Assembly: GCA_038064915.1 (NCBI GenBank)
Contig: JBBTSB010000004.1
Coordinates: 24,874 to 88,873, forward strand
DNA from: Patescibacteria group bacterium
Lineage (GTDB): Bacteria; Patescibacteriota; Minisyncoccia; 2-02-FULL-40-12; IGHO2-01-FULL-4-A
Length of the DNA stretch: 64,000 bases
Direction of reading: 5' to 3'
A program made the translations under genes and the position numbers. Positions within the stretch are counted from its first letter, which is position 1; every line of letters starts with the position of its first letter. Below are positions 1 to 64,000 of this stretch, one piece after another. The notes beneath the pieces are model-generated. The model did no database searches and was not told the origin of the DNA. It saw nothing but the letters and a program-made list of their open reading frames with translations.

Positions 1-123
1 ATGCGTTTCGAGTTGCGGAGAATACCTACAAAACATCCGTACGTGCCGCAAAAGAAAAGCGTGATGCCGCGGTTCGAGCGAAACAAGTTTGTCTCAAAAA
101 AGTAAGCGAGACGCGCAAGAGCC

Positions 124-381
124 CTACGCCTTCACCAGTGCGCTAAGGCGAGATTTGGTTCTACTAGCTTTGTTTTTGGCGATGGTGTGAGTCTTCGCCG
201 CTTTGTCGAGTGTTTTGTATACCTTCGGAAGGAGCGTCTTTGCTTTATCAAACTCTTTCGCAGAGATTGCCTTTTTGAATTCCTTTACCGCATTGCGATA
301 CAATCGCTTCCGGCGGTCATTGAAACCCTTTTTGCGCTTTGACTGCCTAAGCGCCTTTTTTGCTGATTTGGTGATTGGCAT
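124..381 (-). CDS. rpsT: 30S ribosomal protein S20
   Basis: 85-aa basic protein; N-terminal KSAKKALRQSKRKK is S20-like; sits immediately downstream of uvrB on the same strand. Confidence 0.85.
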   Translation of the reverse strand: MPITKSAKKALRQSKRKKGFNDRRKRLYRNAVKEFKKAISAKEFDKAKTLLPKVYKTLDKAAKTHTIAKNKASRTKSRLSALVKA

Positions 382-386
382 GAGAA

Positions 387-2387
387 CTATCCTACACTAT
401 TCTTTCTCAATTGTAAAATCTGTTCTCTAAGCCAAAGCGCTTTTTCGAATTGTAGGTCATGGACGGCGCGTTCCATTTGTTTTTGGAGTATTTCAATGCG
501 CTGATTCGGTGTGAGCTTGGATTCATCAAATTTGTCGTCAACGTCGTAGCTGTACCACTTGGATATCTTTTCTTGCTTTTTGGATCCACCTAAATCGGAG
601 CGTTTGATTGCTTTGATGATTGTCGCCGGCGTGATGTTATGCTTTTTGTTAAATTCCTCCTGGACCTTGCGACGGCGTGTCGTTTCATCGATGGCGTTTT
701 TCATTGAGCGCGTGACTTTGTCGGCATACATGATGACTTTGCCATCCAAGTGCCGTGCCGCGCGCCCCATCGTCTGGATGAGCGTGGTGGCATTTCGCAA
801 AAAGCCCTCTTTATCTGCATCTAAAATCGCCACGAGCGACACCTCTGGCAAATCTAAACCCTCTCTCAATAAATTTACCCCCACAATCACGTCATAGTTC
901 CCGAGACGCAGATCGTGAATAATTTCCAGGCGTTGCAGGGTTTTTATTTCCGAGTGGATGTAGTTTACCTTGATGCCAGCTTCGGCAAGATATTCCGTGA
1001 GATCTTCCGCCATGCGCTTAGTGAGGGTGGTCACGAGAATGCGCTGTTTTTCCCCGATACGCTTTTTGATTTCTCCTATCAAGTGATCTACTTGACCTTC
1101 CGTAGGATGGATTTCAATGGTGGGATCCAAAAGTCCCGTGGGACGCACGAGCTGTTCCACAATGCCCGCTTTTCCAGATTTTTTTAATTCAAATTCCTTT
1201 GGTGTGGCGGACACGTAAATTGCCTGCTGAATGAGTTTTGCAAATTCCGGAAACCGCAGGGGGCGATTGTCGAGAGCGGAAGGTAAGCGAAAGCCGTATT
1301 CAACTAACGTTCCCTTGCGTGATGCATCTCCAGCATGCATGCCATGGAGTTGCGGGACTGTGAGGTGAGACTCATCGATAACCGTCAAAAAATTACCCTT
1401 TGTCTTAAAAAAATCCACGAGGGTATAGGGCGGCGCGCCGGGCTCGCGAAATTCCAAATGACGTGAGTAGTTTTCGATACCGTAGCAGTAGCCGGTTTCT
1501 TTGAGCATCTGCATATCGCGTTCCGTGCGTTGCTTGAGCCGATCAGCTTCCAAAAACAAGCCGCGCTTCTCTAATTTTTTGATGGTCAGCAAAAGTTCTG
1601 TTTTGATATTGGCAATTGCTACATCAATCTTGTCGTCTATGGCAACCCAATATTTTGCCGGAAAAATTTTTGCCTGCAGCACGCGTTCGTATTTTGGTTC
1701 TTGATACTGAATTTTTTCCAGATCCACCTGTGCCACCGAAATCTTGGTATTCTTGAGATTGATTTTGATGACATGGTCTCCAGTCGCGGGAACAATTTCC
1801 ACTTCCTCGCGTGTTTTGCGAAACGTGCCGCGCTTCAGCTCAATGTCCTGGGTGTATTGGAGGCGACGCAAGGTCGCGACGATTTCAGAAGCTTTTATCT
1901 TTTGTCCATCAAATAGTTCAAAGCTCATTTTTTGGTAATCTTTTGGATCGCCTAGGTTGTAAATGCACGACACCGATGAAACGATGATCACATCATCTCT
2001 GCTCAACAGCGCTTCCGTGGCGGCGTGGCGAAGACGATCAATTTCTTCATTGATCTTTGCATCTTTTTCTATGTAAGTGTCAGAGTGGGGAATATACGCT
2101 TCTGGTTGATAATAGTCGTAGTAGGACACAAAATAGTGCACGGCATTGTTCGGGAAAAATTCCTTAAACTCCTGATACAGCTGTGCCGCCAGCGTCTTAT
2201 TATGCGAGATGACCAGCGTCGGCTTTTTGATGTTGGATATGACATTGGCGATCGTAAACGTCTTGCCACTGCCCGTAACTCCCACAAGCGTCTGATGTTT
2301 GTGTCCGTCCTGAAGCAGGCGAGTCAATTTCTCGATGGCTTCGGGCTGATCCCCCTTGGGCTTGAATTTGGAGTTTAATTGAAACAT
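387..2387 (-). CDS. uvrB: excinuclease ABC subunit B
   Basis: 666 aa; Walker A GVTGSGKTFT, helicase motifs and a C-terminal UvrB/UvrC interaction helix; full-length similarity to UvrB. Confidence 0.95.
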   Translation of the reverse strand: MFQLNSKFKPKGDQPEAIEKLTRLLQDGHKHQTLVGVTGSGKTFTIANVISNIKKPTLVISHNKTLAAQLYQEFKEFFPNNAVHYFVSYYDYYQPEAYIPHSDTYIEKDAKINEEIDRLRHAATEALLSRDDVIIVSSVSCIYNLGDPKDYQKMSFELFDGQKIKASEIVATLRRLQYTQDIELKRGTFRKTREEVEIVPATGDHVIKINLKNTKISVAQVDLEKIQYQEPKYERVLQAKIFPAKYWVAIDDKIDVAIANIKTELLLTIKKLEKRGLFLEADRLKQRTERDMQMLKETGYCYGIENYSRHLEFREPGAPPYTLVDFFKTKGNFLTVIDESHLTVPQLHGMHAGDASRKGTLVEYGFRLPSALDNRPLRFPEFAKLIQQAIYVSATPKEFELKKSGKAGIVEQLVRPTGLLDPTIEIHPTEGQVDHLIGEIKKRIGEKQRILVTTLTKRMAEDLTEYLAEAGIKVNYIHSEIKTLQRLEIIHDLRLGNYDVIVGVNLLREGLDLPEVSLVAILDADKEGFLRNATTLIQTMGRAARHLDGKVIMYADKVTRSMKNAIDETTRRRKVQEEFNKKHNITPATIIKAIKRSDLGGSKKQEKISKWYSYDVDDKFDESKLTPNQRIEILQKQMERAVHDLQFEKALWLREQILQLRKNSVG

Positions 2388-2397
2388 ACTGAATACA

Positions 2398-2985
2398 ATG
2401 ATTGGCTATCTTGCTGGCAAACTGCAGGCGATTACCCCAAAATACGCGATTCTTGACGTAAACGGCGTAGGCTATAGGGTGGTCATCGCAGAAAAAATGC
2501 ACTCTAGTCTAGCATCGGTAGGCGAAGAAATCAAGCTCTACACGCACTTTACGATGAACCCTCGGGATGGCCAAGTGGAGCTCTATGGATTTGCTACACA
2601 GGAAGAGTTGAGTTTCTTTGAACTGCTTACCAGTATTTCAGGCATCGGTCCCAAGAGCGCGCAAGGGATACTCGCCAAAGCCGAACTACAGCCATTACAG
2701 CTGGCAATCTTGCAGGGAGATGAAGTCTATCTCAAAAAAGTAGCAGGCCTAGGTCCCAAAACCGCCCAACGCCTCATCCTGGAACTCAAAGAAAAAATCG
2801 CCAGCGTCCACCTAAGTCCGGGCTCACAAGCAAACCTTACATCAGAATCCGAGGCGGTCGAAGCACTCATGGCCCTTGGATACTCGCAATATCAGGCACG
2901 AGATGCCTTGAAGCTCGTCGACTCCAAACTCGAAAAATCGGAGCACAAGATCACCGCGGCATTGAAAATATTGGCAAAAAAATGA
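2398..2985 (+). CDS. ruvA: Holliday junction DNA helicase subunit RuvA
   Basis: 195 aa; MIGYLAGKL start, OB domain and tandem HhH motifs (GIGPKSAQGIL, VAGLGPKTAQRLI). Confidence 0.9.
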   Translation: MIGYLAGKLQAITPKYAILDVNGVGYRVVIAEKMHSSLASVGEEIKLYTHFTMNPRDGQVELYGFATQEELSFFELLTSISGIGPKSAQGILAKAELQPLQLAILQGDEVYLKKVAGLGPKTAQRLILELKEKIASVHLSPGSQANLTSESEAVEALMALGYSQYQARDALKLVDSKLEKSEHKITAALKILAKK

Positions 2986-3818
2986 TTTCTTTTTTGCAAT
3001 CTGATGAGTGGGCGCAATTTCAAAGATCCCTTGGGCGGAAGGTTTTTGACGTCGAAGGCACAAAGGTGATTCGGCATGATTTGACGTTTAAAAAAAATTA
3101 CCTATATGTGCCGTACCCGGATACGGTGCCGAATTTGCTTCCATTGGCGGAGCAAGAAAAAAGCATTTTCATAAAAGCAGAGCCCATGCACGATGAAGTT
3201 GCTCAAGCGCTCGTGCATCAAGGCTATCAAAAATCATCCAAAAACGTCCAGCCACATCGGACCGTCGTACTTGATCTCACAAATAGCGAAGATGCATTGT
3301 TGAGCGCAATGCACCACAAGACGAGGTATAACATCCGCGTTGCGGAGCGGGAACATGTGGTCGTGGAGCAAAGCACGGATACTAATATTTTTTTGAGCTT
3401 AATGAAAAAGACTACCGCACGCGATAAATTTCACACACATTCCGAATGGTACTATCATCGCCTCATGGCATCTCGCGGATTGGATACAAAACTCTGGATC
3501 GCATGGCACGATGGCAAACCCATCGCCTCCGCTATCACGCTGACCTACGGCGATACGGCATATTATCTCCATGGTGCGTCAGACTACGAATATCGCTCTC
3601 TTATGGGCCCGTATCTTTTGCATTGGAAGATACTTTTAAACTTTAAACACTTAAACTTTAAACTTTATGATTTCTGGGGAATTGATGCAAAAAAATGGCC
3701 CGGCGTGACCCGATTCAAACTTGGCTGGGGAGGGCGGACAATCGAATATCCGGGGGCGTTTGATTTTGCTATTTCAAAACCTTGGTATTTTGCGTATACT
3801 TTATACCATGGATTATAG
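2982..3818 (+). CDS. FemAB-family peptidoglycan interpeptide aminoacyltransferase, copy 1
   Basis: 278 aa; FLQSDEWAQFQ N-terminus and C-terminal YYLHGASDYEYRSLMGPYLLHW...YDFWGI typical of FemX/FemAB; ATGA overlap with ruvA; contains the TTTAAAC repeat element. Confidence 0.75.
   Translation: MISFLQSDEWAQFQRSLGRKVFDVEGTKVIRHDLTFKKNYLYVPYPDTVPNLLPLAEQEKSIFIKAEPMHDEVAQALVHQGYQKSSKNVQPHRTVVLDLTNSEDALLSAMHHKTRYNIRVAEREHVVVEQSTDTNIFLSLMKKTTARDKFHTHSEWYYHRLMASRGLDTKLWIAWHDGKPIASAITLTYGDTAYYLHGASDYEYRSLMGPYLLHWKILLNFKHLNFKLYDFWGIDAKKWPGVTRFKLGWGGRTIEYPGAFDFAISKPWYFAYTLYHGL
3634..3667. repeat. TTTAAAC-heptamer repeat element, in frame in femAB copy 1
   Basis: TTTTAAACTTTAAACACTTAAACTTTAAACTTTA encodes LLNFKHLNFKL. 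Confidence 0.65.
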
Positions 3819-4077
3819 AGATATCATTCGCAAAAACCCCGGACTAATCTGGTACAGCCGAAATTATGACGGCTTTGAGGAGTCAACCGTGGTAGAGGCA
3901 GTTTTAAATTATGGTGATTGGGATGAATTTAAAGCATTAAAAGAATCTCTTAGTGTGGAGAGAGTTGCAGAGATTTTTCGAGAGAACGCCTTTCGCGAGC
4001 GCACCAACTACCGCGACGATGTTCGCCAATACTTCACCCTATATTTTGACAAACATGCACCGCGAGATACTCACTAA
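3808..4077 (+). CDS. small hypothetical protein (90 aa), possible partner of the downstream AbiEii-like gene
   Basis: ATG at 3808 overlaps the femAB stop by 11 nt; the ORF ends 23 nt inside the downstream nucleotidyltransferase gene; no recognisable domain. Confidence 0.35.
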   Translation: MDYRDIIRKNPGLIWYSRNYDGFEESTVVEAVLNYGDWDEFKALKESLSVERVAEIFRENAFRERTNYRDDVRQYFTLYFDKHAPRDTH

Positions 4078-4666
4078 AGAACAAATCGAACTACTTCCCG
4101 TGATATCGAAATTCAAAGGAGATTTTGGGCTCGTCGGAGGTACTGCCGCAGCCTTGCACATAGGACATCGGCGCTCAATTGACTTCGATATGTTTTCATT
4201 AAAGTCATTTGTCAATGAGGATATACGAAAAATTTTGACAAGCGCATTTCCCATTGAACAAGAATTAGTAGATCGAGATGGCGAATATACCATCAAGATA
4301 AATAGTGTAAAAGCCACATTTTATCAGTATCGCATTCCCATTGATTTTCCGGATGTTTTTGAAAACTCGATGCGAGTAGCTGATCTCGTGACCATTGCCG
4401 CCATGAAGATCCATGCGTTAGGGAGTCGCGCCAAGTGGAAGGATTACGTTGATCTCTACTTCATTTTAAAAAACAAACATACCATAGATGAGCTGGATGC
4501 AAAGGCGCATGAGATTTTGCATGGTGAATTCAATGCACGTCTTTTTCGACAGCGACTTGCGCTATTTTTCGATATTCGCTACGACGAACAGGTGGAGTTT
4601 ATGCCTGGATTTGAAGTCTCATCTCGCGAAATTAAAGAGTATTTACGAGAAGTGAGCTTAAGCTAA
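4055..4666 (+). CDS. AbiEii/DUF1814-like nucleotidyltransferase (putative type IV toxin-antitoxin or abortive-infection toxin)
   Basis: GLVGGTAAALHIGHRRSIDFDMF matches the GGTAL...R.S.DxD signature of AbiEii nucleotidyltransferases; start chosen at the in-frame ATG 4055 (the ORF track extends to 3953). Confidence 0.6.
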   Translation: MHREILTKEQIELLPVISKFKGDFGLVGGTAAALHIGHRRSIDFDMFSLKSFVNEDIRKILTSAFPIEQELVDRDGEYTIKINSVKATFYQYRIPIDFPDVFENSMRVADLVTIAAMKIHALGSRAKWKDYVDLYFILKNKHTIDELDAKAHEILHGEFNARLFRQRLALFFDIRYDEQVEFMPGFEVSSREIKEYLREVSLS

Positions 4667-4671
4667 ATAGC

Positions 4672-4698
4672 AAAAACCCTCATAAAATAAGGGTTTTT
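4672..4698. terminator. hairpin with flanking A and T runs after the AbiEii-like gene (bidirectional)
   Basis: AAAAACCCTcataaaataAGGGTTTTT. Confidence 0.4.
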
Positions 4699-4704
4699 AG
4701 CGTA

Positions 4705-4734
4705 TTGACAAATAGCACTCTACTGTGCTATACT
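4705..4734 (+). promoter_or_regulatory. sigma70-like promoter for the GC-rich islet A
   Basis: TTGACA, 18-nt spacer, TATACT. Confidence 0.45.
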
Positions 4735-4794
4735 ATTATCATACTGAAATCAGGGTCCGGTTGAGGAGCTAGACCTTTGAAAACTCGATTTTTC

Positions 4795-4834
4795 GGCACG
4801 TGTGGCCACCCAGGCCATACGTGCCCTTTTGTTT
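4795..4834 (+). promoter_or_regulatory. leader hairpin plus U tract (attenuator-like intrinsic terminator) in the 5' UTR of the small ORF at 4882
   Basis: GGCACGT...ACGTGCC 7-bp stem enclosing a tGGCC/GGCCa sub-stem, followed by CTTTTGTTT. Confidence 0.35.
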
Positions 4835-4881
4835 GCTCGCGACAATCCCGTCGTGGTGCAAACCGATGAGGAGGAATATAA

Positions 4882-5097
4882 ATGAAGAAGCTGGAAAAAA
4901 TCGCTAACCTCATGATAGGGGCCGGAGCTGGCATCATGATGATGACCAGTGGCATCCTCGCCCTGGGGGAGCCGACCGGCTATCTGAACATCCAGATTCT
5001 CGTCTGGATCTCCCGCGGCACATGGGGACTCATGCTCCTTGGCGGAGTTCTCATGGCAGCAGCGAAAGACCGGGAGCACGCCCACCGCAAGGCGTAG
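4882..5097 (+). CDS. small Gly/Ala-rich membrane protein (71 aa) in GC-rich islet A
   Basis: canonical SD GAGGAGG 8 nt upstream; two predicted TM segments; GC and GC3 far above genome average. Confidence 0.5.
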   Translation: MKKLEKIANLMIGAGAGIMMMTSGILALGEPTGYLNIQILVWISRGTWGLMLLGGVLMAAAKDREHAHRKA

Positions 5098-5227
5098 CTC
5101 CGGGATCGTACAAAGATGGAGGAGCGCCGACGGAACTCCGTCGTGATTTGCTCCTCCCTCCGAACTGGAGCGTGAGTGGATGTTCTTTTACCATATCTCC
5201 TCAACCCCTCATGCTCCAATTCGGGGA

Positions 5228-5260
5228 TGCCCGGTCGCTTGACTGGGCTTTTTTTATTTT
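5228..5260 (+). terminator. rho-independent terminator closing islet A
   Basis: GCCCGG tcgcttga CTGGGC followed by TTTTTTTATTTTT. Confidence 0.5.
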
Positions 5261-5284
5261 TAAAAGCGAGTATGCTTAGAGGTA

Positions 5285-6445
5285 ATGAGAAACCTCTACC
5301 ATTGGTGTCTTGCGGTACTTGCGTCGATCATCTATGGATTTCCCTCCCATGACGTAAAGGTCATTGGGGTTACGGGAACCAAGGGAAAGTCTACGACGGC
5401 TTTTATGATCGCAAAAATCTTTGCCGATCAGGGCCTTCCCATCGCCATGATCAGCTCCCTGGGCTATCGGATCAAGGATCAGGAATGGCCAAATCTTCTC
5501 AAGATGACCATGCCGGGACGCTTTCGACTACAGCAGTTTATAGCAAAAGCCCGACGGGCGAAATGCCAGTATGTCGTTGTAGAAGTCACTTCCGAAGGAA
5601 TCGCCCAGCATCGTCTCGTTGGCGTTCGTGTTGACTGTGCCGTGTTTACCAACTTACACAAGGAACACATTGAAAGCCACGGTGGTTTTGAACAATACAA
5701 AGAAGCCAAGAAAGTGCTATTTCACAAAACCAAGAACATCCACGTGATGAACGCTGAAAATCAGCATTCGGAGGAATTTTTGGCATTGCCCGCAATGAAA
5801 AAAATCAGTTTTGGTATGGAGCATGGCGATTTGAAACAGAATACCCTGGAGCTCCGTCTCAACCTAGCAGGTGAGTTCAATATCTACAACGCCCTCGCCG
5901 CAATGGGTGTTGCACATGCCTACGGACTGGATTCTTTGAAAGCGAAAGCGAGTGTTGAATCCATCGATCGCGTACCCGGACGAATGGAGTTTGTTGAACT
6001 AGGCCAACCATTTGAGGTTGTCGTTGATTACGCGCATACACCGGAATCGCTGGAGGGTGTTTACCAAACCCTCAAGCCAAAGAACGGCAAGCTGATTGCT
6101 GTTCTTGGAGCTGCAGGTGGGGGACGTGATACATGGAAAAGGCCAGTTTTTGGTGAGCTGGCTGATCGCTATTGTGATGAAATCGTTCTCACCAATGAAG
6201 ATCCGTACGAAGAGGATCCGGAAAAAATACTCAATGAAATCGCTTCCGGAATTCGTACGTCAAAGGCAAAACGCATCATTGATCGCCGCGAAGCGATAGC
6301 CACTGCCATTGCGGATGCACAAGTGGGTGATGTTGTGGTGATCACCGGGAAGGGTTCTGAAACCTCCATGGCGGTGGCGGGAGGCAAGCATATTCCCTGG
6401 TCTGATCTTGGGGTTGCATCGGAGGTACTTCACATGCGATCATAG
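5285..6445 (+). CDS. Mur ligase family protein (MurE-like, short form)
   Basis: 386 aa; GVTGTKGKSTT P-loop, Mur ligase central and C-terminal domains; lacks a long N-terminal domain. Confidence 0.65.
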   Translation: MRNLYHWCLAVLASIIYGFPSHDVKVIGVTGTKGKSTTAFMIAKIFADQGLPIAMISSLGYRIKDQEWPNLLKMTMPGRFRLQQFIAKARRAKCQYVVVEVTSEGIAQHRLVGVRVDCAVFTNLHKEHIESHGGFEQYKEAKKVLFHKTKNIHVMNAENQHSEEFLALPAMKKISFGMEHGDLKQNTLELRLNLAGEFNIYNALAAMGVAHAYGLDSLKAKASVESIDRVPGRMEFVELGQPFEVVVDYAHTPESLEGVYQTLKPKNGKLIAVLGAAGGGRDTWKRPVFGELADRYCDEIVLTNEDPYEEDPEKILNEIASGIRTSKAKRIIDRREAIATAIADAQVGDVVVITGKGSETSMAVAGGKHIPWSDLGVASEVLHMRS

Positions 6446-6448
6446 GGT

Positions 6449-6793
6449 ATGAGATGGTTTTTTATTTTTGTTGTTCTGATTTCGTTTACGACAGCGGTTT
6501 TTTTCTTTGGTAAGCCATCGCCGAATGAGCCGGCGCACATCGGACTGCCGGAATCACGTTCCTATGTCATCACCTATCGTGATGGGGTATTCAGCCCTAC
6601 GAATTTGAGGATCCGATCCCGCGATTCGATCACCTTTAGAAATGATTCACTCCGTGTGATTGCCATTCCCGAATTCAATTCTGGCGAAATAAGCCCGAGA
6701 GGTGATTATACGAGAGTTTTTTCTACGCCGGGGGTGTATTCATATACAAATCAATTTCAACCCAAGGAAGATGGTATGATAATAGTTCAATGA
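6449..6793 (+). CDS. hypothetical secreted/membrane-anchored protein, possibly cupredoxin-like fold
   Basis: N-terminal hydrophobic segment; beta-rich C-terminus; no metal ligands recognised. Confidence 0.35.
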   Translation: MRWFFIFVVLISFTTAVFFFGKPSPNEPAHIGLPESRSYVITYRDGVFSPTNLRIRSRDSITFRNDSLRVIAIPEFNSGEISPRGDYTRVFSTPGVYSYTNQFQPKEDGMIIVQ

Positions 6794-6794
6794 C

Positions 6795-8111
6795 ATGAAA
6801 CTTACCTTTTATGGTGGAGCAGGCGATGTGACAGGAGCAAACTACCTTCTCGAAGAAGGAAATCTTCAGCTAATCGTGGATTGCGGCCTTCACCAGGGAA
6901 GCAAGTATGCCGAGGATCTCAACTACACGCCGTTTGCATACGAACCCAAGCTTATTGAATTTGTTTTTATCACCCACAGTCACATTGACCATATCGGGAG
7001 ACTTCCAAAGCTCTACCGTGATGGATTTCGTGGGACGGTGTATGCGACGGATGCAACTGCGGATCTCATGGCGGTGGCATTGCCAGATAATATGTCTCAT
7101 ATCCTTCATGAGGCTGAACGTGATGGGCATGAGCCGTTGTTTGAACAAAGAGATCTCGATGGAATAATGAAGTTGGTGAGGGGGGTGGACTATGGTGAGA
7201 AGATTCCACTACGTGAAGGTGTTACGGCTACTCTTCACGATGCTGGGCATGTTCTGGGATCGGCAATTGTGGAAATTCAATGGCACGATAAAAAGATTTT
7301 CTTTTCCGGAGATTTGGGAAATCCTCCTACGCCACTTTTGCGGCCTACCGAATTCGTCCACGATGCAAATTATGTTGTTATGGAGTCTGCGTACGGTGAT
7401 CGTGTACATGAGGCTCGTGAAGAACGTCGTGAAAAACTTGCTCAAATAATTCAGGAAACTATTGCTCGCAAGGGGACATTGATGATTCCCTCGTTTGCTT
7501 TGGAGCGCACCCAGGATTTGTTGTTTGAGCTCAATGAGTTGCGTCAGCAGAATAAAATTTCCTCCGTTCCCATATTTCTCGACAGCCCTTTGGCGATAAA
7601 ACTGACAGGTGTGTATGAAAAATACTTCGGAAAAAATTCTTTTGATTTTCCCGGGATTGAATTTACCGCCACACCCGATGAGTCTAAACGCATAAATGAT
7701 GTTCCCGCCCCCAAAATCATTATCGCCGGTTCGGGTATGAGTCAGGGGGGAAGAATTTTGCATCATGAACGGCGGTATCTTTCTGATCCCGTCAGTACCA
7801 TTCTTTTTGTAGGTTACCAGGTAGATGGAAGTTTAGGCAGAAGAATACAACGGGGTGATCAGATGGTGACGATTTTTGGTGAAACCGTTGCTGTTCGCTG
7901 TCATGTAGAAACCGTGAGCGGGTATTCTGCTCATGCCGACCAGCCTGCACTCATGCACTGGGTGAAAGTCGCAAATTCAAATGGAAGCTTAAAAAAAGTA
8001 TTTGTTGTGCAAGGCGAGGAACATACAGCCAAAACCCTGGCAAATCTCATCCGTGAAGAGCTCGATGTGAGTGCTCTTGCCCCTCAGCCCGGAGAGGTCG
8101 TAGAACTTTAG
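6795..8111 (+). CDS. MBL-fold beta-CASP family ribonuclease/hydrolase
   Basis: 438 aa; HSHIDH metallo-beta-lactamase motif, beta-CASP region and C-terminal RNA-specificity-like domain. Confidence 0.7.
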   Translation: MKLTFYGGAGDVTGANYLLEEGNLQLIVDCGLHQGSKYAEDLNYTPFAYEPKLIEFVFITHSHIDHIGRLPKLYRDGFRGTVYATDATADLMAVALPDNMSHILHEAERDGHEPLFEQRDLDGIMKLVRGVDYGEKIPLREGVTATLHDAGHVLGSAIVEIQWHDKKIFFSGDLGNPPTPLLRPTEFVHDANYVVMESAYGDRVHEAREERREKLAQIIQETIARKGTLMIPSFALERTQDLLFELNELRQQNKISSVPIFLDSPLAIKLTGVYEKYFGKNSFDFPGIEFTATPDESKRINDVPAPKIIIAGSGMSQGGRILHHERRYLSDPVSTILFVGYQVDGSLGRRIQRGDQMVTIFGETVAVRCHVETVSGYSAHADQPALMHWVKVANSNGSLKKVFVVQGEEHTAKTLANLIREELDVSALAPQPGEVVEL

Positions 8112-8134
8112 TATTGGCCCGCCTGGCCGCGAGG

Positions 8135-8172
8135 CTGGCACTCTTGACATGAGAGTGCCAACGCAGTAACCT
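8135..8172 (+). promoter_or_regulatory. CIRCE-like inverted repeat (HrcA operator) overlapping the lon promoter
   Basis: CTGGCACTC-N9-GAGTGCCAA with TTGACA inside the spacer, 17 nt, TAACCT; the ATG follows 6 nt after the -10. Confidence 0.5.
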
Positions 8173-8178
8173 GATCAT

Positions 8179-10506
8179 ATGGATATTCCAAAAGAACTAC
8201 CATTAATTCCTCTCAAGAATGTTGTTTTATTTCCCCATGTGGCTATACCACTGTTGGTTCAGCGTCCAAAGTCAATGGGAAGTCTCGCCGAAGCGGTTGG
8301 AAAAGAACAACTTGCTGTTTTTGTTGCACAGAAAAATATCTACGACGACGTAGAACCAAAAGATCTTTTTACCGTGGGAACAGTGGGAAAAATCTTTGAA
8401 GTCCACCGTTTGCCGGACGGTTCTTCAAAGATCGATGTCGAAGGAATTGCGCGAGTACAGATCAAGAATTTTTCGCAGTTCGAACCATTTTTTACTGTTG
8501 AAGTTGAGGCCTTGCCGCAGACGATTCGCCACGATGTAGAAACCGAGGCCCTCATGCGTGCCACGGTAGAACAATTCAAGCAGCTTATTGAGGTTCGCAA
8601 TATGCCGGCCATCTTGCCGGATCTTATGAACATTTTGAATCAGATCAAAGATCCCTACCAAATAGTCTATCTCATTACGATTAATTTAAATCTCGATTTA
8701 AAAGAGCAACAGGAAGTTCTTGAAATCGGCGATGCAGCCGAAGCTTTAAAAAAAATGAATTTCTATATTACCCGTGAATTGGAAATCATTGAAGCAGAAA
8801 AACGGGTAGTCAAAGAAACTCGGAAATCGCTTGGCAAAATGCAAAAAGAGGTTTTCTTACGCGAGCAGATGCGCAGTATCGAAAAAGAGTTGGGCATGGA
8901 TAGTGAAAAAAGCGATATTGATACTATTCGAACGAAAATCAAAGAGGCACAGATGCCCAAGGACGTTGAGACCAAAGCGCTCAAGGAACTTGCTCGATTT
9001 GAAAAAATGCCGCCTTTCAGCCCGGAGATTTCCTATTTACGGACGTACTTAGATTGGCTCGTAGATCTGCCGTGGTCCAAGAAGAGTGGCGGAGAGATTG
9101 AACTTGCTGAAGCTGAAAAAATTCTCAATGAGGACCACTACGGTTTGAAAAAAGCGAAGGAACGTATAATCGAATATCTTGCTGTGCAGAAACAGGTGGG
9201 CAAAATCAAAGGTCCGATCTTGTGTCTTTTTGGTCCTCCCGGTGTAGGAAAGACCTCTATAGGAAAATCAATCGCTCGGGCACTGGGGAGAAAATTTGTC
9301 CGTATTTCCCTCGGCGGTCTTCGCGATGAAGCGGAAATTCGTGGACATCGTCGTACGTACGTGGGAGCGTTGCCGGGGCGCATCATACAGGGCATCAATA
9401 CTGCCGGTACTTCAAACCCCGTCTTTATGCTCGACGAGATAGACAAGGTTGGTGTTGATTTTCGTGGCGATCCCTCGGCCGCTCTTTTGGAGGCACTGGA
9501 TCCCGAGCAAAACTTTGCCTTTTCCGATCACTACCTTGAAGTTCCCTACGACCTGTCGGATGTATTTTTTATCGCAACGGCAAACCAACTCGATACCATC
9601 CCACCTGCACTCCGCGATCGCATGGAAATCATAGAATTTCCCGGCTACACCGAGCATGAAAAGCTCAACATTGCCAAAAACTACCTCATGCCAAAACAAC
9701 TCAAGGAAAACGGACTCAATGCACCGGCGGTTTCCATTGCTGATGCGGCGATTGCTGACGTGATTCGCAAGCATACGCGTGAGGCTGGCGTGCGCGACCT
9801 TGAACGTCAAATCGCAACGATCTTGCGTAAAGTCACTCGGCAAACCGTCGAAAAGAAGATTAAAGGTAAGCTTGCTGTCACGCAAAAAATGCTTCATGGC
9901 TATCTTGGACCCGAAAAATATACCCATCAGATGGCGGAGACAAAAGATGAAGTGGGCGTAGCGACCGGTCTTGCATGGACGCCCGTAGGCGGTGAGGTAC
10001 TTTCCATTGAGGCTTCGAAAATGCCCGGCAAAGGACGTCTTATTCTCACGGGTCATCTCGGGGACGTAATGAAGGAATCCGTAGAAGCTGCGCTCTCGTA
10101 CGCGCGCAGCAAGGCGGCGAGTCTGGGCATCAAGCAGGATTTTTACAAAGAAGATATCCACATCCACGTGCCGTCAGGGGCGATCCGAAAAGACGGCCCA
10201 TCTGCTGGTGTGGCCATGGCAAGCGCTATCATTTCCCTCATGACCAACCGCCCACTACGTAAAGATGTGGCGATGACCGGAGAGATCACTCTTCGTGGAA
10301 AAGTACTTGAAATCGGCGGCGTCAAAGAAAAAGTGCTCGCGGCACATCGTGCCGGTGTGAAGATTGTTATTTTGCCACAGGAGAACAAAAAAGATGTCGA
10401 AGAAGATATTCCGAGAGAAATCCGTCGCGATCTCAAATTTAAATTTGTCAAAACCATCGACAACGTCCTCTCGATCGCGATCAAGAACCATCTCTTTAAA
10501 GCGTAG
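8179..10506 (+). CDS. lon: ATP-dependent protease La
   Basis: 775 aa; N-terminal LON domain, AAA+ GPPGVGKTS, C-terminal protease domain with DGPSAG Ser. Confidence 0.95.
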   Translation: MDIPKELPLIPLKNVVLFPHVAIPLLVQRPKSMGSLAEAVGKEQLAVFVAQKNIYDDVEPKDLFTVGTVGKIFEVHRLPDGSSKIDVEGIARVQIKNFSQFEPFFTVEVEALPQTIRHDVETEALMRATVEQFKQLIEVRNMPAILPDLMNILNQIKDPYQIVYLITINLNLDLKEQQEVLEIGDAAEALKKMNFYITRELEIIEAEKRVVKETRKSLGKMQKEVFLREQMRSIEKELGMDSEKSDIDTIRTKIKEAQMPKDVETKALKELARFEKMPPFSPEISYLRTYLDWLVDLPWSKKSGGEIELAEAEKILNEDHYGLKKAKERIIEYLAVQKQVGKIKGPILCLFGPPGVGKTSIGKSIARALGRKFVRISLGGLRDEAEIRGHRRTYVGALPGRIIQGINTAGTSNPVFMLDEIDKVGVDFRGDPSAALLEALDPEQNFAFSDHYLEVPYDLSDVFFIATANQLDTIPPALRDRMEIIEFPGYTEHEKLNIAKNYLMPKQLKENGLNAPAVSIADAAIADVIRKHTREAGVRDLERQIATILRKVTRQTVEKKIKGKLAVTQKMLHGYLGPEKYTHQMAETKDEVGVATGLAWTPVGGEVLSIEASKMPGKGRLILTGHLGDVMKESVEAALSYARSKAASLGIKQDFYKEDIHIHVPSGAIRKDGPSAGVAMASAIISLMTNRPLRKDVAMTGEITLRGKVLEIGGVKEKVLAAHRAGVKIVILPQENKKDVEEDIPREIRRDLKFKFVKTIDNVLSIAIKNHLFKA

Positions 10507-10670
10507 TTGCTTTATCCATATTTCTCAAAAAGATTCATTGCCGATTCTTTCTCATGTCAGCTGGGCAAAGGAACTCACCGAGCCCTCAATAGATTCAGGT
10601 TGGGTACACTTTACAGATCATCGGGTGTTGAGGACAGCAACAAAACGTAGAGTATTCAAGCAAAATCAAT

Positions 10671-10699
10671 TTGACGCTCTTTGGGGACGGAGCTACAAT
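10671..10699 (+). promoter_or_regulatory. promoter upstream of the mgtC leader ORF
   Basis: TTGACG, 17 nt, TACAAT; the ATG of the 33-codon ORF lies 7 nt after the -10 (leaderless). Confidence 0.45.
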
Positions 10700-10705
10700 A
10701 GAGAC

Positions 10706-10807
10706 ATGAAGAAAAAAATGACCATCGAGGATTTAGCACGAATGCATGTTTTGGCAAAAAAAGTTGATAGAAGAGAAATCTTAGAACTAAAACATAAAAT
10801 TGCATGA
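10706..10807 (+). CDS. 33-codon upstream ORF translationally coupled (ATGA) to mgtC; possible leader peptide
   Basis: MKKKMTIEDLARMHVLAKKVDRREILELKHKIA; its stop overlaps the mgtC start. Confidence 0.3.
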   Translation: MKKKMTIEDLARMHVLAKKVDRREILELKHKIA

Positions 10808-11247
10808 TTGAACTCATCGTTCTCAAGCGGCTACTGATGGCGCTTCTCCTCGGGGCGATTATTGGGTATGAACGACAGCGTGCGCATAAAGCGGCCGGGT
10901 TGCGGACGCATATGCTCGTGTGTGTTTCCACAGCGCTCGTTACCATAGTTGCGATGTATGCGTTCGAAGAAATGGGCGGTGCTAATCCAGAATCGAGCGC
11001 GCGTATAATTTCGGGCATTTTGACCGGAATCGGATTTATTGGTGGAGGCGCAATTCTGCGGAATGAGTCGCGAGTTTCCGGCTTGACCACGGCGGCCAGT
11101 CTTCTAACCGTCGCAACGATCGGTATCGCGGTCGGTGTCGGGTTTACCTATGCAGCGATTGCGGTGACGCTTGTGAGCTATATCATCTTGACGTTGTTTT
11201 GGCGTATTGAGTCGAAGATTGAAGGCTATGAATCTCGGGATGAATAA
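10804..11247 (+). CDS. mgtC: MgtC/SapB family membrane protein
   Basis: 147 aa; GAIIGYERQRAHKAAGLRTHMLV signature of the MgtC family. Confidence 0.8.
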   Translation: MIELIVLKRLLMALLLGAIIGYERQRAHKAAGLRTHMLVCVSTALVTIVAMYAFEEMGGANPESSARIISGILTGIGFIGGGAILRNESRVSGLTTAASLLTVATIGIAVGVGFTYAAIAVTLVSYIILTLFWRIESKIEGYESRDE

Positions 11248-12367
11248 TTTTTGGTACGCAGTTGCCCTGCTCGTTGCTTCTATCATTGGCATAGGTTTTT
11301 TTGGCATACCGTACACCTTTGCGCAGACGGGATTTGGCATCAGCTTGATTATTTTTGTTGTGTTGACTGGTCTTGTTTTGCTTACGAGTCTGTTGTACGG
11401 AGAGGTCATCTTGCGGACACATAGCCGGCATCAATTTGTCGGTTTTGTACACGCCTATCTTGGGCCTTGGGCTCGCCGCATCAACCTCTTTACGTTTTGG
11501 GTTTCCGTTTATGGAGCTATTATCGGTATTTTGATTATTAACGGGCAGTTTTTGAGCACCATCATCGGCTCATTTGGTTTTCACATGAGTCCGGTTGCAC
11601 TCAGCATGGTGTTCTTGATACTTGCCACCATACTTGTATATGCGGGATTAAAAACTGTTTCTCATGTTGATTTTTTTGTGATGGTGGCCGCCATTGCGAT
11701 CATCCTGCTTCTGGTCATTGTGGGTATGCCGGAAATCAAGGCCGATCATTTTACGTTCGCCACCGGACTTCCTTGGTTTTTACCCTTTGGCGTGATTCTT
11801 TTTTCTCTCAATGGAACTCAGGGAATTCCTCTGGTTCGTGAAGCTCTCATTGGTAGAGAGCATTTATTTCGGCGGGCGCTTATGTATGGAACGCTTATTC
11901 CCGCTGGTGCTTACTTGATGTTCACGATTGCTGTTTTGGGTATCTCCGGTCCGGGAACCGTTCCCGAAGGAATTCCCGGTCTTGTCGGACATCTCGGGTC
12001 ATGGGTTGTTGTCATAGGGTCGCTTTTTGGCTTTCTGACATCATCAACTATTTTTCTGAGCATTGTCACTGCATTTCGTACCTCGCTTCGAGAAGATCTT
12101 CATTTGCGACGGCGGGGAGATTTTTTACTACCGCTTCTTCCGCCGGTGATTTTGTTTTTGCTTGGTGTGCAAAACTTTATTGAAATCATTGGTCTCGTTG
12201 GAGGAGTGGCAGTGAGCATTGATATGATCTTGCTCCTGTTCGTATACGCAAAAGCAAAAGATCATGGCACGCGCATTCCCGAATATTCCATGAATATCCC
12301 AAATTCTGTGCTCTATGGTATGATGCTCTTGTTCGCATGTGGCGCACTCTACACACTTATTGCTTGA
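11228..12367 (+). CDS. amino acid permease-like polytopic membrane transporter
   Basis: about 11 TM segments; resembles the aromatic/neutral amino acid transporter family; start uncertain (11207, 11228 or 11243). Confidence 0.5.
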   Translation: MNLGMNNFWYAVALLVASIIGIGFFGIPYTFAQTGFGISLIIFVVLTGLVLLTSLLYGEVILRTHSRHQFVGFVHAYLGPWARRINLFTFWVSVYGAIIGILIINGQFLSTIIGSFGFHMSPVALSMVFLILATILVYAGLKTVSHVDFFVMVAAIAIILLLVIVGMPEIKADHFTFATGLPWFLPFGVILFSLNGTQGIPLVREALIGREHLFRRALMYGTLIPAGAYLMFTIAVLGISGPGTVPEGIPGLVGHLGSWVVVIGSLFGFLTSSTIFLSIVTAFRTSLREDLHLRRRGDFLLPLLPPVILFLLGVQNFIEIIGLVGGVAVSIDMILLLFVYAKAKDHGTRIPEYSMNIPNSVLYGMMLLFACGALYTLIA

Positions 12368-13530
12368 GGTGGTTATTTCCGGTATTCGTTTTTTCCGTGC
12401 CTTTTCAGGCGCGTTTTGTTCTTGGATCGTGGACGCAACCCTTCAATGAATGGACGAGCGCGTTTTTGTGGGGAACGGATATTTTATTTGTTCTTCTCAT
12501 AATTTTCAATTTCCAATTTTCAATTTCCAAAAAAGACTTGTTGCTGTTTGCCTTTTTGGCAATCGCGGCGATTTCTATTTCCCAGGCTCTCATTCCCGCT
12601 GTTTCATGGTATCGGTTTGCGAAATTGCTTGAATACATACTTCTTTTTTTCTTCGTGCGGCAGCAAAAGCTTTCTCCACTCGTATACAAGGCCGTTGTGG
12701 CTTCAGCTCTATTGCAATCGCTGATCGCCATCGTCCAATATGTCGTTCAACATGATCTTGGCTTGCGCCTCCTTGGCGAGAGTGTACTTGATCCCCATGG
12801 TCAAGGCGTTGCGGTGGTCGCTGCAAATTCTCAGACGTACCTTCGCGCCTATGGCACGACGCCACATCCCAATATTCTTGCAACATGGCTCATGCTGGGA
12901 ATTTGGGCTCTGTGGGCATGGAGGCCAAAATGGCACCTATTCGTACTTCCTGTTTTGCTTGTTTCACTATTTCTGACTTTTTCCCGCACTGCCATCGCCG
13001 TGTGGGTCTTGTGTTCGATGATTATGTGGTTCTTTCACCGTCGAGACCCTCTCAAGATCATTGCGGTCACCGCTGTAGTTGGTTTTCTTTTCGCAATCAG
13101 TTTTTGGCCTCAAGTGTATTCTCGTTTACATATTTCTTCTAGCGATGAAGCTGTTTCGCAAAGAGTATTTTACAATGATATAGCCGGAAAAAATATACTA
13201 ACCGTTGGCAACGGCATTGGCCAGTTTGTTCCAAATCTTATGCAGAAGCTTCCTCTCTATCCTGATTTTATCTACCAGCCTGCGCACAATATGTTCTTGC
13301 TCATGATGAACGAAATAGGAATTTTGGGATTGGCAACTTTTTTACTATGGCTTTTTGTTGCTGTTCGGAAGTCTCACGTCTTGTTGGCAATTATCTTGTT
13401 GGCGGTATTTGATCACTATTTTTGGACACTTCAGCAAGGGGGATTAATCATGTGGGGATTGTTGGGATTTTTTGTTCGTGATAGAATACAAGAGCCAACT
13501 TATGAGCAAGAAAATCCTTCTATTTCCTAG
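12337..13530 (+). CDS. O-antigen ligase (Wzy_C/WaaL-like) family membrane protein
   Basis: polytopic protein with TFSRTA motif in a periplasmic loop; start uncertain; carries a tandem AATTTTCAATTTCC repeat in frame. Confidence 0.55.
   Translation: MWRTLHTYCLRWLFPVFVFSVPFQARFVLGSWTQPFNEWTSAFLWGTDILFVLLIIFNFQFSISKKDLLLFAFLAIAAISISQALIPAVSWYRFAKLLEYILLFFFVRQQKLSPLVYKAVVASALLQSLIAIVQYVVQHDLGLRLLGESVLDPHGQGVAVVAANSQTYLRAYGTTPHPNILATWLMLGIWALWAWRPKWHLFVLPVLLVSLFLTFSRTAIAVWVLCSMIMWFFHRRDPLKIIAVTAVVGFLFAISFWPQVYSRLHISSSDEAVSQRVFYNDIAGKNILTVGNGIGQFVPNLMQKLPLYPDFIYQPAHNMFLLMMNEIGILGLATFLLWLFVAVRKSHVLLAIILLAVFDHYFWTLQQGGLIMWGLLGFFVRDRIQEPTYEQENPSIS
12495..12522. repeat. tandem 2 x AATTTTCAATTTCC inside the waaL-like CDS
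   Basis: aattttcaatttcc aattttcaatttcc encodes IIFNFQFSIS; same 14-mer family as the groES-groEL spacer inverted repeat. Confidence 0.5.
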
Positions 13531-14278
13531 TGTTTTCTTCTTTTTTGTGGTTTCCGTTTCTTCCGCGCAAGCAGCATCGGACTCCAACCGGTATCTCATC
13601 CACTCTTCAAGTAGTTTTTCTCGAAAAGCTTTGGGAACCGTTCGCCATGATTTTGGCGATAGCTTTAGCGTCGAACTCAACGGTTTTCAGTTTCGCATGG
13701 CCAAAATGCTCAAGCTAGATATTGAAAAAGTTCCGGCTCTGTATATTTCGGCTCACGGTAATGGCCAAGCAACGACTGCAATCGTTGCATCTGATACTAT
13801 AGTAGACGTTGCCGTGCTTGACACGGCGACTTCCCACGGCATTTCTGTCATGGATATCATCGGTGAACGCTCCCGTTTGTATGAAGTGTGCAATAGTCGT
13901 GGTGTTTGTTTTGCCGATGATGTTGCGGTCGCAATCAGAAATGCTGTTCATGATGGAGCAGACGTTATCAATATGAGTTTTGGGGCGGAAGACGCAAACG
14001 ATCTTATGGATGCCGCTATTAATGCTGCTGCACGCGAAGGAGTATTGCTTGTTGCAGCCGCAGGAAATAATGGACCATTTCTCGACACAGTAGAGTATCC
14101 CGCAAGCCACCCCTCGGTCGTTTCCGTGGGAGCGCTTACCCGTGAAGGTGATGTGGCAGAATGGAGTTCTCGAGGGGATGTGGACGTTTGGGAAATAGGT
14201 GAATATGAAAATGTTGCCGGAACTTCAATTGCTTCAGCATACTTCACCGCGCGCCAAGTTCATCTTTTGGAACAATGA
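13502..14278 (+). CDS. secreted subtilisin-like serine peptidase (S8)
   Basis: signal peptide MSKKILLFPSVFFFFVVSVSSAQA; Asp (AVLDTA), His (SHGISV) and Ser (GTSIAS) boxes. Confidence 0.7.
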   Translation: MSKKILLFPSVFFFFVVSVSSAQAASDSNRYLIHSSSSFSRKALGTVRHDFGDSFSVELNGFQFRMAKMLKLDIEKVPALYISAHGNGQATTAIVASDTIVDVAVLDTATSHGISVMDIIGERSRLYEVCNSRGVCFADDVAVAIRNAVHDGADVINMSFGAEDANDLMDAAINAAAREGVLLVAAAGNNGPFLDTVEYPASHPSVVSVGALTREGDVAEWSSRGDVDVWEIGEYENVAGTSIASAYFTARQVHLLEQ

Positions 14279-14931
14279 TAAATCGAGTCATACGATACCT
14301 TATCGCTTATGACTTTGTGCTCAACTTTGCGTTTGGGCTTTTGTCGCCGATTTTTGCTATTTTTGTATTGCAAAGAATCGCAGGTGATAATATTCGTGTT
14401 GTCGGCACGGCCATAAGTATTTACTGGCTTGCTCGTATTCTTTCCACGACACCACTTTCTCGTTTTATGGATAAAACCGACGGGGAACGCGACGAGTTTT
14501 ACTTTACGATCATTGGTACAATCATCACCTCCACGGTACCGATTCTCCTCATTTTTGCCGATGTACCCTGGCATCTGTATCTCATCCAATTCATCCATGG
14601 ACTTTCAAACTCCATGGCGGTGCCGGGATGGCGGATTTTGTTTACTGATCATATTGATAAAGACAAAGTCGGTTACGAGTGGTCGGTTGAAGATATTGCC
14701 ATTGGTATTGCAGTGGGTTCGAGTGGTTACCTTGGCGCATTGCTGGCCGACAAATTTGGATTTGAGACGGTACTCATATTGCTAGCAGGCCTTGGCTACA
14801 TGGCGGCAATCTTGCTGGTTCCGCTGTCGCCGGAATTTAAGCGTCTCAAGGAACTCCGCCGCGAACATCGCATGGCCGATATCCGTCACCGCAGGGAGCA
14901 TGCTGTACATCCATCGCATCACGTGAAATAA
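14275..14931 (+). CDS. MFS-like membrane protein (half-size, 6 TM)
   Basis: six hydrophobic segments; weak similarity to the C-terminal half of MFS transporters. Confidence 0.4.
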   Translation: MINRVIRYLIAYDFVLNFAFGLLSPIFAIFVLQRIAGDNIRVVGTAISIYWLARILSTTPLSRFMDKTDGERDEFYFTIIGTIITSTVPILLIFADVPWHLYLIQFIHGLSNSMAVPGWRILFTDHIDKDKVGYEWSVEDIAIGIAVGSSGYLGALLADKFGFETVLILLAGLGYMAAILLVPLSPEFKRLKELRREHRMADIRHRREHAVHPSHHVK

Positions 14932-14939
14932 TTTATATT

Positions 14940-15944
14940 ATGGCTTTTCGGATTATGCTTGCTGGCGGGGGGAGTGGGGGACATGTATATCCTCTTGTTG
15001 CCATTGCTGAAGAAATCAAACGTCTTGCGCCGGAGTACCACAAGCATGTTCGCATGCGGTTTATTGGCGACGGCGTTCTCTTGGCGCAGGAGGCGAAAAA
15101 AACTGGTGTTTCATGTTGTTTGATCCTTGCACCGAAATGGCGACGCTACAAAAGTGGTAAAAATTTTTTGGATATTCTCAAAGTCCCTGTCGCACTTCTT
15201 CAATCTCTTTTTTATGTTTGGACCTACATGCCCGATGTCATGCTCGTAAAGGGCGGTTATGCGGCATTTTTTCCGGCACTTGCGGCTCGGCTCATGTTTA
15301 TCCCTCTGGTGGTGCATGAGTCGGACTCTGTCCCCGGCAAAACAAACGCCTACTGGGGGCGACATGCGCGGCGCGTATTTGTCTCATTTGAGCATGCGGC
15401 GCAATTTTTTTCCTCCGGACAGGCGGAACTCGTCGGGCAACCAATTCGTCACGAATTTCGTGCTCTTCCTGCAATAAAGCCCCATGACAAGCCCATTGTC
15501 TTTGTTACGGGAGGGAGTCAAGGCGCGCAGGCCATCAACGAAATTGTTGACCTAGCTATGGCGGAACTTTCCAAGTCTTTCCATGTCATTCATCAGCGTG
15601 ATGGATCCTGGGATGCAGAGCAAATGGCCCAGGCTTATGCGGATGCGGATGTCATCGTATCGCGCGCAGGATCGGCAATATTTGAAATCGCAGCCGTTGG
15701 AAAACCCGCCGTTCTGATTCCCCTCGATGGCTCCGCACAACAACACCAGCTTTTCAATGCGGAGGAATTTTCCGGGCATGGTGCGATTGTGGTTCCGCAA
15801 GCCAACCTTCAACCCCACATCCTCATCCATGAGATCCAGCGGGCTTATGATGAGAGGGAAAAGCGAAGCCTCGCGATAAGAGCTTTTGCAAAGCCCGACG
15901 CCGCAATGATCATAGCAAAAGAACTTCTTACCGCACGACGATGA
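14940..15944 (+). CDS. murG: undecaprenyldiphospho-muramoylpentapeptide beta-N-acetylglucosaminyltransferase
   Basis: 334 aa; GGGSGGHVYPLVAIAEE N-terminal motif and GT28 C-terminal domain. Confidence 0.9.
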   Translation: MAFRIMLAGGGSGGHVYPLVAIAEEIKRLAPEYHKHVRMRFIGDGVLLAQEAKKTGVSCCLILAPKWRRYKSGKNFLDILKVPVALLQSLFYVWTYMPDVMLVKGGYAAFFPALAARLMFIPLVVHESDSVPGKTNAYWGRHARRVFVSFEHAAQFFSSGQAELVGQPIRHEFRALPAIKPHDKPIVFVTGGSQGAQAINEIVDLAMAELSKSFHVIHQRDGSWDAEQMAQAYADADVIVSRAGSAIFEIAAVGKPAVLIPLDGSAQQHQLFNAEEFSGHGAIVVPQANLQPHILIHEIQRAYDEREKRSLAIRAFAKPDAAMIIAKELLTARR

Positions 15945-16681
15945 CTATCCTAGGATTCAATACCATTGCCCTTTCGCCTGGATCCTATCTTTTTCATGGA
16001 CAGGAAATGATTGGGAAAAAGTCGTTCTCGCTGCAGCTTGCACGTGATCTTGCTGATTCTGCCGACATCATCATGGTGCAATCTGATATTGATTCTGTGA
16101 GGGAGATGAAGCGTTTTCTATCATTGAGCCCTCTCAATGGCGATTACAAAATCGCGATTGTTGACAATGCGCATAACATGCAAGAAGAAGCGCAAAACGC
16201 GCTGCTCAAAATTCTCGAAGAACCAACCGCGAGCTCTATTCTCATTCTTATTTCTTCACAACCCGAATCTTTACTCCAAACAATTACATCTCGTTGCCGA
16301 CAGATATTTTTTCCTCCCCACAAACCGGAAACAGTACGTGCGTTTTTGAAAGAAAGGTCATTCACCAAAGAACAGGAAGATTTTTTGGTGCAGTTTTGTA
16401 ACGGAAGTATCGGCCTTTTGGCGAATCAGGAAAATATCAAGGAATTCATTCAGGAATATAGTGTCCTTGCAAAAGCTACGCTTGATCAAAAGTTTACGCT
16501 TGCCAAAAAACTCGCGGACGACGAGAAGCTTCAGCAAAAAATTCTCTATTGGATGCTCTACTTGCGATCAAAAAACATCTACAAGCCGTTACAAGGACTT
16601 CTCGCGCTTCACAAGACTATCTCGCAACCACAATTCAATAAGCAATTGGCTTTAGAAAATTTTATGCTACAGTTATTATGA
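15941..16681 (+). CDS. holB: DNA polymerase III delta-prime subunit
   Basis: AHNMQEEAQNALLKILEEP and SRCRQIFF motifs of the clamp-loader delta prime subunit. Confidence 0.8.
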   Translation: MTILGFNTIALSPGSYLFHGQEMIGKKSFSLQLARDLADSADIIMVQSDIDSVREMKRFLSLSPLNGDYKIAIVDNAHNMQEEAQNALLKILEEPTASSILILISSQPESLLQTITSRCRQIFFPPHKPETVRAFLKERSFTKEQEDFLVQFCNGSIGLLANQENIKEFIQEYSVLAKATLDQKFTLAKKLADDEKLQQKILYWMLYLRSKNIYKPLQGLLALHKTISQPQFNKQLALENFMLQLL

Positions 16682-17196
16682 TGGACAAAACCAAATTTGA
16701 TCATATAGTAGATTTTTATAAATCGGACATCTCTTCGGTTCGTACGGGCCGTGCGACGCCGGCGCTCGTCGAGGATGTCGCAGTAGATGCGTACGGACAA
16801 AAAATGACCATCAAAGAGCTAGCTTCAATCAGTACGCCGGAGCCGCGCACGGTGGTAATTCAACCGTGGGACAAGGGCGTCCTGGAGAATATTGTTTCCG
16901 GCATTCAGAAGAGTAGTGTTGGGCTTGCCCCGATCGTGGACGGCGACCTCATCCGACTCTCCGTTCCTGCGCTTACCGAGGAGCGGCGAAAAGAGTTTAT
17001 CAAGATCGTCAAGCAGAAAACAGAAGAAGCGAAAATCAAAATCCGCCGTGTTCGCGAGGAACTACACAAGTCATTTGATGACATGAGCAAGGATGAAGCG
17101 TTCCGCGCAAAAGAAGATCTCCAAAAAATCGTGGACGAATACAATCACAAACTCGAAGAACTCGAAAAGAAAAAAGAATGGGAGTTGATGCAATGA
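16678..17196 (+). CDS. frr: ribosome recycling factor
   Basis: 172 aa; full-length match to the RRF fold sequence pattern. Confidence 0.95.
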   Translation: MMDKTKFDHIVDFYKSDISSVRTGRATPALVEDVAVDAYGQKMTIKELASISTPEPRTVVIQPWDKGVLENIVSGIQKSSVGLAPIVDGDLIRLSVPALTEERRKEFIKIVKQKTEEAKIKIRRVREELHKSFDDMSKDEAFRAKEDLQKIVDEYNHKLEELEKKKEWELMQ

Positions 17197-17204
17197 CATC
17201 GAGT

Positions 17205-17234
17205 TTGACTCGGTGTTTTTGTTTGGCGTATAAT
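17205..17234 (+). promoter_or_regulatory. promoter positioned for a leaderless mRNA
   Basis: TTGACT, 18 nt, TATAAT; the ATG at 17240 is about 6 nt after the -10. Confidence 0.5.
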
Positions 17235-17239
17235 GCATC

Positions 17240-17485
17240 ATGCACAAGATTAATAGGAAAACGAGGGTAGAAGTGTTGCTAGAGCAAAATAATAGCGATA
17301 TCAAAGCTGTTCTTGAATATGTAAGCATACTTCCTGGAATGAAAAAGACTTTGGATCAACACACTAAACAGCTCGAGAAAATTACTGATGACGTAGAGGC
17401 AATTAAGGTGGGTCAGAAAGGGTTTGAAGAGCGATTGACGAAGGTTGAAACAAAACTCGAACGCCGTTTGCTGAAAACGGCATGA
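17240..17485 (+). CDS. small coiled-coil protein, paralog family member 1
   Basis: 81 aa; LDQHTKQLEKI...GFEERLTKVETKLERRL shared with the ORFs at 36423 and 36695. Confidence 0.5.
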   Translation: MHKINRKTRVEVLLEQNNSDIKAVLEYVSILPGMKKTLDQHTKQLEKITDDVEAIKVGQKGFEERLTKVETKLERRLLKTA

Positions 17486-18483
17486 CCGTTCTTATTTTTC
17501 TCATCGTTTTGTCGGTGATCATTTTTGTCCACGAGTTGGGGCATTTTGTGATGGCGAAGCGGGCGGGGATGAAAGTCGAAGAATTTGGATTTGGATTCCC
17601 ACCGCGACTGTGGGGGTACAAGCCGAAAGACAGCGAGACGACCTATACTATTAATGCGATCCCGTTCGGTGGGTTTGTAAAAATTCTCGGAGAAGACGGA
17701 GAATCCAAAGACAACCGTAGTTTCACGGCAAAAAAGTTCTGGCCGCGCGTCAGCGTCATCATTGCCGGCGTGGTGATGAATTTTCTCCTCGCCGCCGTGC
17801 TCTTTAGTATCGTGAATGGTATTGGTAGCGAAGCAAAAATATTAATCACTGCCGTTGCAAAAGACAGCCCCGCGTATACCGCCGGAATTCGCATGGGTGA
17901 TGAACTCATTGGGTTTGAGAGCATTGACGCTGTGCAGTATTATATTGCTCAACACAAAGGTGAGGAAATCACACTTCAACTCTCACGTGGTTCGGTAAAG
18001 CTCACACCTCGTGAAAATCCACCTCCCGGGGAAGGCGCAATCGGTATTGCATTTACCAAAACGGAAGCAGTTTCCTATTCCTGGTATGAATCTATTGTGT
18101 TTGGCTTTCGAGACGCGGCGGTGGGTGTATGGATGATTCTCAAGGGATTTGGGACGATTATAAAAAATCTGTTTATCACGGGCAAGGCGGGAGTGGAGCT
18201 TGCCGGTCCGGTGGGAATCGCGATTATTTCCGGTCAGGCCGCACGTTTAGGCTTGGTCTATTTGCTTCAATTTGTTGCCGTCATTTCACTGAATCTTGCG
18301 GTTATCAACATTGTTCCATTTCCGGCTCTGGACGGTGGACGGTTGCTGTTTCTGATCATAGAAAAAATCAAAGGCAGTCCGCTTCCCAAACGCCTCGAGA
18401 ACGGCTTTAACACCGTTGGCTTTATTTTCCTCCTGCTCCTGATGTTTTATATTACGACAAAGGATGTGCTAAAATTCTTCTAG
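17482..18483 (+). CDS. rseP: RIP metalloprotease RseP (site-2 protease)
   Basis: HELGHFVMAKRAG zinc motif, PDZ domain and C-terminal LDGG motif. Confidence 0.85.
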   Translation: MTVLIFLIVLSVIIFVHELGHFVMAKRAGMKVEEFGFGFPPRLWGYKPKDSETTYTINAIPFGGFVKILGEDGESKDNRSFTAKKFWPRVSVIIAGVVMNFLLAAVLFSIVNGIGSEAKILITAVAKDSPAYTAGIRMGDELIGFESIDAVQYYIAQHKGEEITLQLSRGSVKLTPRENPPPGEGAIGIAFTKTEAVSYSWYESIVFGFRDAAVGVWMILKGFGTIIKNLFITGKAGVELAGPVGIAIISGQAARLGLVYLLQFVAVISLNLAVINIVPFPALDGGRLLFLIIEKIKGSPLPKRLENGFNTVGFIFLLLLMFYITTKDVLKFF

Positions 18484-18484
18484 T

Positions 18485-19678
18485 ATGAGATTATCTAATC
18501 TATTCACTCGCACCACCCGCGAGAATCCTGCTGATGAAGTGTCGGTCAATGCACAATTGCTTGAACGGGCGGGGTTTGTGTATAAAAACAACGCTGGCAT
18601 CTATTCGTATTTACCTCTTGGATGGCGCGTGATTGAAAAAATTAAAAAAATAATAAAAGAAGAAATGGATGCGGTTGGGGGTACTGAAGTACTCATGCCA
18701 GCGTTGATTGATAAAAAATACTATGAGGCCGCCGGACGGGCTGATATAAAAGTGGGTTTTAAGACAGGAGATGATCAGTTTATTCTTGGCTGGTCACACG
18801 AAGAAATATTGACGTCGATGGTCGGGAGGTACTTGAGTTCCTACAAGGATTTGCCATCTTCCATTTATCAAATTCAGACAAAATTTAGAAACGAAGCCCG
18901 GGCAAAATCGGGTCTCCTTCGTGGCCGCGAGTTCATGATGAAAGATATGTATAGTTTTCATGCCAATGAGCATGATTTTTTGGAATATTACGAAAAAGTT
19001 GGGCGGGCCTACCAGAATGTATTTGAACGATGCGGCCTCAAGGCATACTACACGCTTGCGGCGGGCGGGGATTTTACAGCGAGCAATACCCATGAATTCC
19101 AGGTTTTGACAAAGTCCGGAGAGGATTTAATTTTGCTCTGTCCGAAGTGCAGTTGGGCGATCAACAAGGAAATTGCCAATATGACGATTTGTCCAAAGTG
19201 CGGTGAGGAGCTTATCGAAGAGAAATCCATTGAAGCTGGAAATATTTTTCCACTGGGAACAAAGTACAGCAAAGCGCTCGGTTTGCAGTTCACTGATGAG
19301 AAAGGAGAAAAACAGCATGTCATCATGGGTTGCTATGGTATCGGTATTTCGAGGCTTTTGGGGACGATCGTAGAGGTTCATCATGATGATAGAGGCATGA
19401 TGTGGCCAGACACTGTGTCGCCATTCAAAGTGCATCTCGTTGCGCTACCTGGCGGGGACGATGAGGCAGAAAAAATATATAGCGAAGGCATGTTGTATGA
19501 TGATCGCCAAGATAAAACTGCCGGTGAGAAATTTGCCGATGCCGATCTCATTGGTTGTCCGATTCGCGTTGTAGTGAGCAAGAAAACCTTGGAACAAAAT
19601 TCTGTTGAAGTAAAACAACGCGCCGAAAAGGAATTCACGCTCATCCCCTTGACACAAATCCACGAAATGCTAAAGTAA
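18485..19678 (+). CDS. proS: prolyl-tRNA synthetase (compact form with inserted Cys4 ribbon)
   Basis: class II motifs, CPKC...CPKC insertion and C-terminal anticodon-binding domain. Confidence 0.85.
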   Translation: MRLSNLFTRTTRENPADEVSVNAQLLERAGFVYKNNAGIYSYLPLGWRVIEKIKKIIKEEMDAVGGTEVLMPALIDKKYYEAAGRADIKVGFKTGDDQFILGWSHEEILTSMVGRYLSSYKDLPSSIYQIQTKFRNEARAKSGLLRGREFMMKDMYSFHANEHDFLEYYEKVGRAYQNVFERCGLKAYYTLAAGGDFTASNTHEFQVLTKSGEDLILLCPKCSWAINKEIANMTICPKCGEELIEEKSIEAGNIFPLGTKYSKALGLQFTDEKGEKQHVIMGCYGIGISRLLGTIVEVHHDDRGMMWPDTVSPFKVHLVALPGGDDEAEKIYSEGMLYDDRQDKTAGEKFADADLIGCPIRVVVSKKTLEQNSVEVKQRAEKEFTLIPLTQIHEMLK

Positions 19679-19684
19679 TCGACG

Positions 19685-19773
19685 AACCTAGAAAACAGTC
19701 TCTCGAATAGGTGTTTGCCTGTTCTTTCAATACTATTCGAGACTGTTTTCTAGGTTTTTTGCTTGTTGATCAT
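19685..19773 (+). terminator. long-stem rho-independent terminator after proS
   Basis: AACCTAGAAAACAGTCTCTCGAATAG ... CTATTCGAGACTGTTTTCTAGGTT, about 24-bp stem, then TTTTTT. Confidence 0.7.
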
Positions 19774-19793
19774 TTTTTTGATAGGGTACGCAC

Positions 19794-20843
19794 ATGCTCA
19801 ATAAGTTTTTCGGCTTGTTCTCAAAAGATATCGGTATTGACCTAGGAACGGCCAATACGCTCGTATATGTGAAAAATGAAGGTATTATCATTAACGAGCC
19901 CTCGATTGTTGCACTCAACCAAAAGACGGGACAAATTTTAGCCATCGGACAGGAAGCTCGAAAAATGGTCGGAAGAACACCGGCATTCATAGCTGTCACG
20001 AAACCACTCATTGCGGGAGTAGTTTCTGATTTTGAGGTGACTGAACAAATGCTCAAATATTTCATTGATCGCGCACATCAAAAATCATTCACGCTTGCTC
20101 CGCGACCTCGAGTTGTCATTGGTATTCCTTCGAGTATCACCGAAGTGGAAAAAAAAGCGGTAGAAGATGCCGCATACAATGCCGGTGCCCGCGAGGTATA
20201 CCTGATTGAGGAGCCAATGGCTGCGGCTCTCGGTGCCCGACTTCCTGTGCAGGAAGCCGCCGCGAACTTTATCGTTGATATAGGAGGTGGAACCACGGAT
20301 GTCGCCATGATCTCCATGGGAGGTGTTGTTGCATCCCGATCGTTGAAAATTGCTGGAGATCGGCTTACGCAAAATATTTCCCAATTTGTGCGTGAGGAGC
20401 ACAACATGCTCATTGGCGAGACCACGACTGAAACGATCAAGACCACCATTGGCTCTGCCTATCCGCTGGCCGAGGAGCAGACCATGCGCATTCGTGGGAG
20501 GGACGTTCTCACCGGTTTACCAAAGGAGATGACGATCACTTCTCAAGAAGTCCGCAAGGCAATGCATTCCTCTATTCGCTCGATCGTCGTTTCCATCAAG
20601 AGTACGATAGAAGAAACACCGCCAGAACTTATTGCTGATCTCATAAACCGAAGTATTATTTTGACCGGAGGCGGCAGCTTGCTCCGTGGTCTCGACGAAC
20701 TTATCCACCATGAGACAAATCTTCCTGTTCAAATTATTGATGATCCTCTTACGTCCGTCGTGCGTGGATGTGGAATGGTTCTCGAGCACATTGAAGAGTT
20801 AAAACCTATTCTCGTATGGTCGGCAAAAGAAGCATATATTTAA
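19794..20843 (+). CDS. mreB: rod shape-determining protein MreB
   Basis: DIGIDLGTANTLVYV actin-like ATPase start; full length. Confidence 0.95.
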   Translation: MLNKFFGLFSKDIGIDLGTANTLVYVKNEGIIINEPSIVALNQKTGQILAIGQEARKMVGRTPAFIAVTKPLIAGVVSDFEVTEQMLKYFIDRAHQKSFTLAPRPRVVIGIPSSITEVEKKAVEDAAYNAGAREVYLIEEPMAAALGARLPVQEAAANFIVDIGGGTTDVAMISMGGVVASRSLKIAGDRLTQNISQFVREEHNMLIGETTTETIKTTIGSAYPLAEEQTMRIRGRDVLTGLPKEMTITSQEVRKAMHSSIRSIVVSIKSTIEETPPELIADLINRSIILTGGGSLLRGLDELIHHETNLPVQIIDDPLTSVVRGCGMVLEHIEELKPILVWSAKEAYI

Positions 20844-21517
20844 ATTTTCTTTTTCTCCTGTTGGCGTGTGGAATTGTTTTTTTTCTCAATGCCGCTGTTT
20901 TGCATAATATTCTTCCCGACCGTATGTATCGCGTGCTTGGGCTAGTTGTCAAAAAAGATGTGCGAGTGATCGGGGAATCCATCGCTTCAGAAGCGCTTGA
21001 GCGTGAGAACGCCATCTTACGGAAACAGTTGGATGTTGCACAAAAAATTTCCCGAACACTGAAGCTCGCGAACATTATTTCTATCGAGCGGACCATTCTC
21101 GTTTCGACGATTGTTATTGATTTGGGCGTTGCAGATGGTATCGAGGAGGGGATGGTCGTGATTGGCTCCGGAAACGTGCTCACCGGCAGGGTGAGCGAAG
21201 TTTTTGAGCACACCTCGCGCGTGATACTTGTCGATGATCCGCGCATCATCGTGAGTGTCCGCCTTCAGGGAACTTCGCTTCTTGCCGAGTCACGTGGAAA
21301 TCGCAGCAATCGAATTGATCTGAACCTCGTCGCACACAACGAAACGGTGCACGTTGATGATACGATTGTCACGAGCGGATTGGACCAGTTTCCCGAGGGA
21401 TTGGCCGTGGGATGGGTTACCGATGTCCAGCCCGGCGACAACAGCCTTTTCCAAAAAATTTCTGGATCGGTGTTTTTTAATTTTTATGAAAGTCCACTAC
21501 TTTTTGTTATTTTTTAG
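20816..21517 (+). CDS. mreC: rod shape-determining protein MreC
   Basis: N-terminal TM, coiled coil and beta-rich C-terminal domain; position in the mreBCD operon. Confidence 0.8.
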   Translation: MVGKRSIYLNFLFLLLACGIVFFLNAAVLHNILPDRMYRVLGLVVKKDVRVIGESIASEALERENAILRKQLDVAQKISRTLKLANIISIERTILVSTIVIDLGVADGIEEGMVVIGSGNVLTGRVSEVFEHTSRVILVDDPRIIVSVRLQGTSLLAESRGNRSNRIDLNLVAHNETVHVDDTIVTSGLDQFPEGLAVGWVTDVQPGDNSLFQKISGSVFFNFYESPLLFVIF

Positions 21518-21758
21518 TCTTGGTTTCATCCTGGATCAGTTCGGGAGTCTCCTTTTTCCTGGACGATTGTGGGTGACGCCACTGGTTCTGATCGCCTGCA
21601 TGATTGCGGATAGATTGTTGTATCAGCATCTTTTGGTTTTCCTTTTCTGTGCGATCATCATGGATCTTTTTTCAGGACTGCCATTTGGGTTGACGACCAT
21701 GATGTTTGTCATTTTTGGCCTTTGCATTGAGGTTTTGCGCAAATGGATTAGGATATAG
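21486..21758 (+). CDS. mreD: rod shape-determining protein MreD (short)
   Basis: small polytopic protein after mreC; start chosen at the in-frame ATG 21486. Confidence 0.5.
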   Translation: MKVHYFLLFFSLGFILDQFGSLLFPGRLWVTPLVLIACMIADRLLYQHLLVFLFCAIIMDLFSGLPFGLTTMMFVIFGLCIEVLRKWIRI

Positions 21759-21760
21759 AT

Positions 21761-23494
21761 ATGTTACCAAAAAAGTACAACGTACAGCGGCTCGAGGAAG
21801 AGGCCGTAAGTCCGGAAGAAACGCTTTTGGACACGGAGAGCAGACATTCGGCGGTTGAACTGCCCATCAGCCGCAACGTGGTTCGCGCCCTCTATGGCAT
21901 AGTAGGATTGGTGATGCTTGGTTTTCTCGTGCAGGCGTTCCAACTCCAAATTGTTGAAGGAAAAACGTTTGCACTCCTTGCTGATCAAAGTCGATTTAAT
22001 CGCTACCCGGTGCCGTCCTTGCGCGGAGTCATATATGACAGAAACGGAAAGCCCATCGTGGAAAATGAACCTGTTTTCGACTTGGTCGCCGTACGCAGTG
22101 AACTCAACGATGAGGAGCTTCTTGAGGGGCATCAGCATGAGGGAGTTTTTGTAGTAAAAAAAAATATTCCCAAAGAAGAAGCTATTCGTCTTCAAGTTGC
22201 TGAACAGCCGGGTTTGTATGTTGCCACCTATGCTCGAAGGTCGTATGTGTATGGAAAAGCGTTTGGACACGTGGCGGGCTATACGTCGCAAGTCACGCCC
22301 GATGATATTCTTGAAAATGATTCGTTTCATTTACAGGAGCGTACGGGGCGTATAGGACTTGAAGCATTTTATGATTCCATCATTAGGGGAGAAGGATATG
22401 AAATATTTCTCAATCCTGAAACGATTCGGACACAATCTCCCATTTCAGGTCAGAGTATTTTTACCACGTTGGATATTGATGTTCAGCTAAATCTATTTGC
22501 ATCGGTTGATGCGGTATTTCGTTCTGCGGGCGTCCGGCGGGGCGCGGCGATTGTGCAAAACGTAAAGACGGGCGAGGTGCTTGGCATTGTGAGTATGCCT
22601 ACGTTTGATCCAAACGATATCACCGGAGAAGTTCTGCAAAATCAAGATCATCCTTTGTTCAATAGGGTTATTAGCGGTCTTTACAGTCCCGGGTCAACAA
22701 TTAAACCCCTTTACGCTCTCGTTGGACTTACGGAAGGCGTCGTTAATCCTTCGACGACGATTTTTGCGGATGGAGCCATTGAAGTGCAAAGCGAGGTCGA
22801 TTCGTCGCAGTATTTTACTTTTCGAGATTGGAAGGTGCATGGGTGGACTGATATCTATAAAGCGATCGCGGATTCCGTCGATGTCTATTTTTATGCGCTT
22901 GGCGGGGGGTATGGGGAAATTCGAGGTGTCGGTATCGATGTGATTGAAAAGTATTTGCGGTCAGCGCACGCCGATCAGAAAACAGGTATTGATCTTCCGT
23001 TTGAAACAAAGGGGTTTGTGCCTTCAAAAAAATGGAAGAGAGAAACGAAGAATGATTCTTGGTATATTGGAGACACCTACAACGTTTCCATAGGACAAGG
23101 CGACCTTCTGGTGACTCCCCTATGGCTTAATACGTATATTGGGGCAATTGCAAACGGTGGGAAACTCATGAAACCGTACATCGTACAGAGTGAGCCTGAA
23201 GTTGTGGGAACGTTGCCGTTTGATGAAAAAACGATGGCGATTGTGCGCAAGGGAATGCGCCAAACCATTACAGACGGCACGGGACAATTGCTCAAAGATT
23301 TGCCAAAGCCTGTTGCCGCAAAGACGGGAACTGCTCAAGTTACGGGCCGGGGTTTGAATTCTCTTTTTGTCGTCTACGGTCCTACCGATGATCCGGAAAT
23401 TGTCATGACGATACTGGTAGAAAATATCCCACAAAGCCAATCTCTTGCCATGCAGGTTGCACGCCAGTTTTTAATGTGGTATTTTACTCGGTAG
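21761..23494 (+). CDS. mrdA: penicillin-binding protein 2 (transpeptidase)
   Basis: SPGSTIKP, SIGQG and KTGTA motifs; dimerisation and transpeptidase domains. Confidence 0.9.
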   Translation: MLPKKYNVQRLEEEAVSPEETLLDTESRHSAVELPISRNVVRALYGIVGLVMLGFLVQAFQLQIVEGKTFALLADQSRFNRYPVPSLRGVIYDRNGKPIVENEPVFDLVAVRSELNDEELLEGHQHEGVFVVKKNIPKEEAIRLQVAEQPGLYVATYARRSYVYGKAFGHVAGYTSQVTPDDILENDSFHLQERTGRIGLEAFYDSIIRGEGYEIFLNPETIRTQSPISGQSIFTTLDIDVQLNLFASVDAVFRSAGVRRGAAIVQNVKTGEVLGIVSMPTFDPNDITGEVLQNQDHPLFNRVISGLYSPGSTIKPLYALVGLTEGVVNPSTTIFADGAIEVQSEVDSSQYFTFRDWKVHGWTDIYKAIADSVDVYFYALGGGYGEIRGVGIDVIEKYLRSAHADQKTGIDLPFETKGFVPSKKWKRETKNDSWYIGDTYNVSIGQGDLLVTPLWLNTYIGAIANGGKLMKPYIVQSEPEVVGTLPFDEKTMAIVRKGMRQTITDGTGQLLKDLPKPVAAKTGTAQVTGRGLNSLFVVYGPTDDPEIVMTILVENIPQSQSLAMQVARQFLMWYFTR

Positions 23495-23496
23495 AC

Positions 23497-23952
23497 ATGA
23501 CACAATATTTTTCTGCTGAAGGTCTAGAAAAGCTTAAACAAGAGTTGGCTGAACGCGAAGGAACCATTCGTGCCGAGATAGCTCGGCGTATTTTGGATGC
23601 AAAAGAACTGGGTGATCTTTCCGAGAATGCGGAATATGCAGAAGCAAGAGAATCGCAAGGGATGAATGAAGGGAGAATTCAAGAACTGCAAGATATCATC
23701 AAAAACGCCATCGTCATCGGGCCGAACCAGCAAAACAAAACCGTCATGGTTGGTTCTACAGTGAGTGTAAAATTCAATGGCAATGAACGGCAATTTACCA
23801 TTGTTGGTCCGTCGGAGTCCAATCCTACGCAAGGCTTTATTTCCAACGAATCTCCGCTGGGTATGGCATTTATCGGCAAAAAAAAGGGAGAAGAGTTTGA
23901 AGTTCTCGTTCCCAGTGGTAAAATGAAGTATAAGATTTTAGATATCAAGTAA
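23497..23952 (+). CDS. greA: transcription elongation factor GreA
   Basis: MTQYFSAEGLEKLKQEL... coiled-coil N-domain and FKBP-like C-domain. Confidence 0.9.
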   Translation: MTQYFSAEGLEKLKQELAEREGTIRAEIARRILDAKELGDLSENAEYAEARESQGMNEGRIQELQDIIKNAIVIGPNQQNKTVMVGSTVSVKFNGNERQFTIVGPSESNPTQGFISNESPLGMAFIGKKKGEEFEVLVPSGKMKYKILDIK

Positions 23953-25196
23953 TGCCACTGGATGAAATCAAGCAAGCTCGGCTTGAAAAATTAAAGAAGA
24001 TCGAAGATCCCTACCCCACGCATACATCGCGTACGCATACGATTGCGCAAGCCGATGGTGAGGACGTTTTGATTTTGGTGGGTCGTGTGATGGCAATGCG
24101 GGGCCACGGAGCGATCACGTTTATGGATTTGCGGGATGGGACGGGATCAATTCAACTTTTTCTTGAAGGCGAGAAAAATCTCATAGACATTGGGGATTTT
24201 ATAGAAGCCGAAGGAAAGCTTTTTATCACAAAAGCTGGCGAGAAAACCCTCCGCGTCTCGAGCTGGAAGATGCTCGCAAAATCTCTCCTCCCACTTCCTG
24301 AAAAATGGCACGGATTGCAGGATGTCGAAGAGCGCTATCGCAAGCGTTACCTGGATTTGCTCATGAATCCGGAGACCAAGGCCATTTTTGAACAGCGGGC
24401 GTTGATTATCCAGAAAATGAGAACTTTTCTCCTAGAACATCATTTCGTAGAAGTGCAAACTCCTACGCTACAGCCTCTCTATGGCGGTGCGTCGGCGCGG
24501 CCGTTTAAGACGCACATGAACGCCTTGGATATGGATTTATTTTTGCGGATAGCCCCGGAGCTTTATCTTAAGCGATTATTGGTGGGGGGTTTTGAGCGTG
24601 TGTTTGAATTTACAACTAATTTTCGCAATGAAGGCATGGATCGGGAGCACAATCCGGAATTTTCCGCCGTGGAGTTTTATATTGCATACAAAGATTACGA
24701 ATGGGGAATGGATTTTATTGAGGATTTGCTGTGCACGATTGCACCGGAAAAATTCAAAAAACCCTTCAAAAGAATTAGATATGCCGAGCTTATGCAACCG
24801 TATAATTCATTGGAAGACGAAGTTTTCAAAGAGAAAGTACGCCATACGCTCATCCAGCCAACATTTGTCTACGATTATCCAAAAGACATGTTCCCGCTGG
24901 CAAAAGACGTATTTCAGTTTTATGCAGGAGGGTTTGAATTGGTTAAGGCGTTCAGTGAACTCAATGATCCGATTGACCAGCGCGAGCGTTTTGCTGCACA
25001 GGAAAATTTGAGAGCGAAGGGCGATGAGGAAGCACAACGTATGGATGAGGATTTTATTGAAGCACTCGAATATGGTATGCCGCCAGCCGCAGGTTTTGGC
25101 ATCGGCCTGGATCGTTTGATTGCCTATTTGACCGACTCTCACTCCATCCGGGAAGTAATCCTGTTTCCGTTGATGAAACGAAAGAAAGACGAATAA
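23952..25196 (+). CDS. lysS: lysyl-tRNA synthetase (class II)
   Basis: OB anticodon-binding domain and class II motifs 1-3. Confidence 0.9.
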   Translation: MPLDEIKQARLEKLKKIEDPYPTHTSRTHTIAQADGEDVLILVGRVMAMRGHGAITFMDLRDGTGSIQLFLEGEKNLIDIGDFIEAEGKLFITKAGEKTLRVSSWKMLAKSLLPLPEKWHGLQDVEERYRKRYLDLLMNPETKAIFEQRALIIQKMRTFLLEHHFVEVQTPTLQPLYGGASARPFKTHMNALDMDLFLRIAPELYLKRLLVGGFERVFEFTTNFRNEGMDREHNPEFSAVEFYIAYKDYEWGMDFIEDLLCTIAPEKFKKPFKRIRYAELMQPYNSLEDEVFKEKVRHTLIQPTFVYDYPKDMFPLAKDVFQFYAGGFELVKAFSELNDPIDQRERFAAQENLRAKGDEEAQRMDEDFIEALEYGMPPAAGFGIGLDRLIAYLTDSHSIREVILFPLMKRKKDE

Positions 25197-25251
25197 AAAG
25201 CCAAAACCCCGTCGTACAGACCGGGGCGGCCGCGCGCGGGGTTGGGTGGTA

Positions 25252-25455
25252 CTAGAAATGCGAGTAGGGATCTAGACGTCGCATGTCACTCTTGAGCTCA
25301 GAAAATCGACCCGGATAGAGTCGGTCAAGCTCTTGGATGACCTCCAGGACTTCGCCGAAATCCGGACCATCGGCAAGCCACGCTCGAATCCTACTTTCAA
25401 TTATGCGCTTCGAGGCGCTTCTGTCCTGGGAGAGTTTTCGGAGCTGTTCTTTCAT
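25252..25455 (-). CDS. small hypothetical protein (67 aa) in GC-rich islet B/C
   Basis: SD GAGAGGAG 4 nt upstream; palindrome GCTACGatatataaCGTAGC in its promoter region; terminator hairpin CCCCG...CGGGG plus T run at its 3' end. Confidence 0.45.
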   Translation of the reverse strand: MKEQLRKLSQDRSASKRIIESRIRAWLADGPDFGEVLEVIQELDRLYPGRFSELKSDMRRLDPYSHF

Positions 25456-25718
25456 ATCTCTCCTCTCGCTTCCTGACGGGTGGAAGCTACGATATATAAC
25501 GTAGCAACTGTCAATAAGTGACAGTGAGCCTCCCGCTCAAAAAACGAAGCCCCGTTCAACACTCTGTCGAACGGGGGTTCGACTAGCGCGAGCGGGGCAG
25601 GGCGGGGGAGCAATCTTCATTGAAGTCCTCCAATGGTTTTATAAATAGCATGAAAAATATGTACTGTCAAGCATAAAAAATGACGCCGCCCCGCTATGGT
25701 CGACTGTGGTTAAGTCGT

Positions 25719-25964
25719 TCAGCGGGGCGTGGAACCTTCCTCCTTCAGAAGCTCTAGATGTCCGATTACTTGCTGGTCTTTCCACCAGCGTGCCGCCTTT
25801 CCGATCACTTCTCCCTCTAGTACCCACCACTGGGAGTTGATGAAGGGAAACGGACATCGAATTCGATGCAGCGTGTAGATGCCTGGCTGTAACAGATGTG
25901 TCCGCGCATCGGAGAGATCGGAGGCATCGATGAGCTCCAGGGGGTACTTCGTTCTGACCTTCAT
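25719..25964 (-). CDS. small hypothetical protein (81 aa) in GC-rich islet B/C
   Basis: SD AAGGAGG 5 nt upstream of ATG; followed (minus strand) by a 9-bp stem plus T6 terminator; the ORF track extends it to 26141 antisense of serS, which is rejected. Confidence 0.45.
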   Translation of the reverse strand: MKVRTKYPLELIDASDLSDARTHLLQPGIYTLHRIRCPFPFINSQWWVLEGEVIGKAARWWKDQQVIGHLELLKEEGSTPR

Positions 25965-26018
25965 GGGACCCTCCTTGGGATTCCAAGAATACGATATTTG
26001 TGCTAAATTTACAAGATC

Positions 26019-27290
26019 ATGCTTGATATCAAATTTATTCGCGAAAACCCCGACATCGTAAAGCAAGCGGCGAAAAACAAAAACGTTGCCGTTGATATTG
26101 ATAAACTTCTCGCACTTGATGAGCGCCGGAGACATTTGCAAGGGGAACTTGATCAGGCAAATAGCTTTCGCAATGCCATTGCTGATGCGTCAAAGAGCGG
26201 GAAGCCCAGCCCCGATCAAATCGCCGAAGGCAAAAAATATAAAGAGCAAGCGAGTACGCTTGAGGGAGAGTTGAAGATCGTAGAAACTGAATTTCATGAG
26301 CTCATGCTCATGGTGCCGCAAATTTCAGATCCATCAGTGCCTGAAGGTGCGAAGGATGATGATAACAAAGAAATCCGAACATGGGGCGAAATTCCAAGCT
26401 TTGATTTTGAACCAAAAGATTATATGGCCATCATGGAGTCATTGGATTTGGTGGATGTGGAACGTGGCGCAAAAGTTTCCGGCTTCCGCGGCTATTTTCT
26501 CAAAAATGAAGCTGTTCTGCTTTCGCAGGCATTGTGGATGTTCGCGCTTTCCCAGCTTATAAAAAAAGGCTTTACACCGATTATCGCTCCCGCCATTGCA
26601 AAAGAGTTGGCATTTCGTGGTACAGGCTGGTTACCGCAAGGGAAAGATGAGATATACAAAATAGGGGAGGACGAATTTTTGATCGGAACTTCAGAAGTTT
26701 CCGTCATGGCATACCATAGCGATGAAATTTTGAAAGAAAGCGATCTTCCAAAAAAATACGTTGCATTCTCGCCTTGTTTTCGCTCCGAAGCCGGGTCATA
26801 TGGCAAAGATACGAAAGGCATCCTTCGTGTACATGAATTTTATAAAATCGAGCAAGTCATTCTTGGCAAGGCCGATCATGAGGATTCGGTGCAGTGGCAT
26901 GAAGAAATTACCAAAAATTCTGAAGAACTTGTCCAGGCTTTGAATCTACCCTATCGGGTTGTACTGAATTGTGCAGGAGATCTGGGGCTTGGCCAGGTCA
27001 AAAAATACGATATTGAAACGTGGCTTCCGTCGCAACAGCGCTACCGCGAAACGCACTCGGCCTCCTATTTTCATGACTTTCAGACACGCCGGTTGAATAT
27101 CAAATATCGAGACAACAAAGGTGATACGCAGTTTGCCTACTCACTCAACAACACCGCCATTGCCACCCCGCGAATTCTAGCCAACATCCTAGAGAACTAC
27201 CAGACTAAATCGGGAACCGTCAAAATCCCCGAAATTCTCAAGCCCTGGATGATGGGCTGTGACGAAATATTCCCGCCGTCCACTTCGTGA
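26019..27290 (+). CDS. serS: seryl-tRNA synthetase
   Basis: MLDIKFIRENP N-terminal coiled-coil arm and class II catalytic core. Confidence 0.95.
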   Translation: MLDIKFIRENPDIVKQAAKNKNVAVDIDKLLALDERRRHLQGELDQANSFRNAIADASKSGKPSPDQIAEGKKYKEQASTLEGELKIVETEFHELMLMVPQISDPSVPEGAKDDDNKEIRTWGEIPSFDFEPKDYMAIMESLDLVDVERGAKVSGFRGYFLKNEAVLLSQALWMFALSQLIKKGFTPIIAPAIAKELAFRGTGWLPQGKDEIYKIGEDEFLIGTSEVSVMAYHSDEILKESDLPKKYVAFSPCFRSEAGSYGKDTKGILRVHEFYKIEQVILGKADHEDSVQWHEEITKNSEELVQALNLPYRVVLNCAGDLGLGQVKKYDIETWLPSQQRYRETHSASYFHDFQTRRLNIKYRDNKGDTQFAYSLNNTAIATPRILANILENYQTKSGTVKIPEILKPWMMGCDEIFPPSTS

Positions 27291-27929
27291 AAGTTTTGTC
27301 TCGATCTCCGGATGCCGTTTGAGATAATCGGCGACTTTTGGTGCGATGATGTCTTCTTGGCAAATCAACTGGATATGTTTTGGCATCAAGCTTTTGAGAA
27401 CGCCGTAGTGCGTACAACCAAGTATCAAAGTATCAATGTTGTGTTGTGAAAGCGGTTTTACGTACTCATCGACAGTTTTTTTATAAATTTTTCCCGATTC
27501 GATCATCGGTACGAGCTTGGGTGCGGCTTGTTGGAAGACTTCAGCATCAGGAAGAAGTTTTTTTATTTCAGATACATAGGTGCCCGAGTCGACGGTACTT
27601 TGTGTCGCAAGAACTCCGATCCGCTTACCGTGGGCCTCTTCTGCGGTCGGAATTATAATACCCAATGCGCGGTACCCCTCGTGCTGTAATCTGCGCAAGG
27701 CACGAGCAGAGGCCGTATTGCAAAACAAAAAAACTATTGCGCAATCGTGCGAGAATAAAAAGTCTAATGCCCTTTTTGTGAAGCGATAAACGTCCTCTTG
27801 AGATTTGTCGCCGTAGGGAAGGTTTTTGGTATCGCCCAGATATACGTAATCGTATTGTGGTAACGCCGCAACCACCGGCTTCATCAAAAAAAGCCCTCCA
27901 AGTCCTGAATCAAATACACCGATTTTCAT
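27189..27929 (-). CDS. murI: glutamate racemase
   Basis: VFDSGLGGL and GCTHYG motifs; the C-terminal ~30 codons overlap serS convergently. Confidence 0.85.
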   Translation of the reverse strand: MKIGVFDSGLGGLFLMKPVVAALPQYDYVYLGDTKNLPYGDKSQEDVYRFTKRALDFLFSHDCAIVFLFCNTASARALRRLQHEGYRALGIIIPTAEEAHGKRIGVLATQSTVDSGTYVSEIKKLLPDAEVFQQAAPKLVPMIESGKIYKKTVDEYVKPLSQHNIDTLILGCTHYGVLKSLMPKHIQLICQEDIIAPKVADYLKRHPEIETKLSRSGRREYFVTAHHPGLENFGDFDGSRFSLVVL

Positions 27930-27997
27930 GATTTGTCAAATTTAGCGTTCTATGCTACAGTAAAGCCTCGCCCAACAAGCGATTTTATTTTACCACA

Positions 27998-29314
27998 ATG
28001 TTGATTCCCTGGCTTGCTATCTTCGATATTGGCACGATTCGGGCAAACTTCAAAAAGCCGATCGATGTCGCTAAACTCACAACTAAAAGTGAAAATTTTG
28101 CGTTGCTCGTACCCATTTTTAACGACATCAAGTTTCTCCACAATGTAGAATTTCTCAAAGATTACGCCGAACATGTCGTCCTGTGTACGACCACGCAGGA
28201 AACGCCGGAGTTTCTAAGCAAGCTTACCAACCTTGCCAACGAGCACAAGTTTCGCATTAGCTACTCTACGATCGCTCCCGGAAAAAAGAATCCGTGGGCC
28301 ATTTACAACAAAACCCTTCTCGCCCACGAAACAGTACTCAAAGAAAGTGTCGCAGGCATGCGTGAAAAATTTGTGATTTTCATTGACGCGGACACGGTTG
28401 TAGATGGGGATTTGCGTTTACTTGCTGGTGCCATGGAAGATCATAATTTTGATCTGGCATCCGTCAAAGTCTTGCCGATGCATCGAACAAGAATCATCCA
28501 AAAACTCCAAGGCGTGGAGTATGACATCGCGATGCAAGCGCGCCTCATTTATCCGTGGCTTACCAGTGGGGCAGGTATGATCGCCAAGCGGGAGATGATG
28601 GAAAAGATCATGAAAAATCATTCGCTGTTTTTTAACGGTGGCGATATCGAAATCGGCAAGCTCGCGGATCTCCTGGGCTACCACGTGGGCCACATTCCAA
28701 TGAAGTTCTATACGGAAATTCCAGCTACCACCATGGCGTGGATCCGTCAGCGCTTCTCCTGGATGTCCGGATGTTTTCGCCACGCGATCATCAACTTTCA
28801 TCACAATCTACGTCACCCGTTTCACTTTATCTACTTCTCGTTCATGATCTATTTTCTGTTCCCGCTCAAAGTCTATCAGATGGCGCAGCACTGGATGATC
28901 CTTCCCTATATCCTAGCGCTTTACACGTTGCTTACGATTGTCGCCAACTGGAAAGTCCGTAGCCGTTGGATGCTCGTATTTCCCATTTACGCGCTTTTTC
29001 AGGTGCTCGTGCTGATTTGGTTTGGTGTCTTTCGCTATGTTGTCACGGTGTATAAAACGGGAAACTTTGGGCGTATCAAAATCCATCACGCCCATCATGC
29101 AAAAGCCCCGAAGCGATTTGCCTCCTTCAAGGCCGTTCTGAATCACTCGACCATTTTTGCCGTGATCGCGCTGATTATTTTCTCTACGAGCTTCTCCCTC
29201 CAAAAACGCGTATTTGGTAGAACCTTTGAAACCGAGCTGATTATTATTTCTGCAAAAAATGCTACGTATAACGCTGTTGCACAACTCTTTCCTATCCGCG
29301 TAGCGAAGAATTAA
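27998..29314 (+). CDS. membrane-embedded family 2 glycosyltransferase (processive synthase-like)
   Basis: FIDADT (DxD) and QRFSW (QxxRW-like) motifs; C-terminal TM bundle. Confidence 0.7.
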   Translation: MLIPWLAIFDIGTIRANFKKPIDVAKLTTKSENFALLVPIFNDIKFLHNVEFLKDYAEHVVLCTTTQETPEFLSKLTNLANEHKFRISYSTIAPGKKNPWAIYNKTLLAHETVLKESVAGMREKFVIFIDADTVVDGDLRLLAGAMEDHNFDLASVKVLPMHRTRIIQKLQGVEYDIAMQARLIYPWLTSGAGMIAKREMMEKIMKNHSLFFNGGDIEIGKLADLLGYHVGHIPMKFYTEIPATTMAWIRQRFSWMSGCFRHAIINFHHNLRHPFHFIYFSFMIYFLFPLKVYQMAQHWMILPYILALYTLLTIVANWKVRSRWMLVFPIYALFQVLVLIWFGVFRYVVTVYKTGNFGRIKIHHAHHAKAPKRFASFKAVLNHSTIFAVIALIIFSTSFSLQKRVFGRTFETELIIISAKNATYNAVAQLFPIRVAKN

Positions 29315-29425
29315 AAAGTATGTCGAACTTGTGTCATGTCGCCGACGCTTCGCTCTTCTGAAAGAGGTGGTCACTCCGGTCACCTCTTTCAAACCTTATT
29401 AACAACATTAACGTCTAAACTATAT

Positions 29426-29611
29426 ATGGAAGATCCAATAATCATACAACAACCGTCAGGTGGTTCCGGATGGGGAGCAGGGTTTGGAATGGTTATCGCG
29501 GTGATTATTTTGGTCGCCGCCGCTATCTATCTTGTTCCCCGTATTCGCAGTCAGGACAAAGAACGAGATGTAGATATAAAGGTCAATCTCCCCACGGGCG
29601 AGCAACAATAA
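29426..29611 (+). CDS. small single-TM protein (61 aa)
   Basis: Gly-rich N-terminus, one TM segment; GC above average; no SD. Confidence 0.3.
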   Translation: MEDPIIIQQPSGGSGWGAGFGMVIAVIILVAAAIYLVPRIRSQDKERDVDIKVNLPTGEQQ

Positions 29612-29820
29612 ATCCGGGGTATTAAAAAGCGCACAGTTGCCTGGCGCTCTTTCCCCGCAGCCCAATTGCTGCGGGGTTGCGTCGTGCTGGCGTGGTGGAA
29701 TCTTGAAAGCCATACAGAAGCGTCGACGGCTCGTCATAACATAAACTCCTATTGGGGGGATCCCGGTCCCCGTGCCGTACTCCGCTTCCATGGTATGCTT
29801 TTTTGCGGTATAGTCAATCA

Positions 29821-30486
29821 ATGCTTGAGTTTTTAAAGTTCTATAATCGTCCTCAAACCTACAAGGCGGAGATTCGCGTTGAGGTAGAAAATAGGAGCAA
29901 TAAAAAAGCAAAAGGACATCTTGTGGTGCCGTTGCCGCGGACGACGGAATATCAGACAACAACACCGGAGTTTCGCGAGCCGACGATGGCATTTGATCTT
30001 GAACTGGAAGCAGGAGAAAAAAAATCCGTGTCGGTTGTTTTCAAGGCCCACGTGATGCCACGCAAATACAATGGCAAGATTGCACCAGAAATTGTCCAGG
30101 CAAATGAATTTGTGATAAGCTACCTGACCTACGGCAATGCTATAGATGGGTTGTACACCGCGCAAGAGGCGCGAGAGAAGCGGGTCGTGGACTGTGGCGG
30201 ATTTGATACGCTCTTGCAAGATGAGCTCAAGAAGAAGGGCATTGCGAGCAATGTAGTGGCCGGATTTTGGAGCGATGGGAAAATGCATGCTTGGCTAGAG
30301 ATTGAAGGAAATATTTCCGCGGATCCGTCTATGGAATGGCTTCGTGCACGAAGAAAAACCAAAAAATCGGGAAAACTTGGTTTTGTCGGCAGTGACCGGA
30401 TAGTTTTTTCGATGGGAGAGCCCTTCTTACAAAAACCAATCACTGATTTACCACATGAAAACCATCTTTACATCACTCGCGCCTAA
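29821..30486 (+). CDS. transglutaminase-like cysteine peptidase domain protein
   Basis: CGGFDTLL...GKMHAWLEIEG fits the Cys...His-x-W-x-E core of the transglutaminase-like superfamily. Confidence 0.55.
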   Translation: MLEFLKFYNRPQTYKAEIRVEVENRSNKKAKGHLVVPLPRTTEYQTTTPEFREPTMAFDLELEAGEKKSVSVVFKAHVMPRKYNGKIAPEIVQANEFVISYLTYGNAIDGLYTAQEAREKRVVDCGGFDTLLQDELKKKGIASNVVAGFWSDGKMHAWLEIEGNISADPSMEWLRARRKTKKSGKLGFVGSDRIVFSMGEPFLQKPITDLPHENHLYITRA

Positions 30487-31615
30487 CGTCGAAAAAGACG
30501 ATGCTCAACTTGCGTTTCGGCTTTTGTTTTCGCCGTGGCAATGGAAGCGTGGTCCATATATACAAAAATTTTATGAAACGCTGAAAAACTATCTCGGTCG
30601 CGAATATGCGTTCGTGTTTGAAAGCGGCCGTACGGCACTCTATGCAATTCTCAAGTGTTTGGATCTGAAAACAGATGACGAAGTTCTTTTACAGGCTTTT
30701 ACATGCGTTGCCGTGCCCAATGCGGTACTTTGGGCAGGAGCAAAGCCGGTGTATGTGGATTGCAACGATAGCTATACGATGTCAGTTGAAGATCTGAAGC
30801 GAAAAATTACCCCGCGGAGCAAAGTACTTATCATCCAACATACGTTTGGAATTGAATCGGATATGCCCGAACTCATGGCTGTCGCGCGAGAGCACAAGCT
30901 TTTTGTCATTGAAGATTCAGCACATGCACTTGGGTTGGTCAAGCCTCAAGCTGATGCGGCGTTTTTTAGTTTTGGACGCGACAAGATTATATCTTCTACG
31001 TTTGGTGGCGCGGTGGCGACGAATGATCCGGTTTTGGGAGAGCACCTTCGCGCGATCAAGCTCGGTATGCTGTATCCTTCGGGAAGATGGATTTTACAGC
31101 AGTTATTTTACCCCATCATCATGTACATCGTACGAAAAACATACGATTATGGAATCGGGAAAGTATTACTCTCCCTTGTACGATCATTTCGATTGATTTC
31201 CAAGCCGGTGTATCCGGAAGAAAAACTTGCAAAAAAGCCCGCGTGGCAACCACGCCGATTGCCCAATGCCATAGCACTACTCGCTTTGCAACAGTTTGTG
31301 AAACTTGAGAGATTTAATACGCACCGCAAACGTATTGCTTCGATGTATCAAAAACATTTTTCCGGTTCAGGAATTTTGCGATTTGCGCTTCATGCAAACG
31401 TTCCTCGGCAAAAAGGAATATTCCTGGGAGATTGGTACACGACCGCAATAGCGCCTGCTGGAGTGAGCTATGATGCCATCGGCTACGATCCTTCAACCTG
31501 TCCAAATGCCGAGCGGCTTACTAGGGACATCATCAACCTTCCTACCGATATTCATATTACCGAACAAGATGCACAGCGGATCATTTCTACAATCAAAAGC
31601 CTGGGAGCAAACTAA
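30455..31615 (+). CDS. DegT/DnrJ/EryC1/StrS family PLP-dependent aminotransferase
   Basis: AFTCVAVPNAVLWAGAKPVYVDC, EDSAHALG and SFGRDKIISSTFGGAV motifs. Confidence 0.8.
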   Translation: MKTIFTSLAPNVEKDDAQLAFRLLFSPWQWKRGPYIQKFYETLKNYLGREYAFVFESGRTALYAILKCLDLKTDDEVLLQAFTCVAVPNAVLWAGAKPVYVDCNDSYTMSVEDLKRKITPRSKVLIIQHTFGIESDMPELMAVAREHKLFVIEDSAHALGLVKPQADAAFFSFGRDKIISSTFGGAVATNDPVLGEHLRAIKLGMLYPSGRWILQQLFYPIIMYIVRKTYDYGIGKVLLSLVRSFRLISKPVYPEEKLAKKPAWQPRRLPNAIALLALQQFVKLERFNTHRKRIASMYQKHFSGSGILRFALHANVPRQKGIFLGDWYTTAIAPAGVSYDAIGYDPSTCPNAERLTRDIINLPTDIHITEQDAQRIISTIKSLGAN

Positions 31616-32420
31616 CCAAGCGCTCGGCCATCAGACATTCCGGGTCGGTGGTGTGCTTTGTATAAAAACGATTGCCCGTCGCGGGACGTTTTTACTTGTT
31701 CCCCATACACGGACGATCAATCAGGAAATCATCGAACTCGGGCGGAACGAGCACTGCGATTTTATCCGCGTTTGTCCGTTGACTCTCGATTCTCCGGAGG
31801 CACGTTTAAACTTTAAACTCTTAAACTTTAAACGTGCTCCTATTCACGTCCATCCGGAACACGCATGGATTGTGGAACTCAAGGATGATGAGACATTGTT
31901 TGCAGGTATGCGCAAAACCACACGCTACTCTATAAAAAAAGCACAAAAGGACGGAATAGTTGCCCACATCAGTACGGACCTTGAAGCATTTTGGAAGCTG
32001 TATATACTAACTGCTCAACGACAGCAGTTTGTGCCATTTTCGCGAAAGTTACTGGAAGCGGAATTCCAAGCTTTTGGAGACGATGCATTCATCGTCATGA
32101 CTGACCACGCCTCTGCATTTGTCGTGACAACGGAAGATGAAGCCTTCTATCATCATGGTGCATCAACCCATCACCCAACGGCTTCGTATCTAGTGCAATG
32201 GACGGCGATGCAGGAGGCACGGCGCCGCGGAAAGAAATTTTACAATTTCTGGGGGGTGTGGGACGATCCCCATTCACCGCAGTATGGATTGTCTCAATTC
32301 AAACGAGGCTTTGGAGGGTTTCAAGAATCATACGTGCCGACGCAAGATTTTATTTTGACAAAAAAATACTGGCTTAATTACATCATTGAAAAAATTCGCA
32401 AGCTACAAAGAGGATTTTGA
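31569..32420 (+). CDS. FemAB-family aminoacyltransferase, copy 2
   Basis: FLQSKAWEQ N-terminus and C-terminal YLVQWTAMQEARRRGKKFYNFWGV; start set at ATG 31569 to avoid overlap with the DegT gene; contains the TTTAAAC repeat element. Confidence 0.7.
   Translation: MHSGSFLQSKAWEQTNQALGHQTFRVGGVLCIKTIARRGTFLLVPHTRTINQEIIELGRNEHCDFIRVCPLTLDSPEARLNFKLLNFKRAPIHVHPEHAWIVELKDDETLFAGMRKTTRYSIKKAQKDGIVAHISTDLEAFWKLYILTAQRQQFVPFSRKLLEAEFQAFGDDAFIVMTDHASAFVVTTEDEAFYHHGASTHHPTASYLVQWTAMQEARRRGKKFYNFWGVWDDPHSPQYGLSQFKRGFGGFQESYVPTQDFILTKKYWLNYIIEKIRKLQRGF
31804..31833. repeat. TTTAAAC-heptamer repeat element, in frame in femAB copy 2
   Basis: GTTTAAACTTTAAACTCTTAAACTTTAAAC encodes RLNFKLLNFKR. Confidence 0.65.
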
Positions 32421-33198
32421 GGAGCAAAAACGCCGCAAGTTTATTTCGCGTGCGAACCGTTTTATTATTTCTGCTCTCATCACTTCTGCGATCGCAGTTG
32501 TTCTTTTGTTTTTAGCGAATCTTTTTGATGTTCGGGTATTGACGATTCAGTCGCCGTCGTTGATTCCTGCCGAAGACGTGGAAGCAAAAGCGTGGGAAGT
32601 GCTCAATGACCGTCGTTTTGGCATAGCTCGCAAGAAGAATATTCTCCTTTTTTCCCCGCAAAAAATCGGTCCCGCGCTGCAAAAAGAATTTCCGCGTATT
32701 GATGCAGTCGATATCCGTCGCACCTCACTACACGAACTTTCCATTGTTGTTTACGAGCGGGTATCTGTGGGTTTGTGGTGTATTATGATCATGCAACAGT
32801 GCTACTACTATGACGCGTCGGGAACCGCATATGCCAACATCGTGCCATCCTCCGGATATCTTTTTGTTGCGGTTAATGATTATCGGGATCGCAACATATC
32901 ACTTGGTGAGTCAGTCGCCCCTGAAGACTGGCGTTTGCATATCTCTGAAGTCAAAAAAATTCTTCAGTTTGGAGGAATACCTATCACCTCAATTGAAATA
33001 CCCGGAGATTCTCATGATGAGTTTATTATCATTACCCGTGAAGGATGGAAGATTTTTTATGTTAACGATGGCTCGATTCGCACGCAGACCAACAGTCTCT
33101 TGGTGTTTTTGCGCGAAAAACTTGCCCCTTCAGCACGTGCAAATCTGGAATATGTTGATCTTAGAATCGAGGACCGGATATATTATAAACAAAAATAG
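32386..33198 (+). CDS. FtsQ/DivIB-like cell division protein (single TM plus POTRA-like domain)
   Basis: N-terminal cytoplasmic tail, one TM, then a beta-rich extracytoplasmic domain. Confidence 0.5.
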   Translation: MKKFASYKEDFEEQKRRKFISRANRFIISALITSAIAVVLLFLANLFDVRVLTIQSPSLIPAEDVEAKAWEVLNDRRFGIARKKNILLFSPQKIGPALQKEFPRIDAVDIRRTSLHELSIVVYERVSVGLWCIMIMQQCYYYDASGTAYANIVPSSGYLFVAVNDYRDRNISLGESVAPEDWRLHISEVKKILQFGGIPITSIEIPGDSHDEFIIITREGWKIFYVNDGSIRTQTNSLLVFLREKLAPSARANLEYVDLRIEDRIYYKQK

Positions 33199-34855
33199 AG
33201 TTACCGATGGTAGTGACGGGCTGATAGTCGGCAAGCCAGGAGTATTTTTTGTATTTTTCGTTTTGCAGGAAGGTCGCTGATATTGCGAGCCAGCCATCGG
33301 TTTGGCTCTTTTGCAAAAAATCTCGCTCATTTTTATATTTATCCGATGTAAGCCACACGAAGGAATCACCCAAGTAGTACTGCTGGTCCGCCCAGCCGAA
33401 GTAATCAAGCTCGATCTTTTTGATATCGTTTTTCTCAACCCAATCAGCGAAACGCTTCAGGTCTTGTCCCCAATCCAGGTTTGAATCGACGACATACCGA
33501 TAGCCACCACTCGGACCACCGACGGTTTGGTTAAAATATGTTAAGTAATATGGGAAAATTCGAAAGTTTTCCAAAAGAAACCATGCGATCAATACCGGCA
33601 CCGCAAAAAATACTTTCCTAGGCAAACGAACAAGTTGCCCGGAAACCAGAATGATCATGAACGGATATACGGGCAGGAGATGCCTCACGCCGATATTCAA
33701 GGTGCTATGGATGCTCGTGGCCCAATAGATCACGAGCCATAAAATCATCGCGATTTCGTCGATGTGATCTTTAAACTTGAAACGTGAAACTTTAAACCTT
33801 GCTATCGCGATTGTGATAGCGGTCAATAACAGCGCGAGCCAGGAAAGCGGTTCTTTGATCAGATAAACGAACGGAAAATAGATCGGTCCCGCGCTCGTGG
33901 TAACGGTATCTCGAAAGTAGACCGTATTTCCGCCGGCGGATCGTTGTGTTACCATAAGCAACCCCAAACCATACTGCGCAGGAGCCCGCAGGATCGGTTT
34001 TCCGGATGCCCACACAACCGGATCAGCAAGTAGTCGATTTCCAAATGTTTGGAGCAACGTTTCGGTGTCGTGATGTTGGCGGTCAATTGGATAGTGCCAA
34101 ACGTGAAATGCATACACAGGCCATACGACAACAACAAACCCAACGATCATCAACAAGGCTGTCTTGGTGATCATTCGCCAATTCCAAGTGCAAGCGACAA
34201 TCACGAAAAGAGGAATAAGAAGAACAGTCGAAAATTTCATGAGCAAAGCCAGTCCAAACATAACAGCTGCATACCAAAAATATTTTCGTGTTGGTTCTTT
34301 TAAGTAACGTACAAACCAATAAGTTGCAATGAGTACGCCAAGCGCCGCAGGAATATCGGTAGTCACAAAGCGGCTATGCGCCATGACGGTCGGTGAAAAT
34401 GAAAAGAGCGTGACCGCCAAAAGGCCAGCCTTGTCTCCATAGCGTTGTCGCGTCCACCAAAACACCATCCATCCAGCAATAATAAAGATGATAAGCGGAG
34501 GAATTTTTGCTACATGAGTAATGAGCTCAGCATTGTTGCCGGTATGGTAAATCAGTTTCCGACCAAACTCCCACTGGTCGTTGATGTTGGTGGTCCAGGA
34601 ATTTGTTGCAAATGCGTCGTGATTGAGTTCAAGAGGTAGGAGCGCAATACCGGCAAGATCTTTTGCCAACGGCGGATGCTCGGGATTGAGCCGCATATCC
34701 TGCTTTGCAACATACGAATATCCTGCACCAATGTGAGGATCCTCATCAACGATAATTGAATCATTCCAAGCGCTGGCATAAGCAACGACAGCGGCGATTG
34801 CGATAATGATTACTGCACTAGCGCGTGACAATCGAAATGAGAGTTTCATATTCAT
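33161..34855 (-). CDS. GT-C glycosyltransferase, PMT/ArnT (GT39/GT83)-like
   Basis: IVDEDPH loop-1 motif and about 11 TM segments; contains the TTTAAAC repeat element. Confidence 0.7.
   Translation of the reverse strand: MNMKLSFRLSRASAVIIIAIAAVVAYASAWNDSIIVDEDPHIGAGYSYVAKQDMRLNPEHPPLAKDLAGIALLPLELNHDAFATNSWTTNINDQWEFGRKLIYHTGNNAELITHVAKIPPLIIFIIAGWMVFWWTRQRYGDKAGLLAVTLFSFSPTVMAHSRFVTTDIPAALGVLIATYWFVRYLKEPTRKYFWYAAVMFGLALLMKFSTVLLIPLFVIVACTWNWRMITKTALLMIVGFVVVVWPVYAFHVWHYPIDRQHHDTETLLQTFGNRLLADPVVWASGKPILRAPAQYGLGLLMVTQRSAGGNTVYFRDTVTTSAGPIYFPFVYLIKEPLSWLALLLTAITIAIARFKVSRFKFKDHIDEIAMILWLVIYWATSIHSTLNIGVRHLLPVYPFMIILVSGQLVRLPRKVFFAVPVLIAWFLLENFRIFPYYLTYFNQTVGGPSGGYRYVVDSNLDWGQDLKRFADWVEKNDIKKIELDYFGWADQQYYLGDSFVWLTSDKYKNERDFLQKSQTDGWLAISATFLQNEKYKKYSWLADYQPVTTIGNSIFVYNISGPRF
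33769..33798. repeat. TTTAAAC-heptamer repeat element (reverse orientation), in frame in the GT39-like gene
   Basis: CTTTAAACTTGAAACGTGAAACTTTAAACC; the minus strand encodes RFKVSRFKFK. Confidence 0.55.
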
Positions 34856-35762
34856 TCAACATAATACCCAGAAGTAGTAGGAATAACGCTAGTGTTGCGA
34901 TTGCATGGCTTTCCTGTACGCGATGTTCATGCAGTACAACCTCATGCACGTCATATATTTGATACCATTTCCGACTGAAATCATATATCCACCACAATCC
35001 TTCCCCGGCGAAAATCATCAAGACGGGCAATAGGAGAACACTTTGACAACTTGCCACAAGCCACGATAGCAGAAGTACTTGCACGGTGGGAAAGTGTCCG
35101 TGAATTTTCCGACGTCGCCAGAGTTTTATGATGTTTCTCAACAAGCCAATAGCGCTCAATAGAGCAACGGGCCAAAAAAGCATGGGATACCCTACTACCC
35201 AGTTCATGCTGCCAAATCCATTCACCAGGTAGTGCCAGATGACGGGTGTAGCGACAATAATGCCCGTCACCATAAGCAGTGCAAACCCACTCATGAGATG
35301 ATTACGCGACGCAAGGTATTTATCATGCGAAAAATCACGCTTGATCGAGTGCCAGTAGGCCGCAACAACAACGATCAGGACCAAAGGTACGAAAACAAAA
35401 GATGTTGATGAGTAAAAGCCGAGGCCGAGCAAGCCTCCTGAAAGCGCAAAGTCAGAGAGTCGAGCGGACGTTTTTCCTTTCCAGAAAAAATACAAGCCCC
35501 ACACCAAAAAAAACGGTGCTGGAGAAATATCCCATGAAGAAACAGCCAGGAAGAAACTTGCGAGACCAGCAATTTCCCAATTAAAAAGTTTCTTGGTCAG
35601 TAGGTACGTTCCGGCAACCGTAAGCACACTTAACAGAGCGTAGGGAATAAAGACGTGATCAAGGCCTCGGAACCGAAACACAATGGCGACTACCAAAACA
35701 ATCACCACCACCCACCATTCGTGATTTCTGTGTTTCGTAGGATATATTGGCATTGAAATCAT
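34818..35762 (-). CDS. polytopic membrane protein, GT-C/ArnT-like N-terminal region
   Basis: multiple TM segments; adjacent to and overlapping the GT39-like gene. Confidence 0.45.
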   Translation of the reverse strand: MISMPIYPTKHRNHEWWVVVIVLVVAIVFRFRGLDHVFIPYALLSVLTVAGTYLLTKKLFNWEIAGLASFFLAVSSWDISPAPFFLVWGLYFFWKGKTSARLSDFALSGGLLGLGFYSSTSFVFVPLVLIVVVAAYWHSIKRDFSHDKYLASRNHLMSGFALLMVTGIIVATPVIWHYLVNGFGSMNWVVGYPMLFWPVALLSAIGLLRNIIKLWRRRKIHGHFPTVQVLLLSWLVASCQSVLLLPVLMIFAGEGLWWIYDFSRKWYQIYDVHEVVLHEHRVQESHAIATLALFLLLLGIMLNEYETLISIVTR

Positions 35763-35799
35763 TATACTCTTGCATTGTGCACTTTAGTATGCTAAAGTT

Positions 35800-36102
35800 G
35801 TGGATATGCAATGGAACACCAAGCAAACAAATGAGCTTTTCATGGCTATTTTACAGCTCAAAACGACCGACGAGGCTCGACGCTTTTTCCGTGATTTGCT
35901 TACGGAAGACGAGCTTATAGAATTCGGTAACCGTTGGCTTGCCGCACGGCTCCTTGCCAAAGGCGTTTCCTATACAAAAATCCAAGACCGCACCCGTCTT
36001 TCCAGCACCACCATCGCCCGCGTCTCCAAATGGCTGAACAAAGGTATGGATGGGTACAAATTGATGATCGCCCGCCTCTCTCATCACACCAAACCCTTGT
36101 AG
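35800..36102 (+). CDS. YerC/YecD-like TrpR-related DNA-binding protein
   Basis: LAARLLAKGVSYTKIQDRTRLSSTTIARVSKWL HTH pattern of the YerC family. Confidence 0.7.
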   Translation: MDMQWNTKQTNELFMAILQLKTTDEARRFFRDLLTEDELIEFGNRWLAARLLAKGVSYTKIQDRTRLSSTTIARVSKWLNKGMDGYKLMIARLSHHTKPL

Positions 36103-36181
36103 GAAGGGATTGTTTGCTTTCTCACGCGTTCAATCTCTTCCTGGAAGGGATTTTTTACTTTCAGGAAGGAGAGGAGAATTC

Positions 36182-36340
36182 ATGGAGTTCGAGATCGTCA
36201 ATGAGTTCATCCGCAAGGTTCAACAGCTTATCCTGGACCGAGAAGCAGGTCTCGAGACGCGCGATGCGGTACTTGATGCACTCGAAGAGCTTCTTGAAGA
36301 CGCCAAGCGTTCTCTCCATAAGCTACGCGTTGCTGAATAG
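36182..36340 (+). CDS. small acidic helical protein (52 aa)
   Basis: SD AGGAGAGGAG 6 nt upstream of ATG; the ORF track extends it upstream to 36110. Confidence 0.35.
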   Translation: MEFEIVNEFIRKVQQLILDREAGLETRDAVLDALEELLEDAKRSLHKLRVAE

Positions 36341-36385
36341 TACAACAGGGGTTGGCAGATATCCCAAAAACTGCCTTTTCAAGAA

Positions 36386-36413
36386 TTGACATCCAGGAGG
36401 TAGACGATATAAT
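36386..36413 (+). promoter_or_regulatory. promoter for the coiled-coil gene pair
   Basis: TTGACA, 16 nt, TATAAT; the ATG at 36423 is about 9 nt downstream (near leaderless). Confidence 0.5.
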
Positions 36414-36422
36414 TGAGAAATC

Positions 36423-36698
36423 ATGGCAAAGCAAACAATTCTAACAAAAGAGGATTTTGAAAGCATTTTGGATAAAAAGCTCAAGAGTCACACAAAGGAT
36501 ATTAAAGTTCATGTGACTAAAGAAATCAAAAGAGAGGTTGGTGATCTAGCCGCAATGACTGCGCGTGGATTTCGATCTGTTGATGAGCGTTTTGACCAAG
36601 TTGACCGAAAGATTGATAAATTGACGACTATATCCGAAAATCACGAGAAACGCATCAAACGCGTGGAAAAGGCGGTTGGCATTCCTGAAATTGTATGA
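36423..36698 (+). CDS. small coiled-coil protein, paralog family member 2
   Basis: 91 aa; shares LxxHTKxI...GF...ER...KL with members 1 and 3. Confidence 0.45.
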   Translation: MAKQTILTKEDFESILDKKLKSHTKDIKVHVTKEIKREVGDLAAMTARGFRSVDERFDQVDRKIDKLTTISENHEKRIKRVEKAVGIPEIV

Positions 36699-36979
36699 AA
36701 AACAAAGTGAGTAAAGAACTCCAGGAGACGGCAAATCAAGTACAGCAAGAAATCGCGGATAGATTTGTTAAGATTTTTGCACAAAAAATCGAGGAAATGG
36801 TTGAGGAATTTAGCGGGCATTTGGACAAGCACATGGATGAGCTCGAGGATTTAATTGAAGAAGGTTTTATGAGCCTCCATGAGCATTTGCAAACTTCCGA
36901 GCGTGTGAAGCAAATCGAGAAGCGGCTGAAGAAACTCGAAAAGCTTGACGAAAAAATCGAAAAGCGCTATATTACCTAA
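36695..36979 (+). CDS. small coiled-coil protein, paralog family member 3
   Basis: 94 aa; overlaps member 2 by 4 nt; shares the family motif. Confidence 0.45.
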   Translation: MKNKVSKELQETANQVQQEIADRFVKIFAQKIEEMVEEFSGHLDKHMDELEDLIEEGFMSLHEHLQTSERVKQIEKRLKKLEKLDEKIEKRYIT

Positions 36980-37064
36980 AGCATGATTTTCAACACACGC
37001 AAAACTGGATTCTGGAGCTGGACTTCACGTAACCCGTAAAGTCCGAATTTAATTTGAAAATACG

Positions 37065-37097
37065 ACTCCCTTCGGACTTTCCGGAGGGAGTTTTTTG
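37065..37097 (+). terminator. rho-independent terminator after the coiled-coil pair
   Basis: ACTCCC ttcggactttccgga GGGAGT followed by TTTTTT. Confidence 0.55.
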
Positions 37098-37173
37098 TTG
37101 GCCAGATTGATCAGAACTATTGATACATCAAGCCAGCACGGAGCCCCCGATGCTGGAGAAGGAGAGATAAACT

Positions 37174-37389
37174 ATGTCGTATGGCATACTGACCCACGTT
37201 CCGTGTAACGAGCGGAACTTCGATACTCATGGCCGCGAGCTTCGCTGCGTGTCGAAGGCGGGACACCTCGATGACCAGATTGGACATCGGTTCGAGTACC
37301 TGAACGAGGCCGAGAAGCCTCAGCCCGAGCCTCCTGAGCCACCACGTGGATGGGCACAGATGGGCCCGACGATGGGCTGGCTCACGTAA
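37174..37389 (+). CDS. small hypothetical protein (71 aa) in GC-rich islet D
   Basis: SD AAGGAG 10 nt upstream; very high GC3; Pro/Glu-rich C-terminus. Confidence 0.4.
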   Translation: MSYGILTHVPCNERNFDTHGRELRCVSKAGHLDDQIGHRFEYLNEAEKPQPEPPEPPRGWAQMGPTMGWLT

Positions 37390-37424
37390 TTCCGTTCCAT
37401 TGAGCGGTCCAACCGCTCAACTGC

Positions 37425-37462
37425 GCCGCGGAGGGGAGACCTTCCGCGGCTGTTTTATTTTT
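37425..37462 (+). terminator. rho-independent terminator after islet D ORF
   Basis: GCCGCGGA ggggagacc TCCGCGGC followed by TGTTTTATTTTT. Confidence 0.55.
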
Positions 37463-37467
37463 CAAGT

Positions 37468-37494
37468 AAAAAAAACCGCTCATGGGCGGAAAAT
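37468..37494 (-). terminator. minus-strand intrinsic terminator
   Basis: minus strand reads CCGCCCATGAGCGG followed by TTTTTTTT. Confidence 0.45.
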
Positions 37495-37549
37495 AATATC
37501 TAGCAGGGGCGGGGGTAGGACAAAACACTGTACTACCCCGCGCCCCCTA

Positions 37550-37711
37550 TCAGGTACTGGTTGCCCGGGCTTCTGCGCCCGGTTTTCCCTCCGTTGTGTC
37601 GGGGTTGTCCTTTGGAGGCGGAGTGTACCGCCTCTTCACCTCAGCGTGACGGGCCTTCTTGCGAAGATCCGCCTCCCCGAGGTCATCCATGCCTTCTCCG
37701 TAAACGGGCAT
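37550..37711 (-). CDS. small basic/disordered protein (53 aa), convergent to the islet D ORF
   Basis: SD AGGGGGA 5 nt upstream; perfect TATAAT about 60 nt upstream on the minus strand; followed by long hairpins and a U8 terminator; below the 60-aa ORF-track cutoff. Confidence 0.3.
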   Translation of the reverse strand: MPVYGEGMDDLGEADLRKKARHAEVKRRYTPPPKDNPDTTEGKPGAEARATST

Positions 37712-37813
37712 GTTTCCCCCTACATTGTCGAGCTACTCGCGCGATAGCCCGAGATTGGCGAGTTTCTACGCGATAATCCATTATAGAACTGACATTATCA
37801 ACAAGTAAAGCGT

Positions 37814-37856
37814 TTGGCACTCACCCCTTGACAGTGCCAACGCATTTTACTAAGAT
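37814..37856 (+). promoter_or_regulatory. CIRCE-like HrcA operator overlapping the groES promoter
   Basis: TTGGCACTC-N9-CAGTGCCAA (consensus TTAGCACTC-N9-GAGTGCTAA) with TTGACA inside, 17 nt, TAAGAT. Confidence 0.6.
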
Positions 37857-37865
37857 ACACATACT

Positions 37866-38153
37866 ATGAAAATCAAACCACTTCATGACCGGGTGCTTCT
37901 CGAGGCGGTAAAAGAGGAGCGCAAAAAGGGCGGAATCATTTTGCCCGAGACGGTCGAAAAGGAACGTCCGCAGGAAGGTATCGTCATTGCCGTCGGTCCC
38001 GGCAAGTTTGACGAAGATGGGAAGCGTATGCCCATGACCCTCAAAAAGGGCGACAAGGTTTTGTTTACGAAGTATGGTCCATCAGAGGTCAAGGTGGACG
38101 ATAAGGAGTACTTGATAGCACGAGAAGACGATATTATAGCAGTAATTGAATAA
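37866..38153 (+). CDS. groES: co-chaperonin GroES
   Basis: 95 aa; MKIKPLHDRVL...IIAVIE. Confidence 0.95.
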   Translation: MKIKPLHDRVLLEAVKEERKKGGIILPETVEKERPQEGIVIAVGPGKFDEDGKRMPMTLKKGDKVLFTKYGPSEVKVDDKEYLIAREDDIIAVIE

Positions 38154-38155
38154 TT

Positions 38156-39877
<1,722 letters not shown>

Positions 39878-39917
39878 GCGAAGCGAAACCCTGAGCCTGT
39901 CGAAGGGCTAACAACCT

Positions 39918-39953
39918 CACAAGCCTCACAGAAATGCTGGGCTTGTGGGTTTA
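39918..39953 (+). terminator. hairpin terminator after groEL
   Basis: CACAAGCC tcacagaaatgct GGCTTGTG followed by GGTTT. Confidence 0.4.
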
Positions 39954-40198
39954 AATTCCAAAAACTCGAAACCCCGCGGCCGTTCACTTTTAGCAAACCG
40001 GTTATCGCAGGGTCGAGGTACTACTAGTCTTTCGGAGGCAAAAGCCCCGCGAAGGCGATGTTTCGACGAAGCCATTTCCGTTCTTCGGGTGGGGTTTCTT
40101 CCCACCGCCGAAGTACTTCCTTGTCGTCAACGCTCATGCTTTTAGTATAGATCCAATTTTAAAATCTTTGCAAGCACGGACTTGCAGCGTTTAGGGTT

Positions 40199-40972
40199 GT
40201 GGTTATGATGGTTTTCAGATATCTTAAAAAAATGCCTCACTCGATAAAAATTGCATTTTTTGTATTTCTTCTCTTAATTGCAACGGGAACATATTTTTTA
40301 TTTCACTCGCCTCAAGGCATCCCTGTCACTGAGATAACCATTGACGACATTGAATATCAAACGGCGGAATATCCCAATGGAGCAACTGGATACGCAATTT
40401 CATGGCCGCAATGTGGAGGGGAGTATCCTCGAATGCCTTATGATTTTGGCATTATTGGAGTTACCAATGGGCATTCACTAAGTTATAATCCGTGTTTTAA
40501 ATCCGAGTTGATATGGGCGCAAAAAGCAAAATATCTTCCATCATTTTATCTGAACTTGGATTTTCCCTCTCGTATGCATGATACTCCGCCGCGTTCGTAT
40601 GGATATCGTACGGCCCAAGACGCATATGAATTTGCGAAATCTCAGGGTGTCGAAGGTGGTACTTGGTGGCTTGATGTACAAATCATGAGCCGGTGGTCAT
40701 CGGATAAAGCCACCAATGCTCAAATTGTTCTCGGTGCAATTGAATACTTTAACGAGCAAAATGTTTTTATTGGTCTTTCTACGACGCCCTACCAGTGGCA
40801 TGAGGTGGTAGGAGATTTACAAACAAACCTACCCAATTGGATTCCCGGGCGAGCCAACAAGGAAGCGGCGGCAACATACTGTACCGAAGGAATAAGTTAC
40901 TCCGGAGGCCCTGTGCTTCAGCTTGCATATATCGAAAACGGTTTTGAGGCAGTTTACTCATGCGGGCAGTAG
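40199..40972 (+). CDS. secreted GH25/DUF1906-like putative peptidoglycan hydrolase
   Basis: N-terminal TM/signal; GYAISWPQCGG ... FGIIGVTNG ... pattern resembling the GH25 lysozyme TIM barrel. Confidence 0.45.
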   Translation: MVMMVFRYLKKMPHSIKIAFFVFLLLIATGTYFLFHSPQGIPVTEITIDDIEYQTAEYPNGATGYAISWPQCGGEYPRMPYDFGIIGVTNGHSLSYNPCFKSELIWAQKAKYLPSFYLNLDFPSRMHDTPPRSYGYRTAQDAYEFAKSQGVEGGTWWLDVQIMSRWSSDKATNAQIVLGAIEYFNEQNVFIGLSTTPYQWHEVVGDLQTNLPNWIPGRANKEAAATYCTEGISYSGGPVLQLAYIENGFEAVYSCGQ

Positions 40973-41073
40973 CAGAAGAAATGCGGGGCAGGTTTGCTGC
41001 GTTTAGATAGACTTTTCTCATATTTTTTGCGATACTGACCCCGTCCAGGCTAGAGCTTGGCGGAGGAGGGAAT

Positions 41074-41250
41074 ATGTCACCGGTGCGAGCAATTATGGGG
41101 GTGGCGGGTGCGCTCGTAGCATGCTTCAGTTTTCTTGGCATGATGAGCGGGATCGCTCCCGGATTCCTTTTTTACCTAGTCGCTTTTATCGTCGGCGGCG
41201 CATTGGTAGTGTACGCACTGCCGTCGCATTCCTACCCACCGAGACGATGA
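41074..41250 (+). CDS. small Gly/Ala-rich two-TM protein (58 aa) in GC-rich islet E/F
   Basis: SD GGAGGAGGG just upstream of ATG; hydrophobic. Confidence 0.4.
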   Translation: MSPVRAIMGVAGALVACFSFLGMMSGIAPGFLFYLVAFIVGGALVVYALPSHSYPPRR

Positions 41251-41393
41251 TACCAAACTGGACCCGGTGCTGGGCCGCGACAGCCGGAATGATTGCGGCC
41301 GGCTTCGGCGGGCACATCATCATCGCCACACTTTGCGGAATAGCGGCCCTGATATTCTGGGTTTGTTATCTCTGCGAGGACGAAGTTCGTTAA
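41247..41393 (+). CDS. small TM protein (48 aa), translationally coupled to the previous ORF
   Basis: ATGA start/stop overlap; hydrophobic with Cys pairs. Confidence 0.35.
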   Translation: MIPNWTRCWAATAGMIAAGFGGHIIIATLCGIAALIFWVCYLCEDEVR

Positions 41394-41457
41394 ACCGGGG
41401 TCGTCATGCCAAACAGGTGGACTACCCCGGGAGCTGTACTTGTGTTAGTATTTTAAT

Positions 41458-42390
41458 ATGGATATTCAAACAAAACCCAAGTCTGGTCCTCGCGACTTTT
41501 TTATACATTTACTGGGATTCGGGACGCTCTATGCAAGCGCGGTAAGTCTTATTTCACTTTGGTTTCAATACATCAATATCAAACTTCCTGATCCTCTGAA
41601 TCAATACTATTCATACGGATACGAGCAGCTTCGGGTGCCGATGGCGGTGCTTTTTGTGGTGTTTCCGGTATTTTTGTTTTTATCACGCTGGATGAACAGT
41701 AAGATCGCAGAGGATCCGGCAAGAAAAGAGCTTCGCATTTACAAATGGCTGGTGTACTTTACATTGTTTGTATCTGCGGTGACGGTAATCATCGATCTCA
41801 TCACGCTTATCTACAATTTTCTTGGAGGTGAGTTGACCGCACGATTCGGACTCAAGGTTCTCGTGGTGCTGATCGTAGCACTTGGCGTATTTGGCTATTA
41901 TCTGTGGAATTTGCGAGCTGATCTTGCGATGGCGCGAAGTAAACGCAAAGCGCTTTTTTGGGGAGCGATCGTGGCAATTGTCGGAAGCATCATTGCAGGA
42001 TTTGTGATTGTGGGTTCTCCTACGACAGCTCGAGCTCTGAGATTTGATGAGCGTCGAGTACAGGATTTGCAAAGCATCCAATGGCAAATTACCGATTACT
42101 GGCAGCGGACTGAAAAATTACCCACGGCACTTTCGGTGCTAGAAAATGAACTTGCTGGCTACACAAATCCTATGGATCCTGAAACGCAGGTTCTGTATGA
42201 GTATCGTGTAGTTAACCCACTCACGTTTGAATTGTGCGCAGTATTTACTACGGAAGGGACATGGCCGTCTAGGGAAAAATATCCTGCCGTTGTTCGTGTT
42301 CCGGAACAGTCGAATTGGAGCCACGAAGTCGGTCGTGCGTGTTTTGAAAGGACGATAGACCCCACACTCTACCCCAAGCCACTACGGTAA
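41458..42390 (+). CDS. membrane protein with 4-TM N-terminal domain and extracytoplasmic C-terminal domain (hypothetical)
   Basis: 310 aa; no confident family assignment. Confidence 0.45.
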   Translation: MDIQTKPKSGPRDFFIHLLGFGTLYASAVSLISLWFQYINIKLPDPLNQYYSYGYEQLRVPMAVLFVVFPVFLFLSRWMNSKIAEDPARKELRIYKWLVYFTLFVSAVTVIIDLITLIYNFLGGELTARFGLKVLVVLIVALGVFGYYLWNLRADLAMARSKRKALFWGAIVAIVGSIIAGFVIVGSPTTARALRFDERRVQDLQSIQWQITDYWQRTEKLPTALSVLENELAGYTNPMDPETQVLYEYRVVNPLTFELCAVFTTEGTWPSREKYPAVVRVPEQSNWSHEVGRACFERTIDPTLYPKPLR

Positions 42391-43559
42391 TGTTCGAGAT
42401 TCTCAAAAAAGATTCTAAATCAAACGCCCGTCTGGGCGTTTTGACGACACCGCATGGTGAGATCCACACGCCGGCGTTTTTGCCGATCGGTACCAAGGGT
42501 GCGGTGAAGGCGCTTACCAACGAAGAGCTCGTCGGCTTGGGCGCGGAAATCATCCTCGCAAACACCTACCACCTCATGGTGTCACCGGGAAGTGAAATCA
42601 TCCGCAAGGCAGGAGGGCTGCATAAATTTATGAATTGGGATCGGCCCATTTTTACGGACTCGGGTGGATATCAGGTGTTTAGTTTGGGTGAGAAAATCTC
42701 CTCCCGACCTCCCCTTAATGGTAAGGGGAGGAGCGAAGGGGATAGTGAAGTAGGAGCATTTAATAAAAAAATCAGCGAAGAAGGCGTGACGTTTCAATCC
42801 GGAATTGATGGGAGAGAGTTTACGCTTACTCCGGAGCATTCGGTGAAGGTACAGCAAGATCTCGGCAGTGATATCACTGTGGTGCTTGATGAATTTACAG
42901 GAGAAATTACCAATTATTTACGTGTAAAAGAAACCGTGGAGAGAACAACACGCTGGGCAAAGCGTTCCCGTGAGGCATTGAGAGGTGAAACCTCTCAATT
43001 GCAGTATGCGGTGGTGCAAGGGGCTATCTTTGAAGATTTGCGGAAACAGTCGGCGTTGGAATTGCGCGAAATGGATTTTGATGGGTATTGTATTGGCGGC
43101 GTGGCTGTGGGAGGAGAAACGAGTGAAGAGCAATACAAAGCAGTTGAGTACTCTCTTCCGCATTTGCCCGAAGACAAGCCTCGACATCTATTGGGCGTTG
43201 GTACTCCGGAGCAAATCATCGAAGCAGTAAAGCGCGGGATTGATACGTTTGATTGCGTCATTCCCACGAGAGAAGCTCGTCACGGGAAAATTTACTTAGG
43301 GGTGAAACCCCTAAACTCCGAATTGAGGGGTTTCACCCCTCAAACTTTGGACATCAGCAAAACAATTTTTAAAGAAGATTTTACTGCGCTCGATTCCACG
43401 TGTGACTGCGAAGCGTGTACGAAGTATACACGAGCCTATCTACATCATTTATTTAAATCCAGCGAAATATTGGCAATGCGACTACTCACGATGCATAATG
43501 TGAGATTTTATTTGCGACTTATGGAAAAGATACGGGAGGCGGTCGCCGCGTCGGGTTAG
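42390..43559 (+). CDS. tgt: queuine tRNA-ribosyltransferase
   Basis: GAVKALT, DSGGYQVFSL and zinc site CDCEAC...H; carries two extra in-frame segments relative to E. coli Tgt. Confidence 0.9.
   Translation: MFEILKKDSKSNARLGVLTTPHGEIHTPAFLPIGTKGAVKALTNEELVGLGAEIILANTYHLMVSPGSEIIRKAGGLHKFMNWDRPIFTDSGGYQVFSLGEKISSRPPLNGKGRSEGDSEVGAFNKKISEEGVTFQSGIDGREFTLTPEHSVKVQQDLGSDITVVLDEFTGEITNYLRVKETVERTTRWAKRSREALRGETSQLQYAVVQGAIFEDLRKQSALELREMDFDGYCIGGVAVGGETSEEQYKAVEYSLPHLPEDKPRHLLGVGTPEQIIEAVKRGIDTFDCVIPTREARHGKIYLGVKPLNSELRGFTPQTLDISKTIFKEDFTALDSTCDCEACTKYTRAYLHHLFKSSEILAMRLLTMHNVRFYLRLMEKIREAVAASG
42708..42731. repeat. GC-rich perfect palindrome inside tgt (in-frame insertion 1)
   Basis: CCTCCCCTTA atgg TAAGGGGAGG; lies within an extra ~22-codon segment (SSRPPLNGKGRSEGDSEVGAFNK). 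Confidence 0.6.
43298..43340. repeat. GC-rich perfect palindrome inside tgt (in-frame insertion 2)
   Basis: AGGGGTGAAACCCCT, 13-nt loop, AGGGGTTTCACCCCT; perfect 15-bp arms; encodes about 12 extra residues. Confidence 0.65.
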
Positions 43560-43583
43560 GACGGGCGACCGCTCTCGAGGGAG

Positions 43584-43766
43584 CTAGCGACGGGTGACGC
43601 TCATCAGACGAGGGAGGGGGATTTCGATTTCTCCTACGCCTGCAACGTCGACACGAACGCGGACCTGGGCGTTGCCGTTGTCCTTGTACCCTTTGTAGAC
43701 CACGGCGAGGGGTATCGTGACGACATCCCCCTCTTTTGCCTCCTGTAAGAACTGGTCGAGTATCAT
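43584..43766 (-). CDS. small beta-rich protein (60 aa), weakly CsrA-like, in GC-rich islet G
   Basis: SD AAGGAGGTG 3 nt upstream of ATG; GDVVTIPL...NAQVRVRVDV loosely resembles CsrA GDEVTVTVL...GNQVRIGV; the ORF track extends it antisense into the exonuclease gene, which is rejected. Confidence 0.4.
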   Translation of the reverse strand: MILDQFLQEAKEGDVVTIPLAVVYKGYKDNGNAQVRVRVDVAGVGEIEIPLPRLMSVTRR

Positions 43767-43811
43767 GCGCACCTCCTTGGACTTTATAGCTATATCATAT
43801 ATCATGGATGC

Positions 43812-44492
43812 ATGTCCAAACTTGTTTTTGATATAGAAACCATCGGTGAGGATTTTGATCTGATTGACGAGACCACCCAGGAAATTCTCACCAAGTACGA
43901 TGATGATATCGAAAAAGTAAAAAACGGCCTTGGATTTTCGCCGTTGACCGGACAAATCGTTTGTATTGGCGTGCTTGATGTTGAAAAAAACAGGGGCGCA
44001 CTGTATTATCAAGCGCCAGACGACGACTCCTCCTTCGCTAAAGCTTCGGAGGACGAGGCTTCTAATTTTAAATTTATCGTAGCCTCGGAAAAAGAAATGC
44101 TTGAAAAGTTTTGGCAGGGGATTACCGCGTACGATCAAGTAGTCAGCTTCAACGGTCGCGCCTTTGATGCTCCATTTCTTGCAATCCGCTCCGCCATCCA
44201 CAGCGTTCGTCCCTCAAAAAATCTCATTCCTTATCGTTACGCGACTGACACCAACCACATCGATCTCTACGATCAACTGACGTTTTATGGATCGAGTCGG
44301 AGCAAAGGGAATTTGCATATGTTTTGTCGGGCGTTTGGCATCAAAAGCCCGAAAGCTGACGGTGTCACTGGTGATGATGTGACGAGGCTCTTTAAGGAAA
44401 AAAAATACCTCGACATCGCCCGCTACAACGTCGGCGATCTCAAAGCCACGGCGGAACTCTACAAATATTGGAATGAATTTATTAGATTTTAA
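43812..44492 (+). CDS. DEDD-type 3'-5' exonuclease (PolB-exo/YprB-like RNase H fold)
   Basis: LVFDIETIG Exo I motif and downstream Exo II/III-like acidic residues. Confidence 0.6.
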   Translation: MSKLVFDIETIGEDFDLIDETTQEILTKYDDDIEKVKNGLGFSPLTGQIVCIGVLDVEKNRGALYYQAPDDDSSFAKASEDEASNFKFIVASEKEMLEKFWQGITAYDQVVSFNGRAFDAPFLAIRSAIHSVRPSKNLIPYRYATDTNHIDLYDQLTFYGSSRSKGNLHMFCRAFGIKSPKADGVTGDDVTRLFKEKKYLDIARYNVGDLKATAELYKYWNEFIRF

Positions 44493-47205
44493 AAAATATT
44501 ACCAGCAACTCAACAAAGAACAGCGTCTTGCTGTAGATTCAATCGAGGGGCCGGTAATGGTGATTGCTGGTCCCGGCACGGGGAAGACGCAGATATTGAC
44601 GCTCCGCATTGCAAATATTCTCCAGAGAACGGATATTCCTGCGGAGGCGATTTTGGCAGTGACATTTACGGAAGCTGGTGTGATTGCGATGCGAAAACGG
44701 CTTACTGAAATCATCGGCTCACAGGCCTACGAAGTCAATATCAATACTTTCCACGGCTTTGCGCAAAACGTCATACAAACCTACCCCGAATCATTTCCTC
44801 GCATCATTGGCTCGGTAAATATCACGGAAGCTGATCAGATCCGTATCATGGAAGAAATTTTGGAAGAAACGAAGGGATTGAAAATTTTGCGTCCTTTTGG
44901 TGACCGCTTGCACTATCTACGCGACGCTTTGCACGCGATTCAAACTCTCAAACGCGAAGGCCTAAGCGTGGAAGATTTTGAAAAAATCGTGGAACAAGCA
45001 GCAAAGGCCTATGATCCTGAAGAAATCAATACAAAAGCAGAGCGTATCAAACTGGAAAAACAAATAGAAAAAAACGCCGAGCTCGCCACGATTTACGGCG
45101 AATACGAGAAAAGATTAACCAAAGAAAAACTCTATGATTTTGACGATATGATCACCGAAGTGCTTGCAGCACTAATGACGAATGATGAATTACGAATGAT
45201 TTTGCAGGAGCAATATCAGTACGTGCTCGTAGATGAACATCAGGATACGAACAACGCACAGAATAGGATCTTGGAATTGTTGATGAGTTATCATGATGAT
45301 CCCAATCTTTTCATAGTAGGCGATGAGAAGCAGGCGATTTTTCGATTTCAGGGCGCGAGTCTCGAAAACTTTCACTATTTTAAAAATAAATTTCCGGAAG
45401 CAAAGCTCATTACGCTCACTGAAAATTATCGTTCTACGCAATCAATTCTCGATGCGGTAGCTACAAAATTAAGAGCACTTGCTGGACACAAGGAAAAAAA
45501 AATTCAACTTCTTGAGGCCAGTGATTCAGATAGCGAACTCTTTACAATTGCCAAGCTCATTAAAGCAAATGAAAACAGCGCTGTGCTCTATCGCGATAAT
45601 CGTGATGTAATCCCACTTGCGAGGATGTTTGATAAGCTCGGCATTCCCTACCACATTGAGTCTGACCTCGATATTTTGACTGATCCCGACATCCGTAAGT
45701 TGCTTCTCATTTTTCATGCCATTGAGCAGTTTGACAAAAAAGTCATCTACCTTGATCTTTGGGGAGTCGATGCTTTTGAGGCAGAACAGCATCTTCCTCG
45801 AATCCAGAAGCAACTTTCTCTGTGGAAGACCGTGGCGTACAACAAATCGCTCTTGGAACTGTTCGATACGGTGGTGCAGGAGTCGGGTCTTCTCAAGTCT
45901 ATCTTAGCTCGGCCAGATGCAGTCGAAGCCATTGAAAAACTGTCGGTTCTTCTCGATCAAATCCGTCGCATGCTCGAGGTGCATCCGGGAGCGAATTTGC
46001 AGGATTTTTTGGCGCAGCTTGACCGCATGGATCGCCATAGACTATCCATCAAGGGCGCACTAGCCGGTGCGCATCCAGGAAAAGTACGTCTCATGACCGC
46101 ACATCGCTCCAAGGGTCTTGAATTTGACTATGTCTATGTTATCAATGCGTATGATGGACATTGGGGGAATCGAAAGCGAGTAGAGAAATTAAAGTTATTG
46201 ATACCAGAACAACAAGGCGCAGATGATGATCGCAATCTTTTTTATGTCGCTCTAACGCGCGCTCGCAAAGAAATCACTATTAGCTACGCAAAGATGTCTC
46301 TCGATCAGCGTGAGCAGATTCCATCACAGTTTATAGGAGAACTCAAGCAAGAATTAATCGAAAAAATCGAAGAAGAAAAGTTTGACAAACAAATACTATT
46401 TTCACCATCACGGCACACGGGAGCGACGGATATCAAGAATTTGGATTTTGTCAGAGAATTATTTAAGAAACGGGGTTTTGCGGTTACACACCTGAATAAT
46501 TACATCGAATGTCCCTGGAAGTATTTCTTTGTAAACCTGCTGCGCGTCCCCAAGGCCCCCGAAGCTCCGCAGATGTATGGAACAGCAGTGCATGCGGCGT
46601 TGAGCGATATTTTGAATGCCGAAACAAAATCAAAAACATATCTCATTAGTCAATTTAAAAAGCACTTAGCTGTTCAACACCTAAGTGTACATGAGCGGGA
46701 GGATTATGAGGAGCGCGGAGTGGAGGCGTTAGGGAAATATTGGGATGAATATCATGCAACATGGACAAATCCAGTGCTGACGGAGTATAAAATAAAGGGT
46801 GTAGAACTGACGTCTGAAATCTTGCTTACGGGGAACTTAGATAAAATAGAATTACTCAATGACCACGATGTAATTGTAACTGATTTCAAGACAGGCAAAC
46901 CAAAAAGCAGAAACGAAATTATGGGGAAAACTCGCACAGGTGATGCAAGCTATTATCGACAACTGGTCTTTTATAACTTGCTTCTGAATAAACACAAGAA
47001 CGGCATGTATAAAATGCAAGCAGGGGAATTGGATTTTGTTGAACACGGGAGGAAAGAGCAATTTCGAATTACGAATGACGAATGTCGAAATTTGGAAAAA
47101 GAAATTAAAAGAGTTGCAAACGAGATACTAAATCTCAAATTCTGGAACAAAAAATGTGATGAAAAAAACTGCGAATGGTGCAGTTTGAGGGGGATGATGA
47201 AGTGA
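44473..47205 (+). CDS. UvrD/PcrA-type helicase fused to a C-terminal Cas4/AddB-like PD-(D/E)xK nuclease with Cys cluster
   Basis: GPGTGKTQ Walker A, DEHQDTN, TAHRSKGLEFDYV helicase motifs; C-terminal DFKTGK...YYRQL nuclease core and Cys at C...C-x4-C-x2-C. Confidence 0.8.
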   Translation: MNLLDFKKYYQQLNKEQRLAVDSIEGPVMVIAGPGTGKTQILTLRIANILQRTDIPAEAILAVTFTEAGVIAMRKRLTEIIGSQAYEVNINTFHGFAQNVIQTYPESFPRIIGSVNITEADQIRIMEEILEETKGLKILRPFGDRLHYLRDALHAIQTLKREGLSVEDFEKIVEQAAKAYDPEEINTKAERIKLEKQIEKNAELATIYGEYEKRLTKEKLYDFDDMITEVLAALMTNDELRMILQEQYQYVLVDEHQDTNNAQNRILELLMSYHDDPNLFIVGDEKQAIFRFQGASLENFHYFKNKFPEAKLITLTENYRSTQSILDAVATKLRALAGHKEKKIQLLEASDSDSELFTIAKLIKANENSAVLYRDNRDVIPLARMFDKLGIPYHIESDLDILTDPDIRKLLLIFHAIEQFDKKVIYLDLWGVDAFEAEQHLPRIQKQLSLWKTVAYNKSLLELFDTVVQESGLLKSILARPDAVEAIEKLSVLLDQIRRMLEVHPGANLQDFLAQLDRMDRHRLSIKGALAGAHPGKVRLMTAHRSKGLEFDYVYVINAYDGHWGNRKRVEKLKLLIPEQQGADDDRNLFYVALTRARKEITISYAKMSLDQREQIPSQFIGELKQELIEKIEEEKFDKQILFSPSRHTGATDIKNLDFVRELFKKRGFAVTHLNNYIECPWKYFFVNLLRVPKAPEAPQMYGTAVHAALSDILNAETKSKTYLISQFKKHLAVQHLSVHEREDYEERGVEALGKYWDEYHATWTNPVLTEYKIKGVELTSEILLTGNLDKIELLNDHDVIVTDFKTGKPKSRNEIMGKTRTGDASYYRQLVFYNLLLNKHKNGMYKMQAGELDFVEHGRKEQFRITNDECRNLEKEIKRVANEILNLKFWNKKCDEKNCEWCSLRGMMK

Positions 47206-47301
47206 TGGTAGGGGGGATGAGTGCTCGGCACTTGGCGTCATCACACCCACCCCCAGGAGCAATTAGTTGTATAGTATAGAAAATATCGCTACACTGCAAG
47301 C

Positions 47302-47982
47302 ATGAAAAAAGTCGCAGTATTTGATATCGATGGTACGATTTTTCGATCAAGCCTGTTGCTAGAGCTTGTTGAGGCACTTATCCAGGCAAAAGTTTTTAGT
47401 AAATATGCCCAGGCGCATTATCTTGATACCTGGGAAAAGTGGCGGGATCGCGAGGGAAGCTATAGTGAGTTTATCGAGAGCGTGATCCAAGCTTATTTGC
47501 ATTATATCAAAGGCGTGCGGCGTGCTGATGTATGGAAAGTAGCCGAGCGTGTGATTGAAATCCAGAAGAAGCGTACCTACCGCTATACTCGTGATCTCGT
47601 AAAAAAACTCCAAAAAACTCATTTCCTCTTGGCCATCTCGCACTCACCCTACGAAGCTGTGGCGCCATTTGCAAAAAGTTGGGGATTTTCAAAGGTGTAT
47701 GCCCTAGTTTATGAAGTAGACAAAAAAGTACGATTTACGGGCAAGACGCTTTATGAGGATATTATTTTTGATAAAGCAAAGGTTCTCCAACGCGCTTTGG
47801 AGCACAACGATCTAGATTTGAAAGGTTCTATTGGTGTCGGTGACACAGAATCAGACATCAGATTTCTCGAGATGGTCGAGCACCCAATCGCCTTTAATCC
47901 GTCCTCAAAACTCTACGCTGTTGCCAAAAAGAAAAAATGGGATATAATTGTAGAGCGAAAAGATGTTATCTATAAAATTTAA
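47302..47982 (+). CDS. HAD-IB family hydrolase (phosphoserine phosphatase-like)
   Basis: VAVFDIDGTI motif I, and GVGDTESD motif IV. Confidence 0.7.
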   Translation: MKKVAVFDIDGTIFRSSLLLELVEALIQAKVFSKYAQAHYLDTWEKWRDREGSYSEFIESVIQAYLHYIKGVRRADVWKVAERVIEIQKKRTYRYTRDLVKKLQKTHFLLAISHSPYEAVAPFAKSWGFSKVYALVYEVDKKVRFTGKTLYEDIIFDKAKVLQRALEHNDLDLKGSIGVGDTESDIRFLEMVEHPIAFNPSSKLYAVAKKKKWDIIVERKDVIYKI

Positions 47983-49273
47983 AAAGGAACAAGGTGCAAT
48001 AGCAGTTCGCTTGAGCGAAGAAAAAATAAGCTACTTTACGGGTAGCGAGCTTGTGGTTGGCATCGGGCCCAAAAAAGATCTTACGACTCGCAAGTGGAGA
48101 CTTATTGCACGCCAAGTAATCTCTATGGCGAAGCAGTACAAGCTCAAGGAAATCAGTGTCAACGCAAAAGACTTTGACTTGGACGGTGTAGAGCTGGCTA
48201 TCAATTTTGAAATGGCCAACTATCAATTTTCGAAGTATAAATCAATAAAAGATGACATTGTGGAAACGATCTATTTGCAACACGCTAACCAAAAAGAGGT
48301 TGAACGGGGTCAGATCATTGGCGAAGAAGTTAATAACACTCGATCGCTTGCGAATACTCCCGGTGGTGACATGACTCCTCTGATTTTTGCAGAACGCGCA
48401 AAGGAAGCCGCCAAAGGCACGAAGGTGCAAGTGAAGGTTTTGGATAAAGACGATATGAAATCTCTGAAAATGGGAGGTGTGCTCGGAGTGGCGCAGGGAT
48501 CCAGCGAAGAGCCGAAGTTTGTTATTTTGGAATATTATGGCTCAAAAAAAAGCGATGCTCCGATCGTCCTCGTTGGCAAAGGAATTACATTTGATTCTGG
48601 CGGATTGAATGTTAAACCCGGCGATTATATGACCGATATGCACCTGGATATGTCCGGAGGTGCGGCGGTGGTTCATAGCATAGTCGCGGCGGCAAAGCTC
48701 GGAATCAAAAAAAACATTGTTGGTCTCATTCCAACCGTAGAAAACATGCCCTCCGGTTCCAGCTATCGTCCCGGTGATGTACTGCGCACCATGTCTGGTC
48801 AAACCATCGAAGTGGGCAACACGGATGCTGAAGGGCGCGTGGTGCTCTCTGATGCCTTGACCTACGCTGAAAAGTACAAACCCATGCTCGTAGTGGATGT
48901 GGCAACGCTCACGGGAGCGGCGGAAGTGGCGCTCGGTCAGCGAGCAAGCGCTATTTTTAGCAAAGACAAAGATCTCCTGCAAAAATTTCAAGAACTCGGT
49001 GAAGCAAGCGGCGATTATGTCTGGCCACTGCCACTATGGGATGAATACGAAGATGAAATCAAAGGAAATTTTGGTGATTGGTCAAATATTGGCAAAACAA
49101 AATGGGGCGGGGCCATCACAGGTGCAATATTTTTGTATCAGTGGGCAAAAAACTATCCGTGGGTGCACATTGACATGGCGCCACGTATGCTTGCGGTAGA
49201 AGGCGAGTATCTTGCCAAGGGTGCCGCCGGAGCGCCGGTGAGACTTCTTGTGAAGGTATTGGAGATGGTATAA
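47963..49273 (+). CDS. pepA: leucyl aminopeptidase (M17)
   Basis: NTDAEGRVVLSDAL signature and VGKGITFDSGG motif. Confidence 0.85.
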   Translation: MLSIKFKKEQGAIAVRLSEEKISYFTGSELVVGIGPKKDLTTRKWRLIARQVISMAKQYKLKEISVNAKDFDLDGVELAINFEMANYQFSKYKSIKDDIVETIYLQHANQKEVERGQIIGEEVNNTRSLANTPGGDMTPLIFAERAKEAAKGTKVQVKVLDKDDMKSLKMGGVLGVAQGSSEEPKFVILEYYGSKKSDAPIVLVGKGITFDSGGLNVKPGDYMTDMHLDMSGGAAVVHSIVAAAKLGIKKNIVGLIPTVENMPSGSSYRPGDVLRTMSGQTIEVGNTDAEGRVVLSDALTYAEKYKPMLVVDVATLTGAAEVALGQRASAIFSKDKDLLQKFQELGEASGDYVWPLPLWDEYEDEIKGNFGDWSNIGKTKWGGAITGAIFLYQWAKNYPWVHIDMAPRMLAVEGEYLAKGAAGAPVRLLVKVLEMV

Positions 49274-49280
49274 TGATTTC

Positions 49281-50924
49281 ATGTATGAACTCGCTCTCGT
49301 AGTCATTGTTGCCGCGCTTTTGGCGATCGTGATGCGCATGCTGAAGCAGCCGCTGGTTTTGGCATACCTCGCGACTGGCTTGCTGTTCAGTGCGCTGGGA
49401 CTGTACCACATCGCTTCCAATGAATCATTTTCCCTTCTCTCTGATCTTGGAGTGATGTTTTTGCTGTTTCTTGTCGGCCTTGAAATCAACTATACGTCGA
49501 TTAAAATGGTCGGAAAAACAGCCGTTCTCCTTGGCTTGGGGCAAATTCTCCTGACCTTCGGTGTGGGGTTTGTCATAGCGCTCCTGTTTCATTTTTCCAC
49601 CCTCACCGCGGCCTACATCGCCATCGCACTTACCTTTTCCAGCACCATCATTGTCGTAAAACTGCTTTCCGAGAAAAAAGATCTCAACAGTTTGTATGGA
49701 AAAATCAGTATTGGTTTTTTGCTCGTACAAGATTTTGTGGCGATTTTGTTGTTGGTCGTGCTTTCGGGAGGGCCACTTGTTTCTACGCTCATCAAGGGTG
49801 TAGTCCTCCTTGCGGTCATGTTTTGGCTTGGTCGCAAGGCGATTCCGCTCTTGTTTAACAAAATCGGCCGATCTCAAGAGCTTCTCTTCATCGTGAGCCT
49901 TGCCTGGGTGTTTGTGGTGACATCGATTGTTCAAAAGCTCGGCTTTTCTGTGGAGATTGCGGGATTTCTCGCGGGTATCGGCCTTGCAAACTCCTATGAA
50001 AACTTTCAAATTGCAAGCCACATACGCCCACTGCGAGACTTTTTCATACTCATTTTCTTTGTGATGCTGGGGGCTTCGATCACGTTCTTTAATTTTGCTG
50101 GTCTTGGCTGGCCTATTATCATTTTTTCACTCTTTGTTCTCATTGGAAATCCGCTCATCGTCCTTGTTCTTATGGGACTTACTGGGTATCGGCGAAGGAC
50201 GAGCTTTATGACAGGCATCACGATGGCGCAGGTTTCGGAATTTAGCCTTATTCTTGCTGCTCTTGGTTTTAAGCTCCACCACATCAATGAGCAGGCCGTG
50301 GGTTTGATCACTGCAGTGGGAGTCATCACCATTGTTGTATCAACGTATCTCATTATCCACGGTGATTCTATTGTACAAAAACTATGGCATATGTTGGCTG
50401 TCTTTGAAAAATTGGATCCGTTGAGCGAAGACGGTTTTGCTTCGATGGAGTTTCACCGACCCACGATTCTTATCGGTGCCCAGCGAATTGGCCACATCAT
50501 AGCTTCACATATTCGAAAAGACGAGCTTTTGATCATTGATTTTGATCCGTCGGTTGTCGAGCGGTTTAAGAAACACGGCTATGCATGTTTGCTTGGCGAT
50601 ATTTCCGATCGCGATATTTTTGAAAAGGCCAATTTTGACGAGAGTAAGCTCGTCATTTGCACGAGTCCGGATGTGCAGGACAACTTGTCTTTGTTAACGC
50701 AGCTAAGGCACACCAAAGGTCCCCGGAAGATTATTTTGCGAGCGGACAATGATCATGATTCCACGATTCTTTACAAAAAAGGCGCTGACTATGTCATCCG
50801 GCCGCATCTGACTTCAGGCCATTATATTGGAGAAATTTTGGGCAATAAGGAAGAGCGCGACCGCTCCCTCTGGCACGCCCGAGAAAAAGATTTTAAGATT
50901 GTCTCAAGAGAACTACAACATTAA
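49281..50924 (+). CDS. CPA2-family cation:proton antiporter with C-terminal RCK/TrkA-N domain (Kef-type)
   Basis: about 12 TM segments followed by a Rossmann-like RCK domain. Confidence 0.8.
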   Translation: MYELALVVIVAALLAIVMRMLKQPLVLAYLATGLLFSALGLYHIASNESFSLLSDLGVMFLLFLVGLEINYTSIKMVGKTAVLLGLGQILLTFGVGFVIALLFHFSTLTAAYIAIALTFSSTIIVVKLLSEKKDLNSLYGKISIGFLLVQDFVAILLLVVLSGGPLVSTLIKGVVLLAVMFWLGRKAIPLLFNKIGRSQELLFIVSLAWVFVVTSIVQKLGFSVEIAGFLAGIGLANSYENFQIASHIRPLRDFFILIFFVMLGASITFFNFAGLGWPIIIFSLFVLIGNPLIVLVLMGLTGYRRRTSFMTGITMAQVSEFSLILAALGFKLHHINEQAVGLITAVGVITIVVSTYLIIHGDSIVQKLWHMLAVFEKLDPLSEDGFASMEFHRPTILIGAQRIGHIIASHIRKDELLIIDFDPSVVERFKKHGYACLLGDISDRDIFEKANFDESKLVICTSPDVQDNLSLLTQLRHTKGPRKIILRADNDHDSTILYKKGADYVIRPHLTSGHYIGEILGNKEERDRSLWHAREKDFKIVSRELQH

Positions 50925-51834
50925 GAAGTTTCTCAACTTCCTTGAGACTGTCGAGGTCGTGAATTGAAATTAGCAGAGGGTTTAAATGTTTAAAAGTTTC
51001 AAGTTTAAAGTTAGGAACTAAGTCGCTTTTGGTAACAAAAATATATTCCGGTTTTTCTAAGAGTTTTTTGTTGAATGTCGCAAGTTCCGAGCGTACTATT
51101 TCGTAGTCTTTTTCCGGGTGAGGGGAATCTGCGGCAATACAGTGAAAGAGCACTTTAGTGCGTTCTATGTGGCGCAAAAATTTAATTCCCAATCCTTTGC
51201 CACTCGACGCACCTTCAATGAGCCCCGGGATATCTGCGAGAATAAGTCCGCCATGCCAAACGCCAAGATTCGGTTCCAGCGTAGTAAACTGATAGTTTGC
51301 AACTTTGCTTTTAGCGTTGGTGAGTTCATTGAGAAGACTCGACTTACCGACATTGGGTAGACCGATGAGGCCGACATCGGCGATCAGTTTGAGCTCAAGG
51401 CGGATGGTATACTCTTCTCCTTTTGTGCCAGGTTCAAACTCCTTGGGACTTGTGTTTTCGGGACCTCGAAAGTGAAAGTTGCCACGGCCTCCTTTACCGC
51501 CTTGGGCGATCATGACGCGCTCGCCGACTTTGGTGATTTCGATATTTTTGGGATGGACTACCGTACCCACGGGAACTTTTAAAACTAAATCTTCCCCTCG
51601 AGGTCCATCCACAAATTGCCCACGGCCATTGCCACCATCCTGGGCTTTCCAGTCTTTTTTATTGCGAAATTGGTAGAGCGCCCCTAAATCTGAAATTCCT
51701 TCCAGGTACACGCTTCCACCGTGTCCGCCTGAACCACCCACGGGGCCGAGGGATTTCATGTTGGAGTTAAATGCAACCTTTCCATTACCACCGTTGCCGG
51801 CCTTTACGTTGATTGTCACGTCATCAATAAGCAT
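50893..51834 (-). CDS. obg: GTPase Obg/CgtA
   Basis: N-terminal Gly-rich Obg fold (GNGGNGKVAF...GGSGGHGGSV) and G1-G5 GTPase motifs; C-terminal tail contains the TTTAAAC repeat. Confidence 0.9.
   Translation of the reverse strand: MLIDDVTINVKAGNGGNGKVAFNSNMKSLGPVGGSGGHGGSVYLEGISDLGALYQFRNKKDWKAQDGGNGRGQFVDGPRGEDLVLKVPVGTVVHPKNIEITKVGERVMIAQGGKGGRGNFHFRGPENTSPKEFEPGTKGEEYTIRLELKLIADVGLIGLPNVGKSSLLNELTNAKSKVANYQFTTLEPNLGVWHGGLILADIPGLIEGASSGKGLGIKFLRHIERTKVLFHCIAADSPHPEKDYEIVRSELATFNKKLLEKPEYIFVTKSDLVPNFKLETFKHLNPLLISIHDLDSLKEVEKLLNVVVLLRQS
50979..51012. repeat. TTTAAAC-heptamer repeat element (reverse orientation), in frame in the obg C-terminal tail
   Basis: GGTTTAAATGTTTAAAAGTTTCAAGTTTAAAGTT; the minus strand encodes NFKLETFKHLNP. 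Confidence 0.55.
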
Positions 51835-51847
51835 GTACTATTAAACC

Positions 51848-52951
51848 ATGGAACTCACAGTTTCTCAATTTTTGGAAGCGGTGAATCTGCATTTGCGTCA
51901 GCAACAGGTCACCGTGTATGGAGAGGTGACCGGGCGCATCAACCGGCGTGGGGGAGTGACATACTTTACGATTCATGATCAAGAGGAAGACGCAAGCATG
52001 ACCTGCATGGGGTTTAACTCGATCATGGACAAGCTTGGAATAGAGTTGGAGGAGGGGATGGTGATTAAAGTCAGCGGGTATCCCGAAATTTGGAAACGCA
52101 ACGGAATGTTTTCATTCAAAGCTTTTCAGATCATGCTTGCGGGTGAAGGGACACTCAAGCGACAGTTTGAAGCCTTGAAGAGAAAGTTAGAGACAGATGG
52201 GTTATTTAGTGAAGAGTACAAAAAACCTCTTCCCAGTTTTATTAAATCCCTAGGTTTGATTACGGCGGAGGGTCGCGAAGCGCAAAATGATTTTTTAAAG
52301 CATCTCACATCTGTTGGAATTTCGGTCAATTTATATGATGTACGCGTGGAAGGTGCAAGCGCCGTAGAGCAGGTTTGCGAGGCTATCGCATATTTTAATC
52401 AGCACGAACCGGAAACAGAAGTCTTGGTCATCACCCGCGGTGGAGGCTCCATGGAGGCTCTACAAGCCTTTAATAGCGAAGATATCGCCCGAGCCATATT
52501 TGCGTCACGTATTCCTGTGATTTCGGCCATAGGACATGAACGGGATGTGACGATTGCCGATTTTGTGGCAGATGTGCGGGCTTCTACACCAACCGATGCG
52601 GCCAAAATCATCAGTGCTGACTGGCAATCGGCTCCTCTCACACTTCAAAATATAGCGCAATCTCTCAATACAGATGTGAACCGGCTTATTGCTGAGCTTC
52701 GACAGACGATGGCGGTATGGAATTCGCAGGTTCAGCAAAGTATAGACCATACATTTAAACACTTAAACTTGAAACTCTTAAACTACGAGCATCAACTCAC
52801 GCTTTCCAATCCTGAATTAAAACTAAAACAAGGATATGCGATTGTACGGGATAGTAAAAACAAAATTATTAAAAATATTGCAGATATAGCTGACAGTGAT
52901 ATAGTAGAAGCGCAATTCGCATATGGCAAAACAAAGCTCAAAAGAATTTAA
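51848..52951 (+). CDS. xseA: exodeoxyribonuclease VII large subunit
   Basis: N-terminal OB fold, catalytic core and C-terminal coiled region; followed by xseB; contains the TTTAAAC repeat. Confidence 0.8.
   Translation: MELTVSQFLEAVNLHLRQQQVTVYGEVTGRINRRGGVTYFTIHDQEEDASMTCMGFNSIMDKLGIELEEGMVIKVSGYPEIWKRNGMFSFKAFQIMLAGEGTLKRQFEALKRKLETDGLFSEEYKKPLPSFIKSLGLITAEGREAQNDFLKHLTSVGISVNLYDVRVEGASAVEQVCEAIAYFNQHEPETEVLVITRGGGSMEALQAFNSEDIARAIFASRIPVISAIGHERDVTIADFVADVRASTPTDAAKIISADWQSAPLTLQNIAQSLNTDVNRLIAELRQTMAVWNSQVQQSIDHTFKHLNLKLLNYEHQLTLSNPELKLKQGYAIVRDSKNKIIKNIADIADSDIVEAQFAYGKTKLKRI
52753..52783. repeat. TTTAAAC-heptamer repeat element, in frame in xseA
   Basis: ATTTAAACACTTAAACTTGAAACTCTTAAAC encodes TFKHLNLKLLN. 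Confidence 0.55.
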
Positions 52952-53132
52952 CTTTAAAAAAGCCTTCGCAGAACTCGAGGATATTTCATCATGGTTTCAA
53001 AATCCGGATATTGATCTGGACGAAGCGCTCAAAAAGTATGAACGAGGCTTAGTCTTGATCAAAGAAGCCCAAGCACATCTCAAAGAAACCGAGAATCAGT
53101 TCAAGGTGATCAAAAAGAGTGAGGTTGATTAG
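52923..53132 (+). CDS. xseB: exodeoxyribonuclease VII small subunit
   Basis: 69 aa; FEEALAELEDI-like helical hairpin (FKKAFAELEDISSWFQNPDIDLDEALKKYERG). Confidence 0.8.
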   Translation: MAKQSSKEFNFKKAFAELEDISSWFQNPDIDLDEALKKYERGLVLIKEAQAHLKETENQFKVIKKSEVD

Positions 53133-53461
53133 CGTGGTAGTTGTTTCTCGAGGTGCTCTTTTTCTCTAGCAAGTTCCTGGATGCGCGCAGTGAGATGTAT
53201 AATTTCATCATTTAGTTCTTTTTTCAATGCTCGGTCTCGTGCGGCCTGATTTGGATTAAGTTGCATGAGTGATAGCCGCTCATTTACGGCATCCAGCGCA
53301 TCTCTTTTTTCCGCTACGATTTTTTGAGCGGCCGCGAGTTCTTTATTAAGTTTATCGATTGGCGTCTCAAAATCACTTGCAAGTCGTAAATTTCGACGCG
53401 CAACGGCTTCCTCTAAATCCGCTAGTGATTTCGCTTTTGGTTTGAATTCGTTTTCCTTCAT
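53129..53461 (-). CDS. coiled-coil hypothetical protein (110 aa)
   Basis: heptad-rich sequence; no domain recognised. Confidence 0.4.
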   Translation of the reverse strand: MKENEFKPKAKSLADLEEAVARRNLRLASDFETPIDKLNKELAAAQKIVAEKRDALDAVNERLSLMQLNPNQAARDRALKKELNDEIIHLTARIQELAREKEHLEKQLPR

Positions 53462-54762
53462 GTCAATACTTTATCAGTTTCTCGGCGGAGAAGTATCCAC
53501 AAAAGAATAATTTTAACCAAACTGCCAACAAAAAAGCCCAGTGCGAGGCCGCGCACGCCCATGAAGCGGGAAAAATAGTATCCGGCGCCAAGAGCAAAGA
53601 CGAGGCCGCCGATGCTGATAAGGGTGGGGGTGAGACTATTTTTGAGTGCATAAAAACTTCGGGCCAAGAGATGACTCAAGCTTTCCGTAGGAATAGCGAG
53701 TGCAAAAAATGAAAACGTGGCCGCCGTAAGTGCAATTTCATCAGCACCAAACTCTCCTCCTCCGAGCAAAATACTGATGAGTGGACGGCGGATCAGGTAC
53801 ATCACCAATGCAGCAAGAATAGTGACGGAGACGATTACTTTTCCCGTAAACCATAGCTCGTTGTTGAAATCATCCTTTGTTTTTGCGCGCGAAAGTGCAG
53901 GAAATACCGTGAGAGCAAATGTCGCGCCGATGACATTGACCGGCATGCTTTCAAAATTGCGTGCAAAATTCATGATCGCGATTGATCCAGCACCCAATGA
54001 CGAAGCAATGATCGTAAATCCCGCAAAAGTGAGTTGTTCGATCGGATGTCCTGCCATCTTGGGAATCATGAGCCGAACAAAATTGCGATAGACATCACTA
54101 AAATGAATTTTTGGTCGGTAGGCAAGCCACTTTCTCGTTGCGATCAAGCGGGGGATCAAATGCAAGACTGCTCCTGCAAGTGTCCCTACGGCAACGCCAT
54201 AAATTCCCCAAATAGGCACAAGGAATATTGTTCCCAAAATAATGCCGGTATTGTAAAGCGCAGCGGATATCCCAAACCAAAAAAACCGTTCATGGCTCAC
54301 GAGGATACTTCCCAGCGTATTGCTGATTGCAAAAATAATTGGGGAGAGCAGGAGGATGCGCATGAGAATGACAAAACTGTGTCGAGCAACATCATCAAAA
54401 CCAGGTACGATAAGATGACTCAGTTGCGGCGCAAGAAAAAAAGAAATAACACCGCACACAAAAACTACCAAAAGAGAGCTATTCAGAACAGAATTAATAA
54501 ACTCTGGTCGCTCTTCGTCTTTCGTGGAGGTAAAGAGGGGAATAAATGCGGCTGTAAGAGCCCCCGCAACAAAGATATTTAAGATCAAATCCGGTACCGT
54601 GAATGCCGCATTATAGGCATCCAGTACGGGAGAGGCTCCAAAGGTGTGAGCAAACTGCCGATCACGCAAAAGGCCTAATATATAGCTCAAAACGGTGGTA
54701 ATTGCGAGTGCCGCTGACCCCTTGAAAAAAGTTTTTCGATTTATGATATAATGGAGTTGCAT
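53458..54762 (-). CDS. murJ: lipid II flippase MurJ/MviN (short form)
   Basis: LSYILGLLRDRQFAHTFGASPVLDAYNAAFTVPDLILNIFVAGALTAAFIPLF N-terminal signature; 12 TM segments. Confidence 0.75.
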   Translation of the reverse strand: MQLHYIINRKTFFKGSAALAITTVLSYILGLLRDRQFAHTFGASPVLDAYNAAFTVPDLILNIFVAGALTAAFIPLFTSTKDEERPEFINSVLNSSLLVVFVCGVISFFLAPQLSHLIVPGFDDVARHSFVILMRILLLSPIIFAISNTLGSILVSHERFFWFGISAALYNTGIILGTIFLVPIWGIYGVAVGTLAGAVLHLIPRLIATRKWLAYRPKIHFSDVYRNFVRLMIPKMAGHPIEQLTFAGFTIIASSLGAGSIAIMNFARNFESMPVNVIGATFALTVFPALSRAKTKDDFNNELWFTGKVIVSVTILAALVMYLIRRPLISILLGGGEFGADEIALTAATFSFFALAIPTESLSHLLARSFYALKNSLTPTLISIGGLVFALGAGYYFSRFMGVRGLALGFFVGSLVKIILLWILLRRETDKVLT

Positions 54763-56077
54763 GAAACGATTCGCCTATATCCTGCTGATTATGGCATGTT
54801 TTTTGGTCCCTGTGAATGGGACAGCTTCGGTGCAAGAAGAAATTGAATCGAGAAACAAGCAGATTGAGGAGCTCCAACGGCAAATCGCTGAATACCAAGA
54901 ACAAATCCTCGCTACGAGTAGTAAGGCGAAGACGTTGAGCACCGAGATTTCCCGATTGAATAACCAGATCTCCAAAATTCAGCTCGAAATAAAAAGCCTA
55001 GGACTTGCCATTACACAAACAGATTCTGAAATTGATGTGACGCAAAAAAGTATCGGTGAAACACAGGCGGAAATTGATATTCACAAACAGGCGCTGGGCA
55101 GCGCTCTACTGACACTTTACCAAACCGATCAGCAAAACCTTACCCAAGTTTTGGTAAAAAATCCTCGCCTCTCTGATTTTTTTAGTAGCGTAAAAACACT
55201 TGATGATGCCCAAAATGTTCTTCGCACCAATATTATTGCGTTGAGAGATTTAAAAGCTGATCTTGAATATAAGCAAAATAACCTTGAGGAGAAACGCTCC
55301 GAACTCCAAGAATTGAAATCTCTCCAGGAATCTCAACGCCGCACCCTTGATCTGAATAAAAATACAAAAGACAAGCTTCTGAAGGATACCAAAGGGGAGG
55401 AAAAAAAGTACCAAACACTTCTCAATCAGTCACAAGATCAACTCAAAAAAATTCGCGAACAAATAACTTACCTCAACCAGAGCGGTGTTACGGTCGAGGA
55501 GGCCATCAAATTTGGCCAAATGTCGGCTATTCGCGTAGGTATGAGACCGGCGTTTCTTATCGCGATACTGGAAGTGGAGTCTCGGTTGGGAAAAAATGTC
55601 GGCACCGGTACTTGGGAAAAGGATATGTATCAGTGCTACTTGAACCTTGCAAAAATTTATCCAACACGCGCGGCATACTATACGAAACGTGCCGAAGATG
55701 AAAAGGCGGCATTTTTCAAGATTATCAACAAGCTTGGCCTCGATCCGAATACGGTAAAGGTGTCTCGCGAACCCAGTTATGGATGCGGGGGAGCGATGGG
55801 ACCGGCGCAATTTATCCCGACCACCTGGCTTGGGTATGAAGCGGATGTGATACGATATACAGGGCATGACCCCGTAAGTCCATGGAATATCGAAGATGCG
55901 TTTATGGCTGCTGCCATCAAGCTATCACGTGGCGGTGCGGCGGCGGGAACACGTGCAGGAGAAATACGCGCCGCGAAAGCATATATTAGTGGAAATGCCA
56001 ATTGTACTTCAAGTATATGTAACTATTATGCAAATTTGGCGCTCGACAAGGCGGCTATTATCGAACAAAATCTTTAG
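54761..56077 (+). CDS. secreted coiled-coil protein with C-terminal MltB-like lytic transglycosylase domain (PcsB/CwlO-like architecture)
   Basis: signal peptide, about 230 aa of coiled coil, then GCGGAMGPAQFIPTTW resembling the MltB active-site region. Confidence 0.55.
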   Translation: MKRFAYILLIMACFLVPVNGTASVQEEIESRNKQIEELQRQIAEYQEQILATSSKAKTLSTEISRLNNQISKIQLEIKSLGLAITQTDSEIDVTQKSIGETQAEIDIHKQALGSALLTLYQTDQQNLTQVLVKNPRLSDFFSSVKTLDDAQNVLRTNIIALRDLKADLEYKQNNLEEKRSELQELKSLQESQRRTLDLNKNTKDKLLKDTKGEEKKYQTLLNQSQDQLKKIREQITYLNQSGVTVEEAIKFGQMSAIRVGMRPAFLIAILEVESRLGKNVGTGTWEKDMYQCYLNLAKIYPTRAAYYTKRAEDEKAAFFKIINKLGLDPNTVKVSREPSYGCGGAMGPAQFIPTTWLGYEADVIRYTGHDPVSPWNIEDAFMAAAIKLSRGGAAAGTRAGEIRAAKAYISGNANCTSSICNYYANLALDKAAIIEQNL

Positions 56078-57185
56078 CGGAACACTGGTGGTACTGACGC
56101 TTCTGGTGACCAGTAGTTTTTTGTTTTCGCGAACGATTGACGTTTCGAAGCAAGCGTTTTCGCTGTTCACGAATACGGAATTTTCCATTTCAAAAAAAAT
56201 CCAAGATGGCATTGCGATGCTCAAAGCTTCTCCACCGCTTGCATATTCAGGATCGCGACAGCAAGTGGCACTTGCTATTTTGAATAAACAAACGGGGGAA
56301 ATTCAAGAAGAGCGGATTTGGATCACTCCCGGAGGCGATCTCATTTCCAGTTCACTGCCGATTCGAATACAATGGTGGAATTCGTTCAATACCTACTATG
56401 AAATTGACGATCGTCCGGAACTAATCGTCGTAGCTAATAAATTTTTAGTGGAACGCAAGTATCTCCCCGAGCAGACCACACTGCGTCTTGATCTTGATGC
56501 CCCACGGAGCAAGTATACCGACATGGTATATGCACCATACTCGGAAAATCTTCACTGGCCCGATGTTGTTGACGACGGGAAGGAATATATCAACCGTCAT
56601 GCCGAGCAGGCATTTAAAGAACTGAAAACCGCCAAGGTGCAATCGCGCTCTCAACCCGGGAAGCTTGTAGTTGACGTAGTACCCAAGGACCTCGTAAAAA
56701 CCATAGTTTTAGTCGAGCATGTCGATCCGGGATGGCTGGAATTTTCTGACGACGGAGGTAGGGCTCTGGTGGAGCGTGCTTTAGTGATCATTGGAGCAAA
56801 TCAGCAGTGGGCGTATCGCTATACGAGCTCAAAAGCGAACGCTTACGGCCTTGCGCAGTTTATCGAACCCACCTACGACCTTATGGTTGATCGTTACCCG
56901 GATGCTGGGTTGATCAAAGACCACACGCTTGGCATGGTGGACCATACGAACGCTTTTAAGGCAATTGCGTTGTTATTTGACAACGAGGCCCATGAAATCC
57001 AAAGCAAAGCCAGCATTCCTGCAACTCGCGAAATGCTCGCCGCGGCCTACAACGGCGGCCCGGGTCGCGTCATTCAAGCAGTAAAAAGCGATGGACAGGA
57101 TTGGGCGAATAGTGATATATTTCCCGACGAAACTAGCAACTATGTCAAAAAATACGGCCTCATCAAAAAGCTCAATATCTTCTAA
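56028..57185 (+). CDS. membrane-anchored SLT-domain lytic transglycosylase
   Basis: AYGLAQFIEPTY...AAAYNGGPGRV SLT motifs; start uncertain (the ORF track begins at 55896 inside the upstream gene). Confidence 0.5.
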   Translation: MQIWRSTRRLLSNKIFSGTLVVLTLLVTSSFLFSRTIDVSKQAFSLFTNTEFSISKKIQDGIAMLKASPPLAYSGSRQQVALAILNKQTGEIQEERIWITPGGDLISSSLPIRIQWWNSFNTYYEIDDRPELIVVANKFLVERKYLPEQTTLRLDLDAPRSKYTDMVYAPYSENLHWPDVVDDGKEYINRHAEQAFKELKTAKVQSRSQPGKLVVDVVPKDLVKTIVLVEHVDPGWLEFSDDGGRALVERALVIIGANQQWAYRYTSSKANAYGLAQFIEPTYDLMVDRYPDAGLIKDHTLGMVDHTNAFKAIALLFDNEAHEIQSKASIPATREMLAAAYNGGPGRVIQAVKSDGQDWANSDIFPDETSNYVKKYGLIKKLNIF

Positions 57186-58203
57186 AATCTACGTCGCCAT
57201 GTCTGGCGGTGTTGATTCTTCTGTTGCAGCAGCACTCCTCAAACAACAAGGACATCAGGTAACCGGAGTGTTTTTCAAACCGTGGCAACCCGAGGGATTT
57301 TACTGCAATTGGAAGCAGGATCGGCAAGACGCAATGCGAGTGGCGGCAAAACTCGGCATTCCATTCAAAACCTGGGATTTTTCTATAGAATATGGCCGCG
57401 AAGTCGCGCAGTATATGATTGATGGATATCGGGATGGAATTACGCCAAATCCCGACGTGATGTGCAACAAAGAAATCAAGTTTGGTCTATTTTTGAAAAA
57501 AGCTCTTGCCGATGGTGCAGATTACATAGCAACAGGGCATTATGCACGCCTTCGTCAAGGCTCCGACGGACAAGCGCATCTTCTCAAATCAAAAGACAAA
57601 AATAAAGACCAGACGTATTTTTTGTGGACACTGAAGCAAGATCAACTCAAGCACGTGTTTTTTCCGATTGGCGGGTATACAAAACCTGAAGTAAGAAAGC
57701 TCGCCAAAAAATTCGGCCTGCCTACACACGCCAAAAAAGACAGTCAGGGCGTATGTTTTGTCGGTAAGCTGGATATGCATGACTTTTTGACAGAATATAT
57801 AAAACCTGAACCTGGGCCAATTATTTTCGACGGAAAAGAAGTTGGAACTCATGACGGCACAGCCTACTACACCATCGGCCAACGACATGGACTGAATATT
57901 ACTACTGGAGGAGGGCCATTTTATGTCATCGACAAAAAGCGCAATACGCTTTTTGTCTCAAAATCAAAAATAAAAAATCAAAATGCAAAATTGGCGGAAA
58001 TAAATTGGATTTCAAACCCAAAACTGCCACTAAAAGCAAGCGTGAAAATTCGTTATCGGACAAAAGAAGTTCCTGTGATGATTAGTCCTGACTTTAGACT
58101 ATCAACTACGCACTTCTTCACTTCTCCAAGCCCTGGTCAGTCTGCGGTGTTGTATCGCGGGCAGGAAGTTTTGGGAGGAGGGATACTCCAGTCATCTCAA
58201 TAG
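57142..58203 (+). CDS. mnmA: tRNA-specific 2-thiouridylase
   Basis: SGGVDSSVAA PP-loop and catalytic Cys region; start uncertain (57142 or 57199). Confidence 0.85.
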   Translation: MSKNTASSKSSISSKIYVAMSGGVDSSVAAALLKQQGHQVTGVFFKPWQPEGFYCNWKQDRQDAMRVAAKLGIPFKTWDFSIEYGREVAQYMIDGYRDGITPNPDVMCNKEIKFGLFLKKALADGADYIATGHYARLRQGSDGQAHLLKSKDKNKDQTYFLWTLKQDQLKHVFFPIGGYTKPEVRKLAKKFGLPTHAKKDSQGVCFVGKLDMHDFLTEYIKPEPGPIIFDGKEVGTHDGTAYYTIGQRHGLNITTGGGPFYVIDKKRNTLFVSKSKIKNQNAKLAEINWISNPKLPLKASVKIRYRTKEVPVMISPDFRLSTTHFFTSPSPGQSAVLYRGQEVLGGGILQSSQ

Positions 58204-59590
58204 GCTGTGGAATTCCCATAAGTTCAAGGATTGTGGGTGCAACATCTGCGAGAATACCATCGGGCTCAGTGGGTAGTGTGTAGTTGGTGGTGTTATATTG
58301 ATTTCCGATGAAATAGATCGGAACGGGACTTCCATCGTGACGGCTTTCCGGCTCGCTGGTAAAGCGATCAATCAATGCTTCAGCATTTCCGTGGTCGGAC
58401 GTAATGAGCAGTATGCCGTCTTGTGCCAGTACAGCATCCATAATGATACCAACCGCATTATCCACCGTTTCCACACCCGTTCGTGTTGCCTCATAGTTTC
58501 CCGTATGCGCAAGCATGTCGGCATTGGCAAAATTTGCAACGATAACATCGTAGTTTGGGAGTTCAGCAACGATACGATTTGCAACGTTCTCCGCTCCCAT
58601 GGTGGGTTCCGCCTCAATATCCTTCACGGATTGAATAAGGACATCATTTTCATTCTCGTATGGCTCATTTTTCAATCCGTTAAAAAAGTATGTAACATGT
58701 GCATATTTTACGGTTTCCGCAATGTGAAGTTGTGTAAGGCCAGCTTTGCTGATGAGTTCCGAAAGATTGTTATTGAGTTCAGGTGGGCCAAACAGAAAAC
58801 GCTCATCCTTGTCCGTATACTTTGTCATAGTATAAGCATCGGGAAACAGCGAATACAACTGCCGAATACTATCTTCACGAAAATTGAAAAAAAAGAAAGC
58901 ATCGCCAGGGCGCGTTCCTTCATACGTCGTGGCTGCCAACGCAGGGATTTTTGTGTCCGGTGTACCTTGCTTGTACAATTCTTCGATTTTGGCAGTAAAA
59001 TCTTCTGTCTTTTCTCCTTTTGCCAGCGCGATGAGGTCGTAAGCTTGTTGAGTCAGATCCCAATTCTTGTCTCGATCCATTCCATGGTTGCGGCCGATGA
59101 TAGTTGTCGGCGATACAGGGAGTTTTTTGAGAAGCCCTGCGCCATCATGGATTCCGGAATCTTTGCCATCCGTAAACAAATGGAGAAAGATTTGAGATGT
59201 CGTTCCCATTTCGATGAGTGCTTGCAGGTGGGAGAGATCAGCATGGACATTTCCCGCCGTAAGGAGTCCTATGATATGAACGCGCGGATGAGAAAAAACG
59301 TCTACTAAAACTTTATTGGAAAAGAAAGAACCATCTTTAATTGCGCGACCGATTCGCGTCGAATACTGTTGTACGGTTCGTCCGGCGCCGATTGTGAGAT
59401 GTCCTACCTCACTATTGCCAAAATCTCCCCAGTTTAGCCCCACGGCAAGACCTGATGCCTGAAGTAAAAGAAGTGGATAGTGGTTAGTGATATAGTCCAG
59501 ATTGGGTTTCCGTGCCTCGAGCAGAGGATTACCCGCGCGCTTCAGAGAATATCCCCAGCCGTCGAGAATTGCCAAAACAAGTGGTTTCAT
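58118..59590 (-). CDS. gpmI: 2,3-bisphosphoglycerate-independent phosphoglycerate mutase
   Basis: MKPLVLAILDGWGYS start, metal-binding and phosphotransferase domains; the 3' end overlaps mnmA convergently by about 86 nt. Confidence 0.9.
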   Translation of the reverse strand: MKPLVLAILDGWGYSLKRAGNPLLEARKPNLDYITNHYPLLLLQASGLAVGLNWGDFGNSEVGHLTIGAGRTVQQYSTRIGRAIKDGSFFSNKVLVDVFSHPRVHIIGLLTAGNVHADLSHLQALIEMGTTSQIFLHLFTDGKDSGIHDGAGLLKKLPVSPTTIIGRNHGMDRDKNWDLTQQAYDLIALAKGEKTEDFTAKIEELYKQGTPDTKIPALAATTYEGTRPGDAFFFFNFREDSIRQLYSLFPDAYTMTKYTDKDERFLFGPPELNNNLSELISKAGLTQLHIAETVKYAHVTYFFNGLKNEPYENENDVLIQSVKDIEAEPTMGAENVANRIVAELPNYDVIVANFANADMLAHTGNYEATRTGVETVDNAVGIIMDAVLAQDGILLITSDHGNAEALIDRFTSEPESRHDGSPVPIYFIGNQYNTTNYTLPTEPDGILADVAPTILELMGIPQPIEMTGVSLLPKLPARDTTPQTDQGLEK

Positions 59591-59628
59591 ATATACTCGT
59601 ATCATAATGAATTTTAACCCCAATCACA

Positions 59629-61161
59629 ATGTCATTGGAACTATCTACGCTCATCAAAGCGGTTATTGCGTTATGTCTCGGTGCGGTCGGTGGATATCTT
59701 CTTAGCGTACTCATCATCAGTCGTCGGGTAAACTCTGCAAAGGAAAGGGCAGACAAAATGCTTTCCGAGGCCAGACAAAAGGCCCAGGATTTGCAGTTGG
59801 AAGCTAACGAAAAATCACTCAAGATTCTTGAGGATGCTAAAAAAGAGGAAGAGGTGAGAAACCAGCAGATTTTGCGCATAGAGAATCTGTTATCCAAGAA
59901 GGAGTCGGAAATGGAATCAAAGTCGCGAGAACTTGAAGGAACCAAGAAACAGCTTGAACTGAAGCTCGTAGAAAGTGAAAGCGTAAAAAAAGAACTTGAA
60001 GAAAAGCGCCAACAGCAACTGACGGAACTAGAACGTATCACGGGTCTTCGACGCGACGAGGCAAAGGACATGATGATGAAAAGTATCGAAGATGAATATC
60101 GCGACGAACTGTATCAAAAAATGAAAAAACTCGAACAGATGAATCGGGACGAACTTGATGGCAAGGCTCGCGAAATTCTCACCATGTCAGTTCAGCGTTA
60201 CGCTGGCTCGCATATTGCAGACGCTACGACGACGGTGGTCAGTCTTCCTTCCGATGAATTGAAAGGTAAAATCATCGGCAAAGAAGGAAGAAATATCAAG
60301 ACAATTGAGAGACTTACGGGTGTGGATATTATCATTGATGACACGCCTGAGGCTCTTGTCGTTTCGGGGTTTGATCCGGTTCGCCGCCAAATAGCAAAAC
60401 TCGCCATTGATAAACTAATCCAAGACGGCCGAATACATCCTGGCAAAATTGAAGAAATGGTAGAGAAAGCGAAAGAAGATATCAATGAAAAAATCAAGCA
60501 AGCAGGTGAAGCTGCGCTCTTTGAGGTTGGAGTTGGCGTCGTTGATCCAAAACTTACGTATTTGCTTGGCCGCCTTGCGTACCGTACCAGTTTTGGTCAA
60601 AATGTCCTCGTGCACTCCATAGAAATGGCTCATGTTGCGGGCATGCTCGCTTCGGAACTCGGCGCAGATGCTACGGTTGCAAAGAAGGGCGCACTCTTCC
60701 ATGATATCGGCAAAGCAGTGGATCATGAAGTTCAGGGAACACATGTAGAAATCGGGCGCAAGATTTTGCAAAAATTCGGGATGGATGAAAAAGTCATTCG
60801 TGCCATGGAAGCACACCACGAAGAGTATCCCTACTCCAGTCTCGAGTCACGCATTGTGCAGGCCGCTGATGCTATTTCCGGCGCTCGTCCCGGTGCTCGG
60901 CGCGATACGGTGGAAGTCTACATCAAACGCCTTGAAGAATTGGAGCGTATTGCAAATTCCTTCGAGGGTATCGAAAAATCATATGCCATCCAAGCAGGTC
61001 GTGAACTACGAGTGTTTGTGACACCAGCGAAGGTTGATGACCTATCGGCAATGAAATTGTCGAGGGATATAGCCAAAAAAATCGAATCGGAAATGAAATA
61101 TCCAGGAGAAATCAAAGTCAATGTCATACGCGAAACGAGGGCCATAGAATACGCGAGATAG
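59629..61161 (+). CDS. rny: ribonuclease Y
   Basis: N-terminal TM, coiled coil, KH domain and HD domain (FHDIGKA). Confidence 0.9.
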   Translation: MSLELSTLIKAVIALCLGAVGGYLLSVLIISRRVNSAKERADKMLSEARQKAQDLQLEANEKSLKILEDAKKEEEVRNQQILRIENLLSKKESEMESKSRELEGTKKQLELKLVESESVKKELEEKRQQQLTELERITGLRRDEAKDMMMKSIEDEYRDELYQKMKKLEQMNRDELDGKAREILTMSVQRYAGSHIADATTTVVSLPSDELKGKIIGKEGRNIKTIERLTGVDIIIDDTPEALVVSGFDPVRRQIAKLAIDKLIQDGRIHPGKIEEMVEKAKEDINEKIKQAGEAALFEVGVGVVDPKLTYLLGRLAYRTSFGQNVLVHSIEMAHVAGMLASELGADATVAKKGALFHDIGKAVDHEVQGTHVEIGRKILQKFGMDEKVIRAMEAHHEEYPYSSLESRIVQAADAISGARPGARRDTVEVYIKRLEELERIANSFEGIEKSYAIQAGRELRVFVTPAKVDDLSAMKLSRDIAKKIESEMKYPGEIKVNVIRETRAIEYAR

Positions 61162-61232
61162 GGGCTGTTGATAGGATACTTGCAAAAACCTAGCAAATAC
61201 GCCTATAATTAAATATCAAGGTCGATATGTAC

Positions 61233-61262
61233 TTTAAATCTTAAACATTTAAACTCTAAACC
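61233..61262. repeat. TTTAAAC-heptamer repeat element copy in the hup 5' UTR
   Basis: CTTTAAATCTTAAACATTTAAACTCTAAACC between a TATAAT at 61205-61210 and the hup ATG. Confidence 0.6.
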
Positions 61263-61265
61263 TAT

Positions 61266-61547
61266 ATGCAATCAGTAAAAAAGACCCAGTTTATTCAGTC
61301 ACTTGCGGAGCGTTTCAACGTCCCCAAGAAGCAGGCAGCCGAATGGCTCGAAGGATTTGTTGAGGAAATCACCAAGATCATGAAGCGTGGAGATAAACTC
61401 AATATCAGCGGTTTTGGCATCTTCAAGGTTGCCGCCCGCGCCGCTCGCGAAGGACGCAATCCTCGCACTGGAGAGACCATCCAGATCAAGGCATCCAAGA
61501 AAGCAAAGTTTGTGCCCTCAAAGGCTCTGAAAGAAGCCGTACTGTAG
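61266..61547 (+). CDS. hup: DNA-binding protein HU
   Basis: 93 aa; GFGIFKV and RNPRTGE arm motifs. Confidence 0.9.
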   Translation: MQSVKKTQFIQSLAERFNVPKKQAAEWLEGFVEEITKIMKRGDKLNISGFGIFKVAARAAREGRNPRTGETIQIKASKKAKFVPSKALKEAVL

Positions 61548-61553
61548 GTTATT

Positions 61554-61590
61554 AAGGTTCGACCTTAATGAAGTCTCAAGGTCGAACCTT
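61554..61590. other. perfect 13-bp hairpin downstream of hup
   Basis: AAGGTTCGACCTT, 11-nt loop, AAGGTCGAACCTT; no U tract on the + strand. Confidence 0.4.
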
Positions 61591-61598
61591 AAAATCCC

Positions 61599-62504
61599 TT
61601 GGATAGAAATTTGGCATTAGAATTTGTAAGAGTCACCGAAGCCGCGGCAATAGCCGCGGCTTCATGGATTGGGAAGGGCGACAAAAATGCCGCAGATAAG
61701 GCGGCGGTTGATGAGATGCGTGATCGCTTTAATCAGATTGATTTCAAGGGCCGTGTCGTTATCGGTGAGGGAACAAAAGACGAAGCGCCGGAATTGTTTG
61801 AAGGTGAATTGCTTGGCACAGGCAAAGGATCTGAAATGGATATTGCAGTGGATCCCTTGGAAGGCACGACAAATACTGCATTCGGGTATCCCAATGCCAT
61901 GTCAGTCATTGTGGCCGGTGCAGCGGGTTCGCTCATGCCTATGCCGAAGGGTAAGTTTTATATCGAGAAGATTGCCGTTGGACCTCAAGCTGCAAAAGTC
62001 ATCGATCTGGAAGCACCCGTCAAAGTAAATATAAATAAAGTCTCCAAAGCTCTCGGCAAATCGCCTCAAGAAGTCACAGTTGTGGTCTTGGAACGCGATC
62101 GACATAAGGCATTGATCAATGATCTCCGCAAAGCTGGTGCTCGCGTACGCTTGATAAATGCCGGCGATTTGGCTCCTGGCATCGCAACATGCTTTCCGGA
62201 TTCGGGTATCGATATGGTCATGGGCACGGGTGGGACACCCGAAGCAGTCCTTGCCGCCGCTGCTATCAAAATCATGGGCGGGCAGATTTTCGCTCGTTTT
62301 CCTGAAGAAAAAAAGATTTTTGATGCAAATGATCTTGCAAAAGGAAATCAGCTTACATTTACCGCCACTGGCATCATTGAAGGTCCGCTTTTGAAAGGTA
62401 TAACTATATCAGATCATATTATCACGACCCATTCCGTCGTCATGCGTTTAGCCTCAAAAACTATTCGATACATAACTACTCACCACCATGCCAAGTCTCA
62501 ATGA
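61599..62504 (+). CDS. glpX: fructose-1,6-bisphosphatase class II
   Basis: LALEFVRVTEAAAIAAASWIGKGDKNAADKAAVDEMR GlpX N-terminus; TTG start codon. Confidence 0.85.
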   Translation: MDRNLALEFVRVTEAAAIAAASWIGKGDKNAADKAAVDEMRDRFNQIDFKGRVVIGEGTKDEAPELFEGELLGTGKGSEMDIAVDPLEGTTNTAFGYPNAMSVIVAGAAGSLMPMPKGKFYIEKIAVGPQAAKVIDLEAPVKVNINKVSKALGKSPQEVTVVVLERDRHKALINDLRKAGARVRLINAGDLAPGIATCFPDSGIDMVMGTGGTPEAVLAAAAIKIMGGQIFARFPEEKKIFDANDLAKGNQLTFTATGIIEGPLLKGITISDHIITTHSVVMRLASKTIRYITTHHHAKSQ

Positions 62505-63417
62505 AGTTGCAAAAAAACTCGTAGCACCTGGGAAGGGAATTCTCGCCGCAGATGAAAGTTTTGGAACGATAGAAAAGCGTTTTGCAAAGATTGGCATCGA
62601 ATCAACACACGAGAATCGTCGAACATATCGTGAATTACTATTCTCTACTCCGGGCCTAGATCAATATATTTCTGGTATTATCCAATTTGACGAAACAATA
62701 AGAGACCAAATTTTAAAAAACCCAAACATTATTTCGATCATCAAGGTTGACGAAGGCTTCGACAAGGAAACGGGCGTCATAAAACCAATGTCTGGCCTTG
62801 CACAGCGTCTTGAGGAGTATAAAAAACTTGGAGCGCAGGCCGCAAAGGCCCGATCAGTTATTATCGTGGGCAAGGAGCAGTATATTATAGAAAATGCAAA
62901 GGCACAGGCTGAATATGCAAAACTATGCCAGGATCTGGGAATTGTGCCCATGGTGGAGCCGGAAGTGCTTATGGATGGCGGTCACGGCATTGAGGAATGC
63001 GAAAAAACCACCGAGGAGACACTTCGCGTGGTGTTTGATGAATTGAACTCCGCTGGTGTTGCCATTGATGGTATCATTCTGAAACCCAACATGGTGGTAT
63101 CAGGCATGGTATCTGGACAAAAAGCTACTCCGCAACAAATTGCTGAAGCGACGGTCCGAGTACTCAAGAAGACTGTTCCCGACAATTTGCCGGGCATTAC
63201 TTTTCTTTCCGGTGGACAATCCGAAGAGGAAGCCACAGAAAATCTTCAAGCGATCAACCGTATCGGCGGTCCGTGGCGGCTTACGTTTTCCTACGGTCGT
63301 GCGCTACAAGATTCCGTTCTCAAAACCTGGGCGGGCAAAGCCGAAAACATCCCTACCGCGCAGGCAAAACTCCTCGAACGCGCTAGGGCGAATAGTGAAG
63401 CGACTGCCAGTGCTTGA
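62488..63417 (+). CDS. fba: fructose-bisphosphate aldolase class I
   Basis: KGILAADESFGTIEKRF and Schiff-base Lys region of class I aldolases. Confidence 0.85.
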   Translation: MPSLNEVAKKLVAPGKGILAADESFGTIEKRFAKIGIESTHENRRTYRELLFSTPGLDQYISGIIQFDETIRDQILKNPNIISIIKVDEGFDKETGVIKPMSGLAQRLEEYKKLGAQAAKARSVIIVGKEQYIIENAKAQAEYAKLCQDLGIVPMVEPEVLMDGGHGIEECEKTTEETLRVVFDELNSAGVAIDGIILKPNMVVSGMVSGQKATPQQIAEATVRVLKKTVPDNLPGITFLSGGQSEEEATENLQAINRIGGPWRLTFSYGRALQDSVLKTWAGKAENIPTAQAKLLERARANSEATASA

Positions 63418-63994
63418 TCTCTTTTTTGACGAAACGCTCTTCTGGAATTTGAGGAATCTTTCGTAGCTCGCGCAAGGCATCATCGGAAAGTGTGGCCAAA
63501 TACTCCACATCCAATTTTCCAGTTGTAGCGAAGCGATCTATATTTTTGCGCGCAATAAACGCGTCGGGATTGCCGATATTGATGCCGGCAAGAAATACCA
63601 GAGCAATGATGAATATGTTGAGCGCAAACGGTTCCTCGCGCTGATGGGCGAGAATTTTATACACGAGCACAAAAAATATTATGGCGAGAAAGATAATAAC
63701 CAGGTAACTATAGAGGCGCAATTCAGTAAATCCATACGCGGTTTCGTATAGGTGCAAACGCTTGAATGCCGATGCCATGATCACAAACACCTGGGCAATC
63801 AACGCGCTACTCAACCAACGCGGTGAGCGTTCTGCGTACTTGTCTACCGCAAAAAGGAGGAGGAAGGATAGCAACGCTACCGCAATGAGCTCAAAGAATC
63901 CTTTTCGTGCGTACTCTGCATAGGTAAACCCCTCGAGAGTAATATTTTCAATACCTCCGAAAAGATAACGAAGCTGAATGAGAATAAAAAGCAA
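63383..63994 (-). CDS. polytopic membrane protein, N-terminally truncated by the window edge
   Basis: ORF open to the window end; several TM segments; no family assigned. Confidence 0.4.
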   Translation of the reverse strand: MLFILIQLRYLFGGIENITLEGFTYAEYARKGFFELIAVALLSFLLLFAVDKYAERSPRWLSSALIAQVFVIMASAFKRLHLYETAYGFTELRLYSYLVIIFLAIIFFVLVYKILAHQREEPFALNIFIIALVFLAGINIGNPDAFIARKNIDRFATTGKLDVEYLATLSDDALRELRKIPQIPEERFVKKEIKHWQSLHYSP

Positions 63995-64000
63995 GAATAG

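Follow-up and report, generated by a model that had tools for sequence, protein, structure and literature searches.

ParG repeats and MetJ metboxes are heptad-type arrays bound by ribbon-helix-helix (RHH) proteins. Rickettsia palindromic elements are in-frame insertions of 100-150 bp that add residues and are tolerated by the proteins, and small dispersed repeats of 21-27 nt have been reported in Nostoc; very small mobile repeats were reportedly the subject of work by Elhai et al. in 2008, and cyanobacterial STRR heptamers are said to have been described by Mazel et al. in 1990. The parS site of pSM19035 consists of contiguous 7-bp heptads bound by omega; a run of four or more contiguous repeats is required, whatever the orientation of the heptads (PMC9499535). 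Coding-region uptake sequences (USS and DUS) are acquired by point substitution without indels, lie mostly in genes at poorly conserved residues and cause enrichment of certain peptides (Findlay & Redfield 2009, PMC2817400). Among the long simple repeats of prokaryotes, tandem heptamers are the most frequent class, an abundance attributed to polymerase slippage (Mrazek 2007, from the summary in PMC4679880). TAACTGA repeats adjoin start codons in other phyla (PMC4679880), and GGGNATC repeats prefer four units (PMC4692102). HIP1 (GCGATCGC) of cyanobacteria is over-represented, mostly coding, conserved beyond what codons require and found in all usable frames (PMC5861425).

The window, i.e. the whole 64-kb stretch of DNA that was analysed, holds six four-unit arrays of the unit YTTAAAC, usually with 7-8-7 spacing: five in coding sequence (FemAB1, FemAB2, PMT, Obg and XseA) and one in the 5' leader of HU (Table 1). 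They occur in both orientations at a density of about one per 10 kb. Five arrays with at least four units were observed as compared to none in 300 third-order Markov simulations, and a 14-mer search gave 12 matches against 1.03 expected, a number reached in none of 100 shuffles. The unit logo, derived from a small sample taken from short contigs (55 units in about 14 arrays), reads Y-T-T-A-A-A-C, with positions 2-7 each at least 90% conserved and C at position 7 in 52/54; TTGAAAM is a variant unit, with 7-8-7 or 7-7-7 register. TRF identified the arrays as tandem direct 7-nt repeats (period 7, 4.0-4.6 copies), and when periods 4-15 were compared, strict four-unit arrays were found in the window only at period 7. 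Most copies carry one extra base in the middle, the PMT copy being strictly of period 7, and the spacings 8-7-8 and 7-8-8 also occur. Four units are present in almost every array and lineage, and assemblies from a single population showed no polymorphism in copy number. The FemAB1 and FemAB2 arrays are identical at 29 of 30 positions, but between copies there was no similarity beyond about 32 nt, and no conserved ends, target duplications or similar flanks were detected. Placement relative to gene starts follows no obvious logic and the spacing along the DNA is irregular. No array was found in 42 kb of syntenic DNA of the relative GCA_034680565.1.

Table 1. Arrays and associated features in the 64-kb window
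Feature	Positions	Strand	Details
Array in FemAB paralog 1 (gene 2982-3818)	3635..3663	+	TTTAAACTTTAAACACTTAAACTTTAAAC; sense, encodes ILLNFKHLNFKL; no indel relative to orthologs
Related heptamer array, AATTTYC x4 (reverse complement of TTGRAAA)	12501..12530	+	Inside Wzy_C-like gene 12337-13530
FemAB family gene, paralog 2	31569..32420	+	Pfam PF02388, E 4.5e-21
Extended quasi-palindrome GCACG-array-CGTGC	31800..31837		38 nt; folding energy -12 kcal/mol (z -7.9)
Four-unit array in FemAB paralog 2	31804..31833	+	GTTTAAAC TTTAAAC TC TTAAAC TTTAAAC; sense to gene; encodes RLNFKLLNFKR
Array with strict 7-bp spacing	33770..33797	+	TTTAAAC TTGAAAC GTGAAAC TTTAAAC; antisense to PMT_2 glycosyltransferase gene 33161-34855 (-); peptide reading RFKVSRFKFK
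Inverted pair of the same heptamer family (AATTTYC/TTGRAAA)	38152..38229		groES-groEL spacer; intercistronic hairpin
Array in obg (50893-51834, minus)	50980..51009	-	Sense, encodes NFKLETFKHLN; variable linker after G domain
Array in xseA (51848-52951)	52754..52783	+	Sense, encodes FKHLNLKLLN; no indel relative to L223 or L228
Non-coding array, HU 5' leader (ATG 61266)	61233..61261	+	Downstream of conserved TTGCAA-N18-TATAAT promoter-like site 61180-61209

With the omega/ParB-parS systems the arrays share contiguous units of 7-8 bp and the number four, which is the functional minimum there, but the known arrays lie in plasmid or operon promoters or in centromeres, whereas the arrays described here lie in chromosomal coding sequence and have another unit sequence. 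Like the USS of Pasteurellaceae and the DUS of Neisseriaceae they are dispersed, mostly intragenic, present in both orientations, acquired by substitution and lineage-specific; they differ in consisting of four tandem heptads (28-30 bp) instead of a core of 9-12 bp, and in their approximately tenfold lower density. The TAACTGA, GGGNATC and STRR repeats resemble the arrays in being tandem heptamers (2-6 units), in the presence of several unit families in one genome and in their occurrence in sporadic lineages; many of their copies are found immediately before start codons, as are the HU copy and the metagenome matches (see below). Those repeats are, however, overwhelmingly intergenic, with rare in-ORF copies at protein ends, whereas here five of the six copies are inside conserved enzymes, where 7-8-7 spacing keeps the frame, length is unchanged and gain at the same residues was convergent; the arrays are neither mainly intergenic nor of slippage-variable unit number. 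HIP1 resembles the arrays in its over-representation, its mainly coding location and its conservation, but is a single 8-bp palindrome present about once per gene, in contrast to the much sparser fourfold array of an asymmetric unit. The Rickettsia elements are likewise repeated DNA in frame within protein-coding genes, but the present arrays are only 30 bp long and add no residues at three of the five coding sites.

Positions 31804-31833 read GTTTAAACTTTAAACTCTTAAACTTTAAAC, and translation in frame with the ORF that ends at 32420 gives R-L-N-F-K-L-L-N-F-K-R, in agreement with the first-pass annotation of this locus. Some particulars of that annotation had to be corrected: the element starts at codon 79 from ATG 31569 instead of about 85 codons from the N-terminus, 50 residues, instead of about 25, separate the end of the FemAB1 element from the C-terminus, and the CACG...CGTG bracket, although real, is one base longer on each side (GCACG...CGTGC). 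The FemAB2 array encodes helix 76-84, the following turn and the start of a strand. Hairpin potential is limited to this copy, the other five folding no better than shuffles, which ruled out hairpin or RNA structure as a property of the family; an Rfam search with the arrays gave no match. Internal promoter or terminator function was also ruled out, as no array scores as either.

It had been proposed that a discrete element had hit both paralogs, replacing a stretch of equal length in each. Alignments with 19 FemAB2 and 24 FemAB1 relatives contained no gap at the element that would indicate a clean insertion, and the same holds for the XseA site; these gap-free ortholog alignments support length-neutrality at the three sites. 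It is not universal, because the Obg array, which lies in a linker of variable length, is 4-5 residues longer than its nearest array-free relatives. Between the paralogs themselves, equal length applies to the copy-1 site, which aligns without gaps, but both BLASTP and MAFFT placed a 3-residue gap beside the copy-2 site; this gap divides the two paralog families with or without the element. The idea of a discrete element fared less well. In quick neighbour-joining trees of these short proteins, the FemAB2 array is scattered over at least four lineages, two with plus and two with minus orientation, interleaved with array-free sisters. The array-free state R-x-I-F-x-x-L-G-F-R is common to distant homologs and sister lineages and was taken as ancestral, and partial arrays occur at the same site (AIFTELNFKP, LIFKNLKFK and LNFQRLNFKP). 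The shared ancestral state, the scattered and partial arrays and the lack of flank similarity fit convergent evolution in place toward a DNA motif at pre-adapted sites, not insertion or one-step replacement. A flip of orientation at the FemAB2 site changes only 5-6 positions. Compared between lineages as reverse complement, the array shows 87-97% identity (90% in direct orientation for L226), the flanks 56-62%.

The other coding sites gave a similar picture. The FemAB1-site array is present in two non-sister lineages. The PMT array sits in a variable loop, and orthologous arrays of the TTGAAAA variant are found in the same orientation in L122 and in the opposite orientation in L121, so that three lineages carry arrays in two orientations at this site, with the peptides IFNFRFSIFKK, KIENLKLKI and RFKVSRFKFK. 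In obg, three units are identical at 27/27 positions in the relative L223 as against 71% gene-wide, and the arrays of the window and of L223, both with four units, are offset by one unit. In xseA, only 10/30 positions of the array region are identical versus 63% gene-wide, which indicates a burst of change. The HU copy adjoins the start codon and keeps the 7-8-7 register. These comparisons show that the motif came to overlie coding sequence through nucleotide substitutions in place, that the same sites gained the array independently in several lineages and in either orientation, and that the array, once gained, is conserved much more strongly than the sequence on either side. At the host sites the native peptide was already F/L-x-x-F-K-like and tolerant of change (helix plus turn, linkers, loops, coiled coil).

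Codon choice separates DNA-level from peptide-level constraint. In every 'LN' pair the Leu codon is TTA, a rare choice in the window (7.9% of its Leu codons); the probability of the codons given the peptide is about 1e-4 per array, and the same holds in five lineages. The arrays run sense or antisense depending on the gene, and the motif is readable in one frame only per orientation; the LNFK- and LKFK-type peptides are a by-product. Repeated gain at the same protein positions in both orientations points to a DNA-level signal lying over genes and not to an inserted mobile element.

The reading that we favour, with a probability of roughly 40 per cent, is that the 30 bp in FemAB2 are a copy of a lineage-specific, dispersed four-unit DNA motif, which most likely is a cooperative protein-binding heptad array acquired by substitution in place. 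A multimeric, sequence-specific DNA-binding protein that reads short units in heptad register would recognise the double-stranded motif and provide the directional force. Such a binder may be RHH-like, by analogy with the omega-parS heptads, ParG repeats and MetJ metboxes: the arrays have at least four contiguous units in a 7-8 bp register and occur irrespective of orientation. Most of them lie within genes, the HU copy alone being close to a promoter. The role would probably be at the chromosome level (segregation, organisation or roadblock-type control) and not in regulating the genes that carry the arrays. A Pfam search for a binder among window ORFs returned only HU and a Trp-repressor-like HTH protein, with no RHH or ParA gene and no candidate binder in the ORFs scanned. 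Since heptamer repeats are so common and have been attributed to slippage, period 7 alone is no proof of protein recognition. In wider scope, we put forward as a tentative suggestion that a subclade of groundwater Patescibacteria keeps chromosome-wide YTTAAAC arrays, either as putative RHH-like loading or organising sites or as the first sequence of the uptake-signal type outside Proteobacteria, under a pressure that would overwrite even near-invariant residues (the E..RRG helix of FemAB) and recreate the array at the same codons in either orientation.

It is rather unlikely, but worth considering, that the arrays reflect molecular drive as for uptake signals, with a competence machinery that prefers array DNA and with biased uptake and recombination spreading point mutations that improve the array. 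Length-neutral acquisition in place, at poorly conserved positions, in both orientations, with characteristic peptides and lineage specificity, is in favour of such a drive, as are the unit 'dialects' TTTAAAC and TTGAAAA; these traits match those of coding-region uptake sequences (PMC2817400), including gain by substitution at poorly conserved residues. The low density is difficult to reconcile with it, the value for USS and DUS being about one per kb, and so are the length of the array and the fixed number of four units. Over-representation in both orientations was assessed over about 71 kb of this genome and short contigs of relatives. Moreover, no competence genes were found among the window ORFs scanned. 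We know of no uptake sequence described in Patescibacteria, and our literature search found no paper linking the two subjects; a search for the array sequence itself returned nothing relevant.

Similarly improbable in our judgement is a non-functional mutational product, arising by heptamer-biased templated slippage, template switching at a quasi-palindrome or ectopic gene conversion among copies, which would build and homogenise the arrays, with selection filtering only the products that break the protein. The general abundance of heptamers recorded in the summary in PMC4679880 is in its favour, together with the restriction of strict four-unit arrays to period 7 and the presence of other heptamer families in the window; the 38-nt quasi-palindrome at FemAB2, where the 5-6 positions could be flipped in one template-switching event, and the burst of change in xseA also fit. 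Local slippage should, however, vary both the unit and its number, whereas one and the same unit, YTTAAAC, is found at 10 or more unrelated sites and nearly always four times. Slippage also shifts length by 7 bp, whereas three sites are without indel and no polymorphism in copy number was seen among assemblies of the same population. Homologous recombination would act poorly on 30-bp copies whose flanks are unrelated, and the non-coding copy also holds the 7-8-7 register.

A very small mobile element inserting in frame, in either orientation and at preferred targets, like the Rickettsia or Nostoc repeats, is highly improbable. Multiple near-identical copies, the two orientations found at one site and the location of the Obg and PMT copies in length-variable regions, with the extra residues in Obg, would suit it, but it is largely refuted by the gap-free ortholog alignments at FemAB1, FemAB2 and XseA, and partial arrays, unit-by-unit shifts and differing spacing are contrary to a fixed structure; neither a clean indel nor defined ends were found. 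Least credible of all are an amphipathic FK-x3-FK peptide motif with the DNA likeness as by-product, for which the FK pairs spaced five residues apart in all coding copies could be cited, and a programmed -1 frameshift at U_UUA_AAC, the classical slippery heptamer, whose X_XXY_YYZ phase is that of the first unit in FemAB1 and FemAB2, as the former is contradicted by synonymous codons fixed to a rare choice, by peptides that differ wholly with orientation at the PMT site and by a non-coding copy, and the latter by a TAA within three codons in the -1 frame, by the lack of a shared downstream structure and by the antisense and non-coding copies.

These observations indicate that in an ultra-small CPR genome a DNA-level signal can overlie essential coding sequence, recurrently and at a cost to the protein. 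Recurrent overlay at such a cost suggests a strong sequence-specific process, be it segregation or organisation, uptake specificity or templated mutation. CPR hosts are not yet easily cultured; the 30-bp array offers a concrete probe in the search for a binder and a marker motif for the lineage. For annotators, LNFK- and LKFK-type patches are to be regarded as by-products of DNA constraints and not as protein motifs or insertions. The in-gene arrays are also linked in this way to the poorly understood heptamer repeats of bacteria.

A metagenome scan with the exact 28-mer consensus gave 91 loci, mostly TTTAAAC arrays that lie between genes in other taxa and frequently make up the 3' arm of a hairpin immediately before a start codon (clpP-clpX, rpsM, folD and others); the only clear in-gene case was TrpF-like (L182). 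We treat the intergenic arrays as a related but separate phenomenon. A scan of genome contigs with a loose three-unit pattern yielded mostly singleton chance matches among the matches listed (Bacteroidota and others). In Bacteroidota-like contigs, TTTAAAC arrays adjoin start codons. The shared position next to start codons of the HU copy, these Bacteroidota-like arrays and the TAACTGA repeats hints at a role at the RNA level, at least for the HU copy. The peptide RLNFKLLNFK was also found in a SAM-methyltransferase gene of a relative, where it lies over a native VLNLF motif.

Six arrays were found in the window (46.4% G+C) by a search that chained T[TG]AAAC-type units, each with four units spaced by 7 or 8 bp, and a seventh, consisting of three units, lies in guaA immediately left of the window. 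A 14-mer search gave 12 matches against 1.03 expected, and no array was obtained in third-order Markov simulations (n=300); thus, the array family is not due to chance. Unit spacing varied among the copies (7-8-7, 7-7-7, 8-7-8, 7-8-8) and, when the copies were compared with each other, similarity was not found beyond approximately 32 nt, showing that they are not replicas of one fixed element. In 14 arrays pooled from the source genome and relatives, the unit consensus was Y-T-T-A-A-A-C with positions 2-7 at least 90% conserved. Position 7 was C in 52 of the 54 units, which makes the unit asymmetric despite its palindromic TTTAAA core. The analysis covered approximately 71 kb of the source genome, a Patescibacteria MAG, together with short contigs from relatives. 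The arrays were identical across all assemblies of the source population, and a contig 99.95% identical to the source contig is present in Hainich groundwater. Two of the arrays, those in the divergent genes obg and xseA, are separated by 1.75 kb and show 95% complementarity across 21 nt (50988-51008 / 52763-52783); they thus constitute an inverted pair on either side of the shared intergenic start region.

Four-unit arrays identified in the window by the unit-chaining search
Location	Position	Strand
in FemAB1	3635-3663	+
in FemAB2	31804-31833	+
antisense to PMT_2 gene 33161-34855	33770-33797	+
in obg	50980-51009	-
in xseA	52754-52783	+
4 nt upstream of HU start codon	61233-61261	+

The arrays are constrained as DNA rather than as peptide. 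In all lineages examined, each Leu in an LN pair is encoded by TTA, although this is the least used Leu codon of the window (7.9%); for a given peptide, codon choices as observed have a probability of approximately 1e-4 per array. Some coding arrays are read in one orientation and others in the opposite one, and the HU copy does not encode protein. In each orientation a single frame is open through the array, which accounts for the repeated appearance of LNFK and LKFK peptides. With units strictly 7 bp apart, three of them would put a TAA stop into all frames; TTTAAAC arrays in genes therefore need the 7-8-7 spacing.

The FemAB2 array (GTTTAAACTTTAAACTCTTAAACTTTAAAC, read as RLNFKLLNFKR) is located in an ORF that ends at 32420 and codes for a protein matching Pfam FemAB. 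The first-pass annotation had placed it about 85 codons from the N-terminus and the FemAB1 element about 25 codons from the C-terminus; the former starts at codon 79, and the latter ends 50 residues before the C-terminus. The copy in FemAB1 (2982-3818; peptide ILLNFKHLNFKL) is 29/30 identical to the FemAB2 array. The CACG...CGTG bracket reported for FemAB2 was recovered as flanks GCACG and CGTGC, with which the array forms a 38-nt quasi-palindrome, folding as single-stranded DNA with -12 kcal/mol (z -7.9). In the AlphaFold model of FemAB2, the array is predicted to code for the end of a helix (residues 76-84), the next turn and the start of a strand, and the helix of residues 205-219 is the counterpart of the copy-1 site. 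The FemAB2 start is ambiguous (ATG 31470 or 31569; the NCBI protein, 255 aa long, starts later), and the ORF overlaps, within 31470-31615, the 3' end of the DegT-type aminotransferase gene that precedes it (30455-31615). Directly downstream of FemAB1 (3808-4666), an AbiEii-type nucleotidyltransferase toxin gene and a small upstream ORF look like a toxin-antitoxin or abortive-infection pair within the core-gene region.

Alignments were gap-free at the element among 19 relatives of FemAB2 and 24 relatives of FemAB1. At the FemAB2 position, distant and several close homologs have R-x-I-F-x-x-L-G-F-R, the nearest relative (P0005) has NRKIFADLGFRR and P0019 has SRQIFKNLGFRN; in FemAB1, ILLNFKHLNFKL of the window corresponds to IIHEFQALGSRF in the nearest ortholog. 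The XseA site was also gap-free (TFKHLNLKLLNY in the window vs RFAELDQALTEH in the related contig L223). The PMT array sits in a variable loop, and the Obg array in a variable-length linker with 4-5 residues more than in the closest array-free relatives. The proposed length-neutral replacement thus holds for FemAB1, FemAB2 and XseA when compared with their relatives, but Obg shows that it is not a universal rule. The paralog segments had been described as equally long; alignment programs put a 3-residue gap beside the copy-2 site between the paralogs, whereas no gap appeared within the FemAB1 or FemAB2 relatives. The gap-free FemAB and XseA sites, together with the array pattern across lineages, led us to reject conventional mobile insertion.

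Syntenic contigs of relatives (DegT-FemAB2-FtsQ-like-PMT) carry an array at exactly the same FemAB2 codons on the opposite strand (CGT TTA AAG TTT AAA AGT TTA AAG TTT AAA, RLKFKSLKFK). The reverse complement of the window array matches these copies at 87-97%, the flanking 96 nt at only 56-62%. In another lineage (contig L226), the FemAB2 array has the window orientation with one decayed unit (LNFQRLNFKP). In a neighbour-joining FemAB2 tree with masked element columns (all trees were quick distance trees), array-bearing sequences occupied at least four separate places, each adjoining array-free sisters: the window (+), P0002-4 (-), P0007/8 (+, half array included) and P0013/14 (-). At the FemAB1 site, arrays occur in the window and in P0135 (L220, CTTAAACCTTAAACGCTTAAACTTTAAAC), which are not sisters. 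At the PMT site, arrays are antisense to the gene in the window and in L122 (unit TTGAAAA), L121 has an array of the TTGAAAA-unit family in sense, and L126 has none; the peptides there are RFKVSRFKFK, IFNFRFSIFKK and KIENLKLKI. In one relative, a SAM-methyltransferase gene encodes RLNFKLLNFK at the position where the native ...KRVLNLFAYTG is found in its neighbour. Between the window and L223, the Obg arrays are offset by one unit, but each has four; the three units in common are identical (27/27), against a gene-wide identity of 71%. In a more distant relative, the 42 kb of syntenic DNA contain no array. The comparisons show that the motif arises in place, lineages converging on a specific, oriented DNA sequence of four units, at sites where the native sequence already has TTT...TTA...TTT and the protein context tolerates change, and that it is strongly maintained once present.

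Such evolution would be driven by a sequence-specific agent acting on double-stranded DNA. We favour a putative multimeric DNA-binding protein reading short units in heptad register, because the units are contiguous at 7-8 bp, four are kept despite the shift of the array, and orientation is free. The omega-parS system of pSM19035, which needs at least four contiguous heptads and in which heptad orientation is immaterial (PMC9499535), has the same architecture. A candidate binding protein was not found among the window ORFs scanned. Molecular drive of the uptake-signal type is a serious alternative that fits the coding-region signatures well (Findlay & Redfield, PMC2817400), but not the density and motif structure. 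Equally to be taken seriously is heptamer-biased templated slippage, template switching or gene conversion: among the long simple repeats of prokaryotes, heptamers are the most frequent (Mrazek 2007, as cited in PMC4679880), and strict four-unit arrays occurred in the window only at period 7. Slippage, however, leaves unexplained the recurrence of one unit at unrelated sites, the nearly constant number of four units and the unchanged length. A frameshift site was rejected (despite the in-phase U_UUA_AAC, a stop follows in the -1 frame within three codons), as were a hairpin or RNA element common to the arrays (folding is confined to the FemAB2 copy, and Rfam gave no match) and a promoter or terminator (none of the arrays scores as either). 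Upstream of the HU array there is a promoter-like site, TTGCAA-N18-TATAAT, which is kept in the array-free distant relative with a different 25-nt HU leader in place of the array.

Direct repeats of heptamers are a known class in bacteria that still lacks an explanation. TAACTGA repeats of Beggiatoaceae, Cyanobacteria and Bacteroidetes occur in 2-6 copies, mostly a few nt upstream of start codons, in-ORF copies being rare and at protein termini (PMC4679880); in GGGNATC repeats four units are preferred (PMC4692102). The HU array and metagenome TTTAAAC arrays resemble the TAACTGA type in lying upstream of start codons. In contrast to the known repeats, most arrays of this genome and its close relatives are inside conserved enzymes, in frame and length-neutral, and arose convergently, in either orientation, at identical residue positions. 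A further precedent for a motif kept inside genes is cyanobacterial HIP1, which is conserved beyond codon conservation and has no known function (PMC5861425). In low-GC Bacteroidota-like metagenome contigs (among the matches listed, L138, L141, L149, L189, L206, L177, L209, L170, L146 and others), intergenic hairpins (GTTTAAGGTTTAAAG...loop...CTTTAAACTTTAAAC) have the exact TTTAAAC 7-8-7 array as their 3' arm and end 1-11 nt ahead of start codons, those of clpX, rpsM, folD and plsX among others. The metagenome contig L182 (GC 41%) has a TrpF-like ORF with an antisense array (…GYCLKFKSLKFKSVKLIKAI…), thus in-gene copies exist outside the lineage studied, too.

A second heptamer family, AATTTYC x4, reads TTGRAAA when reverse-complemented and resembles the TTGAAAC units. 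One array (12501-12530, peptide IIFNFQFSISKK) is inside a Wzy_C-like gene, and an inverted pair (38152-38180 / 38198-38229) forms a hairpin (-17.7 kcal/mol, z -3.1) between groES and groEL, immediately ahead of the groEL start. Weak arrays of a third family, AAT[GT]ACG, are located at 45174-45199 and 47053-47092 in the UvrD/PDDEXK helicase-nuclease gene 44473-47205, both length-neutral vs relatives; a perfect (AATGACG)x5 (peptide HSSFVIRHSS) is present in a relative's transketolase C-terminal gene (L122, 13005-13043). A period-7 AAAATCA-type array of 3-5 units (57958-57991) lies within the coding sequence of gene 57091-58203. Two Logan contigs end exactly at arrays, L224 (1-29) at the TTTAAAC array in the SAM-methyltransferase gene and L222 at the Wzy_C-like array (end = window 12530); heptamer arrays may break k-mer assemblies. 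Two copies of a CIRCE-like inverted repeat (TGGCACTC-N9-10-GAGTGCCA / CAGTGCCA), at 8136-8165 upstream of lon (~8275) and at 37815-37844 upstream of groES (37866), are probably variants of an HrcA-type heat-shock operator. A near-perfect 21-nt inverted repeat with a 1-nt spacer (AGGGGTGAAACCCCTAAACTC / GAATTGAGGGGTTTCACCCCT) was found at 43298-43340.

Follow-up and report, generated by a model that had tools for sequence, protein, structure and literature searches.

The GC-rich islet upstream of groES in a groundwater Patescibacteria bacterium (Parcubacteria/Paceibacterota-like) is probably a lineage-restricted cassette of two convergent small genes, each with its own terminator, lying between a coiled-coil gene and a CIRCE-controlled groESL promoter. 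The window, by which we mean the whole 64-kb stretch of DNA analysed, has a mean GC of 0.46 compared with ~0.61 in the islet, and positions 37100–37800 form one of its two top GC peaks: here 200-nt intervals range from 0.54 to 0.63, against 0.37–0.49 on the upstream side, and the 300-nt interval 37137–37436 (GC 0.607, z 3.55) ties for the top value in the 64 kb. The islet is thus as rich in GC as the preliminary description had it. That description also placed in it two convergent small ORFs, each with an SD; both are present, orf71 on the plus strand and orf53 on the minus strand, and both units are found at the same position in a second lineage. Gene calls on ENA contigs of the same population leave the islet without a gene, and those on Logan contigs include both ORFs. 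The GC richness stems from GC-rich codons (GC1 and GC3 are both raised) together with the terminator and the 3'-UTR hairpins.

Sequence comparison and blastn delimit a lineage-variable segment of 833 nt (36980–37812), which runs from the stop codon of the 94-aa coiled-coil gene to the CIRCE-like groES operator; within it, the TrpR-like/small coiled-coil gene cluster upstream of the islet ends at an intrinsic terminator on the plus strand (37064–37098; a 13-bp stem, then TTTTGTT). The closest relative found, L084, with GroES 95% and GroEL 89% identical to the host proteins, has 7 nt between the coiled-coil gene and the operator where the host has 833 unalignable nt, and blastn homology to L084–L089 picks up again at 37813. 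The islet was found neither in L084 nor at 80 other groES loci. L095/L096 do carry a homologous islet in the corresponding place upstream of groES, flanked by homologous TrpR-like and coiled-coil genes on one side and, on the other, by that same CIRCE-like element and the start of groES, which makes a comparison of two lineages possible. These two lineages are the only carriers, and within each of them all contigs are 100% identical, so that neither population offers any variation and statistical power is low. Conserved DNA blocks of the islet include GCCGCGGAGGGG...CCTTCCGCGGC and AAAAAAACCGCTCATGG. Scans of genomes, metagenomes and viral contigs with orf71, orf53, the alignment of orf71 with its homologue and two conserved DNA patterns gave no further islets; 16-mer matches in viral contigs were chance matches to A-runs and were discarded. 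The slot for small genes directly upstream of the CIRCE-controlled groESL promoter is hypervariable.

The plus-strand ORF, orf71 (37174–37389), encodes a protein of 71 aa with a conserved N-terminal domain of ~42 aa, containing C11, C25, H31 and H38, and a variable Pro/Glu-rich tail. It is preceded by the SD AAGGAG (37159–37164, plus strand), at whose place L095 has GGAGGAG; no convincing sigma-70-like promoter for it was found in our scan. When both islet peptides were searched for homologues, orf53 gave no significant match, and orf71 found one in an exhaustive HMMER search of 1.84e9 proteins: P0005, a syntenic protein of 72 aa in L095 (E 1.6e-9; pairwise E 1e-20). Invariant between the two are MSYG, C11, ERNF, RCV, AGHLDD, GH-FE and the C-terminal GW-T. 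Over the first 41 aligned codons, pN is 0.21 and pS 0.95, differences fall on the three codon positions as 12/6/28 (chi-square p 2e-4), and synonymous sites are saturated between the two lineages. The orf71 frame also ranks top of all six in codon log-odds. On this comparison of coding sequences, orf71 is a genuine protein gene under purifying selection on its first ~42 residues.

Together with P0005, orf71 forms a tiny orphan family of which two members are known among ~15 billion predicted proteins. A word-indexed search of 5.8 billion clustered proteins with orf71 and orf53 returned the queries themselves only, the 90% clusters of the islet proteins are singletons, and neither the two ORFs nor their L095 counterparts have a match in Pfam, PHROGs, NCBIfam, PADLOC or the PDB sequences. 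Two further candidate homologues were rejected, P0004 (2460 aa, nine stretches) and P0006 (five stretches), because their similarity is to the low-complexity PQPEPPE tail or to a repeated unit and does not involve the conserved N-terminal domain. Orphan or "hypothetical" small ORFs are abundant in the genomes of Patescibacteria/CPR. The islet resembles ordinary bacterial small-protein genes in its SD, ATG, short ORF and GC-rich hairpin with a U-run, as well as in the pattern of purifying selection on orf71; it differs from them in the size of the orf71 family, in the lack of any relative in Pfam, NCBIfam, PHROGs, PADLOC or PDB, and in a GC content of orf71 that greatly exceeds the host genome's. 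The analysis adds this one well-supported orphan small-protein family with conserved Cys/His positions.

The spacing of these residues, C-x13-C-x5-H-x6-H, suggests a small metal-binding domain. The AlphaFold2 model of orf71, built on an alignment of two sequences, is poor (pLDDT 56), so metal binding is a reading of the Cys/His pattern only. Classical C2H2 zinc fingers have the spacing C-x2-4-C-x12-H-x3-5-H; we rejected orf71 as a member of this class, since its own spacing differs and it has no Pfam match.

Transcription of orf71 would stop at a conserved hairpin and intrinsic terminator, both on the plus strand. The hairpin, TTGAGCGG-TCCAA-CCGCTCAA, lies in the 3' UTR just after the stop codon (37400–37420) and is present in L095 too, with three double (compensatory) changes among its eight pairs. 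The terminator, GCCGCGGAGGG/CCTTCCGCGGC with a T-run (37425–37462), was found by scan and in L095; it has the features of a Rho-independent terminator, with an 11-bp stem including nine GC pairs (37425–37450) followed by TGTTTTATTT. This is the terminator originally assigned to the 71-aa ORF. All 11 pairs are identical in L095, and contig scans recover the exact pattern solely from the host population and L095/L096.

The minus-strand unit would start at a sigma-70-like promoter abutting the CIRCE-like operator. The TATAAT initially credited to this ORF was recovered by scan as part of a promoter-like site, TTTACT-18-TATAAT (37809–37780, minus strand), which stands back to back with the groES promoter and whose -35 and the CIRCE-like repeat are 4 nt apart; its L095 counterpart reads TTGCAA-17-TATGAT, and the start region GGAT(T/C)ATCGCG is conserved. 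Next comes the SD AGGGGG (37716–37721) with its spacer (37712–37721, minus strand), in which the block AGG(G/A)GGGAAACAUG is conserved and CATGTTTCCC invariant; SD and ATG form the best-conserved block of the unit. They precede orf53 (37550–37711, minus strand), a frame of 53 codons (56 aa in its L095 counterpart) that would encode a very hydrophilic, probably disordered peptide rich in Gly, Pro and charged residues.

Directly 3' of the orf53 stop codon lies a long GC hairpin, GGGGCGGGGGTAG/CTACCCCGCGCCCC (37506–37547, minus strand), seen in the sequence and in fold predictions; the L095 hairpin at the same place has different distal pairs, with five double changes, a count that depends on the alignment. 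The unit would end shortly afterwards, at the short hairpin CCGC-CCAUGA-GCGG followed by U8 (37468–37489, minus strand), a probable but weak terminator. The U8 terminator attributed to this ORF therefore stands as to its U-run and is weak as to its stem, which at 4 bp (CCGC/GCGG, 37476–37489) falls below the five-pair threshold of the scan for that reason. A 17-nt block at this site, AAAAAAACCGCTCATGG, is identical in L095, with the 3' arm and the U-run kept. On the evidence of these alignments, the minus-strand unit appears to be a conserved transcription unit, in which the rapid evolution of orf53 prevents its confirmation as a protein.

The orf53 frame is open in both lineages, and it is the only frame that is; the chance of this is ~0.21 x 0.24, or ~0.05 jointly, and such retention is weak evidence for coding. 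The amino-acid sequence is not conserved: the two peptides show no significant similarity (BLASTP E 3.5), and in a global comparison with L095 the in-frame score has a z of -0.56, with no frame beating shuffled sequences and the in-frame alignment no better than the off-frames. We accordingly rejected orf53 as a gene under demonstrable purifying selection. An ExxLRKK block, with one synonymous CTT to CTC change, and a (T/S)TE block are nevertheless conserved and in frame, the indels between conserved blocks of the host and L095 measure 24 and 27 nt, and the codon positions of the region are coding-like in both lineages, with GC2 lowest and first positions rich in purines, so that orf53 may still be translated. 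The orf53-type peptide would thus keep its composition, not its sequence: GRAVY is -1.35 in the host and -1.60 in L095, and Gly makes up 9.4% and 10.7%. The 53-aa ORF had been called basic, and it is not, with 10 K+R against 10 D+E and a pI of 6.55. We take the product to be a fast-evolving, disordered small protein.

The same unit (~37773 to 37468, ~300 nt) might instead be a regulatory or dual-function small RNA, with orf53 incidental, orf71 still a protein gene, and function residing in the conserved 5' region together with the hairpin/terminator module at the 3' end. We regard this as somewhat unlikely. It would account for the loss of peptide similarity while promoter, 5' blocks, long 3' hairpin and terminator are kept, and for the stronger folding of the minus strand than of the plus strand in both lineages: over 37460–37800, z relative to dinucleotide shuffles is -4.56 for the minus and -2.65 for the plus strand, and in the homologous L095 sequence -3.28 and -1.87. 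Open frames of this length are, moreover, common in GC-rich DNA (P ~0.2 each). At its 3' end, orf53 contains an 8-nt block, GTACCTGA, that both lineages keep but read in different frames, and the hairpin just upstream of it (CCGGGC/GCCCGG) is replaced in L095 by another, GCGGCC/GGCCGC. An incidental frame sits poorly, however, with a perfectly placed SD and ATG as the best-conserved block, with blocks that stay in frame across the 24- and 27-nt indels, with a sole Leu-codon change that is synonymous and would break an alternative GCAA-tetraloop stem, and with the coding-like codon positions of both lineages. The two lineages share no more than about half of the predicted pairs, the three to five compensatory changes are nearly all in the 3' hairpin of the minus-strand unit, and no Rfam family matches.

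The long stems listed in the preliminary description are all present, in the sequence and in fold predictions: CCGGGC/GCCCGG at 37565–37582, and GGAGGCGGA (37614–37622), which pairs with TCCGCCTCC (37668–37676) and encloses 45 nt, both inside orf53. The dense RNA structure reported there as a feature in its own right is, by comparison with L095, unsupported. Neither stem within orf53 is conserved in that lineage, the coding stretch of orf53 folds with a z of -4.09 against -1.43 for the homologous L095 stretch, and 55 of 101 host MFE pairs can still pair in L095, compared with 32–39 in slid controls. Judged by these alignments and predicted folds, the conserved structure is 3'-UTR hardware only (post-stop hairpin, terminators and long GC hairpin), and the extra stems inside orf53 would be by-products of composition with no conserved RNA fold.

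The GC peak in a mid-GC genome, the many stable stems and the strongly negative folding z-scores could also be taken as signs of a new large structured non-coding RNA, or of a divergent RNA of the RNase P, tmRNA, SRP or 6S kind, in which GC would mark the helices, and in these traits the islet does resemble the GC-rich structured RNAs (RNase P RNA, tmRNA, SRP RNA, 6S RNA, OLE, GOLLD and ROOL). It differs from them in lacking a Rfam or ARAGORN match, in having no structure conserved beyond the 3' UTRs, and in being half coding. Rfam 15 at gathering thresholds gave no match in the full 64-kb stretch, and at E<=10 the two homologous islets gave inconsistent, hairpin-level noise only; the top sub-threshold match, RT-3 (17.8 bits against a threshold of 40.5), is absent from the L095 islet. 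ARAGORN found no tmRNA or tRNA gene in the window. Thus no known RNA accounts for the islet, and the earlier failure to match it to tmRNA, RNase P, SRP or 6S holds with all Rfam models. Against internal stems that are not conserved, weak matches that differ between homologous islets, an orf71 that is demonstrably coding and a mid-islet terminator on each strand, the idea of a large RNA is highly improbable and largely refuted. As the islet shows, what looks in a Patescibacteria genome like a hidden structured RNA, a conspicuous patch rich in GC and in stems, can turn out to be two ordinary small genes, which calls for caution in GC-based hunting for non-coding RNAs in these genomes.

In having two small transcription units that converge and end side by side, the islet also recalls type I toxin-antitoxin loci such as txpA/RatA, in which convergent transcripts overlap at their 3' ends. 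One ORF would then encode a small toxin, and an antisense RNA transcribed towards it would overlap its 3' end; we consider this the least probable of the readings. The islet peptides are hydrophilic, with GRAVY values of -0.92 for orf71 and -1.35 for orf53, the two units do not overlap, each having a terminator of its own and the terminators ending 5 nt apart (37462 and 37468), and PADLOC, Pfam and NCBIfam give no match.

The right-hand boundary of the islet is a CIRCE-like inverted repeat on the plus strand, TTGGCACTC-N9-CAGTGCCAA, in which the groES -35 TTGACA is embedded, with the -10 TAAGAT following (37814–37856 in all). The CIRCE consensus at chaperone promoters is TTAGCACTC-N9-GAGTGCTAA (PMC1676014). 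The repeat at 37814–37840 has 15 of 18 consensus positions and eight of nine palindromic ones, overlaps the groES -35, and is conserved in L084 and L095, that is in three lineages including the host. Having 9-bp repeats, a 9-bp spacer and a place at a chaperone promoter, it is a putative HrcA binding site; none of the ten ORFs of 300–370 aa scanned in the window is hrcA. As in CIRCE/HrcA-controlled groESL operons, a 9-N9-9 repeat overlaps the groES -35, and the islet stops 1 nt before it; unlike the genes of such operons, the islet lies outside, with terminators parting orf71 from groES and the minus-strand unit divergent.

Given the proximity of promoter and operator, the minus-strand unit may be co-regulated with groESL. 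To count as a hydrophilin, a protein needs more than 6% Gly and a hydrophilicity index exceeding 1.0 (PMC7448490). Both the orf53 peptide and its L095 counterpart pass these limits, which are purely compositional, so that other frames of GC-rich DNA might pass them too, and the orf53 gene is a neighbour of a heat-shock operon, its promoter adjoining the operator; orf53 has, however, no homology to any known hydrophilin, and its peptide is putative. A bolder proposal would make the minus-strand unit a new stress-linked element, be it an RNA of dual function or a micro-protein resembling hydrophilins, which shares the CIRCE/HrcA operator with the groESL promoter and is induced with the chaperonins, and orf71 a new mini metal-binding domain in the same response. 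We hold it to be unlikely. A possible analogue is the chlamydial HagF, which is small and lineage-specific and modulates the HrcA circuit (PMC12154930). These reduced bacteria have a very small stress regulon, which the divergent unit would enlarge in a lineage-specific way if it is regulated jointly with groESL. The islet itself combines an ordinary gene architecture with an orphan family, and has no bearing on a long-standing open question.

The composition of the islet raises the question of foreign origin. Against a genome GC of 0.46 its own is 0.6, the GC1/2/3 values of orf71 are 0.66/0.46/0.70, with a GC3 of 0.70 compared with 0.47 in long genes, and codon log-odds relative to host usage are negative; the closest relative and 80 other groES loci are without the islet, and both ORFs are orphans among the 5.8 billion clustered proteins. 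A decaying, horizontally acquired fragment, whose ORFs and hairpins have no present function, would fit these observations, and is quite unlikely all the same: orf71 is under clear purifying selection between lineages with saturated synonymous sites, both lineages have kept SDs, promoter, terminators and hairpins, and compensatory changes have occurred, and the high GC is kept in both lineages although the middle of the minus-strand unit cannot be aligned. Moreover, phages, plasmids, viral contigs, JGI metagenome contigs (scanned with protein patterns of orf71 and of the orf71 and P0005 alignment) and the groES-flanking loci of related genomes yielded no donor.

We prefer the cassette of two small genes, and likewise rejected the islet as a mobile element (IS, MITE, prophage or plasmid fragment). 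The repeats found in it include no terminal inverted repeats, no second copy occurs elsewhere in the window, and blastn/tblastn and contig scans show no similarity to phages, plasmids or viral contigs. The 6-nt TAAAGC is the sole repeat common to both islet junctions and, given the divergence, would be unconvincing as a mobile-element boundary. As a separate observation on composition, two further GC peaks of the window likewise overlap small ORFs.

A GC-rich islet does lie upstream of groES: in 200-nt windows GC reaches 0.54–0.63 over 37100–37800 versus 0.37–0.49 on its upstream side, and 37137–37436 (GC 0.607, z 3.55) is joint top among all 300-nt windows of the 64 kb (mean 0.464). It holds, as the preliminary description claimed, two convergent small ORFs, orf71 (71 aa; 37174–37389, plus strand) and orf53 (53 aa; 37550–37711, minus strand), each with an SD (AAGGAG at 37159–37164 and AGGGGG at 37716–37721, respectively); gene calls conflict, a Logan contig having both ORFs called and ENA contigs neither. 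The GC richness comes from elevated GC at every codon position together with the hairpins. Contigs from the Hainich H51 groundwater well and two Logan assemblies contain this DNA with 100% identity, so the islet junctions do not stem from one faulty assembly. GroES finds its best matches in Patescibacteria/Parcubacteria metagenome-assembled genomes, and the rest of the window carries housekeeping genes (e.g., MurG, MreB, Obg, XseA, MnmA, GlpX, and aldolase). No donor was found among phages, plasmids, viral and metagenome contigs, or groES loci of related genomes, and the islet does not classify as a mobile element. Two further GC peaks, at 4700–5280 (z 3.55) and 40973–41457 (z 3.3), likewise lack long ORFs and contain small hydrophobic Gly/Ala-rich ORFs after strong GGAGG SDs (e.g., 4882–5097, 71 aa); the former includes a ~150-nt 5' leader downstream of a promoter-like TTGACA...TATACT. 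Small-protein genes generally seem to be marked by GC peaks in this genome.

The 94-aa coiled-coil protein encoded upstream of the islet has a sole homologue, P0003 (54% identity), encoded at locus L084 of a relative whose GroES and GroEL are 95% and 89% identical to those of the window. There, 7 nt separate the stop codon of the homologue from TTGGCACTC-N9-CAGTGCCAA, a CIRCE-like inverted repeat of the operator type bound by HrcA, followed by TAAGAT and groES; as DNA homology with the window starts again at 37813, the 833 nt of 36980–37812 are lineage-specific. The islet is absent from all 80 groES loci examined in related species. Contigs L095 and L096, of a second lineage, share the neighbourhood of the window, arranged as follows: a TrpR-like gene (80% identical to the window's), small coiled-coil genes (37–51% identical), an extra TrpR-like gene with an 84-aa ORF, P0005 (a 72-aa homologue of orf71), a GC-rich stretch (GC up to 0.67), and finally the same CIRCE-like element with the start of groES. 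This matching neighbourhood indicates that at least two lineages have inherited the islet in synteny and that it is no one-off, in a comparison that rests on two lineages with zero variation within each.

Between the PMT_2 glycosyltransferase gene and groES lies a hypervariable slot (window 35763–37865; L005 3799–4000; L084 4986–5470; L095 1–2810). Merely ~200 bp fill it at locus L005 (GroES 81%), and in L084 it holds a single 92-aa coiled-coil gene, the homologue of the 94-aa one; in the window it contains three ORFs (76, 91, and 94 aa) besides a YerC/YecD TrpR-like gene and the islet, a set to which L095 adds a second TrpR-like gene and the 84-aa ORF. The PMT_2-type membrane glycosyltransferase paralogue beside the cluster (34818–35762, minus strand) has only 311–314 aa and no recorded Pfam match, its counterparts in L084 and L005 having 518–522 aa; it is perhaps a truncated copy or one in decay. 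The genes for the 91- and 94-aa coiled-coil proteins (36423–36979) are probably translationally coupled, since they overlap by 4 nt (ATGA, 36695–36698); the L095 pair (93 and 90 aa) shows the same kind of overlap. A 16-nt inverted repeat (81% complementary; 36901–36916/36985–37000) joins the end of the 94-aa coding sequence to the sequence after its stop, upstream of a terminator at 37064–37092.

Word-indexed searches recovered no relatives of either small ORF; exhaustive HMMER search revealed a homologue of orf71, P0005 (E 1.6e-9; pairwise E 1e-20). Among the residues invariant between them are MSYG, C11, ERNF, RCV, AGHLDD, GH-FE, and a C-terminal GW-T. orf71 is a protein-coding gene: over the first 41 aligned codons the differences at codon positions 1/2/3 number 12/6/28, departing from uniformity (p 2e-4), with pN 0.21 and a saturated pS of 0.95; conservation is poor over the 29-codon tail (pN 0.50). 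The conserved pattern C-x13-C-x5-H-x6-H suggests a small metal-binding domain, though its spacing is not that of a classical zinc finger; at pLDDT 56 the AlphaFold2 model cannot be relied on. Pfam, PHROGs, NCBIfam, PADLOC, and PDB sequence searches returned no matching protein family or solved structure, and the family is new, with two members only and no known relative. No promoter of sigma-70 type could be detected for orf71. The 2460-aa repeat protein P0004 was rejected as a homologue, its E of 2e-12 being misleading: the orf71 tail FEYLNEAEKPQPEPPE (37291–37343) resembles a linker, EYTLNEVENPVPEPPEKKE, repeated many times in P0004, where HMMER matched nine stretches. This likeness is probably low-complexity convergence, as the match leaves out the conserved N-terminal domain.

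The stems listed earlier exist (37506–37547; 37565–37582; 37614–37622 paired with 37668–37676), as does the plus-strand terminator (37425–37450; 11 pairs, 9 of them GC, then a T-run), and 37460–37800 folds with z −4.56 on the minus strand and −2.65 on the plus strand. The proposed dense RNA structure did not carry over to L095, which lacks the orf53-internal stems and whose orf53 stretch folds with z −1.43 versus −4.09 in the window. By anchored alignment, 55/101 MFE pairs of the window can also form in L095 (32–39 in slid controls; three compensatory changes) and reciprocally 59/115 (five compensatory changes); with about half of the pairs pairable and weak folding in L095, there is no conserved global fold. 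Local elements are shared: the hairpin after the orf71 stop is conserved with three double changes in 8 pairs, and the plus-strand terminator is identical in 11/11 pairs. No Rfam family is common to both islets, upholding the earlier failure to match known RNAs, and the islet is neither an Rfam RNA nor a tmRNA.

The minus-strand ORF has its own TATAAT, within a promoter-like TTTACT-18-TATAAT (37809..37780) that corresponds to TTGCAA-17-TATGAT in L095. The two lineages further share a start region GGAT(T/C)ATCGCG, UCGCCAA, the SD and ATG block AGG(G/A)GGGAAACAUG, an ExxLRKK block in orf53, CAACGGAG, GUACCUGA, a long GC hairpin immediately 3' of the stop codon (distal pairs differ), and CCAUGAGCGG followed by U7–8. 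The described U8 terminator has its U8 run, but its stem is only 4 bp and unlisted by the terminator scan; nor is the peptide basic, being neutral (pI 6.55). For translation, the conserved blocks keep a single frame across 24- and 27-nt indels, the lone Leu-codon change is synonymous, the frame is the only one open in both lineages, and both have lowest GC2 and purine-rich first codon positions. Against a conserved protein, the peptides match at BLASTP E 3.5, in-frame similarity is no better than in shuffles or off-frames, GUACCUGA is read in different frames, and the chance of a frame open in both lineages is only ~0.05. The minus-strand unit is a conserved transcription unit; we lean, by a little, towards its making a fast-evolving disordered micro-protein, and a regulatory or dual-function RNA seems unlikely. 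Both peptides are extremely hydrophilic and Gly- and Pro-rich, and formally qualify as hydrophilins by the compositional criteria quoted in PMC7448490, a weak likeness as the test is purely compositional.

The window operator/promoter matching that of L084 spans 37814–37856. The CIRCE-like element is near-identical in three Patescibacteria lineages (window 37814–37856, L084 5421–5463, L095 2760–2802), with the groES −35 TTGACA within its spacer and right arm and the −10 TAAGAT next to it. The minus-strand −35 and the repeat are separated by 4 nt in the window and by 13 nt in L095, and HrcA occupancy could plausibly repress the minus-strand unit along with groESL; hrcA was not seen among ten scanned window ORFs of 300–370 aa. 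The islet would comprise two independent convergent small genes, each insulated by terminators from the other and from its neighbours, orf71 encoding a small, possibly metal-binding protein, as its sequence suggests, and the minus-strand unit most likely the disordered micro-protein. Ordinary small genes with intrinsic terminators have the same architecture, and the islet does not classify as a type I toxin–antitoxin system. It is quite improbable that the islet encodes a stress micro-protein or RNA coupled to CIRCE and partnered by a new metal-binding protein. The groES–groEL spacer of the window (38154–38236, 83 nt) is very AT-rich and packed with GGAAATT/AATTG repeats; the two genes adjoin without a gap in L084 and at another locus, L006, and are ~200 nt apart in L005.

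Follow-up and report, generated by a model that had tools for sequence, protein, structure and literature searches.

The DNA analysed here, called the window in what follows, is a 64-kb stretch of contig JBBTSB010000004.1 from a Patescibacteria group bacterium (MAG GCA_038064915.1). Its tgt gene encodes a queuine tRNA-ribosyltransferase in which the PF01702 domain is present (Pfam), and opens with a start codon overlapping the stop of a DUF5671-like ORF upstream (TAATG). The protein aligns with Z. mobilis Tgt (E=3e-102, residues 11-386, in two stretches) and holds the bacterial Tgt motifs TDSGG, FDC and CxCxxC...H. In alignment A1, D90, D288, C338, C343 and H369 are invariant and C340 is near-invariant; D90 and D288 presumably correspond to the catalytic aspartates D102 and D280 of Z. 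mobilis Tgt, and we take C338, C340, C343 and H369 to be the counterparts of its zinc ligands. No tRNA genes were found in the 64-kb window. The features of the gene and its surroundings are collected in Table 1.

Table 1. Positions in the window of tgt, its hairpins and the elements associated with them
Feature	Position	Strand	Remarks
Intergenic family-B copy TTGAGCGGT-cca-ACCGCTCAA	37400..37420	+	same as tgt variant in L001, L005
tgt (queuine tRNA-ribosyltransferase), host gene of the insert	42390..43559	+	389 aa; PF01702
5'-proximal hairpin AAACGCCC-gtct-GGGCGTTT	42422..42441	+	within SNARLGVL codons
Degenerate 5' tag AATCTCCTCCCGA of family A	42695..42707	+	10/13 match to consensus TAACCCCTCCCGA
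23 extra codons SSRPPLNGKGRSEGDSEVGAFNK vs E. coli / Z. mobilis Tgt	42699..42767	+	alignment gap; predicted disordered loop
Perfect hairpin core CCTCCCCTTA-atgg-TAAGGGGAGG	42708..42731	+	encodes PPLNGKGR
Left arm of core	42708-42717	+	
Loop of core, atgg	42718-42721	+	
Right arm of core	42722-42731	+	
3' flank AGCGAAGGGGATA of core	42732..42744	+	AGC = usual right flank, one-sided subfamily
Family-B palindrome ATTGAGAGGT-gaa-ACCTCTCAAT	42977..42999	+	encodes LRGETSQ
Two family-B hairpins TTAGGGGT-gaa-ACCCCTAA, TTGAGGGGT-ttc-ACCCCTCAA	43296..43343	+	'insertion 2', encodes LGVKPLNSELRGFTPQ

The palindrome described in an earlier note on this DNA was recovered in tgt with exactly the position and sequence reported there. 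A perfect 10+4+10 palindrome was absent from all 100 dinucleotide shuffles, and the core occurs only once in the 64-kb window even when 3 mismatches are allowed. The hairpin is extended by an imperfect outer stem in which 42696-42702 pairs with 42737-43; the partner in the 3' flank, GAAGGGGAT, could be what is left of a right tag (consensus GGGAGGGGTTA). Folding energies of -26.8 kcal/mol as RNA (z=-3.3) and -15.3 kcal/mol as DNA (z=-4.3) were calculated, every shuffle folding less well in both cases. Neither the insert nor the 5' hairpin was flagged as an intrinsic terminator in a terminator scan.

At the protein level, query residues 101-126 (26 aa) stand opposite 3 residues of Z. mobilis Tgt, an excess of about 23 that agrees with the approximately 22 extra residues claimed earlier, and the reading frame is preserved and open throughout, also as claimed. 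The span of 42697-42765 proposed for the insert is slightly displaced, the 23 extra codons (SSRPPLNGKGRSEGDSEVGAFNK) being 42699-42767. The family-A element described below is only about 36-50 nt of these 69 nt, the remaining part (...GAFNKKI) being homologous to the PFNVKI-type loop extension of most Patescibacteria Tgt. Modelling of the protein, proposed in the note as a check, gave with AlphaFold2 a mean pLDDT of 86.6 for Tgt and values below 50, without secondary structure, for residues 96-122, which places the insert in a predicted disordered loop. Its predicted tryptic peptides are SSRPPLNGK and GRSEGDSEVGAFNK.

The segment had furthermore been called far more GC-rich than the gene, and this part of the description fails: GC is 0.507 in 42697-42765 vs 0.481 in tgt, 38% of tgt 69-nt windows being at or above that value, and 23% of 24-nt windows reach the 0.583 of the 24-nt core. 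With an insert GC so near that of the gene, GC-richness was discarded as a mark of foreign origin. The AAAATC repeats flanking the 69 nt (42693-98 and 42762-67) were rejected as a target-site duplication because the right-hand copy sits in FN[VK]KI, which is also found in Tgt without the palindrome. An intein, intron or bypass element was set aside as well, the frame being open and uninterrupted, the 24-69 nt too small for an intein, and the hairpins giving no Rfam match at gathering thresholds.

With CCTCCCCTTA-N(2-8)-TAAGGGGAGG as the definition of the core, a genome_contigs search, the totals of which are lower bounds, returned at least 133 copies of the exact 20-nt core in at least 120 genome stretches from many phyla, Geobacter, Nitrospirota and Clostridia being represented, and from viral contigs. 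Among the at least 133 copies, the loop is 3 nt long in 93 and 4 nt in 10. The unit of this repeat, termed family A, is about 36 nt long, TAACCCCTCCC-NN-CCTCCCCTTA-NNN-TAAGGGGAGG, and its flank is one-sided (TAACCCCTCCC-NN... / ...AGC), with a right-hand mirrored tag in some copies. Its boundaries are sharp: among the matches listed, the 131 fully flanked copies carry TAACCCCTCC on one side in 88 cases and on two sides in 19, with no conservation beyond the tag, and the consensus of the 88 one-sided copies among these matches is TAACCCCTCCCNNCCTCCCCTTANNNTAAGGGGAGG. The window copy has the family-A core with a 4-nt loop, agrees with the tag at 10/13 positions and shows AGC after the core; its flanks CCTCCCGA and AGC match those of copies in L031, L076 and L093.

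Most family-A copies are intergenic. In Patescibacteria, copies lie in frame in the genes of RuvB, PrmC, Fmt and XseA (Pfam), and further in-frame hosts are TsaD, a YggS-like protein and a PMT_2 protein (Pfam). An in-frame insertion of palindromic DNA in tgt, as the note proposed, is supported, the insert DNA belonging to a dispersed repeat family present in unrelated genes and genomes. Of the further copies for which the note suggested a search of the genome, none lies in the 64-kb window, which has a single copy; in other genomes, 2-8 copies were seen among the loci examined. Literature matches to the family-A strings (CCTCCCCTTA, TAAGGGGAGG, TAACCCCTCC, GGAGGGGTTA, LRGGEGEL, NPSQPPL) were unrelated papers only, mostly eukaryotic primers or promoters, which is weak evidence of novelty as most subscription journals are not covered; nothing specific was found on palindromic insertions in Patescibacteria/CPR or on DUF559 in a coverage from which subscription journals are likewise mostly missing. 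A description of the family-A repeat could not be found in the literature covered.

Close relatives of equal length without palindromic DNA had been named as the pattern that speaks against an insertion, and the orthologues gave the reverse. L001, the nearest relative at 85% aa identity, equals the window Tgt in length and carries its palindrome with a single loop base changed, and the next relative, L002 (74% aa identity), from which the palindrome is absent, is shorter by exactly 8 codons, or 24 nt, as much as the palindrome measures. L003 and L004 carry the tag AAACCCCTCCCGA at the same Tgt site; L167 and L168, whose aa identity to L003/L004 is 78-83%, show LGEKREANQVKIT there and lack the hairpin. 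The ortholog alignment advised in the note also contained other close Tgt proteins without any insert, and the site-1 hairpin is wholly missing from genes that look intact in L006, L167 and L168 as well as from proteins P0007, P0013, P0018 and others. Some lineages have the Tgt loop site filled, and relatives close to them have it empty. A neighbour-joining tree distributes the Tgt proteins with the element over a minimum of two separate clades, perhaps three, and family A was apparently gained at this loop independently, at least twice. Neither a clean duplication of the target site nor an exact footprint of excision was definable, the filled and empty alleles differing beyond a simple insertion; L003 and L004 appear to bear two adjacent insertions together with local divergence.

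The homology at this site lies in the DNA and not in the peptide, because the frame of translation varies over one and the same stretch of DNA. Behind the window loop atgg the right arm is read KGRSE, and behind the loop ctt of L003/L004 the same right-arm DNA is read LRGGAE, the frame differing across lineages because the loop length differs. The element is conserved far better than synonymous sites: the window and L001 share 41/42 nt of it and 13/14 third positions vs a gene-wide third-position identity of 0.51, and L003 and L004 share about 44 consecutive identical nt (read by eye from printed sequences) vs a nucleotide identity of 0.75 gene-wide.

The site-1 core is not the only perfect hairpin of tgt, which holds 5/21 of those in the 64-kb window. 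In 1000 synonymous-codon shuffles of the gene, the mean was 0.23 and the maximum 2 perfect hairpins, vs the 5 observed; the hairpins are a feature at the DNA level that the protein sequence alone does not generate. Perfect hairpins, 1-4 of them, are also held by 10/10 orthologues examined. The second palindrome family of tgt, family B, is a 21-nt palindrome that takes the form TTGAGCGGT-nnn-ACCGCTCAA in orthologues with an A:T to C:G compensatory change. 'Insertion 2', made of two family-B hairpins, is missing in L001, L004 and L006 and is found with compensatory changes in L003. The 5' hairpin is perfect, with at least 8 bp, in 9/11 orthologues, where it shows at least 6 different stem sequences, and its probability under random synonymous codons is 0.002-0.025 per sequence. 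Three variable Tgt sites carry many different perfect palindromes, including an AT-rich one of 19+19 in L003, and L003 and L004 differ by symmetric indels.

The only recurrent neighbour noticed at family-A loci is DUF559. A DUF559 gene was found at 6 of the 120 loci listed, in all six cases 9-221 nt from the element (tblastn; Pfam), and none was found by tblastn in the 64-kb window or at the viral loci. The element is often found directly next to the stop codon of a DUF559 endonuclease gene, and at least 44/120 of the closest DUF559 homologues end in an element-encoded peptide, e.g. ...LTPPxLPLx* or ...NPSxPPLx*. This link is one of adjacency and concerns one subfamily, mostly outside Patescibacteria.

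Taken together, the sequence comparisons indicate that 42695-42744 is probably an in-frame, partly decayed copy of the dispersed short hairpin repeat of family A, and the best reading, by analogy, would be a REP-like hairpin repeat copy, a counterpart of the Rickettsia palindromic elements. The distribution of the copies suggests that the element is mobile. It would have reached tgt in the form of DNA, most likely a folded single strand on which a nuclease or transposase specific to the element acted in trans, by the route put forward for REP; the DUF559 Vsr-like endonuclease genes next to family-A copies elsewhere provide a candidate enzyme. The insertion may have survived through a disordered surface loop as landing site, a net length change that is a multiple of three and one frame without a stop codon (NPSxPPLxLRGG, which reads PPLNGKGR here because the loop is 4 nt long), and the insert would be translated into a Pro/Gly-rich loop without a role of its own. 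The stems are intact well beyond neutral expectation, and the hairpin, as DNA or RNA, may therefore be selected or else homogenised against other copies; the 5/21 share of tgt would not be expected from a random selfish element.

A wider and only tentative proposal is that family A is the non-autonomous partner or footprint of selfish DUF559 (Vsr-like PD-(D/E)XK) genes that cross phyla, possibly with viral contigs as vehicles, and that it colonises the gene-dense Patescibacteria in frame, the tgt hairpins being kept by selection or arm-to-arm correction and making of tgt a hot spot. Such an arrangement may be REP/RAYT-like with a different enzyme.

Selection for a structure acting in cis in the tgt mRNA or DNA, which could govern the stability of the message, the pausing of ribosomes or the coupling of tgt to the upstream gene it overlaps and to which the repeat likeness would be secondary, e.g. 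as a co-opted element, would account for stems conserved far beyond synonymous expectation, for the hairpin excess in tgt over the shuffles and its recurrence in every orthologue examined, for a 5' hairpin upheld through changing stem sequences at low chance probability, and for the compensatory changes in family B. Such a function also fits the very strong conservation of the element, which in L003/L004 extends to the loop and is not usual in junk DNA. This explanation is nevertheless considered unlikely, since the site-1 hairpin is missing in close orthologues that look intact, the 36-nt sequence with its one-sided tag also stands in unrelated genes, intergenic DNA and viral contigs, and no Rfam family matches. 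Tgt recognises U33-G34-U35 in a seven-membered loop, and binding of the enzyme to its own mRNA hairpins, with autoregulation, was rejected as improbable because their 3-4-nt loops lack it. Still less probable is a local origin in a fast-evolving loop, where template switching or quasi-palindrome correction in replication would perfect imperfect inverted repeats and no element would be imported. The variety of perfect palindromes at the three variable sites (the 19+19 of L003 included), the symmetric indels between L003 and L004 and the compensatory double changes that keep palindromes perfect are consistent with this process, which leaves unexplained, however, both the 36-nt consensus with a non-palindromic tag common to Geobacter, Nitrospirota, Clostridia and viral contigs and the same core in RuvB, PrmC, Fmt and XseA.

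Selection of the inserted peptide itself, for instance as a loop through which Patescibacteria Tgt would gain an interaction or a localisation, the palindromy of its codons being incidental, appears very improbable. The loop after FSLGEK is indeed enlarged in most Patescibacteria Tgt, and the peptide is preserved between the window Tgt and P0002, but disorder is predicted for the loop, whose length varies from 0 to about 45 aa and whose sole conserved motif, PPL..[RK]G, derives from the DNA; lineages translate this DNA in different frames, and the protein sequence alone does not make the hairpins. An assembly or binning artefact could be thought of for a MAG, all the more as all but one of the family-A matches listed are MAG sequences; it is hardly credible given the identical Tgt protein in three sources (NCBI, Logan, ENA) and two contigs, the same insert in an independent Logan assembly of the 85%-identical relative, and a preserved frame in an otherwise intact gene.

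Rickettsia palindromic elements (RPE) are, as presented in PMC3733652 after Ogata et al. 2000, in-frame palindromic repeats in housekeeping genes that apparently still function, and they are also intergenic. Family A resembles them as an in-frame palindromic repeat that adds a peptide at a permissive position of an otherwise intact ORF, the same family being intergenic too. RPE-1 is about 100-150 bp long and not known outside Rickettsia. The present repeat differs by its Patescibacteria host, its length of about 36-50 nt its spread over many phyla and viral contigs, and its apparently unrelated sequence. REP of the GTAG/CGTC superfamilies, associated with RAYT/TnpA(REP), are single or dimeric hairpins that measure 20-40 nt and bear a short tag at one of their ends (Di Nocera et al. 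2013, PMC3733652; PMC8266576); they are mostly extragenic with some in frame, more than half of the inserts being dimers or grouped and encoding 20-30 amino acids, and their mobilisation is believed to occur in trans (PMC3733652; PMC8266576). Family A is likewise a dispersed short imperfect palindrome of 20-40 nt, but GTAG/CGTC or its complement is absent from TAACCCCTCCCNNCCTCCCCTTANNNTAAGGGGAGG and from the window copy, the tag here being TAACCCCTCCC, and where family-A loci have an adjoining gene it encodes a DUF559 Vsr-like PD-(D/E)XK endonuclease, no RAYT having been noticed among the neighbours. Intragenic REPs are reportedly found in a few other species, Opitutus terrae and Thauera. MITEs (Correia/NEMIS, ERIC) are non-autonomous repeats of small size, some of which may extend into ORFs, with lengths of 70-300 bp, terminal inverted repeats and target-site duplications (PMC3184786, PMC10969869), whereas the window element is a single short hairpin for which no target-site duplication was found between filled and empty sites. 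Yeast mitochondrial GC clusters are palindromic repeats in organelle genes. Nematomorpha mitochondria have translated perfect inverted repeats of up to 284 bp in coding sequence (PMC6649704). Such organelle palindromes are translated perfect inverted repeats as in tgt, in different genomes, much longer and unrelated in sequence.

In-frame palindromic repeats, best known from Rickettsia, are now seen in several housekeeping genes of Patescibacteria (CPR). Whether such elements are junk or selected structure can be tested because their stems show excess conservation. If the reading as a family-A copy is true, Pro/Gly-rich peptides like NPSQPPLxLRGG would have to be annotated with caution, as repeat DNA read through and not as protein motifs, DUF559 would have a testable role, and the repeat would be a source of loop insertions in these Patescibacteria proteins.

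The palindrome that the earlier note had placed in tgt (queuine tRNA-ribosyltransferase) was found exactly as claimed, with two arms around an atgg loop and an imperfect outer stem that lengthens it (see table). Allowing up to 3 mismatches, the core palindrome occurs once in the window and 0 times in 100 dinucleotide shuffles, and the insert hairpin folded at -26.8 kcal/mol as RNA (z=-3.3) and -15.3 kcal/mol as DNA (z=-4.3). A protein 100% identical to the product, from a 'Patescibacteria group bacterium' MAG, is named Tgt by NCBI (3 sources, 2 contigs). Alignment with Z. mobilis Tgt (E=3e-102) was in two parts, residues 11-100 and 127-386, leaving 26 residues opposite 3 and, therefore, about 23 extra residues, which agrees with the previous estimate. 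The segment had also been described as far more GC-rich than the gene, which did not hold, since its GC is 0.507 against 0.481 in tgt and 38% of equal-sized tgt windows are at least as GC-rich. In an AlphaFold2 model built on a 38-sequence alignment (mean pLDDT 86.6, pTM 0.86), residues 96-122 had a pLDDT below 50 and no secondary structure; from this the insert is predicted to form a disordered loop, the rest of the Tgt fold being confident, and this loop presumably lies apart from the surfaces for catalysis and tRNA binding.

Across 38 aligned Patescibacteria Tgt, the length of the loop following FSLGEK ranges between 0 and about 45 residues, and the window tgt was compared at codon level with the DNA of 7 relatives. 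The closest, L001 (85% aa identity), has this palindrome with a single loop change; L002 (74% aa identity) lacks it and is shorter by exactly 8 codons, and the Tgt of L006 is without insert. In L003 and L004 (67-69% identity) the same site reads CCCTCCCGA-CCTCCCCTTA-ctt-TAAGGGGAGG-AGCAGA, the right arm encoding LRGGAE with this 3-nt loop versus KGRSE in the window from the same DNA, so that the homology lies in the DNA and not in the peptide. A second hairpin stands just downstream in both, and the symmetric indel that distinguishes its two versions leaves it palindromic. Their relatives L167 and L168 (78-83% aa identity to L003/L004) have a short LGEKREANQVKIT and no hairpin. In a neighbour-joining tree, hairpin-bearing Tgt fall in separate clades, namely the window with P0002, P0006 with P0008, nested among empty-site Tgt, and P0005 with P0020, which have variants; this distribution implies that the hairpin would have been gained at least twice at the loop.

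The core was then scanned for with a 2-8 nt loop in one genome per GTDB species, giving a dispersed repeat, family A, of at least 133 copies in at least 120 stretches. Among the matches listed, the loop is of 3 nt in 93 of 133 copies and the hosts, almost all MAGs, are labelled Geobacteraceae/Desulfuromonadales, Nitrospirota, Thermodesulfovibrionia, Clostridia, Bacteroidales, Saccharibacteria, Uhrbacteria, Doudnabacteria, Gottesmanbacteria, Parcubacteria and others. In the 131 listed copies with full flanks, a tag TAACCCCTCC(C), two bases off the core, is present on one side only in 88, on both in 19 and on neither in 24; conservation ends at the tag, which makes the unit about 36 nt, or 12 codons with a 3-nt loop. 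A second hairpin, CCCCTCTTA..TAAGAGGGG, occurs within 45 nt of 19 of these 131. The window copy has AATCTCCTCCCGA on its left (10/13 tag matches) and AGC on its right, resembling copies in the family A loci L031, L076 and L093. Viral DNA also contains family A, in 24 IMG/VR stretches with a maximum of 4 copies on one 17-kb contig.

Among the matches listed, copies are mostly outside long ORFs, and several Patescibacteria copies lie within long ORFs confirmed by Pfam (see table). The open frames on the two strands of one DNA give the recurrent peptides NPSxPPLxLRGG, PPLxVRGGxGEL and SPYxKGR, and the remaining frames run into TAA. The comparison of relatives and this dispersed family thus support the earlier claim that palindromic DNA was put in frame into tgt.

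Location of tgt, of its hairpins and of family A and B copies (window positions, or locus handle for other stretches)
Feature	Location	Strand	Details
tgt	42390-43559	+	389 aa
Insert palindrome, left arm	42708-42717		CCTCCCCTTA
Insert palindrome, right arm	42722-42731		TAAGGGGAGG
Insert outer stem	42696-42702 with 42737-42743		imperfect
5' tgt hairpin	42422-42441		codons for SNARLGVL
Family B hairpin in tgt	42978-42998		perfect hairpin scan
Family B hairpin in tgt	43295-43315		perfect hairpin scan
Family B hairpin in tgt	43323-43343		perfect hairpin scan
Family B, intergenic	37400-37420		TTGAGCGGT-cca-ACCGCTCAA
Family A in RuvB	L018		host label Uhrbacteria; Pfam
Family A in PrmC	L036		host label Uhrbacteria; Pfam
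Family A in Fmt	L059		host label Doudnabacteria; Pfam
Family A in XseA	L061		host label Parcubacteria; Pfam
Family A in TsaD	L125		labelled Gammaproteobacteria; Pfam
Family A in YggS-like protein	L057		Thermodesulfovibrionales; Pfam
Family A in PMT_2 membrane protein	L052		labelled Gammaproteobacteria; Pfam

We consider it probable that the tgt insert is an in-frame copy of this cross-phylum hairpin repeat. The main rival, a selected cis structure of tgt, appears unlikely; it would also fit with the element having been co-opted. Between the window and L001 the element is identical at 41/42 nt and 13/14 third positions, against 51% of third positions gene-wide, and about 44 consecutive nt (tag, hairpin 1 and flank, by eye) are identical between L003 and L004, whose genes are 75% DNA-identical. 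This excess identity suggests either purifying selection on the element as nucleic acid or its homogenisation against other copies. In tgt there are 5 perfect hairpins whose stem is 8 bp or longer, compared with a mean of 0.23 and a maximum of 2 in 1000 synonymous-codon shuffles, and they are therefore no by-product of the protein sequence. With loops of up to 12 nt, these are 5 of the 21 in the window, within 1.17 kb, and tgt alone among its genes has more than one. The fifth, at the 5' end, keeps its position in 9/11 orthologues, among which the stem has at least 6 different sequences (nt ~29-62 of the ORF in the Tgt relatives L001, L002, L005, L006, L007, L167, L168 and L193), at a probability of 0.002-0.025 per sequence under random synonymous codons, which points to selection for a structure there. 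The terminator scan flagged no terminator there, and the tgt ATG overlaps the stop codon of the upstream gene (TAATG). As speculation, the hot spot could result from the dispensability of tgt, insertions being tolerated, or from regulated translation coupled to the overlapping gene.

Three of the five hairpins are members of another family, B (TTGAGNGGT-nnn-ACCN'CTCAA, 21 nt, equal to 7 codons), which has 4 matches in the window versus 0.24 expected. Its changes are compensatory, A:T in the window versus C:G in L001, L005 and L007, and G:C versus T:A in L003. At 42977-42999, ATTGAGAGGT-gaa-ACCTCTCAAT encodes LRGETSQ versus LSGxTAQ from TTGAGCGGT-(cca/gaa)-ACCGCTCAA in orthologues, a double change of R to S and S to A in which the palindrome is still perfect. 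'Insertion 2' of tgt (43295-43343, LGVKPLNSELRGFTPQ) consists of the adjacent 3-nt-loop hairpins TTAGGGGT-gaa-ACCCCTAA and TTGAGGGGT-ttc-ACCCCTCAA, jointly a bigger inverted repeat with 21-nt arms; L001, L004 and L006 do not have it, and L003 has it with the compensatory G:C to T:A changes. The C:G variant TTGAGCGGT-nnn-ACCGCTCAA was found in 39 metagenome contigs (L128-L166), about half of the copies in frame as LSGxTAQ (LepA, MetRS, MurD, PurL, a SIMPL protein, a UvrD-like helicase and a Tgt), and is central in 40-60-nt perfect palindromes with locus-specific outer arms in L136, L152, L157 and L166. In the UvrD-like helicase of the window (ORF 44473-47205), positions 46612-46632 encode LNAETKS (TTGAATGCCGAAACAAAATCA); at equal length and with 11/21 nt identical, the L135 homologue shows a perfect palindrome there, TTGAGCGGTGAAACCGCTCAA (LSGETAQ), and the window site may be a decayed family B copy or the ancestral state.

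Other perfect palindromes were seen in the tgt of relatives: an AT-rich one, 19+19, in L003 (nt 613-650, ATCGGTAATAAGTTATCAT|ATGATAACTTATTACCGAT), CCTCCCCC-nnn-GGGGGAGG at two different sites (L167 nt 565-583, L193 nt 329-347), and TCGAGAGGACT-tc-AGTCCTCTCGA within the conserved FREDFSPLD of L001 (nt 948-971). A perfect palindrome with an 11-bp stem at 61638-61663, GAAGCCGCGGC-aata-GCCGCGGCTTC, inside ORF 61599-62504, encodes EAAAIAAAS and is probably due to this Ala-rich peptide, not an inserted element. GC rises sharply to 0.60-0.73 (60-nt windows) at 43510-43750 against 0.46 in the window, from the final tgt codons into the region of a minus-strand ORF (43584-44201). The intergenic family B copy is just 3' of a small ORF and is followed, up to 37450, by a GC-rich hairpin resembling a terminator, GCCGCGGA..TCCGCGGC, and by a run of T, in a region (~37100-37750) without long ORF whose GC seems by eye above the window average. 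The CIRCE heat-shock operator is TTAGCACTC-N9-GAGTGCTAA; inverted repeats at 8136-8160 (TGGCACTCT-n7-AGAGTGCCA) and 37814-37840 (TTGGCACT-n11-AGTGCCAA) are taken by us to resemble it, the latter shortly before the start, at 37868, of an ORF that is presumably groES from our reading of the sequence, with a 546-aa ORF next, at 38237.

In L031, a 125-aa ORF of DUF559, a Vsr-like endonuclease family (PF04480, E=8.5e-36), lies between two direct copies of family A, and its end, LTPPDLPLL*, is encoded by tag and left arm. Within 2618-4120 of this locus, a tandem array (220-bp unit, 3.8 copies, 96% identical) precedes this intact gene and its two flanking copies, with unit order of a fragment ending ...ALISAAVTGKIDVRNWQP, which to us resembles the C-terminal end of S subunits from type I restriction systems, family A, a CCCCCTCTTAGGATAAGAGGGGG hairpin and a DUF559 5' fragment. 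Among the matches listed, 6/120 family A loci have a DUF559 homologue, all 6 at 9-221 nt from the element, the ±250 nt around elements being only ~8% of the DNA searched. At least 44 of the best 120 database proteins homologous to DUF559 have ...LTPPxLPLx* or ...NPSxPPLx* as their C-terminus, so that the hairpin often adjoins the DUF559 stop codon, tag first. Steczkiewicz et al. 2012 (PMC3424549) group VSR, DUF559 and DUF2726 in a single PD-(D/E)XK clade, to which a homing endonuclease of a group I intron also belongs. We observe the hairpin next to DUF559 genes and hypothesise that DUF559 may mobilise it; no DUF559 gene occurs in the 64-kb window.

Palindromic repeats in frame in genes are known: Rickettsia has RPEs (Di Nocera et al. 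2013, PMC3733652), and REPs with a GTAG or CGTC tag lie within genes of Opitutus terrae, Thauera and others, frequently genes concerned with repair or RNA (PMC3733652). Family A acts like both, but lacks the GTAG or CGTC tag of REPs and is unrelated to RPEs in size and host, and the target-site duplication of MITEs was not found at the insert. Searches by sequence strings and topic found no description of family A, weak evidence of novelty as most subscription-journal papers lie outside their coverage. Taken together, the main points are the spread of family A into Patescibacteria coding sequence, its link with DUF559, and the way in which hairpins are conserved and clustered in tgt.
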